Shown here in pieces: positions 1-64,000 of a DNA stretch of 64,000 nt. A program made the translations under genes and the position numbers. The notes beneath the pieces are model-generated. The model made no database searches and was not told the origin of the DNA. It saw only the letters and a program-made list of their open reading frames with translations. The stretch is from Okamejei kenojei (Eukaryota). Position 1 is the stretch's first letter. Every line of letters starts with the position of its first letter. Where the stretch lies: positions 20,708,001-20,772,000 of the forward strand of contig CM069147.1 of the NCBI GenBank assembly GCA_035221665.1, in the 5' to 3' direction.

Positions 1-350
1 CCTAGATAGAGTGGATGTGGGCAGGGTGTTTCCAGGACCGGGAGAATCTAAGACCAGTGGGCACAGTCTCATTTAAAAAAAGGACATTCGTTTGGAAAGG
101 AGACGAGGAATTTCTTTAGTCAGAGGGTGATGAGTCTGTGGAATTGATTACCTCAGATGGCCGTGGCGGCCAAGACTTCTGTATTTTTAAAGCTGAGATT
201 GACGGGTTTTTGATTAGTATGTATGTGAAAGGTTATGAGTCGAATACAGGAAAATTAGGTTGAAAGGTAAATATTGATCAGCCATGATTGAATGGCCCAG
301 TTGCCTCGACGGGTCGAATGGTCTTAGTCTGCTCCTATGACTTATGAACA
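1..350 (+). mobile_element. Old CR1 LINE 3' fragment
   Basis: Degenerate CR1 ORF2 C-terminus and 3'UTR (gatcagccatgattgaatgg...ctgctcctatg); paralog at ~50370-51005. Confidence 0.8.
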
Positions 351-940
351 TGAATTTATGAACTTTGTATATTAAGTTCCATTGCGCTTCACGTCAGAAT
401 TATAACATTTAGGGAGATTAATTAGGTGATGCCAGAGTGAATTGGCGAAGGCCATTTAAAATATACGATCTGAGGAACATTCTCCAACTAAAGAAGTAGA
501 ACATGAGCAGAGGTTCACTTTCAGTTAATGCTGTCAACACTGGAGCGATTGCATCCTGCTTTGGGCAAAACTGCACAATTCAACCGTCTGCAAATCAATG
601 AACATTCAAGGAAATATTTTCTTGGACTTATTGGATTTCCATAGTTTAAAGATCCATGATGAACTTTGAAGGAATTTAAAAAATATGAATTTGCTTTTAT
701 AAAATCGGACATTGCGTTTCCAATTTTGGCGAGATGAGTGAAGTGGAACCGAATTTCATAAAGGAGGATAGGCATGCGGAGTTTCAACCCTCTTGTCGCA
801 GAATGTAGATAGAACGATAGAACAGATATACTTAACATAACATACACAAAAGGCATTAAAGGACATCTTCACAATGATTCGGTTTGCAAACCATTATATT
901 CCATGATAAATTCTTCCTTCTCCAATTATTTTTCGCTTAC

Positions 941-1261
941 CATATACTATTAGACGTGATCCGGTTGAATTTCTTGGAGCCATTCCGTTACGAATCACCG
1001 AACACAGATACACACCAGAATCTTGAATCTTTGCATTATTCAACCTAAAGTACCCGCTTACTCGACCTCTCACGCCAAAACGTTTCCTGTCGTCGGTACC
1101 TTCACGTAGGTATTCCTTCTCGCCCTGTTTCCACCATTTGACTATTACCCGAGATTGATCTTTCGAAATGGGGAATATGCAGTAGAATGTGGCGTTCCCT
1201 CCTTTGAGTAAAATCACTTCTTTGGGCGTTTGCTCTACGTTGTATGAAATCTGTCCCCCAC
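941..1261 (-). CDS. Copy A exon 2, VJ-type V-set Ig domain (rest of gene lies left of the window)
   Basis: Same splice sites as copy B, 321 bp open, 6 nucleotide differences from copy B (overlaps ORF 894..1217). Confidence 0.92.
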
Positions 1262-1403
1262 CTGTTGGGAAACACAGTCAAGGAAAGGTGATTATGTTGA
1301 TGACGGCATACGGACGGCAGAATAAAAATGATGGCCTTACATGTAGCTACATTAAGGTGTCGGAAATTATTTTATAAGCTGAAAACAACGAACAGAGTCG
1401 TAC

Positions 1404-1455
1404 CTGTGCAAATATTCACAACGACAGCCAGTAAGTGAAATATACTGGCTTCCAT
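1404..1455 (-). CDS. Copy A exon 1, signal peptide MEASIFHLLAVVVNICT(G)
   Basis: ATG at 1455, CAG|GTAC donor; paralog of 52072-52123. Confidence 0.85.
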
Positions 1456-1645
1456 TCCGGCCACCAGCTACAACTAGTTTGTCTGCAGAAAGCAGCGTTG
1501 GCAAGTGTAAAGTGAGGGCGTGGTTTACAGCCGATGAAGGATGATTCATATCCTGTCACCGAAGGCTGCAAATATCATTTGACTGGTTGGATTTCGAACG
1601 TCTTCTAAAATCAAATCGGCCGCACGTAGTGGAAATTATAATTTA
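1456..1645 (-). promoter_or_regulatory. Putative 5'UTR/proximal promoter of copy A (paralogous to ~52124-52313)
   Basis: Near-identical in both copies; contains GGGCGTGG (Sp/KLF-type), ACAGGATAT (ETS-like) and TGGAAA motifs; no clear TATA box. Confidence 0.35.
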
Positions 1646-1851
1646 AATGTTATTCTTCTTAGTGCGCCCTTTACTCCTACACTCAATCGTAAATTTAATT
1701 CTCGATCATATAAGACATAGAAATGACGACATCGAAAATTGCCAAGATTTAAAGCAGACATGCCCCAATTATGTCCACAAATTAGTTCGTTAATACCTAT
1801 TAATAATTAACATCGGGAACAATCTTCCTGCATCTAGCCTGTCCTGCATCG

Positions 1852-2278
1852 TGTCGGAAAGAACTGCAAATGCTGGGGTAATTCGAAGGTAGACACAAGA
1901 TGCTGGAGTAACTCAGCGGGACAGGCAGCATCTCTGGAGAGGGGGAATGGGTGATGTTTCGGGTCGAGACCCTTCTTCAGACTGATGTCAGGGGAATGGG
2001 CGGGACAGAGATATAATGTAGTCGGAGACAGTAAGACTGATGGGAGAACTGGGAAAGGGGAGGAGATGGAGAGAGAGGGAAAGCAAGGGCTAACTGAATT
2101 TATAGTATGAGGTGCTGTTCCTCCAATTTGCGCTGGGCCTCACTCTGACAACGGAGGAGGCCCAGGACAGAAAGGTCAGATTGGAAATGGGAGGGGGGGT
2201 TAAAGTGCTGAGCAACCGGGTAATCAGGTAGGTTAAGGCGGACTAAGCGGGGGTGTTCGGCGAAACGATTGCCGAAAG
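1852..2278 (-). mobile_element. Penelope-like element fragment (GIY-YIG C-terminus plus terminal repeat)
   Basis: ORF 2100..2315 RFAEH...PVAQHFN.PSH...RKLEEQHLI; terminal sequence tctgaagaagggtctcgacccgaaac on the minus strand. Confidence 0.8.
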
Positions 2279-3189
2279 ACTCATTGCATCCTTCAACTTC
2301 ACACAGCTCAGACAATCATTCCCAGCCGCTCAATCCTCTTACGGCGGATTGAACAACGAGAATAAATAGTTGATGCGTGCAAAACATCGTTTATGGAAAC
2401 AGTACGGGTTGGCGGTTGTGCTCGTATAACTATTAACTGATCAGTTTCTAATGCGCGGTATTCATTACTTAAACATAACTTTGAAAACTGTAAGTGAATT
2501 CCTATCATTATCAAGTGCATAAGCCTCACATTCGTTCTGCTGATTTCATATTATCCAATATGAAAATGATGATCAAGAATTTCGTCTGCTCGGTGTGAAA
2601 TATATATGTGTTCTTTGGTTGTTCCACACTCTGGCAATTTCAGTTTTTATAGGATTAGGGAATGATATGGCAATTTTCTTTCACTTTAATCTGTAATTGA
2701 AACACATGTCAAACTACGATTTTTATTTCTCTCTTGATAAAGGTTGAACGATGTATTTCAGTGTCGTGAACAGTTTGCGCAAAACGGAGCCAGAATGAAA
2801 AGAAAAAAATCACTTTTATTAACTTCACGCATCTGGAATAATGTTTATCAATAAAATATTTGACTCCGCATTCTTCCCTTTTTTATTGGCCAGGGTGCGA
2901 CTCGTCCATGATGATAGATATCCACACAATATATTTTTTATCAGCTTTTAATTAATTATGGGTTAACTCTAAGAAATATACACACGTGACAAGAGCAGGA
3001 GGGCAAGGGACATAAGATAATTATTGTTTCACAGACACGCTGCACGATTTCAAGAAAAGGAAAACACCAGCAGATGTTGGAAATCTAAAGGGAAAAAAAA
3101 TGCTGTAAATATGCGGCACATCAGCCCGCCACTGAATGTCGATAATTTCAAGCCTTATTACAAAATATTGTGTGACTTATGTCTGTCAT

Positions 3190-3990
3190 CCGCTATGTGA
3201 AACCTTGCTCATTGGGATCACTTTCCACTCATCTTCTGGTTTTAGACTTCCCTCTGCTGGCGAAAATAAGGTGGCCGTCCATTTTATCTATGCTCATTAT
3301 TTTATAGATCTCCATAAGATCCCTCTCAGACTCCCCCGCTCCAGGGGGGAGGGGGGACATCTGAGCTAGCCTCTCGTAGCTCAAGGCCTCCAGTTCCAGA
3401 AACATCCTTGTGAAATATTTCCGCATCCTCGTCATATCCTCCACTATGTGTTCATATTCATCCTTGTGATATCCTCCATTTAACGGGCCACCAGACATGG
3501 ACGCAATTCTCCAGGGGCAATCTCAGCACGGCTTGTATAGCTGGAATGTGACTATCCGAATGTTGCAGTCAATGTTCTGTTCAATGTTAACAAGCATGCT
3601 ATACATACTGTTCATCAACATGAGCAATAGTAGTGCCTACGCATGGAAATTGTAGATACATTGTCGGGATCAGTGGCTATGTGGTCCAACAAACTCCAGT
3701 AACCATTTCTCAGCCCACTTGATTAGCTGATCAAGATCCTACTGCAATTTATTTTATGATAACCGTTTTCCCTATCTGCAATACCACTCACTTTAGTGTT
3801 ATACTAATCATGCCTTCCACATTCTCCTACAAATAGTTGATATGAACCACAAATGGATATGAACCTCAAGCTCCGAACTCTGGGGCACACCATTTGTCAC
3901 AGGCATCCAGTCCGAAAAACAACCTTCTACCATCATCTTCTTCTAACTGCCATGAAACCATTCTCCATCCAGTCGGCTAATTCTCCCTAG
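3190..3990 (-). mobile_element. Old degenerate CR1 LINE fragment
   Basis: ORF 3229..3498 FTRMFLELEALSYERL...RDLMEIYKIM resembles the CR1 ORF2 C-terminus. Confidence 0.65.
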
Positions 3991-4080
3991 GTGCCGTGCG
4001 ATCAAACCTTCCATAGCAGACACCATGCAAAACAGTATCAAATGCCTTTCTGCAGCCTTGTCCTCCTCAATGTTTCGTGC

Positions 4081-4525
4081 AGTTTAGTTTGGAGATACAG
4101 CGTTCTTTGGCCCAACGAGTCCACGCCGACCTACGACCGCACATTAACACTATCGATAGACAATGGACAATAGACAATAGGTGCACGAGTAGGCCATTCG
4201 GCCCTTCGAGCCAGCACCGCCATTTAATGTGATCATGGCTGATCATCCCCAATCAGTACCCCGTTCCTGCATTCTCCCCATATCCCCCGACTCCGCTATT
4301 TTTAAGAGCCCTATCTAGCTCTCCCTCGAAAGCATCCAGAGAACCTGCCTCCACCGCCCTCTGAGGCAGAGAATTCTGCAGTATCCTGCACATACTGGTA
4401 ACATTTTTTACATTTATTCCAAGCCAATTAACCTTCAAACCTCCATGTATTTGGAGTGTGAGGAAACCGAAGATCTTGGAGAAAATACACGATGGTCACG
4501 GGGAGAAAGTACAAACTCCGTGAAG
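4081..4525 (-). mobile_element. V-SINE (HE1-like) interrupted by a CR1 3' fragment at ~4155-4377
   Basis: agtttagttt tail; gaggaaaccg and ggagaaagtacaaactcc V-domain-like motifs; the inserted piece has a (gacaata)n CR1 tail. Confidence 0.6.
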
Positions 4526-4544
4526 CTGTAAGGCTCGCTGCCTG

Positions 4545-4722
4545 GAAGGGAGAGAGAGGGGGGGGGGGGAGCGAGAGGAGGGGGGGGGGGGAAAGGGGGT
4601 TTGAGACAGAGGGGGGAGAGGGAGGGGAGTGGGAGAGGGAGAGAGGGGAAGGGGGAGTGGGAGATGGGGAGGGGAGAGAGGTGGAGGGAGAGGGAGGGAA
4701 AGGAAGAGGGGGAGAGTGAAAG
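4545..4722 (+). repeat. Polypurine (G/A-rich) low-complexity tract
   Basis: Runs of G with interspersed A over ~175 bp. Confidence 0.9.
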
Positions 4723-5599
4723 GAGGATTATCTTTAGTGAGATTGCAAACTTAAGGTAGGTTTTAGAACAATTATATTTTCTCCTCCATATGAATAATAG
4801 CAAACAATTGGAACGGCTTTCTTTTCCTTGATAACAATACTGAAAAATTTGTATTCCATAGTTTCTGACTTTCAATTTGCATCATATTTTTAATGTGCGC
4901 ACACTAACACAGTCGAACAGTAAGTGGCAATCAAATCAGCACACAAAACATTTTCTAAAAAAAGGTTATGTCTATGTTTGCATGCTCCTTTATAACATTT
5001 ACATAACATTTTACAGTACAACTTGATTATTAAAAGGACAGCTTCAATTGTTGATTAAAAAAATGTATACAACTATGACCCCAAACATCCCATTCCAACC
5101 ACTCATTACTCTTGACTCAACTAAAATTATTTCTGAAATATTGGTCATAACTTTGCTGCAAAAATGCTCCAAAATAAGGCTCAGAATGCACCAGAGAGCA
5201 TCTAAAACCCCGGCCACAAGGGTCTTTGAGCTTCGCGCTTGTGATATGCTCTGAATGCACGTATTTCACATAATTTTTGAAAAGCTTCGTACGGGCCTGG
5301 TGTATAATATTTTTGACACTGTCATTCTTACATATGCTGTCACAACACACTGTAGTCTCTAAACAACACTTCAGTGATTTCCCTTGCCCTCCATTTCAGA
5401 ATAATAGTGTTTTAAGCTGATAACTTGACATTAGCGCTGGCAATTAAAAAAAAGTGCAGCTTTCCAGCCCTTATCTCATTGGCCATGCTCGGCTGCACAT
5501 CGGTGTCAATCTGGTGGACTCTTCCGTCTTCCTCTCATCATGGGGGTGGGGGATTGGGAGGGGCCTCACAAGTGGAATAGCCTAGGGCTTCTCTTCATC

Positions 5600-7328
5600 T
5601 GAATCCAGCCCTGTTGGCATGTAACAAAGATAATGCCACTGTGGTTATGGGAGATTTCAATATGCAGGTAGACTGGGAAAATCAGGTTGGTTCTGGACCC
5701 CAAGAAAGGGAGTTTGTAGAGGGCCTCCAAGATGGATTCTTGGAGCAGCTTGTACTGGAGCCCTACCAGAGAAAAGGCATTTCTGGATTTAGTGTTGTCC
5801 AATGAACCAGATTTAATAAGGGAACTCAAGGTAAAGGAACCTCTAGGAGGTATTGACCATAATAGGATGTTTTAATCTGCAATTTGAGAGGGAGAAGGTT
5901 AAATCAGAAGTGTCAGTGTTGCAGTTAAACAAATGGGACAATGAATGCATGAGAGAGGAGCTGGCCAAAGTCAACTGGAAAAGGATCCTAGCAGGAATGA
6001 CGGTGGAACAGGAATGATAGGAATTTCTGGGCATAATCCAGAAGATGCAGGATCATTTCATTCCAAAGAGGAAGAATGATTCTAAGGGGAATAAGAGGCA
6101 ACCATGGCTGACAAGGAAGTTAGGGATGGAATAAAACTAAAGGAAAAGGTGTATAACATAGCAAAGAGTAGCGGGAAGCCAGAGGATTGGAACACTTTCA
6201 AAGGACAACTGAAGGTAATAAAAAGGTCAATATGGGGTGAAAAGATGAAGTATGAGGGTAAGAATATAAAGAAGGATAGTAAAAGCTTACATAGGTAAGA
6301 GAAAAAGATTAGTAAAGACAAATGTGGGTCCCTTAAAGGCAGAAATAGGTGAAATTATTATGGGGAACAAGGAAATGACAGAAGAGTTGAACATTAGTTC
6401 TGTCTTCACTAAGATCCCACACAGGAGGTGAGTGGGCAAAATTAGAGCACATGGTTTTGGGGGTAAGATATTGACATGGATAGAGAATTGGTTGGCAGAC
6501 AGGAAACAAAGAATAGGAATAAACAGGTTCCTGTAAGAATAACAGGCAGTGGCGAGTGGAGTGCCACAACTATTTACAATATACATTAATGATTTAGATG
6601 ATGAGATTAAATGTAATGCTCGCAAATTTGCAGATGACACAAAGCTGGGTGGCAATGTGAACTGCGAAGAGGATGCTAGGAGGTTGCAGGGTGACTTTTG
6701 TGTGAGGAGGTAAAGGATTTATTTGAGTAAAGGGGTCAATTCTGCAGTTGTACAGAGCCCGGGTGAGACCACATCTGGAGTATTGTGTGCAGTTTTGGTC
6801 TCTTAATTTGAGGAACGACATCCTTGCTATTGAGTTTGGTTCACAAGGTTAATCTCTGGGATGGCGGGACTGTCATATGAGGAACGATTTGAAAGACTGG
6901 GCTTGTATTCACTGGAATTTAGAAGGATGAGAGGATATCTTATAGAAATATATACAATTATAAAAAGACTGGACAAGCTAGATGCAGGAAAAATGTTCCC
7001 ATTGTTGAGGGAGTCCAGAACCAGGGGCCACAGTCTAAGAATAAAGGGGAGGTCATTTAAAACTGAGAAGGGAAAAACGTTTTCACCCAGAGAGTTGTGA
7101 ATTTGTGGACTTCTCTACCATAGAAGGCATTAGAGGCCAATTCACTGGATGAATTGAAAAGAGAGTTAGATATAGTTCTAGGCTAGCGGAATCAAGGGAT
7201 ATGTGGAGAAGGCGGGTACAGGTTACTGATTGTGGATGATCAGCCATGATCACAATGAATGGCGGTGCTGACTTGCAGGGAAATGGCTTCCTCCTGCAAC
7301 TATTTTCTATGTTTCTATGTTTCTATGA
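5600..7328 (+). mobile_element. CR1 LINE, internally deleted (endonuclease remnant to 3' end)
   Basis: VVMGDFN endonuclease motif (ORF 5614), FADDTKL, C-terminal ORF 6861..7100, tail (tttctatg)3. Confidence 0.9.
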
Positions 7329-10300
7329 TCCTACGAAACAGAAGGAAAATCTTCGGTCATTGATTCTAGGCCAGTTCACATAAATTCAATTATTTCCTTT
7401 ATTTTTGCACCACTTTTCCTTCCCGTGATGATTAACTCCATCGCGATTCTCCCGTGATGTCCCACAGTGCAACTTTATAGGAAACAATCTACCTTCCAGT
7501 CAGGACATGCTTAGAATCGATGAGGTAACCAACGCGTCTATGGGAAGCAGACATACTCGCAGGGAGAACAATCATTCTCCACATGGTCAGCATCTGAATG
7601 TGAATTTGTGAAAGGAAAATAATTTTGCCATTGAGAGTATTATTCAGGATGTACATAACAGCTAATATTGGACATTGTTTATTTTGACTTCCATGTAGTG
7701 TTCAGAGCAAGCAAACAAGTTTATTTATATAGCATATTTCAACATCGACGCAATTCAAAGTGCTTTACGACAAAGTATTAAAGAGCAATCAAAGTAATTA
7801 AAAAACAGTCATAAAAAAGAACAGAAAACAAAAACAAGCTAAAATAAAATAAGACAAGTATAAAATACAGGAATAAAAGTTACAGCGCAGTGTAAGAAAT
7901 GAATAATTATTTAAGTTAATTAAAGGCAGCGTCAAACAGAAAAGTGTTCAGCCCCGATTTAAAAGAACTGAGCGTTCAAGGTTCAAGATTCAAGAGCGTT
8001 TATTGTCATGTGTCCCAGATAGCACAATGAAATTCTTGCTTTGCTTCAGCATAACAGAATATAGCAGGCATAAATAAATACAGACAGAACTGATCAGTGT
8101 TACCGTATACCAATGAACATATATACACAGATAAATAAACAGAGTAAGTGCAATGGGCTATTAATGATCAGAGTTGTGTTTGAGTTGAGTTTAATAGCCT
8201 GATGGCTGTGGGGAAGTAGCTATTCCTGAACCAGGATGTTGCAGATTTCAGGCTCCTGTACCCTCTACCTTTAGGCAGCGGGGAGATGAGTGAGTGGCCA
8301 GGATGGTGTAGGTCCTTGATGATGTTGGCAGCCTTTTTGAGGCAGCGATTGCGATAGATCCCCTTGATGGTAGGGAGGTCAGAGCCGATGATGGACTTGG
8401 CAGTGCTTACAACTTTTTGCAGTCTTTTCTGCTCCTGGGCGCTCAAGTTGCTGAACCAAGCCACGATGCAACCGGTCAGCATGCTCTCTACTGTGCACCT
8501 GAAGAAGTTTGAGAGAGTCCTCCTTGACATACCGACTCTCTGTAATCTTCTCAGGAAGTAGAGGCGCTGATATGCTTTCTTTATAATTGAATCCATGATC
8601 TCGGACCAGGTGCGATTTTTTAAATTTTTATTTTTTTAAATTTCACTTCGGAGTCACGTGAGTGACTACGTGAAGAAGCCCCACCAGGCACATGCGCTGT
8701 CATTACGTCGACGCATGTCGCACTGAATGGACTGGAGAGCGCAGCTCCACCAGCGGTAAGTAGAAACCTCACAGGTAAGTGAGTTTTACAAACTTTACTG
8801 CGAGTACTCAAGCTCCGTAAGTCTGGCTTGCGAGTCAGTAGGTGCCAGTGGTTATGGAGAGCGTTGGAAGTAAGTCTGTTCGGAGTAAGCGTGGGTCGCA
8901 TAGCGATGCGGTCCGATCGGGTAAAGAGATAAGTGCGGTAATGCCGGTCCGATACCAGTGGCCGTTTTCCCCATGATTGTACAGCCTCCAGCTGCTCCAG
9001 TGTCGCAGGGCACTGAGGCCACAACTGTAGGAAAAAAGGATAAAAGAAAGTCTGTCAGGCCCGTTTTGTCTGACGGGTCTGATGAAGAGGACTCCCCTCC
9101 GGATCGTAAAAGAATGTGGGGGAGACTGGATCAAATGGAGCAAATGCTCCATACTCTCATCAATCAGGGGTCCAAGGGCCCAGTGATGCCCCAGGCAACT
9201 TCCCAAGGAGTTCCATATACTGAATATGTTGCCTGTCAACAGTGGGAATCTTTCTCTCCAGTACCTTGTTTGGGTCTGGATGAGGTCTCCCTGGAGCAAG
9301 ACTCAGGAGTACCAGGGCAGGAGGAGTCTGACCCTGAAGCTGGTGTCCCTGCATATGTGTACACACCAGGACACAAGAGCCACGCTCCGGGTGTTCCCAA
9401 TGTAGCGCGTAATTTTGCTATACCGGAAGGGACTGGTGAGGCAATGGATGAAAACTTAGCTGCCAACATCAATTATGTTGATGTTGATCACCAGCTCCAA
9501 GAATCCGTCATGACCTAGACAACAGAACGGTACAAAACACCCGTCAATTGTGCCTCGCTCAGGGTGCCCACAGTAAACTCAGCAATATGGGTACCCATGA
9601 GTGCAATGATGCGAGGGCAGGAAATGCGTTTCCAGCGTGTCCTCAAGCTGGTATCAGCAGGCATCACTGTGTTTGGGAAGATAATACAAGCGTCGACAAT
9701 GTCTAAAACCCAACAGGACATGCTTGCATTATTCTGCAATGTTTACTTTGAGGTTAACTGTATGATGAAGATCGCCATTCGGCCAGCGTTACACCCAAAA
9801 TTTGCAGGACTGTGTAGAGCAAGTAACATCCAGTCACCGGATTATTTATTCAGCAAAAATCTTCCTAATCAAATTAAGGACATTGATGAGGAGTCGAAAA
9901 CAATTGGCCTTATAAAACCTTTCATCCCTGCTTCCGGGCCAGGGCCCAGCAGAGGGAGGCCGATGGGGCGAAAATATTATTTCCCAGTACAGCCCAACAT
10001 CAACCCTTATATTGGGAGAAGGAGACCTTCCAGGTCGTTTGCTGAGGTACAAGAACTTCATTCCATCACAGATAAAACTTCTGGGGTACAACCTCCGGTT
10101 GGGGGTAGATTACAATTGTTTTATGATGAATGGTGCTGCATAACATCTGATCAGTTTATACTAGATAATGTGTCAGGCTCTACAATAGAGTTTATGGGAG
10201 GAGTTGATCCACCTGTACAGCATATGCCTAATAGAGTCTTGGTGTTTGCTGCACCAGAAACTCGGCAGGTAGAAGAAGAAATTAAAAATTTATTCCAGAC

Positions 10301-11027
10301 AGGGGTAATTGAAATGACAGTTAACTATCCTCAACAATTTGTGTCCAATATATTTCCTAGACCGAAAAAAGATGGGGGTTGTAGAGTTATTTTGGACCTC
10401 ACACACTTAAATTCCTTCGTTCAGCATAGGCATTTTAAAATGGACACCTTCAACACTGCAAAGCAGTTGTTGTCACAAGGCTGCTATATGGCCACCATAG
10501 ACCTAAAAACTGCTAGAGTGAGTTATTAAAGATGGGATAGCAGCACATTTGGAAAGTGGTGAAATCATTGGACAAAGTCAGCATGGATTTACGAAAGGTA
10601 AATCATGTCTGACGAATCTTATATGATTTTTCGAGGATGTTATTAGTAGAGTGGATAAGGGAGAACCAGTGGATGAATTATATCTAGACTTTCAGAAAGC
10701 TTTCGACAAGGTCCCACTTAAGAGATTAGTATACAAACTTAAAGCACACGGTAGTGGGGGTTCAGTATTGATGTGGATAGAGAACTGGCTGACAGACAGG
10801 AAGCAAAGGGTAGGAGTAAACGGGTCCTTTTCAGAATGGCAGGCAGTGACTAATGGGGTACCGGAAGGCTCAGTGCTGGGACCCCAGCTATTTACAATAT
10901 ATATTAATGATTTGGACGAGGGAATTGAATGCAACATCTCCAAGTTTGCAGATGACACCAAGCTGGGGGGTAGTGTTAGATGTGAGGAGGATGCTAGGAG
11001 GCTGCAAGGTGACTTGGATAGGCTGGG

Positions 11028-14000
11028 TGTTAGGTACTTCCCCCCCCCCCCCCCCTCTGGTGAATGCTATGTACTTAACTCTTTTGTTTCTCTCCTGAGT
11101 GCAGGCCCCGTGGCTGGGAGTCAGTAATCAAGTGGTTAAGGGCTCCTGTACCCGATTGGCCAAGCTGCATCAGGTGATGGTGGTTTGAACTGCAGGAGGC
11201 CTGGCCACATGTGTATTATTACCTACATTTGTAAATTAATATTGAATTGGGACGGATAAGGGCTGACCTGAGGGTTTTCGTGTATTTTGTTTAAGGGTTA
11301 TTTCCATTTAGGCAGGTAGAGACTCTAGTTTGACGGCCCATTGCGAGGCTGGCTGGAGCACTGTTATCTTTGTTTATTAGTTTATTCTTGTCCTTGACTG
11401 GGTTGTTTGAATCAGGTTTGGGTTTTAACTATAAGGTGCCTATTGATAAGCATTTGAAGAAAGAGACTATAAAGTTGAAGTTACGGTCTGCGTTGGTGAG
11501 GAGTGTGGTAGTGCCTGCTGGTGCAGACAGTCCTCTATCTTCTACAAAGCCTAGTCAGGAAATGGGGGACCCCATTCGATTGAAGGAGTTAGAGCTTGAA
11601 ATAAAAAAGGAGGAGAGGGCCTTAAGAGCGAAAGAGCTTGAAATGAGAGAGAAAGAGCTCATGCTCCAATCAGAGCTTGAAATGAAAAAGGAGCAGAGGG
11701 CCTTGAGAGAGAAAGAGTTCATGCTCCAATTTGAGCTTGAAAGGAAAAAGGAGGAAAAAGGAGGAGAGGGCCTTAAGAGAGAAAGAGCTTGAAATGAGAG
11801 AGAAAAAGCTCATGCTCCAATGAGCTTGAAATGAAAGGAGGAGAGGGCGAGAACATGCTTGAAATGGAACGCCTTGAGCAGCAGGAGAAGGAATTGAATG
11901 CCTCCCGAGTTTCTTCTAGGGAACGGGAGGTGTCTAAGGCCGCGGTGTTAGCAGATGAGTATGTATTGACTCATAAAACTGAGTTTGCTGGGCGATCCTA
12001 TAGTTTTGGTGCACGGCCGTTTAATCGTGGTGGTGTCGCCGGTGGCAGTACCAAAGCTGTTTCTGTGCCTGCAAGGGTCAGCTCATTAATACAGGGGAAG
12101 GTCCGAGCTGATAAGGTTGACAGAAATTTCAGGACTAAGGAAGGGCCTGTGTGCTACTATTGTAAAGGGAGCGGGCACATCTTAAAGTCGTGTCCCGTCC
12201 TGCAAAGGAAAAATGCAAAGCCAGTGGCTTTGGTGGGTACACAAAGAGCACCTATGGTTCCCGGGATGCCTGCGCCTGATGAGTGCAGGAATTATTCTGC
12301 GTTCATCATGAAAGGTTTTGCTTCTCTAGAGAATGGGGGTCATAAAGTTCCAGTATCCATCTTGCGTGATACTGGTGCTACTCAGTCCTTTATGCTGGAT
12401 AGTGTACTGCTGTTTTCTGGGGAGTCATTGGTTGGGTCCAGTGTCCCTGTGGGAGGATTCGGGTTGGAGTCCATGGTAGTGTCTTTGCATACCGTGAGTC
12501 TCGAGTCCGAGTTGGTTTCAAGCCAGGTAATTGATGGGTTACGGCCGTGTTTTCCCGTTGCGGGAGTTTCTGTGATTTTGGGGAATGACTTGGCAGGAGG
12601 TAGAATTTTAATTACTCCTAAGGTGACGGCTGTTCCAATGGTGCAGAGTCCTGATATATTGGCTATGCAGCATCCGACGGTCTTCACAGCTTGTGCTGTC
12701 ACAAGGGCTATGGCTAAGAGCCAGGCAAAGTTTGAAGATGTAGTGGACCTGAGTGAAAGCATTTTTGGGGATCAGGATGATGGATCCTGTGTTGTGAAGG
12801 GTGTTTCTACATCTCAAGATGGGGTCTTGTCTGAAAATGTGCCGGTGTCGCTGTCACATGACCAGCTGGTTGAGGAGCAAAAGAGTGATCCAGGTTTATC
12901 GGATCTGTTCGACTGCATGGTGCCTGAGGGGGATATGGATTCCACAGCAAAGGGGTATTTTCTGAAGAATAGCTTGCTGATGCGAAAGTGGTCTCCCTTG
13001 GATATGTCGGGGCATGATGATTGGAGCGTGGTTGATCAGATTGTGATACCTCGTCGGTAAAGGGACGAGATACTCTGTTTGGCTCATGATGGACCTCTGG
13101 GTGGACATTTGGGGGTCAATAAGACGTATGACCGTATCTTACGGAATTTTTTTTGGCCAGGGTTGCAAAAGGATGTGAAGCAGCACTGCAGGTGTTGTCA
13201 CATTTGCCAGGTGGCAGGAAAGCCAAACCAATCGATTGTTCCTGCGCCCTTATATCCAATCCCTGTGGTCGGGGAGCCGTTTGAATGGATTCTAGTTGAT
13301 TGTGTGGGTCCTCTACCTTGGACAAGGGGGGGGGGGGTGGGGGGGCAACAAGTTTTTTTGACAATTATGTGTGCATCTACCCGCTTTCCGGAGGTGGTCC
13401 CTTTGTGTTACATTACTGCCCCTGCCATTGTGAAGTCTCTCACTAAGTTTTTTTCGTTGTTAGGTTTGCCCAAGGTTGTGCAGAGCGACCAAGGTTCCAA
13501 CTTCATGTCAAAGATTTTTGTTCAGGTAATGAAGTTGTTGGATATTGAGCATTGTTACTCCAGTGCGTACCATCCAGAGAGCCAGGGAGCTCTCGGGCGG
13601 TTTCACCAGACTTTGAAATCCATGTTGAGGACTTACTGCCTGGAGTTTGAAAAAGACTGTGATGAGGGGGTTCATCTCATTATGTTTGCAGTGCGTGAGG
13701 TCGTGCAGAAGTCTTTAGGGTTCAGTCCTGCTGACCTGGTGTTCGCGCATACTGTTCGTGGTCCGTTGAGGGTCCTGAAGGAGAAATGGTTGCAGTAGAA
13801 TTCAAAACGTAGTATTTTAGACTACATCTGTACTTTTAGGTCTAGACTGCGGAGGGCATGCGAACTGGCAATGGGTAATCTTGCTTCTGCTCAGTCTAGG
13901 ATGAAGGGCTGGTTCGACAGGAAGGCTTCTAATAGGAATTGTTCTTCAGGTGACAAAGTCCTGGTGTTGTTGCCTATTCCTGGTTCCAGTCTGCAGGCTC

Positions 14001-15215
14001 GGTATAGTGGTCCCTATCAGGTGGTTAAGAAGGTTGGTGCAAGGGATTACGTTATTGGTAACCCTGATCGGAGGCATAAGACTCAGCTCTGTCATATCAA
14101 CATGCTGAAGCAGTACCATGAGCAGGAGCATGTACAGGTTGATGGGGAGGAGCTGTGTCCTTCGGTTTTTGATAAGCCGGTTTTGGCTGTAGAAGTGCTG
14201 CCCCCTGACACGGGTGGTGATGTGGGTGAGGCACGGTTGACGGTGGCAGTGACGCAGGGAAAGCTGTGCAACTCTGAAGCTTTGGAGTCGCTTCCCTTGC
14301 GGTTGTCTCATTTGTCTGGAAGTCAGCGGGATGATCTGCTTGCTTTGGTGGGGTCAAATGGGTCACTGTTCTCGGATGTGCCTTCTCAGACGCCTATGCT
14401 GCAGCATGACATTGACGTGGTCGGTGCTGCGCCAATTAAACAGCATCCTCCACGGATGGAGGATTGTGTGGATCATAACATGAGGAATAAGAACAGGTGG
14501 TTAATGAGCTGGAGTTGGCAGCTGCAAGAAGACAACCTGGAGTTCAGGCACATCAGGGGTAAGGATAATATCTTGGATGATGCCTTGTCGCGCCAGTAGT
14601 GTTTTAGTGCTGAATAGTTTCTTCCGAAGCTTATTCAGTATCTTTGGGTGGGGGTGTTAGATACTTCCCCCCCCCCCTCTGGTGAATGCTATGTACTTAA
14701 CTCTTTTGTTTCTCTCCTGAGTGCAGGCCCCGTGGTTGGGAGTCAGGAATCAAGGGGTTAAGGGCACCTGTACCCGATTGGCCAAGCTGTGTCAGGTGAC
14801 GGGTGACTCATCGGAAGCTTAAATACCAGAATCTCCCAGAATTCTCTTTCTCTTCGTCGACCCTGACTCATGAACAGACGGTGGTTTGAACTGCAGGAGG
14901 CCTGGCCACATGTATTATTACCTACATTTATAAATTAATATTGAATTGGGATGGATAGGGACTGACCTGAGGTTTTTGTGTATTTTATTTAAGGGTTATT
15001 TCTATTTAGGCAGGTTAGAGACTCTAGTTTGATGGCCCATTGCGAGGCTGGCTGGAGCACTGTTACCTTTGTTCATTAGTTTATTCTTGTCCTTGACTGG
15101 GTTGTTTGAATCAGGTTTTGGTTTTAACTAAATAAAATACTATTTTCTTGAACTTGAGCCTGGTTTTTGACTATGTTACGTGGCTCTGATGTACCTGCAT
15201 TCGGGAGTCGTAACA
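11028..15215 (+). mobile_element. Gmr1-like Gypsy LTR retrotransposon (PRO-INT-RT order), RT/RNase H deleted
   Basis: TG...CA termini, perfect TSD ctggg (11023-11027 and 15216-15220), 3' LTR 14655-15215 after a PPT, partial 5' LTR 11028-11431; CCHC knuckle CYYCKGSGHILKSC, protease LRDTGA, integrase H-H-C-C plus D-D core upstream of RT stubs. Confidence 0.92.
11585..11870 (+). repeat. Imperfect tandem repeats in gag encoding an E/K/R coiled coil
   Basis: Recurring gagcttgaaatg...gagagagaaagagctcatgctccaat units. Confidence 0.7.
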
Positions 15216-18200
15216 CTGGGTGAGTGGACAAATGCATGGCAAATGCAGTATAATGTGGATAAATGTGAGGTTATCCACTTTGGTGGCAAAAACAGGAGGG
15301 TAGACTATTATCTGAATGGTGGAAGATTAGGAAAAGGGGAGATGCAACGAGACCTGGGTGTCATGGTACACCAATCATTGAAAGTAGGCTTGCAGGTGCA
15401 GCAGGCTGTGAAGAAAGCAAATGGTATGTTTGCATTCATAGCAAAAGGGTTTGAGTATAGGAGCAGGGAGGTTCTACTGCAGTTGTACAGGGTCTTGGTG
15501 AGACCACACCTGGAGTATTGCGTACAGTTTTGGTCTCCAAATCTGAGGAAAGACATTCTTCCCATAGGGGGGTACAGAGAAGGTTCACCAGACTGATTCC
15601 TGAGATGGCAGGACTTTCATGTGAGGGAAGACGTGATAGACTTGGCTTGTACTCGCTAGAATTTAGAAGACTGAGGGTGGATCTTATAGAAAATTCTTTA
15701 GGGGTTGGGCAGGCTAGATGCAGGAAGATTGTTCCCGATGTTGGGGAGGTCCAGAACAAGGGGTGACAGTCTAAGGATAAGGAGGAATTCCTTTAGGACC
15801 GAGATGAGGAAAACATTTTTCACACAGAGTGTGGTGAGTCTCTGGAATTCTCTGCCACAGAAGGTAGTTGAGGCCAGTTCATTGGCTATATTTAAGAGGG
15901 AGTTAGATGTGGCCCTTGTGGCTAAAGGGATCAGGGGGAATGGAGAGAAGGCAGGTACAGGATACTGAGTTGGATGTCCAGCCTTGATCATATTGAATGG
16001 TGGTGCAGGCTCGAAGGGCTGAATGGCCTACTCCTGCACCTATTTTCTATGTTTCTATGTAAAAGATGCATATTATTCAGTACCAATTCATCATCATTAT
16101 CGCAGATACTTGAAATTTAGTTGGATGGGTCAGCTGTGGCAATTTAAAGCATTACCTAATGGGTTAACTTCAGCTCCTAGGCTGTTCACAAAATTATTGA
16201 AACCAGTACTGGCGTTACTGAGGGCTCAAAATCACATTGTAATGGCTTATCTAGATTATATTTTAATTGTAAGCGCCACTCAGGAGACAGCTGAAGAATC
16301 GGTTTCAGCAACCACAAGCCTATTTGAATGGCTAGGGTTTCTGGTCCATCCAACAAAATCTAAGTTACAGCCATCCCAAACAATTGATTATTTGGGTTTT
16401 GTCATTAATTCAGTTGATATGTCAGTAACTTTGCCAACAACTAAGGCTGTGGATATTACAAATGCCTGTACTTGCCTCGCTGAGAAACCATATCCCTCCA
16501 TCCGAGAAGTAGCCATGGTTATTGGTAAATTGGTAGCAGCGTTTCCTACTGGAGAGTTTGGACCTCTGCACTATCAAAGTCTGCAATGCGCCAGAGAACA
16601 AGCACTAAAAACGCGTGCAGGTCATTTTGATAGGTCCATGCAGTTACCAACTAGAGCCTTAGCTGAATTGCACTGGTGGATTATCAATGTTGCACAAGCT
16701 ACTAAATATATTTTGGTTCAGCAACCTTCAGTGGTTTTACAGACTGATGTGAGCGCTCTCGGATGGGGAGCTACGGACAGTGAATCTAGCTGTGGTGGTA
16801 GATGATGTGTTCAAGAGGATTTAATTCTCCAAAGGCATAGTATAAATTATTTTGAGTTATTGGGGGCATTTTATGGATTAAAAGCTTATTGTTCCCAATG
16901 AATAATTCACACGTTCAACTCCAGGTTGATAATACCACAGCTGTGGCATATATCAATCACATAGGAGGAGTAAGGTCAGTATCATGTGATAATCTGGCTA
17001 ACCTCATGTGGAACTGGTGTATCTCCAGGAACATCTGTATCTCAGCTATCTACCTACGAGGGAGAGATAATGTGGTGGCAGACAACAGTTCAATGACAAT
17101 ATAGAATGGATGTTAAATACAGAAGTTTTTAAAAAGATTGTCAGCCACTATGGGTTACCAAATATTGATCTGTTCACATCCAAATTAAATCACCAGTTGC
17201 CTAAGTATGTTTCATGGGAGCCGGATCCAGGAGCAGTAGCGGTGGATGCATTCTCGTGACATTGGGGACGTACATTCTTCTATGCTTTTCCCCCATTCTG
17301 CCTGATTAGGCAATGTCTCACCAAAATAGAGCAGGACTCCACTACAGGCATTTTGGTGGTTCCAGACAGGCCCACACAGCCATGGTTCCCATTGGTGCTG
17401 AGAATGATGACTCCGCCATTCATGATGATCCCCAACTGCAGTAATTTGTTGGTACATCCAGTAACAGGAAAAAGTCATCCGTTACATGACCATATTAATT
17501 TGTTAATCTGCAGGTTCTGACCAGACCGTTACAAGGACTTGGACTGTCGGATAGGACCATGGATGTCATAACTGCAGCTTGGAGAGATAGCACTAAGAAA
17601 CAATTTATGTCCCATATAAAGAATGGGAAATGTTTTGTGTACAGTCAGATATATCTTATCATACTGCAAGCATACCGGGTGTATTGGAGTTCCTTGCTAT
17701 GTTGCATTTTTATCAGCACCTGAGTTATAGTGCCATTAATAGTGCTCGGAGTGCTTTGTCCTCCTATTTAGGACATTTTTCAGAATGACAATCTATCGGG
17801 TCTCATCCGTTAGTATCCCGATTCATGAGAGAAATTTTTAATAAAAATCCTCCCAAGCCTAGATATACAGAAATCTGGGATGTAAGTATAGTTCTCACAC
17901 TGCTTCGGCAATGGGCTCCAATTACGTCACTGCCTTTTCAGAAGTTAACACTTAAAGTGGTTATGCTCATGGCGTTAGTATCAGCACAACGAGTACAAAC
18001 ATTGCAAGTGTTACGACTAGATTGAATGCATTTGTCTGTAGATAAAATTACTTTTTATGTATACAATCTAATCAAGCAAAGCAGGCCAGGAATGGCTGGA
18101 ACCAAGGTAATCTTTAAAGCATACCTTGCGGACCAAGCGTTGTGTGGTTAACTATCTGAGTCAATATATTGAAGTAACTAAGAGTTTCAGAGGTTCTGAG

Positions 18201-19038
18201 ACAGCAATGCTCATTACCCACAAAAAAACATACAAAAAAGTGTCAGTACAAACTATTTCTATATGGTTAAAACGGGTTCTGGATTACGCTGGAGTGGACA
18301 CTCATGTGTTTAAATCTCACTCCTCCAGGGCGGCATCAACATCCGTGGCAAAGGCGCAGGATGTGCCGCTCGACCAAATCCTTGGGGCCACAGGATGGTC
18401 TAAAGAATTGACTTAGAGAAAGTTCTATGACAAACCTGTTGTTACAGTGCCAGGGTTTGGGCATGCTGTGTTGAGTTCCGTTTAATTTGGTTGCTTTGTT
18501 TTCATATCATTTACTTGTATTTTCCCCCTGGGATTAGAGGGGTTATTACTTTCTTTAGTTATCATTATTATTATTATTAAAATAGTTATTGAATAAGTTG
18601 AAGCAATGTTCAATATATTATTTATTCACTACTGTGTCAACTGAAGCAGTGTGTCATATGGATTGCATCTACGGCATGAAATCACAGAGCTTTGAAATCT
18701 TCACATAGTCACTCACGTGACTACAAAGTAAAATAGTAAAATTAAATGAGAACTTACCAGTTCGAAGTTTGATCCTTATTTTATGAGGAGTTACGATGAG
18801 GGATTACGTGCCCTCCGCTCCCGGCCCTCATAATCGAAAGGATCATCTGGTAGTTCTAGTCTTCTGAAAGTCTTACTATCTTACTTCGGCTATCGGTTTT
18901 CTGTGTTTTCACGCCGCTACTTTGAAGTATGACGCGCATGCGTCTGGCGGGGTTTCTTCACGTAATCCCTCATCGTAACTCCTCATAAAATAAGAATCAA
19001 ACTTCAAATTGGTAAGTTGTCATTTAATCTTACTATTT

Positions 19039-21080
19039 TATTTTATTAGAAGTACAGGAATATGGCGCCAAGGTGCCTAATATATATTGACATATTACAT
19101 TTTATGTACAGCTTCTTCTTATTATTTTTTTTAATAATGAAAAAGAAAGAGAGAATTGATAATAAAAGATAGAGAAACATGTGATATATAGTGTGTGAGA
19201 AAGAAAAAAATTGACAAATGGAGACCAACTCATTAAAAATTGTTCTGATTTATCTATTAGGAGGAATCGCATTTCCTCAAGATGTGCAGTGTCCAACATG
19301 TTTGAAATCCACATTTTAAGCGTTGGTATAGCTGTTTTTTTCCAAAAGTTAAGTATACATTTTTTTGCCATTATTAACCCATCATTAAAAAATAAATTAT
19401 GAGATGAGTTCAATTTATTCCCATCTGCCATTACTCCAAATATAATCATTTCAGTATTAAGTTCCATTTTTATTTTTAAATAATTTTGTAAATATTTCAA
19501 AAATATCACTCCAAAATTAAAAAGTTTTATGCAGGAGACAAAAGAGTGTGTTATAGTTGCATTTTGGGATAGACATTTATCACAAATGGGGGAAGTTTTG
19601 GATAGAATTTATTCAATCTAGTTTCTTGAGTAATATAATCTATGTAAAATTTTAAATTGAATTAAATTATGTCTTACATTAATCGAACATTTGTGTATAT
19701 ATATCAAATACTTTTCCCATGTTTCCTTCATAATTTTTATCATTAATTCTCGTTCCCACTCTTCTCTAAGTGCCTCTGTCGATGGTAAATCTATATTTAA
19801 AATACTATTATATGAATATGATATTATTTTCTGTGTCAGCCTTAATGTTCATTACTTATTCTATTGGATCTAAAGTTATGTTTTGATATCTTTGTATGTA
19901 TTTCTTCATGCAGATCTGAAAATATTTAAAATATTGGTTATTTTTCAATTTAAATTTAAATTGCAATTGTTGGAATGATAACAGATTTCCCATTTCATAC
20001 ATATCACCGGTCCTTTTAATTCCCATTCTTTCCCATTGATTATATGTTTTATCACTAAGAGATGGTTTAAATGAAGCATTATTCACTATTGGCCTTAACA
20101 ATGATAGGTTTCTTAATTTTAAGGATCATTTTATTTGTTTCCAAATTCTTATTGTATCATGTATAATTGGGTTATTCTTATTTTATTGTGTTGTTCAGTT
20201 TTATCGGGGAGAAGAGGATCGCTCCTATATTACAAGGAGAACAGTCCTCTTTCTCCATTCTTATCCATTCTGTCTTTTGGGTAGAACTGTCCAACCAGTA
20301 AATTTTATTCTTAATATGTACTGCCCAATAATAGTACAAAAAGTTGGAAGTGAATGTCCCCCAATGTCTTTTGGTTTGCACAAATGTTTTCTTTGAATTC
20401 TGTGTGATCTATAATCCCAGATAAAATTGGTAATGTTAGAGTCTAGTTTTTTAAAGAAGTTTTTTGGTATATATAATGGTATAGATTGAAATAGGTATAA
20501 TATATGTGGCAAAAAGATCATTTTATAGCGTTTATTCTGCCTATTAATGATAACGGAAGTGTTTTCCAGAATTTAATTAACGTGCTGAGTTTATTTAATA
20601 AAAGCATAAAATTAGCATTAAATAATGCTTTGTATTTTCTAGTAATTTGAATACCCAAATACTTAATTTTTTCTGTTGCAATTTTAAAGGGGAATTTTAA
20701 CAGGTGTGTAGATTCTTGAGGTTTTAACGTCATGATTTCACTTTTATTCCAATTTATTCTGTATCCAGAAAAAGAACCGAATTCCTCTATTAAATTTAAT
20801 AAGTTTGGTCTGCTCGTTTGTGAGTGTGTAATATATAAAAGTATATCGTCTGCATATAATGAAATTTTATTATTTGAGTCCCTAATATTATATCCCTGAA
20901 TATTCGGATGACTTCTTATACTTTCAGCCAGGGGCTCTATGATAGGGGCAAATAGCAGAGGTGATAAAGCACATTCCAGCCTATTGCCCTTCGATAAATG
21001 AAATTTTGGAGATAACATATTATTGGTTAATATTCTTGCCATCGGTTTATCATATAGTAATTTTACCCATACAATAAAAT
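19039..21080 (-). mobile_element. 5'-truncated L1-clade LINE (its A-rich tail continues at 8615-8640 across the DIRS)
   Basis: ORFs 20518..21042 (LSPLLFA, KISLYADDILL, KYLGI), 20261..20521, 19856..20101, 19102..19509; homologous to the L1 at 28-40 kb. Confidence 0.9.
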
Positions 21081-23431
21081 GTATGGGCCATGATCAACCT
21101 CTCAACGCACTTCATCACTTCCGATGTTAGTGTCACTGGTCGATATTCATGGAGGCACGTCACCATGCTCTTCTTGGGCACCAGTATAATTGATGCCCTT
21201 TTAAAGCAGGTGGGAACTCAGTCGTCAGAAGTGAGAGGTTGACAATGTCCGTAATAACTCCAGTCAGTTGGTCTGCACAGATTTTTAGAATACAACCGTG
21301 TGTGCCATCAGGTCCAGGCATTTTCGAGGGTCCACCCCTCTGAAGGATTTACTGACGTCGACCTCAGTGACCATGACCAAAATACCATCACAGCGAAAGG
21401 CACATCAGTGTTCTCCCTATCAAAGCATGTGTAAACAGACTCCAAACAGTCCTGGAGTTGTTCCTCTGCCCCTCCAGACCAGCTCTGAACAGTCGTCAGT
21501 TCTGCTGGTGCGCTCTTTAATTGCTGTCTGTAGGCAGGAAGAAGCAGCACTGCAGAATGGTCGGATTTACCGAAGTGAGGGTAAGGGATACAGCGATATG
21601 CATCCTTGATGGTGGCGTAGCAGTGGTCGAGGACCTGCAATTTTCTGGAAGTTTGTTCCATATATGTGGTGCATAAAAACTAAACGCTGCTTCTCCAAGT
21701 TTAGTTCTGACTCTGGGGACAGAAAGCAGACATGTCCCTGACAATCTCAGAGGTCTGGATGGTTCATAATGTAGCTGAAGATCAGAAATGCATTTTGGCC
21801 CAGACCATTCAATGCTTTATAAACCAACAGTAATATTTGAAATCAATTCTTTGACAGTAAAGAACTCAAAACTGGAGTGATGTGATCCACTTTCTTGGTT
21901 TTAGGGAGGACTCAGACAGCAGCGTTCTGAATCAGTTGCAGTTGTCTAATCGATCTTTTTGGGAGACCTGTGAAGACAGCGTTACAATAGTCAAGTCTAC
22001 TGAAGATAAATGCATGGACAAGTTTTTCCAAATCCTGCTGAACCATAAGTCCTTTAACCCTTGATATATACTTAAGGTGATAGTAGGATGACTTTGTAAT
22101 TGTCTTAAAGTGGCTGTTGAAGTTCAGGTCTGAGTCCATGACTACACCAAGAGTTCTTGTTTTGTCCGTGATTTTTAACATTGCCAGTTGAAGCTGAGCA
22201 CTGACTTTTAATCGTTCCTCTTTGGCTCCAAAAACAACAACCTCAGTTTTGTCTTCATTTAATTGAAGAAAATTTTGGCACATCCAATCATTGATTTGTT
22301 CCATGCACCTATTCAGTATTTGTATTGGACCATAGTCCCCTGGTGATATCTATATAGTTATCTTGACCACTTGCGCTGTATATTGATTTTAGAAAAAACG
22401 CTACACTGTATCGCTGTGATCTTTGGCTATCTTACTCACAGTCCTCCTCCACTGAGCCAGTCCCGAGGATTTTTCCCCATCGATGAAAAAAAAAAGTTAT
22501 GGGTGTTTTAAAAAACCTTGAGAAGAGGTCATTGGTTCTGTTGCCTGTCAATCACCGCAATGAAGATAACGTCCCTTCCGGGGGGGGGGGGGGGGGGGAA
22601 GGGGCAGGATTATAACACTCCAGATGCCTGGATGTGAGTCAGTCTCTCTGCAAAATCGCGAGGGAGAGGTCACGACAGTCATTCTGAGCTGTGAATCAAC
22701 TGAACTGTGAGTCTGCAATGTCATGAGTTGTTTGGCCTGCTGCCCTGCCTGTGCTTGAACGTGCAATGCTGAATTGGAAATGAAATGACAATGCCTTGAG
22801 TTGTATGGCCTGCTTGAAACTACAATGCTTTTTTAGCTGCGACTGTTTGGAAGGAATAAATGCCTTATTATGTCTGACTGTGTTTGGAGGGAATAAATGC
22901 TTTATTAGGTCTGTAGATGACATGCAACTGATCACAATAGATCATTAGATCAAGCATAACTTTAATCACTGTTGTACAAGTACAGCATAGGAAGCTGTCA
23001 GCCGACAGGACCTCATGCAGCAACTGACTGACTGCAGGAGGAGGGGAGTGCTGTTATAGCTCTGGTGATGGGTGGAGTTAGTAAAGCTAGCAACATGTGG
23101 TTAGTGGCTGAACAGCATCAATATACATCCTTCCCCTTTTAAATGAAACACACTCGTCAAACATGGCATGGCATGCAAATGTTAAACATATTCCCCATAT
23201 CTGTCCAGGGGTCGACTCACATGGCCTGAGCGCCTGCGAACAAAACCCTCACCCCTCATCGAGAAAAGGAGAACGAAGACCAGGAGGCAAGGACGTCACC
23301 GAGCCAGTCTGTGGAGACCGAAAGGGAGACGATTTTACAGGCGAGGCCCCGTTGGTAGTGGAGCGGTGGGAGGCATGCGGGAGTGAGGATAGGACGCAGG
23401 AGATGGCGACTGGAATTGGAGAGGAGAAGCA

Positions 23432-25061
23432 CCCCAAACTATGAGATTCAAAGAGGAGGAAGTACTGACACTTTTGAAAAATATAAAAGTGGATAAGTCT
23501 CAAGGTCCTGACAGGATATTCCCTAGGACATTGAGGGAAGTTAGTGTAGAAATAGCAGGAGCTATGACAGAAATATTTCAAATGTCATTAGAAACGGGAA
23601 TAGTGCCGGAGGATTGGCGTACTGCGCATGTTGTTCCATTGTTTAAAAAGCAATTATAGACCTATTAGTTTGACGTCAGTGGTGGGCAAATTAATGGAAA
23701 GGATACTTAGAGATAATATATATAAGCATCTGGATAAACAGGGTCTGATCAGGAACAGTCAACATGGATTTGTGCCTGGAAGGTCATGTTTGACAAACCT
23801 TCTTGAATTTTTTGAAGCGGTAACTAGGGAAATTGATGAGGGTAAAGCAGTGGATGTTTTCTATATGGATTTCAGTAAGGCCTTTGACAAGGTTCCCCAT
23901 GGAAGGTTGGTAAAGAAGGTTCAATCTTTGGGTGTTAATGGCGGAGTAGCAAGATGGATTCAACAATGGCTGAATGCGAGATGTCAGAGAGTAATGGTGG
24001 ATGGCTGTTTGTCAGGTTGGAAGCCGGTGACCAGTGGGGTGGCCTCCGGGATCTGTGTTGGGTCCACTGTTGTTTGTCATGTACATCAATGATCTGGATG
24101 ATGGGGTGGAAAATTGGATAAGTAAGTATGCAGATGATACCAAGATAGGTGGTGTTGTGGATAATGAAGTAGATTTTCAAAGTCTGCAGAGAGATTTGGG
24201 CCATTTGGAAAAGTGGGCTGAAAGATGGCAGATGGAGTTTAATGCTGTTAAGTGTGAAGTGCTACATCTTGGCAGGACAAATCAAAATAGGACGTACATG
24301 GTAAATGGTAGGGAATTGAGGAATGCTGTGGAACAGAGGGATCTAGGAATAACTGTGCATAGTTCCCTGAAGCTGGAATCGCATGTAGATAGGGTGGTAA
24401 AGAATGCCTTTGGTGTGCTGGCCTTTATAAATCAGAGCATTGAATATAGGAGTAGGGAAGTAATGTTAAAATTGTACAAGGCATTGGTAAGACCAATTCT
24501 GGAGTATGGTGTACAATTTTGGTCGCCTAGTTATAGGAAGGATGTCAACAAAATAGAGAGAGTACAGAGGAGATTTACTAGACTGTTGCCAGGGTTCCAG
24601 CAACTATGTTACAGAGAAAGGTTGAACAAGTTAGGTCTTTATTCTTTGGAGCGCAGAAGGTTAAGTGGGGACTTGATTGAGGTCTTTAAAATGATGAAAG
24701 GGATAGACAGAGTTGACGTGGATATGTTTTTCCCATTGAGGGTAGGGAAGATTCAAACAAGAGGGCATGACATGAGAATTAAGGGACAGAAGTTTCGGGG
24801 TAACATGAGGGGGAACTTCTTTACTCAGAGGGTGGTGGCTGTGTGGAATGAGCTTCCAGCAGAAGTGGTGGAGGCAGGATCGATTTTAACATTTAAGAGT
24901 AAAGTGGATAGGTATATGGACGTGAAGGGAATGGAGGGGTATGGTCTGAGTGCAGGTAGATGGGACTAGGGGAAAACAAATGGTCGGCATGGACTGGAAG
25001 GGCCGAGAGGGCCTGTTTCCGTGCTGTAATTGTTATATGGTTATATGGTTATATGGTTATA
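23432..25061 (+). mobile_element. 5'-truncated CR1 LINE (different subfamily) inside the Gypsy
   Basis: ORFs 23441, 23628 and 24034..24969 (YADDTKIG); tail (ttatatgg)n. Confidence 0.92.
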
Positions 25062-28000
25062 GGGGGAGCATATGGACCAGTGAGTGACAGCCGCTCTCTC
25101 TCACAGCAAGAAGATGTTGTCTGCTTCTGCGATAAACAGTTCCATCACAATCAACAATGTACGACCGTGGCTCGTCGGTCGAGTTTATCACAGTGGCCAA
25201 GCGGGAGTGACCAGTCGTGGTGCGAATTCGGACGACCTGCCCAGGCAGTAGAGGCTGTAGCGGTTTGCTAGAACGGTCATGGGACCGCTTCTGTATGTCT
25301 TTCTTCTCCTGGAGACATCTCTGGATGTTAGCGGGTTTGAGCAGTTGTTGTTATACAACAGGAATGGGACATATTGTCAAGTGAGACATCAGGCGTTGAG
25401 CCGGTGAGCCCAGGGCACCATCCTGGGCAATGTTCCGGAGATTCAGCAGATCCAGGTAAATGTCCTTATGTGAAACACGTGCACGCTCCATCAAGTACTT
25501 TGCGCTTCTGATGGTGCGTTCAGCAAGTCCGTTGCTTTGTGGATATTCTGGGCTACTTGTGATGTGCTGAAAGTTCCATCAATCAGCAAAAAACTTGAAT
25601 GTGTGGCTGCTGAACTGGGGTCCGTTGTCGGTCTGCAGGCTCACCGCAGTGCCATAGGCAGAGAAGTGTCGTTTCATTTTCGTATGTCAGACTTGGATGT
25701 GAGGGAGTGCAGCTGGTCGATCTCGAACCAATTGGAGAATTAGTCAACGAGAATGAGATAGTGTTTGCCACACCACTCGAAGATGCCCGCCGCCAGCGAC
25801 GTCCAGGGCAGTGTTGGCGGGGATTGCTGTAGGAGCAGTTGTCGTTGTTGATGAGGCGTGAGGCTGTTGCAGGCGGGGCATGAAGATACGCGGTCTTGGA
25901 TGTATTTCGCCATACCCGGCCAGTAAAAGAGATCATGGGCACGCGCAAGATTGGCGTCAGCTCCGGGATGTCCGCTGGGTGCCTCCACGAAGTACTCGTC
26001 TCTTAGCGACGAGGGCACCACCACTTTGCTGGAGATGAAGTCGACACCGAGGACCTTGAAACTTTCTCGCACTTGTGGATGTTGTTCGCAGGAAGCCCGT
26101 GGGGCGCGAGAGAGAGCATCGGCAAGATGCATGTCTTTGCCCTTCTTATAAGTCATCTTGAAGTCATAACCCTGCAATTGCAGCATCATACGGGAGTGGG
26201 AGCGGCATGGATGGGCTTATTAAGGATCGTCACCAGGGGTTGATGATCCGTCTTTACCATGAAGGTGTTCCTATAGAGGAAGTCGCGGAACTTGGTGAAC
26301 ATGACAGCCAACAGCTCCTTCTCGATTTGAGCATAGAGCTGCTCTGTTTCAGTCAAGGTGCGAGATGCATACGATACGGGCTGTAAGGTGCCATCAGAGG
26401 ATGTTTGTAGACAAGCTGCACCAAGTCCAAATTTTGAGGCATCACAAATGATCGTCACCGGACAATTAAGATCAAAGAAGGCTAGGGTTGGCGCACTGCT
26501 CAGCTTGGACGTGAGCACCTCGAAAGCTGCCTGGTGCTGCTGGAGCCACAATCATGTGGTATCTTTCTTCGTAAGCTGTCGTAGTGGAGAGCTCAGCTCA
26601 CTGAGTTTCGGGATGAATTTGCCGAGGTAATTCACCAGACCCAGGAAGCGCTGCAGGGCTTTCAAATCAGTGGGGGCTGGCATCTCGGCGATCGCGTCAG
26701 TCTTTTGAGGGTCTGGTTTGAGGCCGCCAGAGGTGAAAACGTGTCCGACATATGTAACCTCCAGGGCCCTGAAGTTGCACTTGTCCGGATTGAGCTTGAG
26801 ATTGACTTTTCGTGCACGCTCCAGAACAAGTTTGAGGTTGCGGTCGTGCTCCGCCACATCTTTCCCGTACACAAGAATGTCATCGATAATGATGGCACAA
26901 GGTAGGTCAGCAAACAATTGCTCCATCGTTTTCTGAAAGACTTCGCTGGCCGAGTTGATGCCGAATGGCATTCTGAGGAACTTGTATCTACCGAACAGGG
27001 TGGCGAACGTAGTGAGGTCTGACGACCTTTTGTCTCGGAATTCTTTGCATCCAGAACTGAAAATAGGGTGGCCGTTCCGATCCTAGCTGCTACATCCTCC
27101 ACCATCTTCATGGGGTGGTGGGGACGCTTAATGGCAGAGTTTAGGTCCCTAGGGTTGATGCATATGCAGATATCACCCTTATTCTTCTTCTTCGGTCGCG
27201 ATCATGGTGGAGACCTAGTCGGTTGGATCGCTGACTGCTGCCAATATGCCAGCAGAGACCATGTCTTTGAGCTTGGAGTGTACCTTGTCTGCCAGCGCGA
27301 TGGACAGGTGGTGTGGTGGTCGAACAACGGCAGTTACATTGGGGTCTGTGACAATCTTATAGGTGACAGGTAGCCTACCTGGGATGGGGTCGAAGAGATC
27401 AGGGAAGTCTGTGAGTGGATCCCAGGAGGCGCGACGCCTGTGAACTGTTTTGTCAAAAGCAATCAGGCCAAGATCTTGGCAGGCCTGATTCCCAAGGAGG
27501 GTCAATAATTAAAATTTAGTACATAGAACGTTAGTTCTTTGCTGGATTTGGCTAAGCCACAATTCAAAGTAGTTTCCCCCAGGGATGTTAGGACTTCACC
27601 CCCGAATGCATGGAGAGTGGAGCTGTCCTTGATGAGCTTCTCATTAGTTTTAATCTTCTCGAAAAGGTAAACAGACATTGTATTTACTTTTGCACCGGTA
27701 TCGAGATGGGCAATAAATTGAAATCCATTAACAGGGATAGTCACAACAGGGTCTGAATGCTGCACAGCTGCATGGTTGACAGTATAAACAACAGAGTCCT
27801 CTTGAGAATTAATTGGGCTGAGCTCGGCAGAGAGCTCGGAATGTGGCCATGAGCTGTTATCACCCTGCATCAGAAAGTTTAGAGAGGCCTGTTTCCACGG
27901 GAACGAGCAGCTGAACGACACACAGAGGCATAATGGTTCATTTTCCGGCAATAGTTACAGGCTTTTCCCATAGCAAGACAAGGAGCCTGTCTTCCATGTA

Positions 28001-30419
28001 GGTAGTTGCAATTGTTGCGGGACGCTTGGTTGATAGGGTTCATGGGGCGTCTCCTGTCGGAGTAAACCTGGGTCATGGGACGTCTGTTAAACGAGTAATC
28101 CCGCTGTCTAACAAGACCTGTCTGATGTATGGTTTTGTTCTCCTGGGGGTCAGAGAGAACAACAAATTCTGTGGTGCGACACGCGTGCACCGCTTCATCC
28201 AACGTGAGATCAACCTTCCTTAGAAGCTCGGATTTAGACTTCCGGTGGCGCTAATGGTGGAGTAGGGTGAGTGCCAACTAGCTCCACGTGAAAAAAACGA
28301 GGAAAAAAACCGGAACTAAATATAGAACTGACCTGCAGAAATCGCTCCGGCAGCCTGTGTGACATCATCAGACCGCGACTGGAGTCCTAATGTCAGTAGC
28401 ACGCTCCCCCACAAAGGAACCGACTAGAAAAACTACAAGAGGAAAACAACTGAAGGAGGAAGTAGGCCAGTCTGAAGCCTCGGGCTCAGTTTTAACATCG
28501 TCCCAGGAGGACGTCTCAGTGGCCCAGAAGATGTACATAAAGAAAAGTGAAATGCATGAACTTCGTAACAGCATTACAATGGAAATTGCAAGTATAAAAG
28601 AAGAATTGATATGTTTTAAAAACAAATTGAATATTAAAGAAATTTTGAAAAGTCTTAAGACAGACATTAAAGAAGATTACTTAGAGTTTGAAAATAAAAT
28701 GACTAATCTTGTGCGTACGAAACTGACTAACATGAAGAAGGAAATGTCAGCAAATTTCGACACAAATTAATGAAGTATACGAGAAAATTAAGTCGAATGA
28801 AACCAACACTAATAATAATCTGGAAGCGACCTTCACTACAATACAGCAACAAATGGAGAAACAGGCTGACGCCATAACTCATCTGGAAGTAACAACTGAG
28901 ACACTCCTTGCCGAGAACAAACGTTTATCAGATTTACTGCTTAAAGTAACTGAAAAATGCATTGACTTGGAGGGCCGTCAGAGAAGACAGAATCTGCGAA
29001 TCGTGGGCGTTCTTGAGGGTAAAGAAGGAAATTAAGATCTCCGTGACTTTGCTGCAGACTTTTTTAAAAAAAGTCTTGAATTTAGACCAAAAGCCCTTAA
29101 TAGGGCGGGCACACAGAGTTCTTGGACGTTGCTCGGACTCGAACGCCCCCCCCCCCACCCCCCCTAGGCAGCTGATAGTGAAGGTCCAATACGATTACGT
29201 GATGGAGGATATCATGAAAAAATTGCTGGCACAAGAAATCTTATGTTTGATGGAGAGAAATTAAGCATATTTCGAGATTACCCTGCAGAGGTGGTCAGAA
29301 GGAAAGCGTTATTCAATGAGACAAGAGGGATTCTAAAGAAGATAGACAACTTGAAATATGGATTGCTGTACCCCGCAAGACGGCGAGTCACTTATCTGCA
29401 GAAGGAACATTTTTTCACTGATCACAAGAAAGCACTGGCGTATGCCCAGAAGATTGTGGGTTCGAGAGAGGATTGAATAACTTACATATAATACTATCAT
29501 CTTGCTGAGAACAAATGGAACTTTAATTCATTATATTCAAGGACTATTGAAAGCGGATAACGACAAGCGTGCTGTCCCTCCTGTTATGGACATATTATAT
29601 TTTAAATATTTAGTACTAATTTTTACTAACAATTACTAATCATCAAAAACACATTATTATTGGAATAATTAGTTAAAAACATGATATGTTAAATATAAAA
29701 AAACCAACAAATATAAAGTGATAATTTAGATATCTTATTAATAGGAATTTGTGATGTTCACCCTTTATCTACATTAGACTAACACTTGATTAATAACTAA
29801 CTAAGAGAGTAATAGTCTCGCACTATATGATTACCAATACTCTGGACCAAAATAGGTTTAATATAATCCCGTAAATTACTCATATTCAAATTTTTTTTGT
29901 AAGCATGGAGCTAAGAATCATTTTTTTTAAATCTACGGAAGTCTTTAGATGGACAGCCATGTTAGTGTGGCTAGCACTAACTACATTAAATTTAGATGTA
30001 GTTTCTTCTTTCTTTTCACATTTTATTAATTTTCTATTTTTTTACATTTTGTATTTTTTACTTAATCACTATATTAAACTTGAATTTATTTACAAATATT
30101 ATTTGTGGAGATGTGTCTATGAGGAGGATTTATTTGAATTAGATTTACAACTCGTCTGTCCTGTGTTTGGGTGGAAGGTTGGGTCTACGTTGCTGACCTA
30201 TCTGCTCTTTTATAGACCACCCTAAAAGCAAGATGCAAGACGTAAATAGAAAAAACGGGGATCAAGGAATTACGTATTGTAGTTGGAATGTCAAGGGAGT
30301 TAATGAGCCAATCAAGAGAGGTAAGGTATTAGCACACTTAAAATCACTCAAAGCAGATATAACGTTTCTTCAAGAGACTCACCTTAAAAAAAGCCGCACA
30401 ACATAGATTGAAAGCAAAA

Positions 30420-31877
30420 TAGAAACATAGAAACATAGAAATTAGGTGCAGGAGTAGGCCATTCAGCCCTTCAATATGATCATGGCTGATCATCCAACTC
30501 AGTATCCCGTACCTGCCTTCTCTCCATACCCTCTGATCCCCTTAGCCACAAGGGCCACATCCAACTCACTCTTAAATATAGCCAATGAACTGGCCTCAAC
30601 TACCCTCTGTGGCAGAGAGTTCCAGAGACTCACCACTCTCTGTGTGAAGAAAGTCTTTCTCATCTCGGTCTTAAAGGATTTCCCCCTTATCCTTAAGCTG
30701 TGACCCCTTGTCCTGGACTTCCCAACATCGGGAACAATCTTCCTGCATCTAGCCTGTCCAACCCTTAAGAATTTTGTAAGTTTCTATAAGATCCCCTCTT
30801 AATCTCCTAAATTCCAGAGAGTATAAACCGAGTCTATCCAGTCTTTCTTCATAAGACAGTCCTGACATCCCAGGAATCAGTCTGGTGAACCTTCTCTGCA
30901 CTCCCTCTATGGCAATAATGTCCTTCCTCAGATTTGGAGACCAAAACTGCACGCAATACTCCAGGTGTGGTCTCACCAAGACCCTGTACAACTGAAGTAG
31001 AACCTCCCTGCTCCTGTACTCAAATCCTTTTGCTATGAAAGCTAAATACCATTCGCTTTTTTCACTGCCTGCTGCACCTGCATGCCTACTTTCAATGACT
31101 GGTGTACCATGACACCCAGGTCTCGCTGCATCTCCCCTTTTCCTAATCGGCCACCATTTAAATAATAGTCTGCTTTCCTGTTTTTGCCACCAAAGTGGAT
31201 AACCTCACATTTATCCACATTATACTGCATCTGCCAAACATTTGCCCACTCACCCAGCCTATCCAAGTCACCTTGCAGTCTCCTAGCATCCTCCTCACAG
31301 CGAACACTGCCCCCCAGCTTAGTGTCATCCGCAAACTTGGAGATATTGCCTTCAATTCCCTCATCCAGATCATTAATATATATTGTAAATAGCTGGGGTC
31401 CCAGCACTGAGCCCTGCGGTACCCCACTAGTTACTGCGTGCCATTGTGAAAAGGACCCGTTTACTCCTACTCTTTGCTTCCTGTTTGCCAGCCAGTTCTC
31501 TATCCACATCAATACTGAACCCCTAATACCGTATGCTTTAAGTTTGTATACTAATCTCTTATGTGGGACCTTGTCGAAAGCCTTCTGGAAGTCCAGATAT
31601 ACCACATCCACTGGTTCTCCCTTATCCACGCTACTAGTTACATCCTTGAAAAATTCCACAAGATTCGTCAGACATGATTTACCTTTTGTAAATCCATGCT
31701 GACTTTGTCCAATGATTTCACCACTTTCCAAATGTGCTGCTATCCCATCTTTAATAACTGACTCTAGCAGTTTCCCCACTACCGATGTTAGACTAACTGG
31801 TCTGTAATTCCCCGTTTTCTCTCTCCCTCCCTCTTAAAAAGAGGGGTTACATTTGCTACCCGCCAATCCTCAGGAAC
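30420..31877 (-). mobile_element. Young CR1 LINE inserted in the L1 endonuclease
   Basis: ORFs 31042..31779 and 30749..30991; tail (catagaaa)n at 30420-30441; same subfamily as the copies at 10509 and 62478. Confidence 0.93.
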
Positions 31878-34800
31878 AAGAAAATGGATCGCTGATACAT
31901 ATCACTCTTCATTTTCCCATAAGGCCAGAGGTGTCGCAATTTTAATTCGTAAAGGTATATCTTTTAAACACATATCAACTATAGCGGACATCAATGGTAG
32001 ATATATTATACTAGTGGGTGAATTATATTTTTAAAAAAGCGATTTTTCTCAATGTTTATGGACCAAATTTTGATAATCCAATGTTTTTTAAGAATATACT
32101 TAATACTATCCAGGAGCTCACACAACATAATTTGATAATTGGTGGAGATTTAAATTGTACATTAGATTCCTATCTCGATAGATCAACAAGACAAAGAAAA
32201 TCAAAATCCAAAACAAGTGAATTATTAAACTCATATATTAATACCACCAATATCAAGGATGTTTGGAGAATTGAAAATCCATCCGGAAGGGAATACTCAT
32301 TTTACTCTTCAGTACATAAAACTTATTCAAGGATAGACTACTTTTTAGTAGATTCTAAACTCATCCCATTTACTTATAATTCGAAATATCATAATATTAT
32401 AATTTTGGATCATGCTCCTTTAACATTCATGATCAAACTAAGTGGTATGACTGACAAGCAGATACAATGGAGACTTAATCCTCAAATTTTAAATGATAAA
32501 GCATGTTATGAATATCTTATCAAACAGATAAATATGTTTTCTGAGACAAATGACTACCCTGAAATTTCTGCCTCCTTTCTTTGGGAAACATTTAAAGCAT
32601 TTATACGAGGAGTGTTAATCTTCGCACAAGCCTTTCATAATAAAGAGAACCGCGCCAAACAACTGGTATTCGAAATGGAAATAAGGCAATTAGATATGGA
32701 AAATGCAATCACGCCTTCTATAATAATACATTATAAAATTGCTGTACTCAAATATAAGTTAAACCAAATATACTCAGACCAATTCATAAAATTTTATCAA
32801 AAGACTAAACAGTTACATTTTCAATTTGGTGATAAACCACAAAAATTACTGGCACGCCAACTCTGGAAACAGGAAGGGGAAAAAACAATATATAAAATTA
32901 AATCAGATACGGGAGAATTATTAACACTACCCAAGGATATTAATGATAGATTCTTTCAATATTATCAAACACTTTATTCAACCAAAATGGCATGGGGTTC
33001 TGTAGGAATGGTATTATTCTTACAGAATTGTAACCTTACTGGTTTAGATTTGAAAGAGAGGGAATTATTAGGGGCCGAAATATCAGTAAAAGATATTGAG
33101 GAATCTATTAATTCTTTAAAAAATGGAAAGACCGCTGGACCAGATGGTTTAAATAGTGAATTTTATAAAAAATTTAATGACTTGATCTCGCCACGCCTAC
33201 AGACATTATACACTCAAGCATTCATGCAACAGAAACTCCCAGAAACTTTAAATGAATCAACTATAATACTTATTCCAAAAACGGATAAGGACCTTGAAGA
33301 TCCATGTTCATATAGAGCAATTGCTCTATTAAACATCGATCAGAACATTTTAACCAAAATTTTAGCACATAGATTAAGCTTAGTGATATATAAATTAATA
33401 CACCCCGATCAAACGGGCTTTATTCCAAATCGTTATTCATATTATAATCTGAGACGATTATTCAACATTATATACTCAATTAGAATAGCTAATGAAGACT
33501 TAGCAGTCATCTCGCTAGACGCTGAGAAAGCATTCGATCAAATTGAATGGCCCTATTTATTTTCGGTGATGGAAAAATTTCAATGAGGTGAGAAGTTTTG
33601 TACATGGGTTAAGCTTTTATATACCAATCCAACAACCAGAATAATGACAAATCAAATGTTATCAACAAAAATTGATTTATCTAAAGGTTGTAGACAAGGA
33701 TGCCCGTTATCACTGTTACTATTCGCCCTTGTTATATTACCACTAGCAGAAAGAATTCGAGCTCATCCAGAAATATATGGGTATAATACTAAAAATACAG
33801 TTAATAAAATTTCTCTATATGCAGATGATGTATTACTATATATTACAAATCCAGAAATTAACATCCCTAACCTGTTAAATCTTATAACTCAATTTGGTTT
33901 ATTCTCGGGATATAGATTCAACTGGAAGAAGAGTGAGATTATGCCAATAATGGAACCTAATTTATATATATTGCAACAATCACCTTTTAAAATAGTGAAT
34001 GAAAAATCTAAATACTTAGGAATCTATGTGACCAAGAAATATACTTCTTTATTTAAATCAAATTTCGTGCCTTTACTTAATAAATTGCATAAGAATATTC
34101 AATATTGGAAAACGCTTCCTATTTCAATGCTCGATAAAATTAATGCAATTAAAATGATTTTCCTTCCTCAACTTCTATACCTCTTCCAATCAATTCCAAT
34201 ATACCTCCCTAAAAATTTATTTTTAAAAATCTATTGTAACAAGTTTTATTTAGAATTATAAGAATCACAGAATAAGTAAAAAACACTTATGTAAATCTAA
34301 GACGAATGGAGGATTAATCTTACCAAATTTCTTATTTTATTTCTGGGCAGTCAATGTCAAAAACTTACATTTCTGGTTGGATCAACAACCAGACTGGTTA
34401 AAGATGGAAAAGGAAGATTGTCTGCCATTTGAAATTGGCCCGATTTTCCTAACCCCTACAAAATTGAATAAAAAGATCTATAGTGAAAATCCAATAATAC
34501 ATAGCGGTATTTGAATTTGGAAACAAATAAAAAAGACATTAAAATCACTTTCACTCCCTATTGCAAATAACCCTTCATTTAAGCCTTCGGTATTGGATAA
34601 AGGCTTTACACAATGGAAAAACTATGGAATTAAAAAGATGGGACATCTTTATAGAAAAGGTGTGTTTCTCTCGTTTCTGGATGTACAACAGAATTTTACT
34701 TTGGAGTCACGTGAGTGACAACGTGAAGAACCCTGTACAGCCATTCGTGCATCATTACGTCAGACGCTTTCGTGCAGACGACTGTGGAGCAGTGCAGCTC

Positions 34801-35409
34801 CTCCAACGGTAAGTCTAAAAAGGTTTCAGGTAAGTGCTATTTGTTACCTGTTCTAGGTTTCCTTCAGGAACCTCCGGGGTTCTTGTGGGATGGTCGCAAG
34901 GCCGACGAGTGAACCAGCCTAGGGCTTTGGGGGGAAAACCCTGCTCCGACCACAGGAGTGGGGAGCTGGCGAATGTCGGGTTTGCGATCGGAGTCACTGA
35001 TAACGTGGTCAGTGACTCCACATGTTGGGTTCCCGGGGAAGGGATACCTGAGAATAGTGCGGTTCTAGACCGCAGTAGTCCCTAGGGGATGGGGCTTAAC
35101 TGACCTGAATGGTCAGCCTGGGTTCCAGGTGGACGGGAATCTCAAGTGTATGTGGTTCCCAGACCTCAGTAGTCCCCAAGAAATGGGGTTTAATTCACGT
35201 AAATGAGTAGCCCGGGTGCCCGGGGATTGATTCCCGGGGAGGGGAAATTCACTTATGGGGTTCCCTAACCACAATAATCCCCGGGATATGGGGACAGCTG
35301 ACAAAATAGTCAGAGTAATTAAGAAAGATTTGGTTGGTTCACCTCTGGGAATGAATTTAGAGAAACTCCTTTAGGCAGGAGGTGGATCAGTAGTAAAGTT
35401 TATTGCAAT

Positions 35410-35750
35410 GGCAGCCTATGGCAGAGGCTGAGCCAGCAGCACCTTTTGGAAGGGCTGCATCATGGGAATGCCAAGTTATGGCAGGCTAGCCTATAGGAGA
35501 GGCTGTGCCGGCAGTACCTTTGTTCAAGGACTGCTCATGGGGATGCCAAGCTGTGGCAGGCTAGCCTATTGGAGAGGTTATGCCAGCAGCACCTTTGCTC
35601 AGGGCTGCTTCATTAGATCGCCAAATCTATGGCAAATACTGGCATATGGGAAAGGCCGCGCCAGCAGCACCTTTCTTCAGGGCTGCCCGAAACGTCGCCT
35701 ATATGGGCACCAGCTCCAGTACCTTCTTCAGGGCTGCTTAATGGGAATAG
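35410..35750 (+). repeat. Imperfect ~60-bp tandem repeats inside the DIRS-like element
   Basis: Recurring gcctat.g..gagg...gccagcagcacctt...cagggctgc units. Confidence 0.6.
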
Positions 35751-38217
35751 CTGTTTAGTAGGGTATTCCCATTTACAGTGATCATGGGGGATGAGGGGTC
35801 ATTGTTAGGATAAGGCAATATAACAGAATCTGTTAAGTCTTAAACTATATTTGAGAAATTGGGCTCCTCCATCCAGCTAGATTAAGTCTATCAAATAGAC
35901 TTGTAGGATGTTGGGATTCACTTTTAGGTATTCAATTGGCTGTGATGCCGGCCTGGGCAACAGATGGCAGTCAATAAACTCTGGTAACAGGTTTACTAGT
36001 TGTTAGATTAATTGTTAATAGTATAGATGTGATTCAGCTGTGCAGGTAAGACAACTTATCTTGTTAAATGGTTAACTATTAACTGCCTTATAGGTCATTG
36101 TTAACACACCTTGTTTCTCCAGGTGAAATTAATAAAGTCACAAGGATAGACAAACAGTATCCATTACTGCTCCAGTTGTTGTTAAGTAAATCTTGAATTA
36201 TATTACAAAATGGTGCTAATGACCCTAAATAGGAAATTGTGTCAGCAGTGCTTTTTAGCAGGCCTGCTTAAGGTCTCCCTCATGTAGGAGGAGAGCATGC
36301 TACGTCAGTATTATTGTGATGCTGGGGCAATGGCAAAGTCAGCATATTGCTGAAGCTGCGCCAGCAGCACCTTATATCAGTGCTGCTTAATGGCTTCCTC
36401 ATGTAAGAGGAGAGCATGTGGGATCAGTATAGTCTAATGCTGAGTCTGAGGGTATAGCCATAGAGCATGCCCAAGGGATTCAGGGCATATGCCCAGAGGA
36501 CTATGCCTGGCCAGAAAGTTACCATCCCAAACACATATGCAGTGAATACCGCTCTAAGGGGGACATTACAGTTGGTCGTCGAATCTTCTATTCAGGTAAG
36601 GCCTTTCCATAGGCAAAACCTGGAGGACAAAGCACAAGCAATTGGAATGAGCAAGGTTTCATAGTTTTGGTGATAATGCACCCCACGTCTTTATTGGCAG
36701 TAAGCGGTGCACTGAAGTTGGTGGCAGCATGAAGGCTGGCCAGAGGTTCCACGCACTGTACCTGTGCTACTCTACAATTAAGGGACCACTTACAGCTTGG
36801 TAAGGTGTACACTTAGTTATACATTACAAATGATTGAGACATTATCAACTATTTTGAGGGGTCTAATCATGTAAAATGGTCTGTTCTAGCTTTTCAAGCA
36901 GGTTAGAATTGCACGGGTTCAGTAGAAGGACCACGATTGTCTTACAAGACCGGTTTGGAAATCGGGCCACAGTTGCTGTTTACGGCAGATACCAAGTTGC
37001 AAATATCATCTCGAGTTTGGAGGTGGAGCAGATTTGCATGATTTGCAAAAAATGTCTGTTGTGGGTATCAACTATCTGTAGACCCTACGGGCATCGTATG
37101 GGTTAAAGAGTGATTGGACAAATGTGCATATTGTGATGCTCAGGTTGATACATTATGATGATGGCATATGTTAGTCAAGTGGGTGCAATCAGTTAAAGAC
37201 CCATGGAATGGTTACATTTCTTGTTGTCACAGGAGAATCATCAAGTATAGGTTAAAGGCAACACAGAATTGGTGTTGAATAACACTATATTATGAAATTC
37301 TGGTTAATGGAACACCTAACATGGTTTCATGTTTATTTCACTGGTTGCAAAATATGTGGCATTGCAGTGGCGAAACATATATTTCATAAATATATATGGA
37401 GCAGGACTTTTATGGCTCCCCCCATTTTATTTATCAATTGAGGTTTCAAATAAAGTAATTAAGAGGCCACTTAAGGTTCCTATTGAGTGATTATGCAAAT
37501 TGATTCCTGATTTGTCGCGAATAATATAACCTTATTTGGTTATTTTAAACGTAATTTGCTGGTTCAGCCTGAGGCTTGGGAAATCAGTTGTTGCATGTTA
37601 AACTCAAATTATGTTCTGCAGGTTTATAAACTTCCCTAAGGTTTGGGTTGTTACATCTATCCTTCTATGTGTTTGCATAGCACCAAACTGCAGAATTTTC
37701 TTTTCCAGGAGATGAAAGAGTTTGTTATGCTTATGTTCCATGGAAAATGTTATTGATTGCTAATGTTTCGAGTTCATGCTAAATGATTGTTTGTTAATTA
37801 TGGAGTTATACGGCCATTAATTGGGTTATCAAGCGGTAGGATATCTTCAACATAGGTCCAAGGACCAATATAATGCCATATGCGATGTTGACATTTCTGA
37901 ACACTATTTCACCAGGAGGCTGCAGCTATATCCTTAAATTTGGCTGGAGTTTATTAGGTCATTATCCTTCTGGCACTGGTTTAGTGCAGCAGGTTCAGTC
38001 GCTACATAATTGTGATGGTACAGGATGATAACGTCTGTAAATTATAATATATAATAATATGTTACAAATACTTGAGCAGACCAGAAGGGGGTCAGGTCTC
38101 AAAATAGTCACAGGCATACCAGGGGACCTCTGATAAGGTAAGCACACATATATACAACAATATGTCAAGGTCATCAAGAGCCTTGGAGTTCTGGACTACC
38201 AATGTTGTTAGTCACAA

Positions 38218-38386
38218 TAAATGAATAAATGCATAAATGCATAAATGCATAAATGCATAAATACATAAATGCATAAATGCATAAATGCATAAATGCATAA
38301 ATACATAAATGCATAAATACATAAATAAATGCATAAATGCATAAATAAATACATAAATAAATACATAAATAAATAAATACATAAAT
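38218..38386 (+). repeat. Microsatellite (ATAAATGC/ATAAATAC)n
   Basis: About 20 octamer/tetramer units read directly from the sequence. Confidence 0.95.
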
Positions 38387-41146
38387 TATTTGGGAGAACT
38401 TATTGTTCAGGCCATTCCAGATGAGAAAAACAGAGTTGTGTTATGTACTAATGGATTCTGATTCCAGATCTTATTACACCAGGGCTGCTACAACATCAGC
38501 ACCAAGGGTATTTATGTTCCACTGGGTCGCATTGTTACGGCTGCAGCATGGTCCAACAAACAAATCTACAATCATCTGTAATGACCCATTGCTGAACCAG
38601 GGTTATTTGTTAACTCTATTTATGTTCTGGTTATATTTTCCATCTGGGTGAGAGATGGAAATATTATTGTTTCATTTAAACAGCATCAGCATGTTTTACA
38701 TCTGTGTTATGACTGTATGCATTATGAATGTTTTCCCTTCATTTGTCAATGAAGCAGGTGTGGTTGTGTACACTCGTTTCACATGGCATGATATCACAGA
38801 GCTTTGAAGTCTTCACGTAGTCACTCATGTGACTCCGAATTAAAATAGTAAGATTAAACGAGAACTTACCAGTTTGAAGTTTGATCTTTATTTTATGAGC
38901 AGTCGAGTTGAGGGACTACGTGCCCTCCGCTCCCAGCCCTCATAGATCTCATCTGGTAGTTCTAGGCTTTGTTATCTTACCATTATACTTCAGTCATTAT
39001 TATCTGTGATTTCACACCGTTGCTTTGAAGATTGATGCACGAACGGCTGTATGGGGTTCTTCACGTAGTCCCTCAACTCGACTCCTCATAAAATAAAGAT
39101 CAAACTTCAAACTGGTAAGTTCTCATTTAATCTTACTATTATGGATTACATTCAAATATTTGTTTTAGATTAGATTGAAAGATTATGTTAAATCACATAC
39201 ACAAGAATACAGAATTAGAGAGCCAGAGATTCTAGATGAATGTTTGAATAAACATCTCAACACAGTCAAATTAATATATATTTATAATATTCTGTTAGAT
39301 TGCGGGAATCCGTCGACGGAATTGCATAGACAAGCATGGGAAAATGAATTAGTTCAACCCATAACAAAATATATTTGGAATGAAAGTCTACTACATATAC
39401 ATACAATTTAAAATATTACACAGATTGCATTATTCTAAAACAAAATTAAATAGAATTTTTCCTTATATCTCTCCTATCTGCGATAAATGTCAATACTCTG
39501 AGGCTAATTTAACCCATACCTTTGTAAATTGCATAAAAATTAAAACATTTTGGGTGGATATTTTTAAAATTATTTCCATAGCGGTTAATATTCAACTGGA
39601 TCCCAATCCTAAATTAATAATATTGGGCATATCTGAACAATATCTAAAACTGACAATAAACCAAAGAAATTTCCTAGATTATAGTATAATAACTGGGAAA
39701 AAAACTAATATTAAAATTTTGGAAAAACTCTGCATCCCCTACAATTAAAATGTGGATTATGGAGATGTCGGAGACCTTAAATCTGGAAAAAATTAGATTT
39801 GTCTTAATTGACAAACCAGAATTATTTATTAGAATATGGTCGCCATTCATAGATTATTTGAAGGGGTAGAATGGGCCAGCGCTGAGGCTTGACGGAAGCT
39901 TGAACCCAGGACTAGACGAATAGTTTTGTTTTCTTACCTACGGACCTATCTCCTAAGTTGTATTATGGATAGTTTATTTTATCTTTCTAAGTTTTTTTTT
40001 TCCTTTTTCTTTATTTTTTGTTCTATCTATTAAAAATAATAATAATAATTAGAGTCAATGTTAATATGTAAAGTGATAAATGTAGACTCCTGCTACATTG
40101 GTAGTGGAGTCCTTGGAATCCTGAATATTTAATATGTAACCGTTTAACAAAGTTTGTAATGGTTTGGGCTAGGATATGTACATTCCTCTAATAAAAGTTA
40201 ACTATATTAAAAAAAAGAAGCTCAGATTTGAGCTTGAGATCACTTATTCCATTCAACAAAATGTCTAGAGTCAACTCGTCAGTCAGCTCTTCAGCAGACA
40301 ACTGCTAAAACCTACACCACTGAGCAAGGTACAATACATCTGCTATAAACATGTCAGCTTGCTCTTCTGGGAGCTGTCGTCGAGAAAAAAAACTTGGCAC
40401 GGTTCAGGATATGGTTGGATGGGAGATCGCATATCTGGCTAAATTTACGCAGTAACAAATTATAATCGTCAGGAGACTCCGCTGGAGCTATTACCTGGTC
40501 GTTGTCACCAAGAACCGCAGGGGCATATCTGAAGGTTCTGGAGCAAGGTAGAGCTTCTGGCCCAGCAAGATTGAGTAAAAGGGAGGCCTTTACAGCATCG
40601 GGGTCAGTCCGGTGTGCAACATTGATGAAGTGTCAGTAGTCTATTACAAAGGTGGCCCAGCGTTCGCTGATATCAGCATCAAATATTAGAGGGTCGGGTG
40701 AGAAATAAAAACTCAGTAAACAAGTCAAAACCGTTGAACTGTTTGGATCCCACTTCTACACCATGTAGATTATGTGCAACTGATCGCAATAGATCATTAG
40801 ATCAAACATAACTTTAATCACTGTTGTACAAGCACAGCATAGGAAGCTGTCAGCCGACAGGACCTCATGCAGCAACTGACTGACTGCAGGAGGAGGGGAG
40901 TGCTGTTATAGCTCTGGTGATGGGTGGAGTTAGTAAAGCTAGCAACATATGGTTAGTGGGTAAACAGCATCAATCTACAAGATCCGACTGTTTAGTCCAA
41001 AAATCCCGCTCATTTCGTGACTTCCGCTTAGTGGTCCGATCGCTGTGTGTGTCCCCGTCTGTCCCCATTCGGCCCACTATGTCCTTACTAGTCCTCTGGA
41101 AACCAGTCCCTTTTCAACACGCATGCTAGCGCTCCAGAAAGTCTCC

Positions 41147-41161
41147 TCCCCCCCCCCCCCC

Positions 41162-41225
<64 letters not shown>
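41147..41225 (+). repeat. Poly-C tract (~79 bp, one interruption) inside the Helitron
   Basis: Read directly from the sequence. Confidence 0.95.
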
Positions 41226-41227
<2 letters not shown>

Positions 41228-42003
41228 CTGGCCAGCAATTTTGGAATTGGCGGAGAGGTGGAATATTGCGTTGGGGGACGAGCCCTCCCGTGTGAAGCTG
41301 TGGCCCAACGGGTCCCACTTACTCGAGTAGTTAGATAATTTTTGTGTCGTCTGCATAATTATGGTAACTTATTTTATTGTTTTCCATAATCTGAGCCAGT
41401 GGGAGCAGATAGATGTTAAACAGAAGAGGCCCCAGATTGGAGCCCTGGGGAACTCTACATGTCATGTTTGTCTGCTCTGATGTGTAATTACCTATAGACA
41501 CAACGCAGTTAGTGGGATTCAAACCAGTTTAGTACTGTGCCAGAATGTCCAACCTAGTTTTCCTATCGGTCTAAGACTAAGACTGAAATTTTGCCACTGT
41601 CTGTATTTAAGTGGATGTCATTGAAGTCCTTAACAAGAGCAGTCTCAGTGCTGTGGTGTGGTGGAAAACCTGACTGGAAGACATCAAAGCAGTTGTTTAA
41701 TGACAAGAATTTGTTAAGCTGTTGAAAAACATCCTTTTCAATGATTTTACTTAAAAATGGAAGGTTTGATATGGGCCTGCATTTGCACATTAGTGACGTG
41801 TCTAGATTGTTCATTTTTAAGAGTGGCTGCAGTTTTCAGAGCCTTTGGGAAGGCACCTGAGAGAAGGGACGTGTTTATGATTTGTAGAAAATCTGAGGCC
41901 AAATAATTTGAAACATTTTTGTAAAAGCCTGTTGGAGCGAAGTGGAAGATCAATAATATTGGGAATTCTCTGTTCATGTGGACTTCAAAATCTTAGTGTA
42001 TAC

Positions 42004-43195
42004 AGTGCATATCGGGCCACTAGATCTGTGAATGATGCAGTCAACCTGGGCCTTCACCGTCAGGGGACCTATGCGAGGATCCTGTTCATTGATTTCAGTT
42101 CTACATTCAACACCATTGTGCCAGAGCTACTACACTCCAAACTTTCCGAGTTGACTGTGCCTGAACACTGCTGTCGGTGGAGCACCAGCTTCCTGACAGA
42201 CAGAAAGTAGCATGTGAGGCTGGGAAAGCTCCTCTCGGACCCGCAAACGCTCAACATAGGAGCACCGCAAGGCTGCGTACGCAATCCTCTCCTCTACTCT
42301 CTCTACACCAATGACTGCACCTCCACAGACACCTCTGTCAAGCTTCTCAAGTTTGCAGAAGACACAACCCTGATTGGACTGATCTGCCTACAGACAGGAA
42401 GTGTCACAGCTGGCATACTGGTGCCATCGCAACAACCTAGAACTCAATAAGACAGTGAATTTGATTGTAGACTTTAGGAGAGCTCCCCCTCCCCTCACCC
42501 CACTCACCATCAACAACACCACAGTCACATCTTTAAGTCTTTTAAGTTCCTGGGAACCAAGGACCTTAAGTGGGGGGCTACTATCGACTCCACAGTCAAA
42601 CAGGCACAACAGAGGATGTACTTCATATGGCAGCTGAGGAAACACAATCTGCCACAGGCAATGATGGAACAATTCTACACGGCCATCGTAGAGTCTGTTC
42701 TCACTTTCTCCATCATGGTCTGGTTTGGCTCAGTCACCAAGCATGACACCTGGAGGCTGCAGCGAATCGTCCAATCAGCTGAGAAGGTTATTGGCGGCAA
42801 CCTTCCCTCCATTGATGAACTGTACGCTGCAAGGGCCAAGAGGCGTGCGGGCAAGATCATCACTAACTCCTCTCACCCTGGCTACAAACTCTTTGAATCA
42901 CTTCCCTCTGGTAGGCGACTCCGGACTGTCAAAGCTGCCACAGCCAGATATAAAAACACTTTTTATCCACAAGTAGTTGCTCTACTCAACAGCCAAAAAT
43001 CTGTAGCCTCCCTTTGATCTGGTATTTTGTTGGTTCACATGCTTGATCAATGGTGTTTATCATTAATGTTATTATTATTTATATTTAGCGTTTCCCGAGT
43101 CATTTGTAATGGTCACTATGTCATGTTGTTACATGTGAGTGGAGCACCAAGGCAAATTCCTTGTATGTGAATACTTGGCAAATAAACTTACTTAC
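42004..43195 (+). mobile_element. Rex1/Babar-type LINE, 5'-truncated
   Basis: AYRATRSV...ARILFIDFSSTFNTI, GAPQGCV, KFAEDTTL, ORF 42616..43017; ends aataaacttacttac. Confidence 0.88.
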
Positions 43196-45062
43196 ACGTG
43201 GCCACGTGTGTTCTAGACAGGAGCCATACGTTATGCATTAATGTATTTGAATTAAATAAAAATAATGTAGGAAAGTGGCTCTAATTATTCGGGATTATGC
43301 TGGATGAAAGTGCAGCGAAACATAGCAAATTATCTACTTCTGCATCTCTTTACTGTGTTGAAAATGGTGGAAGCTGGAGTCAAATGAACACTGGAGCAAG
43401 ACATTCTGGCGAATTTCATGGAAAAGTATTTAGAAGTACCGGCAGGTTTATTTTCAATACTGTCAAGGGTGTTTTTATTCCAGGTAAATGTATTAATTTG
43501 ATCTTTGCATGCTGGTTGGGCGCAAATGGGATATGCAGGAATTTCATGACGCTGGATCAAATTATTGTGTGGCAGCGGTTTTCTCGTTAATTAACTATAT
43601 TACCCAGGTTGGTCATGTTTGCAAAGTTTGGACACATCCTATATGGCTAATTACCGTCGGAACATTTGATGATGTGGTCGAATATCAACAGCACTGCTGT
43701 GAAGAGTCATTTACAATATTCTGCTCACTGACTAATGCAATGATTGCATTAGTCTTGTTCCACGGGCCATCATTTCATTTGACGAATAAAATGTTACAGT
43801 AGCGAAAATATAAACCTGACATCAACTTGCATTTAGCTGTAGGTGGAATCAAAGATTAATGGGGGAAATAAGTCTGAAGGCGTATGAAGAAAATGACAGG
43901 ACAATGGTTTTATTAACACATTGCTTAAAAAAAAGGTGATTTTGATTGTTGCAAATTACTTCATCAATGTTGAGTCTAAATACATATAATGCGATTGAAC
44001 AGAGTAGATAAGGAGCTCAACGACCCATTGTTGTGACGTGGAGAATAAGAGGCCTCATCGCGATCGGTAATATATACACCGCGGTTACATACTGTACATG
44101 TAAACAAATCATATGAATATGGTGCTCTGGATCTGAATACCTATTAACCGCGCCATTCCTGATTTTCACTGCAACTATCAGGCAGGAGGTACTGAAGCGC
44201 ACATTGCCAGATTCAATTTGCTATTCACCTACATCGATTAGGATCCTGAAAGTGTTTGGAAACTAATGATCCTACCTTGAGAGCAGAACACTACGGACCT
44301 CCTCCTACACTACCATGCATTTGGTTCTTTTTAAGGTAATTTCCAATAATTCAACTATTGTTAATTGCCTCGGAATTATATACGCTCTACCACCTTCGAA
44401 AATACCTCCTATGTACAATGGTCGTAGTATAAATGCGTTAAAAAAATATTCTTCCAGAATAGATTTCAATGGAAATTGATCACAGCGCAAACTCTCGACA
44501 AAACATTGTGGTGGTTGTTGTGAAAAATAAAGTGTTTATAGTCTTTGGTATATTGAAAACTTTCTGTATTTAGGTCAGAATCAGATGAGACAGAACGATA
44601 TGGGGCCTAAATCCCCCGCCTCCGTTTTTCTTTCGGAAATAACAAATACATTGAAAATGACCGAGCGATCAGAAGTAACCATAAAACGTCTATTTTAGTT
44701 ATGTAACTGATAATAATAACGTAATTCAAAGCGTTTGGAAAGTTACTTTATCAGTTAAACACAACACATATTTCAAAATATCTATTCATTATCATAGTAA
44801 AGCAAGGCATCAAATATTTAATCATTAATCCCACAAGTAACTCACAGTCAATAATGTAGACGTGAGTACGTCGACCGATACTGATCATATTATTTTTTTC
44901 CAGAATTCCAGTGCCTATATCTAATTCGTCTGTAGGATGAACTTCAAAATATTAATGTTTACGTTTTGTAGGCTACTGTGGTAGGCACATCTTACAATTA
45001 CAATCATCTTAGGTAGCCATTCAGTATTCGCTGGAAGGCTGGGGGTTCAATGCTGGTCAGGT

Positions 45063-45138
45063 TCATTGGGTGTCGCTTGGTTGATCCTGCTTGAGGTTTC
45101 CAACACTCCCTACTTGATGGCTTTTTCTTACATAGACC
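45063..45138 (-). CDS. Copy B exon 5, short cytoplasmic tail to TGA
   Basis: Strong polypyrimidine acceptor ctctcttgtttgtgcag|; phase-2 reading gives RVYVRKSHQVGSVGNLKQDQPSDTQ*. Confidence 0.6.
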
Positions 45139-48100
45139 CTGCACAAACAAGAGAGGGTGGAGAAAACCTTTCTAACTACAAGTGCAATTTAATTATGCAA
45201 ACATTTGTTCTATAGCAGATAATTTAAGGATACTTTCTCAGGCGGATAAAATATATTCAGCAGTTAGAAATAACATCACATTTATAAATGGGCACAATTT
45301 CAGGAAATACAGAAGTTTACTTATCTCATTTACTCCAAAGGGATTGAAAACTGTAATTATTTTAAGTTTTAAAAAAAAGGAGTGGACTCATCGCATGAAG
45401 TAATTTTTGTAGAGACTGAAGTCAGCAGTTTACATTGCTGGTTGAAAACCCGAATTGAGAGGGAGCAAGAGGGAATGTGGGTCTGGTGGCTGAACCACTG
45501 AATTTCTTTCAAGTTTTATTTTATTTATGCCAGTTTCTGCATTTTTTACTTTTTGCGTTTGATAAAATATCTGCGCTTCAACACTCTACAATATTGAATA
45601 TTACCGGCGAAGAATGATTGAAGAAAAAAGTTGCACAAGAGGGAGCTTGATCTTTCCGGCTCTTGGATTCCTTGCCAGCTCATTGGATTTAACCAGAATG
45701 AACAATTTGAGCATTCACTGATGCTTATAGTTAAGTTACTTGCATCCAGATCTTTTTACTGGAAACGCTCTATATAATTCTTCATACTAAGTTGCCAAGA
45801 ATATATTGGCATTTCAAAGAATTGACAGTCCCAGTCCATCAGGTTTTAATTATATTTATGATCCTCTGCGCAATACATAAACTCTCGCAAATATATTTCC
45901 TAATTCCATGAAATATTGTACGAACATATATTTTCACATATATTACGTACCTTTTATAAAACGGCAACTGACAGTGCGTCCCAATAACGGTACCAATCAG
46001 GGTCAGGAGCACCAGAAAGCCCAGAGCATGTCTAATGTGGAAGGCGAAAGCATTAACTGCAGAAATAATGGGAGCAAATTAATTCCTGTGTGTTTGTGCT
46101 ATTGGTGAAACTTGTGTTAATTATTTCCGAGTATAGAAACGATGTCTGCTTGGGAAACTATTCTGAGGAGATTATTCTCCACCGGAGTGAACGGGGAGAT
46201 TTTTAATCGAGCTTCGAATAATTAGCAGCTGTGGAAAATGAAATAGTTGCTTTACTGAACCCAATGCAGGACGGCATACAAGTCACAGGTGGTTCGCGTT
46301 TTTCAGTGCAACGCAGTGAATGGCAAAAAATAGTGACAATCACCGAATTCCATTTGCTCAGCGGTGCGCTTGTTCAAATGAGAATGTTAGTGAATCAATA
46401 TGGATGTCGGCACGCCGTGGTAGAACTAGGATGTTTGTCAAGCCACACACATGCAAACAAAAACAACGCAGATATAAGGAACTGCATAAACGGATCTTGA
46501 GAACAACCCAAATGCTGGAGTAACACAGCAGACCAGCCAGCATCTACGGGAAAATGGATAGGCGACTATTTGAGTTGGGACCCTTCTTCAAATGTGGTGT
46601 AGTGGAGGGAGAAAGCTGGATAAGACCAAAGCGGATACAGGTGACGGCGGTTTGATTAGAAGCTGGTGGTCAGTTAAGGCTGGGGTGAAATGCAGTATTG
46701 GACGCCTCACTCGAAGCATCCCTTCAATTATAACACAACATAATTGTCGGTTTTAATCTGCTAAAGATGTCCTTTCAGTTTAGAAAGGCGTTACTTTTAG
46801 AATTCCGTACTTGAATTTTTCATAGTGGGAGTGGATGCCGCACCGAAGAATTTAGGGAGGACGGGTGGTTCGATTTTAACGAGGGTGAGCACGGTGAAGC
46901 AAAGGATTCTACATCAGGATTAAAAAAAAACGAGGAAGCGCGAGGGAAAACCTAAGCCCCTGAAATCAGTTGCGCCGCGAAGTGTGGAATCAACGGTGCA
47001 TTAGGAAATCTTTTTTAAAGTAACATGAAAGAAACATCAACGCTACCCAGTAGAAAGGCAAAATGTTTAAATTTGTTTTTCTATTTTGGGGAACAAATAA
47101 GACATTTTCATTGAAAACGATTAATTGATAATAGAAGGTAGACAAAATGCTGGAGAAACTCAGCGGGTGAGATAGCATCTGTGGAGCGCAGGAATGGGTG
47201 ACGTTTCCGGTCGAGACCCTTCTTCAGACGAGACCCTTCTTCACATCAGTCTGAAGAAGGATCTCGAGCCGAAACGATACCCGTTCCTTCGCTCCATAGA
47301 TGCTGCCTCACCCGCTGAGTTTCTCCAGCATTTTTGTCTACCTCCGGTTTTCCAGCATTTGCAGTTCTTTCTTAAACGTAGTTGATAATGGGTCCTCGCG
47401 GACAGGAACAAATAGAAATAGTAGTTTGCTTTTACGAATTTAATAGGAGATGGCTTTGTTGGCATCGTACCTTGGTTACATTCGGAACCAGCGATGACAG
47501 CCTGGGCTGAAGTAGTGAGGGAGACATGAGATATTAAACAGGTATATTTGATATCGCTCTGAAATGGTGGCAACGCGACCAAAGAGCTGGAAACCGTATA
47601 CAGTCCTTCGGCGTTCTTCTTTGTTTCGATCTGTATTTCAGATGTTGTTTCGACCCCATTTTTATACCAATTAAGCGTGAAATTCTCAGGATAGAATGCA
47701 GCTGTTTCACACACATGAATACAACTCGCGGTTGGATTCATTTCACGAGTCTTGGTGAAAATGTTCAGTGGAGTTGGAAGCGCTGCGGAACAGAACATGA
47801 ACACAATTAAATCACATTACGCCGTTGAAGGGTTGCTATTATTAACCGCGAGTGCGTTGTAATAATGACGCATTGGAAAATGTATTTGATATTACCTAGA
47901 CCAGGTGTTCATGCCTGATCCAAATCTCTCTTCCAGGCCGATGTTTCACGAGTCTTGCCGATTCAGTGATAATGCCGCTTCCTTCAAATATTTATGTAGG
48001 TTTATCTTATTAGAGTTTGAATAATAAATCAAATACAACGCGACATATGTTACCACGATGAGATTCTCTGAGTTTTTTAACTCAAAGATAACGGTACAGA

Positions 48101-51100
48101 AGAGATTCAGTATGAATTTTGAATTTGCCGGGATTGAGTCCCGTTTGTTTCCCTGGTCTGAACACAGCCGCGGTGTGATCTGGTGGACGTATATCAAGTT
48201 ACAAGAAGCATAAGTAGACGATACATGGAATGGGTTTTTTTTTCCATCGTAGAAGGCTTATGTTAAAATTAAAGGAAGGGTTTTCATATGGAATCTGACT
48301 GGACGATTTTTACACAGAGAGGTTGCTAACTGCATTTGGCATCCAGCGTAGGTGCTGTAGTCAGATAACATCACCAGGTTAATATGAATTCAATAGGCAA
48401 TAGGTGCAGGTGTAGGTCATTTGGCCCTTCGAGCCAGCACCGCCATTCAATGTGATCATGGCTGATCATCCCCAATCAGTACCCCGTTCCTGCCTTCTCC
48501 CCATATCCCCTGACCACTATTTTTAAGAGCCCTATCTAGCTCTCTCTTGAAAGCGTCCAGATAACCTGCCTCCACCGCCCTCCAAGGCAAATAATTCCAC
48601 AGACTCACCACTCTCTGTGAGAAAAAGTGTTTCCTGGTCTCCGTTCTAAATGGCTTACTCCTTATTCTTAAACTGTGGCCCCTGGTACTGGACTCCCCCA
48701 ACATCGGGAACATGTTTCCTGCCTCTAGTGTGTCCACGCCCTTAACAATCATATGTGTTTCAATGAGATTTCCTCTCATCCTTCTAAACTGAGTGTACAA
48801 GCCCAGCTGCTCCATTCTCTCAACACATGACAGTCCCGCCATCCCGGGAATTAACCTTGTAAATCTACGCTGCACGCCTTCAATAGCAAGAATGTCCTTC
48901 CTCAAATTCGGGGACCAAAACTGCACACAATACTCCAGGTGTGGTCTCACTAGGTCTCTGTACAACTGCAGAAGGACCTCTTGTACTGCCCCTCTTCCCA
49001 ACCTGACGCCATCAACAGATCATTGATGTATATTGTAAATAGCTGCGGTCCCAGCACCGAGCCTTGCGGTTCCCCACTAGCCACTGCCTGCCATTCTGAA
49101 AGGGACCCGTTAATCCCTACTCTTTGTTTCCTGTCTGCCAACCACTTCTCCATCCATGTCAGAATTCTACCAGAATTTTGCCCAGTAATCTCTTATTCAC
49201 ATTATGGGACCTTATCAAATGTTTTCTGAAAGTACAGGTACACTACATCCACTGGCTCTCCCTTGTCCATTTTTGTCGTTACATCTTCAAAAAATTCCAG
49301 ATTAGTCAAGCATGATTTCCCCTTCGTAAATCCATGCTGACTCGGATCGATCCTGTTACTGCTATCCAAATGTGCGGCTATCTCATCTTTTATAATTGAC
49401 TCCAGCATCTTCCCCACCACTGATGTCAGGCTAACTGGTCTATAATTCCCAGTCTGTAGAACATTGGAAAATTATCACCAACGCATCCACGTTTTCTAGA
49501 GCCACTTCCTTAAGTACCCAGGGATGCAGACCATCGGGCCCTGGGGATGCACAGACATTCTAATAGGCAAGTCGTAGTAGATAAGGACCTAACGCTGGTA
49601 AATTAAATTTGAGTAGATGGAGAAATAGGTCGGATGGACTTGGCGGACCAGAAGGCTATTCATGTGCTGTGCAACTCTGAGACTCCAAGTAGCAATGTGG
49701 TCAGACCGTGTTTATGATGAGAAACGTTTTCATGTGAATGTTCTTGAGACATACATTTCTTTTTCTTCTGCTATTGTAATGTGAATAGGTGGTAGGATTT
49801 GTGTTTTTCTCTGGTAATATTTCAACACTATTTTTGTGACCAAGGTTAATTCACGGGCTGGCGGGGCAGTAATATGTTGAAAGAATGGAGTGACTGGGCT
49901 TGTATACACTGAAATTTAGAAGGATGAGAGTGGATCTTATTGAAACATAGAAGACTATTAAGGGATTGGACATGTTAGAGGCAGGAAACATGTTCCCAAT
50001 GTTGGGGGAGTCCTGTACCAGGGGCCACAGTTTAAGAATAAGGTGTAGGCCATTTAGAAAGGAGATGAGGAATATATTTTTCACCCAGAGTTGTGAATCT
50101 GTGGAATTATCTGCCTCACAAGACAGTGGAGGCCGATTTTCTGGATGCTTTCAAGAGAGAGTTAGATACAGCTATGGGGAGATTGCAGGAACGGGGTACT
50201 GATTGTGGATGATCAGCCATGATCACAACGAATGGCAGTGCTGGCTCGCAGGGCCGAATGGCCTACTCCTGCACCTATTGTCTATTGACATTGCTTTATC
50301 ATAATTTCCCAATACAAGAACAGATGTTTACCTACGTCGTTAAAATCCAACATAAGGTAACTAAAAACGTTAGCATTTATTGAGAGAGGACTGGAATATA
50401 AACAATAAACAGAGATATAATGCTGAGGCTTCATAAGGCAATGGTCAGACCGCGTTAGAGTATTGTAAACAGTTTTGGGGGCCCGTACCTGAGGAGGGAT
50501 TTTCTAGCATTGAAAATAGTTCAGATGAGATTTACGAGAATTATCCAGGGACCGATTGAGTTAACGTATATTGAGCGATTGACGGTTCTGGGCCTATACA
50601 ATCTGTAGTTTAGAAGTATATGGAGGGGACCTTATTGAAACTTACCAAATAGTGAAGGACTTGGATAGAGTGGATGTGGACAGGGTGTTTCCAGGATTGG
50701 GAGAGTCTAAGACCAGTGGGCACAGTCTCATAACAAAAGTACATTCGTTTTGAAAGGAGACATGGAGGAATTTCTTAAGTCAGAGGGTGATGAAACTGTG
50801 GAATTAATTACCTCAATGGCCGTGGCGGCCAAGACTTCTGTATTTTTAAAGCTGAAATTGATGGGTTTTGATTAGTATGTATGTGAAAGGTTATGAGGCG
50901 AAGACAGGAAAATTAGGTTGAAAGGGAAATATCGCTCAGTCATGATTGAATGGCCCATTGGCCTCGATGGGTCGAATGGTCTTAGTCTGTTCCTATGACT
51001 TATGAACATGAATTTATGAACTTTGTATATTAAGTTCCATTGCGCTTCACGTCAGCATTATAAAATTTAGGGAGATGAATTGGGTGATGCCAGAGTAATT

Positions 51101-52123
51101 TGAGCCATTTAAAATACATGATCTGAGTAACATTCTCCAAATAAGGAAATAGAACATGAGCATTTGTTCACTTTCAGTTAATGCTAACACTGGAGCGATT
51201 GCATCCTGCTTTGGGCAAAACTGCACAATTCAACCGACTGCAACTCAATGAACATTCAAGGAAATATTTTCTTGGACTTATTGGATTTCCATAGGTTAAA
51301 GATCCATTATGAACTTTGAAGGAATTTAAAAAATATGAATTTGCTTTTATAAAATCGGACATTGCGTTTCCAATTTTGGCGAGATGAGTGAAATGGAACC
51401 GAATTTCATAAAGGAGGATAGGCATGCAGAGTTTTAAACCCTCTTGTCGCAGAATGTAGATAGAACGATAGAACAGATAGAACGATAGAACTGAACATAA
51501 CATACACAAAAGGCATTAAAGGACATCTTCACAGTGATTCGGTTTGCAAATTCCATGATAAATTCTTCCTTCTCCAATTATTTTTCGCTTACCATATACT
51601 ATTAGACGTGATCCGGTTGAATTTCTTGGAGCCATTCCGTTACGAATCACCGAACACAGATACACACCAGAATCTTGAATCTTTGCATTATTCAACTTAA
51701 AGTACCCGCTTACTCGACCTCTCACGCCAAAACGTTTCCTGTCGTCGGTACCTTCACGTTGGTATTCCTTCTCGCCCTGTTTCCACCATTTGACTATTAC
51801 CCGAGATTGATCTTTAGAAATGGGGAATATGCAGTAGAATGTGGCGTTCCCTCCTTTGAGTAAAATAACTTCTTTGGGCATTTGCTCTGCGTTGTATGAA
51901 ATCTGTCCCCCACCTGTTGGGAAACACAGTCAAGGAGAGGTGATTATGTTGATGACGGCATACGGACGGCAGAATAAAAGGGACGACGTTACATGCAGCT
52001 ACATTAAGGTGTAAACGTGTCGGAAATTATTTTATAAGCTAAAGCAGATGGAACAACGAACAAAGTTGTACCTGTGCAAATATTCACAACGACAGCCAGT
52101 AAGTGAAATATACTGGTTTCCAT
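45063..52123 (-). CDS. Complete non-rearranging IgSF receptor gene (copy B): leader-VJ-C1-TM(Arg)-cytoplasmic tail, 288 aa; NKp30/NCR3-like V joined to a C1 domain
   Basis: Exons 52123-52072, 51913-51593, 47782-47471, 46056-45951, 45138-45063, with AG/GT at every splice junction and compatible phases (1,1,1,2). Total 867 nt with an open frame: METSIFHLLAVVVNICTG-GGQISYNAEQMPKEV...YCIFP...VKWWKQG...DSGVYLC...NSTGSRLIVY-ALPTP...VCETAAFYPENFTLNWYKNG...YTCLISH...ECNQ-VNAFAFHIRHALGFLVLLTLIGTVIGTHCQLPFYK-RVYVRKSHQVGSVGNLKQDQPSDTQ*. Confidence 0.85.
45951..46056 (-). CDS. Copy B exon 4, transmembrane exon with Arg (FAFHIRHALGFLVLLTLIGTVIG)
   Basis: Acceptor atttctgcag|, donor AAG|gtacgt, 106 bp, phase 1 in and phase 2 out; hydrophobic helix; not present in the ORF track. 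Confidence 0.8.
47132..47372. mobile_element. Palindromic Penelope-end element (inverted repeat) in intron 3 of copy B
   Basis: 47135-47229 is the approximate reverse complement of 47249-47344. Confidence 0.8.
47471..47782 (-). CDS. Copy B exon 3, C1-set Ig domain
   Basis: Acceptor ttccgcag|, donor AAG|gtacg, 312 bp phase 1-1; C-x4-FYP, WYKNG, GLYTVSSSL and YTCLISH C1 motifs (inside ORF 47241..47804). Confidence 0.92.
48392..49548 (-). mobile_element. CR1 LINE with internal deletions, in intron 2 of copy B
   Basis: ORFs 48456..49001, 48950..49153, 49202..49420; (caatagg) tail. Confidence 0.9.
49840..50288 (+). mobile_element. CR1 3' fragment
   Basis: ORF 49966..50202; tail ctattgtctattg. 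Confidence 0.85.
50370..51005 (+). mobile_element. Old CR1 3' fragment (predates the gene duplication)
   Basis: Degenerate CR1 C-terminus; its 3' part is shared with 1-350. Confidence 0.8.
51593..51913 (-). CDS. Copy B exon 2, V-set Ig domain with J-like G strand in the same exon
   Basis: Acceptor ttcccaacag|, donor |gtaag, 321 bp phase 1-1; B-strand Cys, C-strand Trp, DSGVYLC, STGSRLIV. Confidence 0.92.
52072..52123 (-). CDS. Copy B exon 1, signal peptide METSIFHLLAVVVNICT(G)
   Basis: ATG at 52123, hydrophobic core, CAG|GTAC donor in phase 1; nearly identical to 1404-1455. Confidence 0.85.
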
Positions 52124-52737
52124 TCCGGCCACCAGCTACAACTAGTTTGTCTGCAGAAAGCAGCGTTGGCAAGTGTAAAGTGAGGGCGTGGTTTACAGCC
52201 GATGAAGGATGATTCATATCCTGTCACCGAAGGCTGCAAATATCATTTGATTGTTTGGATTTCGAACGTCTTCTAAAATCAAATCGGCCGCACGTAGTGG
52301 AAATTATAATTTAATTATAATTATAAGCAAAGTAGTGGAAATTATAATTTAAATGTTATTCTTCTTGGTGCTTTTACTCCTATTCTCAATCATAAATTTA
52401 ATTCTCTATCATATAAGACATAGAAATGACGACATCGAAAATTGGCCAGATTTCAAGCAGGCATGCCCCATTTATGTCCACAATTTAGTTCGTTAACACC
52501 GTTTTGTTTTGCACCGTTTGGACTGTCATCGATATTCAAAATCAATTTATCAATAGTAAGTAGGATTTTTTTTTCGCAGACTGCATAAAATAAATGCACG
52601 ATACGAACGTGTGCTCCATCGATCAGCATCTGCTTATGTGTCAATCCGTGATCACTTGTGTTCCGGGTCGTGATTCAGTGGGCGGTTGGGCAGAGGCACT
52701 GGGACCGAGAGTTGATCAAGCCGGATTCACGTTGCAT

Positions 52738-53163
52738 TGTGTAGGAAAGAACTGCCGATGCTGGGATAATTCGAAGGTATACGCTAGATGCTGGAGTAAC
52801 TCAGCGGGACAGGCTGCATCTCTGGAGAGGAGGAATGGGTGACGTTTCGGGTCGAGACCCTTCTTCAGTCAGGGGAATGGGCGATACAGCGATAGAATGT
52901 ATTCGGAGACAGTAAGACTGATGGCAGAACTGGGAAAGGGGAGGAGATGGAGAGAGAGGGAAAGCAAGGGCTATTTGAAATTATAGAAGTATGAGGTGCT
53001 GTCCCTCCAATTTGCGCTGGGCCTCACTCTGACAACGAAGGAGGCCCAGGACAGAAAGGTCAGATTGGGAATGGGAGGGGGGGTTAAAGTGCTGAGCAAC
53101 CGGGTAATCAGGTAGGTTAAGGCGGACTAAGCGGGGGTGTTCGGCGAAACGATCGCCAAAAGA
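52738..53163 (-). mobile_element. Penelope-like fragment (paralog of 1852-2278)
   Basis: ORF 52981..53175 GIY-YIG C-terminus. Confidence 0.8.
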
Positions 53164-54280
53164 CTTCAACTTCACACAGCTCAGACAATCATTTCCAGCC
53201 GTTAGAACAGCTTCGCTTCTCTAACGACCGACCAACGTAATCATCTTACGGCGGATTGAACAACGAGAATAAATAGTTTATGCGTGCAAAGCATAGTTTA
53301 TGGAAACAGTACGGATTGGCGGTTGTGCTCGTATAACTATTAACTGGTCAGTTTATCTAAGCATAACTTTGAAAACTGTAAGTAAATTCCTATCATTATC
53401 AAATGCATAAGCCTAACATTCGTCTGCTGATTACATATTATCTATTATGAAAATGATGATCAAGAATTTCGTCTGCTCCGTGTGAAATATATGTGTTCTT
53501 TGGTTGTTCCACACTCTGGCAATTTCAGTTTTATTGCATTAGGGGAATTATATGGCAATTTTCTTTCACTTTAATCTGTAATTGAACCACATGTCAAACT
53601 ACGATTTTTATTTCTCTCTTGATAAAGGTTCAACGATGTATTCAGTGTCGTGAACAGTTTGCGCAAAACGGAGCCAGAATGAAAAGAAAAAAAATCACTT
53701 TTATTAACTTCACGCATCTGGAATAATGTTTATCAATAAAATATTTGACTCCGCATTCTTCCCTTTTTTATTGGCCAGGGTGCGACTCGTCCATGATGAT
53801 AGATATCCACACAATATATTTTTATCAGCCTTTAATTAATTATGGGTTAACTCTAAGCAATATACATACGTGACAAGAGCAGGAGGGCAAGGGACATAAG
53901 ATTAATATTTATTGTTTCACAGACACGCTGTACGATTTCGAGAAAAGGAAAATACCAGCAGATGTTGGAAAATCTGAAGGGAAAATGCTGCAAATATGCG
54001 GCACATCAGCCCGCAACTGAATGTCGCTCATTTCAAGCCTTATTACAAAATATTGTTTGACTTATGTCTGTCATCCGCTATGTGAAACCTTGCTCATTAG
54101 GATCACTTTCCACTCAACTTCTGGTTTTAGACTCCCCTCTGCTGGCAAAAATAAGGTGGCCGTCCATTTTATCTATGCTTATTATTTTATAGATCTCTAT
54201 AAGATCCCTCTCAGACTCCCCCGCTCCGGGGGGGGGGGGGGGGGGGGGGTGGGGGTGTATCTTAGCTAGCCTCTCGTAGC

Positions 54281-54359
54281 AAATGCAAACATTTGTTCTA
54301 CAGAAGATAATTTAACGATACTTTGTCAGGAGGATAAAATATATTCAACATTTAGAAAT
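54281..54359 (-). pseudogene. Remnant of a third paralog: copy of intron-4 sequence 45195-45271
   Basis: atgcaaacatttgttcta...gataatttaa.gatacttt.tcagg.ggataaaatatattca matches 45195-45271. Confidence 0.75.
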
Positions 54360-54435
54360 TCTCTGCCACAGAAGGTAGTTGAGGCCAGTTCGTTGGCTAT
54401 ATTTAAGGGGAGTTAGATGTGGTCCTTGTGGCTAA
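54357..54435 (+). mobile_element. Short CR1 fragment
   Basis: attctctgccacagaaggtagttgaggccagttc...gtggctaa, as at 15847-15926. Confidence 0.8.
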
Positions 54436-57400
54436 CTCTTTAGTAGCCAGCAGACTCCATGCTAACGCACTATCCACATCCGCACAAGCATCAGGATATT
54501 GTACCCGCACGCCCCTAGCTCCCTCTCTAGTGCTCGTGACGGACCACGTAACAGCCAGGGCTATGTATGCAGTGGTGTTTTAATAAAAGTACTTAATACT
54601 TAAAAGACATCGTATTACGATCTTGCCGGAATCAGAAGTGGCAGTTCCTATGTCTCCGGTTTTCGCGTTTTATTCATTAGTCCCAGTACCACCCCCCCCC
54701 GCTTCCAAACACGATGGCTTCTGCCTGCCGTAAAGCCTGACGTCCTGTTCTTGATAGCGGACATCCCTCATCGCTGGAGTGTGTTCCTACGGACTTTGAG
54801 CATTACGTTACATTGCCCACCCTGCTGTGGCCCCCCCCGCTGTCAAGCTTCCCCTGCTGCTTAACTTGGCTGGCTCGGAGGCGCTCGAGCGTTTCGGAGT
54901 CGTTCTCTATGGACATGGTGAGGAGTGCTGCTGACCCCGACTGCTTCATTGCTAAAATTACGACGATGTGCGACCATTCCCACTAATACACATTCTGGAG
55001 CGTTTTAGTTGTTCCCAGCCTACAGAACCCCGGGGAGTCTATTGACAATTTTTATGGCCGCGTTGCGCCATGTTGGCTCGCCGATTTAACCTACGTGACC
55101 TGACCCGCCGATGGCCTTGACCCTGCCATTCTGGTCTATGTTCTGCGGGACGAAAAGCAGCGCTCCGAGCTATGCGTAAGCCTGATACTGACACTCATGA
55201 GGCGGCTCATGCCTCTAGTGTTAGCCGAGGACTGGCTCCGTCAGCTATACCTGACCCAGTGGTCCACACACCCCGTCTAGCGGTCCCCGTAAAATGCTCA
55301 CTTCGGCGACAAGGGCACACACCGCTGCTGGGCTCCAACCGCCTCAATCGGTGTCGACACAAATGTAACTTTGTCCTCTCACCGTTATAATGTGTGCCCT
55401 GCGTTGGGAACACCTGTAACTTTTTGCAACAAGCTCGAACACATTTTCAGCGGCATGCCGTTCCCCCGTGGAAACATGGCCAAGCCACACAGAGCCGTCT
55501 CGTTATCTGACGTTGTGGATGACAGTTGTCTTGGTTCGTATCGGCAGCACGATGAGTCTTTCCCCCGTCTGACCCAGAATCTTTGCAGAGCGAGCTGGAG
55601 GTGTTTTCTCTGCGAGGTGCAGCTGGACTGATAACAGACCCGAACCCGTCCAAATCACGGTGAATGGCACGACCTTCTCTGCTAAGGTGGACACTGGTTG
55701 CAGCTGCCTAACGTGTATGTCAACACTCTGGTTTAACAAGATAAGAAAATAATGAGCATGTTTCCACAGACAGTGCCTGTTCTCCGTGCCTATGGGGTTC
55801 GGCGGGCTTGTTCCTAGTGGGGAAGGTCACTCTCCACTGCACGTGCGGTCGGCCACTCGGCCCCTCTCTTTCTTCCACTTTAGAGGTATTCGTGGACAGT
55901 AAATGTGTTCCCCTGCTAGGCGTGGAGGCCTGCAGGACCTCGGGTTGGTGCGTTTCCACAGCGATGTCCACCTGGTTGAGGCGTCCCTGGATCCGCTGGC
56001 CTGAGTTCCCGGACCGGTTTGACTCGAAGCTGGGGAGGTTGCCCGTGCAGCTACAAGATTGCCATCGATCCCAGACGTTACGCCCAGTTGTCCGTCCCCC
56101 GCACGGGTGTCCTTTGCCATGAAGGGCAAGGTCGAGTCTGCTCTTCGCGAGAGATGGTGGCCACGGGCATCCTGGCGCCCTTTACGGCCTCCAACCCAAT
56201 GGGTTTCGACTATGGTTTGTATTGCTGCAAAGAAGGACAAAAGCGAAATACGGATCTGCATCAACCCCAAAGACTTGAACTTGGCCATCAGGCGCCCCGT
56301 ACTATCCCATGCGGACGGTGGAGGAAGTTGCTGCACAGGTCGGCCCTGCCACCGTGTTCTCGGTTCTTGATGCCAAGAGTTCGTTCTGGACAGATTCCTC
56401 TGGACGAGCGGTCCTCGCACCTGACAAACCTTCAGCACACCTTTCGGCAGGTATCGCTTCCTCCGCATGCCGTTAGGGATCAACTCTGCCAGTGAGGTGT
56501 TCCAGAGGACCATGGAACAACTGTTTGCTGACCTCCGTGTGCCATCATTGTCGACGACATCCTGGTTTATGGGAAGGATGTCGCTGAGCACGACCACACG
56601 ACACCGTCGCCAGGTGCTGCAGCGGGCCCGGGAGATCAACCTGAAAGCTCAACCCGAAAAAATGCCGATTCCGGGTTCCTGAGGGCTCACCTACGTGGGT
56701 CATGTTTCACGGCATCGGGGCTGAAGCCTGAACCGCAGAAGACGGCCGCTATATCCGATATGCCTGCGCCTGTGGATGTGCCTGGCCTGCAGCGTTTCTT
56801 GGGCATGGTTAACTACCTGGGAAAGTTCATCCCCGACCCTGAGCGAACTGAGTGCCCCTCTGCCGGGATCTGGTAAAAAAGGACACTGCCTTGGGCTTGG
56901 TTTCCCGCAACACCAGCGCGCGTTTGACACCCCGGTAATCCCGTCCAAGCATGGGTCACTCTAGCATGCCGACGCTGAAGTACTATCGATCTCCAGCGCA
57001 CCCCCCACACCCATCGTTCTCACGTGTGACTGCCTCAAAGTTTGGACCTCGGGCCGCCTGCCTGCAGATCCATGACGGGGTGCAACTGCCTGTTATCTTA
57101 CGCGTCCCGCACAATGACGTCCGCTGAGCAAAGCTATGCCAGATTGAAAAGGAGCTGCTGGCAGTTGTCTTCGCATGCTCCAAATTCAAGGACTATATCC
57201 TGGCAGCTGTTTCCTGTCGAGACGGACCACCAGCCGCTGGTCACCATCCTCAACAAGCCAATACACATGCCTCCCCTCCCCCGGCTCCAGCGCATGATGC
57301 TCCAGCTGCAACGCTTCAGTTTTGCGGTGGTTTTTAACCGCAAGGGCAGGGACATGGTTTTTCTTGCGGACACGCGTCGCGAGCGCCTCTTTGCATCCAC

Positions 57401-59207
57401 GACCCAGCATCCGTATGAGGCGTCCGATTTGATGGTTTTGGGGCGTGAACTTCGTGCCCTCTGGTCAGTTGAAGTCCCTAGCCGAGCACAACGGCAGCAG
57501 ACGCTTCCCTACAGCAGCTGGCCGCGATCATCCAGCAAGGTTGGCCAGACCGTCGTTCTGCCCTGCCGGACGCAGCGGTTTGCCTTACTTCTTGGTTCGT
57601 GATGATTGGTGCTGCGTGGTGGTGTGATAGTGAAGGGCACAAGGTGGTGGTGCCCGAAGCATTACGAGAAACAATACTTTTTAGACGGCTCATCGTGGAC
57701 ATCCCGGGGCCGAGGCGACCTTGCAGTCGCGCAGAGCCAGTTCTTCTGGCCCGACATGCCTCGCTACTTTCCGGGATAGGGTCTCCGCGTGCCCTACCTT
57801 AACAGCCTCGCTCCTCAACAACAGCGGCAGCCGCTCCTGCAGCAGCCAGCAGTGACCTGCCATGGTCTGCGCTAGCAACTGACATCTTTGAATGGCACGG
57901 AAAGCACTTCCTGGTGCTTGTCGACTCGTACTCCAGCTGGTTCGAAGTTGACCAGCTCCACTCGCTCTCTTCCTCTGCGTCATCGACAAGCTGCGCCGCC
58001 ACTTTGCCACATTCGGGTCTCCTCCGCCAGCCTGCAGTCAGACAACGCAGCCAGTTCACCAGTGCCGAGTTCCGAGAGTTTGCTGACCGTTGGAACTTTA
58101 GACATTACACCAGCAGCCCGGATACCCACAGAGCAATGGACTGGCCGAGCGCGCGGTTCGCAGTGCTAAAGAGTTGTTGGAACGTTGCCGCCTATCCCGC
58201 ACCGACATTTACCTGTCCCTGCTGAACCTCCGCAACATCTCCCGCGACCGAGGCCCTGGGCTCCCCGGCTCAGCGCCTAATGTCCGGACAGTGACGAGGC
58301 CCCACGGTCCCGGTGTCTCAAACAGTCCCTGTCCCCCTCCGTCCTGAAACCTGCCTTGGTCCGGGAAACGGTCATTGCTGTCAAACACCGTATCCAGAAG
58401 CGTTCCCATTTGACAGGTCTTGCCGTGTTCTCTGTCCTCTTCTCCCCGGTCAGGTAGTCCGTATGTGGTCCCCTTCTGGCCGCTCCGGGCTGGCTGTGGT
58501 CGTCGGCTCTGCCGGTTCCCCTCGCTCCTACCTGGTCAACCGCGCGACGGCAGGGTGTTCCGCGGTCCCGCCAGCATCTCCAGGCTCGTGAACGAGCCTC
58601 TCCCTTCCCCGGCGGCTCCTTATGCCCCTCCGCTGCCTCTGTCGCAGCCCTGTGCTCTGCCAGTTCCTCTGGGGCCGGCCTCCCCTCGTCCTCCTCCGGA
58701 GCGTCTTTCTGCGGCTTCCCCGCCGTTCTCTTCCCCTCCCTCCCCCCGATGCCTTCATCGCCTAGGGGTTCTCCTGTCCATAGCCCTCCTGTCCATATAG
58801 CCCCCACCTTGATCCAAGCGTTCCCGCTTGTTGCTGTCGGGAAGGAGGTGATGCGAGGTGCGGACCCGGTCTGGTCGCCTGGTCAGGCCGCCGGTCCGCT
58901 ACGGCGATTACGTGTGATTATGTACACCTTTAATTTACTGTTTGTACTTACCCTGGCGTATGAGACGTGGTCGCCCTTCACTCACTGCGTGTTTTGGTAG
59001 AGGAAGGATGTAGATGCTGTGTTACACCTTTAATTGCCAGCATGATTCCATGCTAAACCACTCCCACAGCAGTCAGTATAATTGTACCCGCACGCCCCTA
59101 GCTCCTCTCTAGTGCTCGTGACGGACCACGTACAGCCAGGGCTATGTATGCAGTGTGTTTAATAAAAGTACTTAAGACTTAAAGACATCGTAGTACGATC
59201 TTCCAAC
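54436..59207 (+). mobile_element. Gypsy LTR retrotransposon, heavily frameshifted
   Basis: 5' LTR ~54436-54623 and 3' LTR 59009-59207 after PPT agaggaagga; tcagaagtgg PBS remnant; VDTG, IRICINPKDLNLAI, MPLGINSASEVFQRTMEQLFADL, ETDHQPLVTILNKP, LVDSYSSWFEVD; homologous to the 22.9-41 kb Gypsy. Confidence 0.88.
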
Positions 59208-62200
59208 GGCCACGGACTTCGGATGGGAGTCAGCGGCCACTATCCCCGGAGCTGCCCGCAACACCGGCAGCACCAGCTCCGTGGGCTGGGATAAGGCGGA
59301 AATCGGGGAGCCCTGCACAGCCAGGACCCGACTCTCCACCACGGCTGCCAATGAAACCACATGGTGGTAGGAGCACCGCGCGGGAGCAGGGTAGGGAAGA
59401 CCCTGACTCCCTACCACTGTCACCTAAACATTGGGACAGTGGCATAAAGGTGGGTAAAAATTTGTTCCCCACTCTGCGGCACGTTCTGTCTCCCCTGCTA
59501 TGCAGGTCACCAGAGGGCGGACCAGGGGAAGAACCGCACTAAGGTCGAAAAGCCCCGCTGCAGCGGCCGGCGTCGACCTGCCACCGGAGCAGTCCGCCAG
59601 ATCGTGGGCCGGTGAGGGATCGAGGTCTGAGTCTGGGAGCCCTGCAGGTGCGGCCGGCGCAGACTCGCCACCAGGGGAGCCAGCCAGATCGTGGGCCGGT
59701 GGTAAATCATCTCGGTCACCGCACCCCGCGTTAGCGGCTGGACGTGACCGAACATCGCCTTTAATCGAGGTCTGAGCCTGGGAGCCCCGCTGGTGCAGCT
59801 GGCGCAGACTCGCCACCGGGGGAGCCTGCCAGATCGCAGGCCGGTGGCAAATCATCTCGGTCACCGCACCCCGCGTTAGTGGCTGGACGTGACCGAACAT
59901 CGCCTTGTCCCGGGTAAGACAGGCGGCAAGCCTGCGTGGATATTGGTGAACCCTGCTTCAGTGGCTGGAACCGACACCTCACCGCTCATGTCTTTCTAGA
60001 CAGGCTGGGCCACCACAGTCCGGAAGACCGCGGACTAGCGGCATGTCCGCACGGGAGTCGCATAGCCCCGCTGGAGTGGCAGGCAGCGACATCCTGCCTA
60101 GGTACCCTAGACATCACCTCAACGAGGTGCGGGCCGATGGCAGAAGCCTCAATAGTTCAGGAGAACCTGAGGAAGTCGACTTGCTGTCCGCAGATGCGGC
60201 GGCGGTCGCATGGCCCACATGGAGCGCATGATGAGCGACTCCTTGAGCGAGATCTCCCACAGCAGGATCGGATGTCCAGGAGACAGGGATCTGGGCCATC
60301 CAGCATATCCCCTTCATCGGTGGGGAGTGCCAGGAGTCAGCAGCTGGCTGATGTTGAAGAGGGATTGGCGCAGGAACCTGCAGCACCTGAGAAACCCCAA
60401 GAGGAACTTGTTGATGTGGTTTCCAAATTTGCCAAAACTAGCGGCAAGCATTGACTCCTCACAACACACCAGCTGTAGGAACCAGTCTGACCGAGGAATG
60501 AATAAATACAAGGCCCAAACAACTGTGCTTCGTTGAACGTGGCGACAGTCAACACGCCCATCTGGGGCAACATCAGTCCAGGGATTAGGGCACCAACAGG
60601 AGCTCAAACTTCAATAAATCCTGAAATTGTTGACGTCGGGAATCACTGCCTTTGCCAGGTCGATTGATGGCATGGAGATGACGGAGGAGCAGGAAGATGC
60701 TCTTGCGCTACTGTGTAATACACAGTACGAGATAAACTCCTTCCGGGAAATCTCCACCAAACCAACTCACAACCCAAAATTCTCGTGGGTCTGTCAAAAC
60801 CTATGCTACGCGCCCGCCACCAAGACAGTTGTTCGGTGAAGACCTGCCAAAACAGGTAAAAGACCTGGATGAGGAGGCAAAAGCGGTCGGGTTGATGAAA
60901 CCACCATCCTCGAGCAGGCCACCGGCGTATCACAGACAGCATCCTTACGCTACGTCTAATAGGCCTCGGGTTCAACCCGACAGGGCTATCAGAACCTATC
61001 CACCGGTCGCTCCCTATCTACAAAAGCCTTTTAGGCAGGGCCCACAGCGACCAGCGTGGAAGATACGCTAACACCACATCCCAGTAACACTATGAAACAA
61101 AAAAACCCAGAACATCAAGGCTGCCGGTAACCATGGAAGTAAGGGGGTCTGGTTCTCTTGGAAGTGCTGCATGTATAACCTCACAAGTAGGAGGGAAGTT
61201 GCGTACATTCTGGGATGCATGGGTTTCTGATTGTCACTATCCCAGGGAACAAAGCAATAGACATAATAGAGGCATGTAACAGCCTTGCTTGCGCCAGGAA
61301 ACCGACTATTAGACATGCTGCTAAGGTAATTGGCAAACTTGTAGCTACATCCAGCTGCACAATTTGGGCCGTTACACTATCAAAACTTGCAAAGAGCAAA
61401 ATTCTCAGCATTAAAAGCGAATGCTGGACATCTTTACAGGCCTGTGCAGCTGCCAAGCAAGGCATAAATTGGTGGATTAGCAATGTTTGTGATTGTTTAA
61501 TCCCATCATTACATCAAACCCATCAGTTGTGTTACAAACCGACGCATGCGCCAAGGGCTGGGGGGCTACCGACACCACTTTCAGTTGGGGTGGTAGATGG
61601 GATTTGCATGAGTCTTCAATCACAAGGTATAAACTATTTAGAAATGCTGGGAGCATGTCACGGGCTGCGGGCTTACTGCACTAATCTGCATCATACGCAC
61701 GTCCAACTTCAAAATGAATAATACCACTGAGGTGGCATATTTAAACCATATTGGTGGTATCAAGTCAATATCTTGTGATGAATTGGCAAAAATTAATTTG
61801 GCTCTGGTGTATTGAAAGAAATATTTGGATATCAGCTACGTACCATCCGGTTAAGCTCAAATACAGTGGCGGACACCAGGTCACGAGTATTTAATAACGA
61901 CATCAAGTGGATGTTGAACCTCCAAATATTTGCTAAAATTATAGCCAAATATGGAACACCAAATATCAACCTCTTTGCGTCCAGGTTGAACCATCAGATA
62001 CCAACATATGTCTCTTGGGAACCAGATCCTGGGGCAGTGGCGATGGACGCATTCTCTCTGCATTGGGGGAAATGGGGTTCCTATGCTTTCCCCCATTCTG
62101 CTTCATCAGTTGGGTATTGCAGAAAATTCAACCAGATTCTGCAACAGAAAGGACCATGGACATCATACAGCATTGTGCAGAGAGTCCACTAGGAAGCAGT

Positions 62201-62470
62201 ACCTCACCCACATAAGGAAATGGGAGGTTTCTGTAGTCGGACCAAGACCACCCACAAATCTGCTACGATCTCCAATGTGCTGGAATCCTCGCGGGCCTTC
62301 ATTATGATGAGGCCCTCAGTTACAGTGCCATATACAGTGCCAGGAGTGAACTGTCATCCTATCTCAACATTGGAGTGGGATCTCACCAGCTGGTATCCAA
62401 ACTATGAGGGGTATATTCTATCCAACCCTCCCCGACCATGATATTATATTACCTGGGATATAGGGGTAAT
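59208..62470 (+). mobile_element. DIRS1-like element fragment (gag, deleted RT, RNase H, methyltransferase-like domain, start of YR); termini missing
   Basis: LLTSGITAFARS...ALLCNTQYEINS resembles DIRS gag at 9564; LQTDACAKGWGA, NLFASRLNHQIPTYVSWEPDPGAVAMDAFSLHWG...YAFP. Confidence 0.85.
59621..59906 (+). repeat. Two tandem ~143-bp GC-rich repeats (plus a partial upstream copy) in the DIRS 5' region
   Basis: tcgaggtctgag...cggtcaccgcaccccgcgttag.ggctggacgtgaccgaacatcgcctt occurs twice. Confidence 0.85.
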
Positions 62471-62474
62471 ATAA

Positions 62475-63837
62475 TCTAACATCGCTAGTGGGGAAACTGC
62501 TAGAGTCAGTTATTAAAGATGGGATTGCAGCACATTTGGAAAGTGGTGAAATCATTGGACAAAGTCAGCATGGATTTACGAAAGGTAAATCATGTCTGAC
62601 GAATCTTATAGAATTTTTCGAGGATGTAACTAGTAGAGTGGATAAGGGAGAACCAGTGGATGTGTTATATCTGGACTTTCAGAAGGTTTTCGACAAGGTC
62701 CCACATAAGAGATTACTATACAAACTTAAAGCACACGGTATTGTGGGTTCTGTATTGGATGTGGATAGAGAACTGGCTGGCAGACAGGAAGCAAAGGGTA
62801 GGAGTAAACGGGTCCTTTACAGAATGGCAGGCAGTGACTAGTGGGGTACCACAAGGCCCAGTGCTGGGACCCCAGCTATTTACAATATATATTAATGATT
62901 TGGACGAGGGAATTGAATGCAACATCTCCATGTTTGCGGATGACACGAAGCTGGGGGCCAGTGTTAGGTGTGAGGAGGATGCTAGGAGGCTGCAAGGTGA
63001 CTTGGATAGGCTGGGTGAGTGGGAAAATGCATGGCAGATGCAGTATAAATGTGCGGTTATCCACTTTGGTGGCAAAAACAGGAGGGTAGACTATTATCTG
63101 AACGGTGGCCGATTAGGGAAAGGGGAGATGCAACAAGACCTGTGTGTCATGGTACACCAGTCATTGAAAGTGGGCATGCAGGTGCAGCAGGCAGTGAAGA
63201 AAGCGAATGGTATGTTAGCATTCATAGCAAAAGGATTTGAGTATAGGAGCAGGGAGGTTCTACTGCAGTTGTACAGGGTTTTGGTGAGACCACACCTGGA
63301 GTATTGCGTACAGTTTTGGTCTTCAAATCTGAGAAAATACATTCTTGCCATAGAGGGGGTACAGAGAAGGTTCACCAGACTGATTCCTGGGATGTCAGGA
63401 CTTTCATATGAGGAAAGACTGGATAGACTCGGCTGGGAAGACGTGATAGACTTGGCTTGTACTCGCTAGAATTTAGAAGATTGAGGGGGGATCTTATAGA
63501 AACTTACAAAATTCTTAAGGGGTTGGACAGGCTAGATGCAGGAAGATTGTTCCCGATGTTCGGGAGGTCCAGAACAAGGGGTCACAGTTTAAGGATAAGG
63601 GGGAATTCCTTTAGGACCGAGATGAGGAAAACATTTTTCACACAGGGAGTGATGAGTCTCTGGAATTCTCTGCCACAGAAGGCAGTTGAGGCCAGTTCAT
63701 TGGATACATTTAAGAGGGAGTTGGATGTGGTCCTTGTGGCTAAAGGGATCAGGGGGTATGGAGTGAAGGTAGGTACAGGATACTGAGTTGAATGATCAGC
63801 CATGATCATATTGAATGGCAGTGAAGGGCCGAATGGC
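62475..63837 (+). mobile_element. Young 5'-truncated CR1 LINE, tail missing
   Basis: ORFs 62488, 62660..63469, 63457..63786; near-identical to the copies at 10509 and 30420; fused at ggc to host intron sequence. Confidence 0.92.
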
Positions 63838-64000
63838 AAAATGTTTAAATTTGTTTTTCTATTTTGGAGAACAAATAAGACATTTTAATTGAAAACAAAT
63901 GTAATTGATAATAGAAGGTAAGCAAAATGCTGGAGAAACTCAGCAGGTGAGATAGCATCTCTGGGGCGAAGGAATGGGTGGCTTCAAATATTTATGTAGG
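63835..64000 (-). pseudogene. Remnant of a third paralog: intron-3 sequence fused to intron-2 sequence, C1 exon absent
   Basis: 63835-63980 matches 47057-47200; 63982-64000 is identical to 47982-48000 (cttcaaatatttatgtagg). Confidence 0.7.

What the first reader, a model, noticed from the sequence alone, without database searches (positions are those of the whole stretch)
45063..52123. Intact non-rearranging VJ-C1-TM(Arg) receptor gene: an antigen-receptor-chain layout without V(D)J recombination
Seen: five canonical-splice exons give an open 288-aa protein with leader, V, C1, TM and a short tail. The V exon already includes the J-like G strand (RNSTGSRLIVY) and no RSS flanks it. The TM has an Arg near its N-terminal side, and the tail has no ITIM or ITAM. 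Established: C1-set domains are largely limited to Ig, TCR, MHC, b2m, tapasin, SIRP and B7-type molecules. A germline-joined VJ domain plus TM Arg is the NKp30/NCR3 signature for FcR-gamma/CD3-zeta pairing, but mammalian NKp30 has no C1. Non-rearranging VJ-C1 genes (e.g. chicken PRARP, shark UrIg) are discussed as relics of the pre-RAG antigen-receptor ancestor. Inference: this is an activating NK/lymphocyte receptor of a poorly characterised chondrichthyan VJ-C1 family. The leader, TM and tail exons are missing from the ORF track, so automated annotation could easily truncate or mislabel it.
Basis: partly seen in the sequence, partly recalled or inferred. Interest (0 to 1): 0.85.

Follow-up and report, generated by a model that had tools for sequence, protein, structure and literature searches.

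The report
Shark-type V-C1 activating receptor gene
This is an intact five-exon gene for a cell-surface immune receptor shaped like a single T-cell-receptor chain but needing no gene rearrangement. It belongs to a large, unnamed family of paired activating and inhibitory receptors found in sharks, rays and chimaeras.

Summary
Five minus-strand exons with canonical AG/GT sites give one open 288-codon frame: leader, V, C1, TM and tail. The V exon runs through a J-like G strand to a splice donor, and no RSS lies within 9.5 kb. The TM carries an Arg. The tail has no ITIM or ITAM.

The gene is not unique. A second copy's leader and V exons lie at 941-1455. The V domain finds about 100 V-C1-TM proteins, and every one whose source I looked up is chondrichthyan. 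They carry eight or more contradictory automatic names (SIRP-alpha-like, tapasin-related-like, NCR3LG1-like and others).

In that family all 18 members with a membrane-embedded Arg/Lys have short tails, while most others carry long ITIM/ITSM tails. The switch happened at least 11 times. This gene is therefore most likely the activating half of a paired-receptor system.

Sequence and fold searches cannot tell whether SIRP, NKp30, UrIg or Ig/TCR is the nearest relative. The "pre-RAG relic" reading is untested. No RNA data were available, so splicing and expression are unproven.

Other first-stage notes report similar VJ-C1 genes elsewhere in this genome, including 258 kb upstream on the same piece.

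The parts
52072..52123 (-). Leader exon. ATG in the context GGA-ATG-G, 17 codons plus 1 nt (METSIFHLLAVVVNICT), donor GT, phase 1. This is the split-leader layout.
   Evidence: The paralog leader at 1404-1455 differs by 1 nt.
51593..51913 (-). V exon, 321 nt. V-set domain with canonical Cys27, Trp42 and Cys86. It includes a J-like G strand (NSTGSRLIVY) that ends directly at the splice donor. No RSS.
   Evidence: Pfam V-set 30.4 bits. Family HMM 125.9 bits. AF2 model pLDDT 87 with a G strand at 101-105. RSS scan found none.
47471..47782 (-). C1 exon, 312 nt. C1-set domain (…VCETAAFYPENFTLNWYKNG…YTCLISHVSL…). It ends with a membrane-proximal Cys in GSECNQ.
   Evidence: Pfam C1-set 37.4 bits. PDB matches are UrIg2, SIRP-gamma/alpha and IgM. 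AF2 pLDDT 90, and all structural neighbours are C1-set domains. Family HMM 117.9 bits.
45951..46056 (-). Transmembrane exon. Peptide (V)NAFAFHIRHALGFLVLLTLIGTVIGTHCQLPFYK, with Arg at the eighth in-frame residue of that peptide, counted from N. Donor AG|GTACGT, phase 2.
   Evidence: hydropathy; resembles the Arg-type TM of Hypanus P0003 and Hemitrygon P0152.
45063..45138 (-). Cytoplasmic tail exon up to and including the stop. The in-frame peptide is VYVRKSHQVGSVGNLKQDQPSDTQ*, preceded by an Arg codon split across the junction with the TM exon. No ITIM, ITSM or ITAM.
52124..52314 (-). Proximal upstream region (5'UTR or promoter). It is almost identical in the two paralogs, with 2 differences in about 191 bp.
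   Evidence: Introns between the same copies are 83.5-92.7% identical.
941..1455 (-). Leader and V exons of a tandem paralog. The V domain is 96% identical in amino acids and 98.1% in nucleotides, with the same splice sites. Its C1, TM and tail exons would lie beyond the left end of the window.
44817..44822 (-). Nearest polyadenylation-type hexamer (ATTAAA), 240 nt after the stop. Candidate only.

Best explanation
The locus encodes a type I membrane receptor made of a germline-joined V(J) domain, one C1-set domain, a transmembrane helix with an Arg near its outer end, and a short tail of about 30 residues with no signalling motif.

It is an activating-type member of a large, lineage-wide chondrichthyan family of non-rearranging V(J)-C1 receptors. 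That family also contains inhibitory members with long ITIM/ITSM tails.

Proposed mechanism:
- The membrane-distal V domain binds a ligand that is still unknown.
- The C1 domain acts as a stalk and possibly as a dimerisation module. A Cys lies just before the membrane.
- The Arg pairs inside the membrane with the Asp of an ITAM adaptor of the CD3-zeta/FcR-gamma or DAP12 type, and that adaptor carries the signal.

Shown here: gene structure, domain identities, family membership, tandem duplication, stronger conservation of exons and promoter than of introns, and the family-wide coupling of an embedded basic residue with a short tail.

Inferred: adaptor pairing, activating function, expressing cell type and ligand.
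For: Gene model and domains:
- Open 288-codon frame with canonical splice sites.
- V-set and C1-set above the Pfam cut-offs.
- Confident AF2 folds, pLDDT 87 and 90. All C1 structural neighbours are C1-set domains.

Family:
- An exhaustive HMMER search with the V exon gave 149 hits. About 100 are single-V proteins, and most of those also show a C1 domain and a TM segment.
- All 30 representatives whose source I looked up are sharks, rays, skates or chimaera.
- Two profile searches returned 56 and 23 proteins. All that carry a source name are chondrichthyan.
- Family HMMs score the window exons at 118-126 bits.
- V and C1 trees both place the gene in a batoid clade that is sister to a shark clade, with support 95 and 86.

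Paired-receptor signal:
- 18 of 18 members with an embedded Arg/Lys have tails of 50 residues or fewer, against 14 of 65 others.
- The trait changed at least 11 times on the tree.
- Independent pairs go the same way 5.9 to 0, sign-test median p about 0.03.
- Two Heterodontus proteins, P0101 (ITIM tail) and P0108 (embedded Arg, short tail), are 87% identical across the ectodomain.
- The window TM aligns with the Arg-type TM of P0003 and P0152.

Constraint:
- The paralog V exons are 98.1% identical and the proximal upstream region about 99%.
- The introns between the same copies are 83.5-92.7% identical.
Against: - There is no transcript evidence. No RNA run holds the C1 exon, and the runs laid were DNA contigs.
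- The J-like motif lacks the first Gly of G-x-G in this copy.
- The hydrophobic run after the Arg is 18-20 residues long, and the Arg is flanked by two His. It could therefore sit just outside the bilayer.
- Adaptor identity is open. Akula et al. 2014 (PMC4016189) found no FcR-gamma homologue in the shark data then available. An FcR-gamma-type gene is claimed only in an unchecked first-stage note for this genome.
- pN/pS between the two V copies is 0.58, based on only 6 differences, which is uninformative.
Confidence: 0.7

Rival explanations
1. The gene is a member of the published shark NCR3 (NKp30) family. In that case it is a known, MHC-linked VJ receptor family, and the C1 exon is an optional module.
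For: - The V is VJ-type with a short C'-C'' region like NKp30. It also has a TM Arg and a short tail.
- NKp30 (6yjp) aligns over 101 residues at Z 12.5 and 23% identity.
- Relatives have predicted isoforms that skip exactly the C1 exon and give an NKp30-like V-TM layout. P0138 equals P0203 minus residues 126-219 with 288 of 288 identical, and P0136 relates to P0139 in the same way.
- Eight divergent nurse-shark NCR3 subtypes are cited in PMC12227049.
Against: - Papers that discuss shark NCR3 treat it as a VJ-only gene and present UrIg as the novel VJ-C1 gene of the elasmobranch MHC (PMC10751288; PMC12227049).
- No hit among the roughly 30 named relatives is called NCR3.
- The NKp30 structural match is tied with TCR V, IgNAR V, CD79b, PD-1 and NCAM.
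- No MHC gene lies in the window, and first-stage notes place MHC genes on other pieces.
- The primary paper (Kinlein 2021) was not held, so the sequences could not be compared.
Confidence: 0.2
2. The gene is a chondrichthyan SIRP orthologue or co-orthologue, as the automatic annotations of its relatives say. It would work like SIRP-beta.
For: - The best single-domain PDB matches of the C1 exon are SIRP-gamma D2 (E 5e-5) and SIRP-alpha D3 (E 2e-5).
- The family profile aligns across V+C1 of SIRP-alpha and SIRP-gamma.
- The ESM Atlas lists a SHPS1 fragment cluster among C1 look-alikes.
- SIRP is also a paired ITIM/charged-TM family with a VJ-type V domain.
Against: - There is only one C1 exon, whereas SIRP has two.
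- The charged residue is Arg rather than the DAP12-type Lys.
- SIRP V is not among the 60 best sequence or profile matches of the V domain.
- UrIg2, IgM and IgA chains score as well as or better than SIRP.
- The word-index profile searches listed no protein named for a bony vertebrate.
Confidence: 0.15
3. The copy is an unexpressed or decaying duplicate in a birth-and-death cluster. It looks intact only because the duplication or a gene conversion is recent.
For: - No RNA evidence.
- The gene sits in retrotransposon-dominated DNA.
- High exon identity between the copies could reflect gene conversion rather than selection.
- The J motif departs from the family consensus.
Against: - All five exons are open and all eight splice sites are canonical.
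- Exons and the proximal promoter are clearly better conserved than introns between the copies: 98-99% against 83-93%.
- In contigs of related organisms, the three TM-exon differences I decoded by hand from the table are T18V, T22I and H6R. Two are hydrophobic and one is basic, and no listed difference touches the Arg codon.
Confidence: 0.12

Closest known systems
SIRP family (SIRP-alpha, -beta, -gamma)
   Same: - Non-rearranging VJ-type V domain followed by C1-set domains.
- Clustered paired genes, with ITIM forms and short-tail forms carrying a charged TM residue.
- The C1 exon's best single-domain PDB matches are SIRP D2 and D3.
   Different: - One C1 domain rather than two.
- Arg near the outer end of the TM rather than the DAP12-type Lys.
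- The V domain is not detectably closer to SIRP V than to many others.
- No orthology was shown.
NKp30 / NCR3
   Same: - VJ-type V with a short C'-C'' region.
- Arg at the ectodomain/TM boundary.
- Short tail without motifs.
- Multigene and divergent in sharks and frogs (literature).
- C1-skipped isoforms of relatives reproduce its layout.
   Different: - This gene has a C1 exon.
- Structural similarity is only generic (Z 12.5, 23% identity).
- MHC linkage is not seen here.
UrIg and UrIg2 (elasmobranch non-rearranging Ig-like genes, PMC12227049)
   Same: - Single-exon VJ, split leader and C1-type domains in elasmobranchs.
- UrIg2 (9dmx) is the best whole-chain PDB match of the C1 exon (E 5e-16, the sum of three weak domain hits).
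   Different: - UrIg has 3 C domains and is secreted. UrIg2 has 9-11 C domains.
- Both are essentially single genes, without activating/inhibitory pairs.
- Here there is one C1 domain and a large multigene family.
TCR and Ig chains
   Same: - Leader / V(J) / C1 / connecting-peptide Cys / TM with a basic residue / short tail is the layout of a TCR chain.
- The V profile's best single-domain PDB hits include TCR V-alpha and V-beta, IgNAR V and CD79b.
   Different: - No RSS.
- No separate J or D segments.
- V and J lie in one exon.
PRARP (chicken and other bony vertebrates; Fu et al. 2019, cited in PMC10751288)
   Same: From my own recollection of the abstract, PRARP is a non-rearranging VJ gene with a V-C1 structure in non-avian species and an ITIM tail. 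That is the same layout as the inhibitory members of this family.
   Different: No PRARP sequence was available, so the relationship is untested. PRARP is described with an ITIM, not with a TM Arg.

Membership tests
Unnamed chondrichthyan V(J)-C1-TM paired-receptor family (NCBI auto-names: SIRP-alpha-like, tapasin-related-like, NCR3LG1-like and others) | N-terminal V domain with the family signature (VxVxWWKxGE, DSGVYxC, NGTGSxLxV) | tested here: met
   A family V HMM built without the window scores 125.9 bits, E 4e-38. Identity to Hypanus and Scyliorhinus members is 56-60%. One deviation: NST replaces NGT.
Unnamed chondrichthyan V(J)-C1-TM paired-receptor family (NCBI auto-names: SIRP-alpha-like, tapasin-related-like, NCR3LG1-like and others) | A single C1-set domain directly after the V domain | tested here: met
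   The family C1 HMM scores 117.9 bits. There is only one C1 exon in the locus.
Unnamed chondrichthyan V(J)-C1-TM paired-receptor family (NCBI auto-names: SIRP-alpha-like, tapasin-related-like, NCR3LG1-like and others) | Either an embedded TM Arg/Lys with a short tail, or a long ITIM/ITSM tail | tested here: met
   The window has AFAFHI-R-HALGF… and a tail of about 30 residues without motifs. Family association is 18/18 against 14/65.
SIRP | V domain followed by two C1-set domains | tested here: not met
   Only one C1 exon lies between V and TM. HMM and tblastn scans of the whole window found no second one.
SIRP | Sequence orthology to vertebrate SIRPs | tested here: inconclusive
   C1 matches SIRP D2/D3 at E about 1e-5 per domain. 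The V does not stand out. The word-index profile searches listed no protein named for a bony vertebrate.
NKp30 / NCR3 | Single VJ-type Ig domain with no C domain | tested here: not met
   The model includes a C1 exon. A C1-skipped product would stay in frame (phase 1/1) and is predicted for relatives, but is not shown here.
NKp30 / NCR3 | Arg at the outer TM boundary and a short tail without motifs | tested here: met
NKp30 / NCR3 | MHC linkage and B7-H6 binding | not testable with these tools
Rearranging antigen receptors (Ig/TCR) | RSS (heptamer, 12 or 23 spacer, nonamer) at the 3' end of V and separate J segments | tested here: not met
   0 RSS-like sites in 44000-53500, against 1.4 expected. 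The J-like strand is inside the V exon and ends at a GT donor.
UrIg / UrIg2 | VJ exon followed by three or more C1-type domains | tested here: not met
   There is one C1 exon. The similarity to UrIg2 is the sum of three 17-23-bit domain hits.
PRARP | Orthology to chicken or bony-vertebrate PRARP V-C1 genes | not tested
   No PRARP sequence could be obtained with the tools, and the paper was not held.

The most novel reading that the evidence does not exclude
The family is a surviving non-rearranging sister of the chain that the RAG transposon invaded. It would be a V(J)-C1 chain that forms disulfide-linked dimers through its membrane-proximal Cys and its C1 domain, and signals through its TM Arg with a CD3-zeta/FcR-gamma-type adaptor. 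That would make it a living model of the pre-RAG antigen receptor. Optional C1-exon skipping would link the NKp30 (V-only) and TCR-like (V-C1) layouts.
Probability: 0.07. Interest if true: 0.85.

Novelty: new member of a known kind. Interest (0 to 1): 0.45.

Why it matters
Sharks and rays are the oldest lineage with Ig/TCR/MHC immunity. A 2014 survey (PMC4016189) found no LRC-type (KIR/LILR-like) receptor genes in the shark genomes then available.

A large, chondrichthyan-wide family of V(J)-C1 receptors could be their functional counterpart. It has repeatedly switched between ITIM tails and an embedded TM Arg. It also adds many genes to the short list of non-rearranging VJ-C1 genes used to reason about the origin of antigen receptors.

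On the practical side, the family is inconsistently labelled in public annotations as SIRP, tapasin-related, B7-H6, CD276, Ig lambda, TCR beta or MHC class II beta. It needs curation. This particular gene is one ordinary member of the family.

Tried and rejected
Expression
- No RNA run holds the C1 exon.
- The one read-laying run showed only DNA contigs of related organisms and very deep repeats.
- It gave no junction information.

Genomic context of homologues

Protein searches
- The word-index search with the C1 exon found only a genomic read-through ORF, P0001, at 88% identity. No annotated product of this gene was found.
- Two profile searches listed no protein named for a bony vertebrate.
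- This may reflect the word index rather than true absence.

Fold and feature searches
- VIA-align on the V and C1 models gave broad ties. V ranged over Z 12.4-14.2 across NCAM, TCR, IgNAR, CD79b, PD-1 and NKp30. C1 ranged over Z 11.4-13.5 across MHC II, IgNAR C, UrIg2, SIRP, TCR C and B7-H6.
- These results confirm the folds but do not rank the families.
- ESM Atlas hits were generic V-set and C1-set clusters.

Literature
- Kinlein 2021 (shark NCR3), Flajnik 2012 and 2023, Ohta 2015 and Fu 2019 (PRARP) were not held.

Smaller checks
- The near-octamer ATTTGCAG about 115 bp upstream of the ATG has one mismatch to ATTTGCAT. Exact octamers occur at chance frequency in the window, so I dropped it.
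- A note on this window proposes a third paralog at 54281-64000. Neither tblastn with about 220 family proteins nor the family HMMs found any V- or C1-like exon there.

Steps not taken
- The joined 288-aa product was not searched or folded as a whole. Only frame continuity was computed from window coordinates, and all searches were done exon by exon by reference.


Full report
**Observation**

I re-derived the model from the sequence. On the minus strand the exons are:
- leader 52072-52123
- V 51593-51913
- C1 47471-47782
- TM 45951-46056
- tail 45063-45138

Each is bounded by AG and GT. Intron phases are 1, 1, 1 and 2. Joined in silico from window coordinates, the exons give 867 nt, which is 288 codons and one terminal stop. 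I used the joined product only to check frame continuity. It was not sent to any search or fold tool, and every search was done exon by exon by reference.

Pfam calls V-set (30.4 bits against a cut-off of 26) and C1-set (37.4 against 21). The V exon begins with the last residues of a split leader. It runs through the F strand (DSGVYLCSV), a 10-residue CDR3-like loop and a G strand (STGSRLIVY) to a GT donor. V and a J-like segment therefore lie in one exon.

A relaxed RSS scan of 9.5 kb around the gene found nothing, against 1.4 expected in shuffles. The TM exon encodes (V)NAFAFHIRHALGFLVLLTLIGTVIGTHCQLPFYK. The tail (R)VYVRKSHQVGSVGNLKQDQPSDTQ has no ITIM, ITSM or ITAM.

- The first Gly of the J-type G-x-G is Ser in this gene and in its paralog.
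- The V domain has a short C'-C'' region. There are 18 residues from Trp42 to Arg60-Phe61, and the AF2 model (pLDDT 87) shows no C'/C'' strands.

**Surroundings**

The rest of the window is dominated by reverse-transcriptase and integrase ORFs of retroelements.

A second leader and V exon lie at 1404-1455 and 941-1261, with the same splice sites. The duplicated block spans about 50664-54241 and matches 5-3356 at roughly 90% identity. The paralog's C1, TM and tail exons would lie off the left edge of the window.

Conservation between the two copies is uneven:

| Region | Identity |
|---|---|
| V exons | 98.1% (6 differences in 318 nt) |
| About 190 bp upstream of the ATG | about 99% (2 differences) |
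| Intron 2 | 92.7% |
| Intron 1 | 83.5% |

Coding and promoter-proximal DNA is therefore kept more alike than neutral DNA. The cause is selection or gene conversion.

HMM and tblastn scans found exactly two V exons and one C1 exon in the 64 kb.

**What it belongs to**

An exhaustive HMMER search with the V exon gave 149 hits. About 100 are proteins of 200-500 residues with one N-terminal V domain. In most of them the window's C1 exon also finds a C1 domain, followed by a TM segment.

I looked up 30 representatives. All are from sharks, rays, skates or the chimaera *Callorhinchus*. The genera are *Hypanus*, *Hemitrygon*, *Mobula*, *Narcine*, *Leucoraja*, *Scyliorhinus*, *Mustelus*, *Heterodontus*, *Heptranchias*, *Chiloscyllium*, *Carcharodon* and *Cetorhinus*; the profile searches added *Amblyraja* and others. 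Their names are automatic and mutually contradictory:
- SIRP-alpha-like
- SIRP-beta-1-like
- tapasin-related-like
- NCR3LG1-like
- CD276 homolog
- Ig lambda-like
- TCR beta-like
- MHC class II beta-like
- PD-L1-like
- uncharacterized

Profile searches with 27 full-length members and with V-TM members listed only proteins named for chondrichthyan species.

Family HMMs built without the window score its V, paralog V and C1 at 126, 131 and 118 bits.

In separate V and C1 trees the gene sits in a clade of batoid sequences that is sister to a shark clade. SH-aLRT support is 95 for V and 86 for C1. This points to an old subfamily and suggests the window comes from a batoid. The closest annotated proteins are only 54-60% identical. 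No product of this gene was found in the collection.

**How it probably works**

Across the family I classified TM regions.

- One class has a hydrophobic run of only 16-21 residues (17 or fewer in most). It is preceded by an Arg, rarely a Lys, which is itself preceded by hydrophobic residues. Examples are SLFVWILR|CAMGVL… and PVHLIYR|SILGIL…. The basic residue must therefore lie inside the bilayer.
- All 18 such proteins have tails of 50 residues or fewer.
- Of the other 65 proteins, 51 have long tails, mostly with ITIM or ITSM patterns.
- The trait changed at least 11 times on the V tree.
- In phylogenetically independent pairs the short tail follows the embedded basic residue 5.9 to 0, with median p about 0.03.
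- In *Heterodontus*, an ITIM protein (P0101) and an embedded-Arg protein (P0108) are 87% identical over the aligned ectodomain.

This is the signature of a paired inhibitory/activating receptor family.

The window gene has the activating pattern: AFAFHI-R-HALGFLVLLTLIGTVIGT with a short tail. Its TM aligns with the Arg-type TM of *Hypanus* P0003 and *Hemitrygon* P0152.

From established knowledge of NKp30, NKp46, Fc-alpha-RI, GPVI and the TCR, an Arg near the outer leaflet pairs with the Asp of CD3-zeta or FcR-gamma dimers. I infer the same here, but no adaptor was tested.

The adaptor question is open. A 2014 survey found no FcR-gamma in the shark data then available (PMC4016189). An unchecked first-stage note claims an FcR-gamma-type gene elsewhere in this genome.

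**Comparison with known families**

- The C1 exon's best PDB matches are UrIg2, SIRP-gamma, SIRP-alpha and IgM. UrIg2 scores E 5e-16, but that is the sum of three domain hits of 17-23 bits. SIRP-gamma D2 and SIRP-alpha D3 score E about 1e-5 each.
- The V exon's best PDB matches are weak: PD-L1 V, amphioxus VJ-C2 and Robo.
- With a family V profile, the best single-domain hits are TCR V-alpha and V-beta, IgNAR V and CD79b.
- The full family profile aligns across V+C1 of Ig chains, UrIg2 and SIRP.
- Structure searches confirm the folds but give broad ties. NKp30 scores Z 12.5 at 23% identity among about 50 V or I domains at Z 12.4-14.2. The C1 model matches only C1-set domains, at Z 11.4-13.5.

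The gene fails defining features of each named family:
- SIRP has two C1 domains and a Lys.
- NKp30 has no C domain.
- UrIg and UrIg2 have three or more C domains.
- Ig/TCR genes have RSS and separate J segments.

PRARP could not be tested.

The readable literature treats shark NCR3 as a VJ-only, MHC-linked gene. It presents UrIg and UrIg2 as the elasmobranch VJ-C1 genes (PMC10751288, PMC12227049). I found no description of this multigene V-C1-TM family, but the key NCR3 paper (Kinlein 2021) was not held.

One link to NKp30 deserves mention. In *Scyliorhinus* and *Heterodontus*, predicted isoforms differ only by exact removal of the 94-residue C1 exon. P0138 against P0203 is 288 of 288 identical outside that exon. 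The phase-1/phase-1 C1 exon here would allow the same skip, producing an NKp30-like V-TM(Arg) product.

**What is missing**

- No RNA run holds the C1 exon. The laid runs were DNA contigs of related organisms, about 95-97% identical over the exons and 86-96% over the introns.
- Splicing, expression, cell type, adaptor and ligand are therefore unshown.

**Verdict**

This is a real, apparently intact gene and a correctly read architecture. It is one tandemly duplicated member of a large, publicly visible but uncurated chondrichthyan family. It is best understood as the activating half of a paired V(J)-C1 receptor system.

The "antigen-receptor ancestor relic" reading is not excluded, but nothing here supports it.

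Other first-stage notes report similar genes in this genome. One is 258 kb upstream and one 4.9 Mb downstream on the same piece, and others are on other pieces. This agrees with a multigene family.

Noticed in passing
window 47137-47343 (intron 3, about 130 bp after the C1 donor). Related pieces lie at 46480-46600, 52700-52842 and 63831-63980.: A roughly 200-bp foldback (palindromic) element, GGTAGACAAAATGCTGGAGAAACTCAGCGGGTGAG … CTCACCCGCTGAGTTTCTCCAGCATTTTTGTCTACC. Its copy number is extremely high: summed word depth is about 2.6 million in each of three DNA runs. It is MITE- or SINE-like and lies right next to a coding exon.
   Followed up: partly
window 48390-48859 and 49841-50288 (intron 2): Two copies of a retroelement 3' part in inverted orientation, 80% identical and about 1 kb apart. 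Both are also very high-copy in the laid runs. They could pair in the pre-mRNA of this gene.
   Followed up: no
window 47490-47501 (end of the C1 exon, GSEC) and 45971-45973 (GTHC at the inner end of the TM): There is a membrane-proximal Cys just before the TM, conserved in the 88%-identical ORF P0001 but absent from the closest annotated relatives. A second Cys lies at the cytoplasmic end of the TM. They are candidates for an interchain disulfide and for palmitoylation respectively.
   Followed up: no
P0138/P0203 (Scyliorhinus canicula) and P0136/P0139 (Heterodontus francisci): Predicted isoform pairs differ only by exact removal of the C1 exon. This turns a V-C1-TM receptor into an NKp30-like V-TM receptor.
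   Followed up: partly
window 54281-64000: A note on this window proposes a third, exon-depleted paralog here. Family HMMs and tblastn found no V- or C1-like exon in this stretch. The duplicated block ends near 54241, and beyond it lies G+C-rich retroelement sequence.
   Followed up: partly
window 8000-16800, 23600-27100, 31000-34300 and 62400-63500: Several long ORFs of LTR-type elements (gag, protease, RT, integrase) and LINE-type elements (endonuclease, RT) fill the 43 kb between the two receptor copies. I only described them and did not compare or reconstruct them.
   Followed up: no
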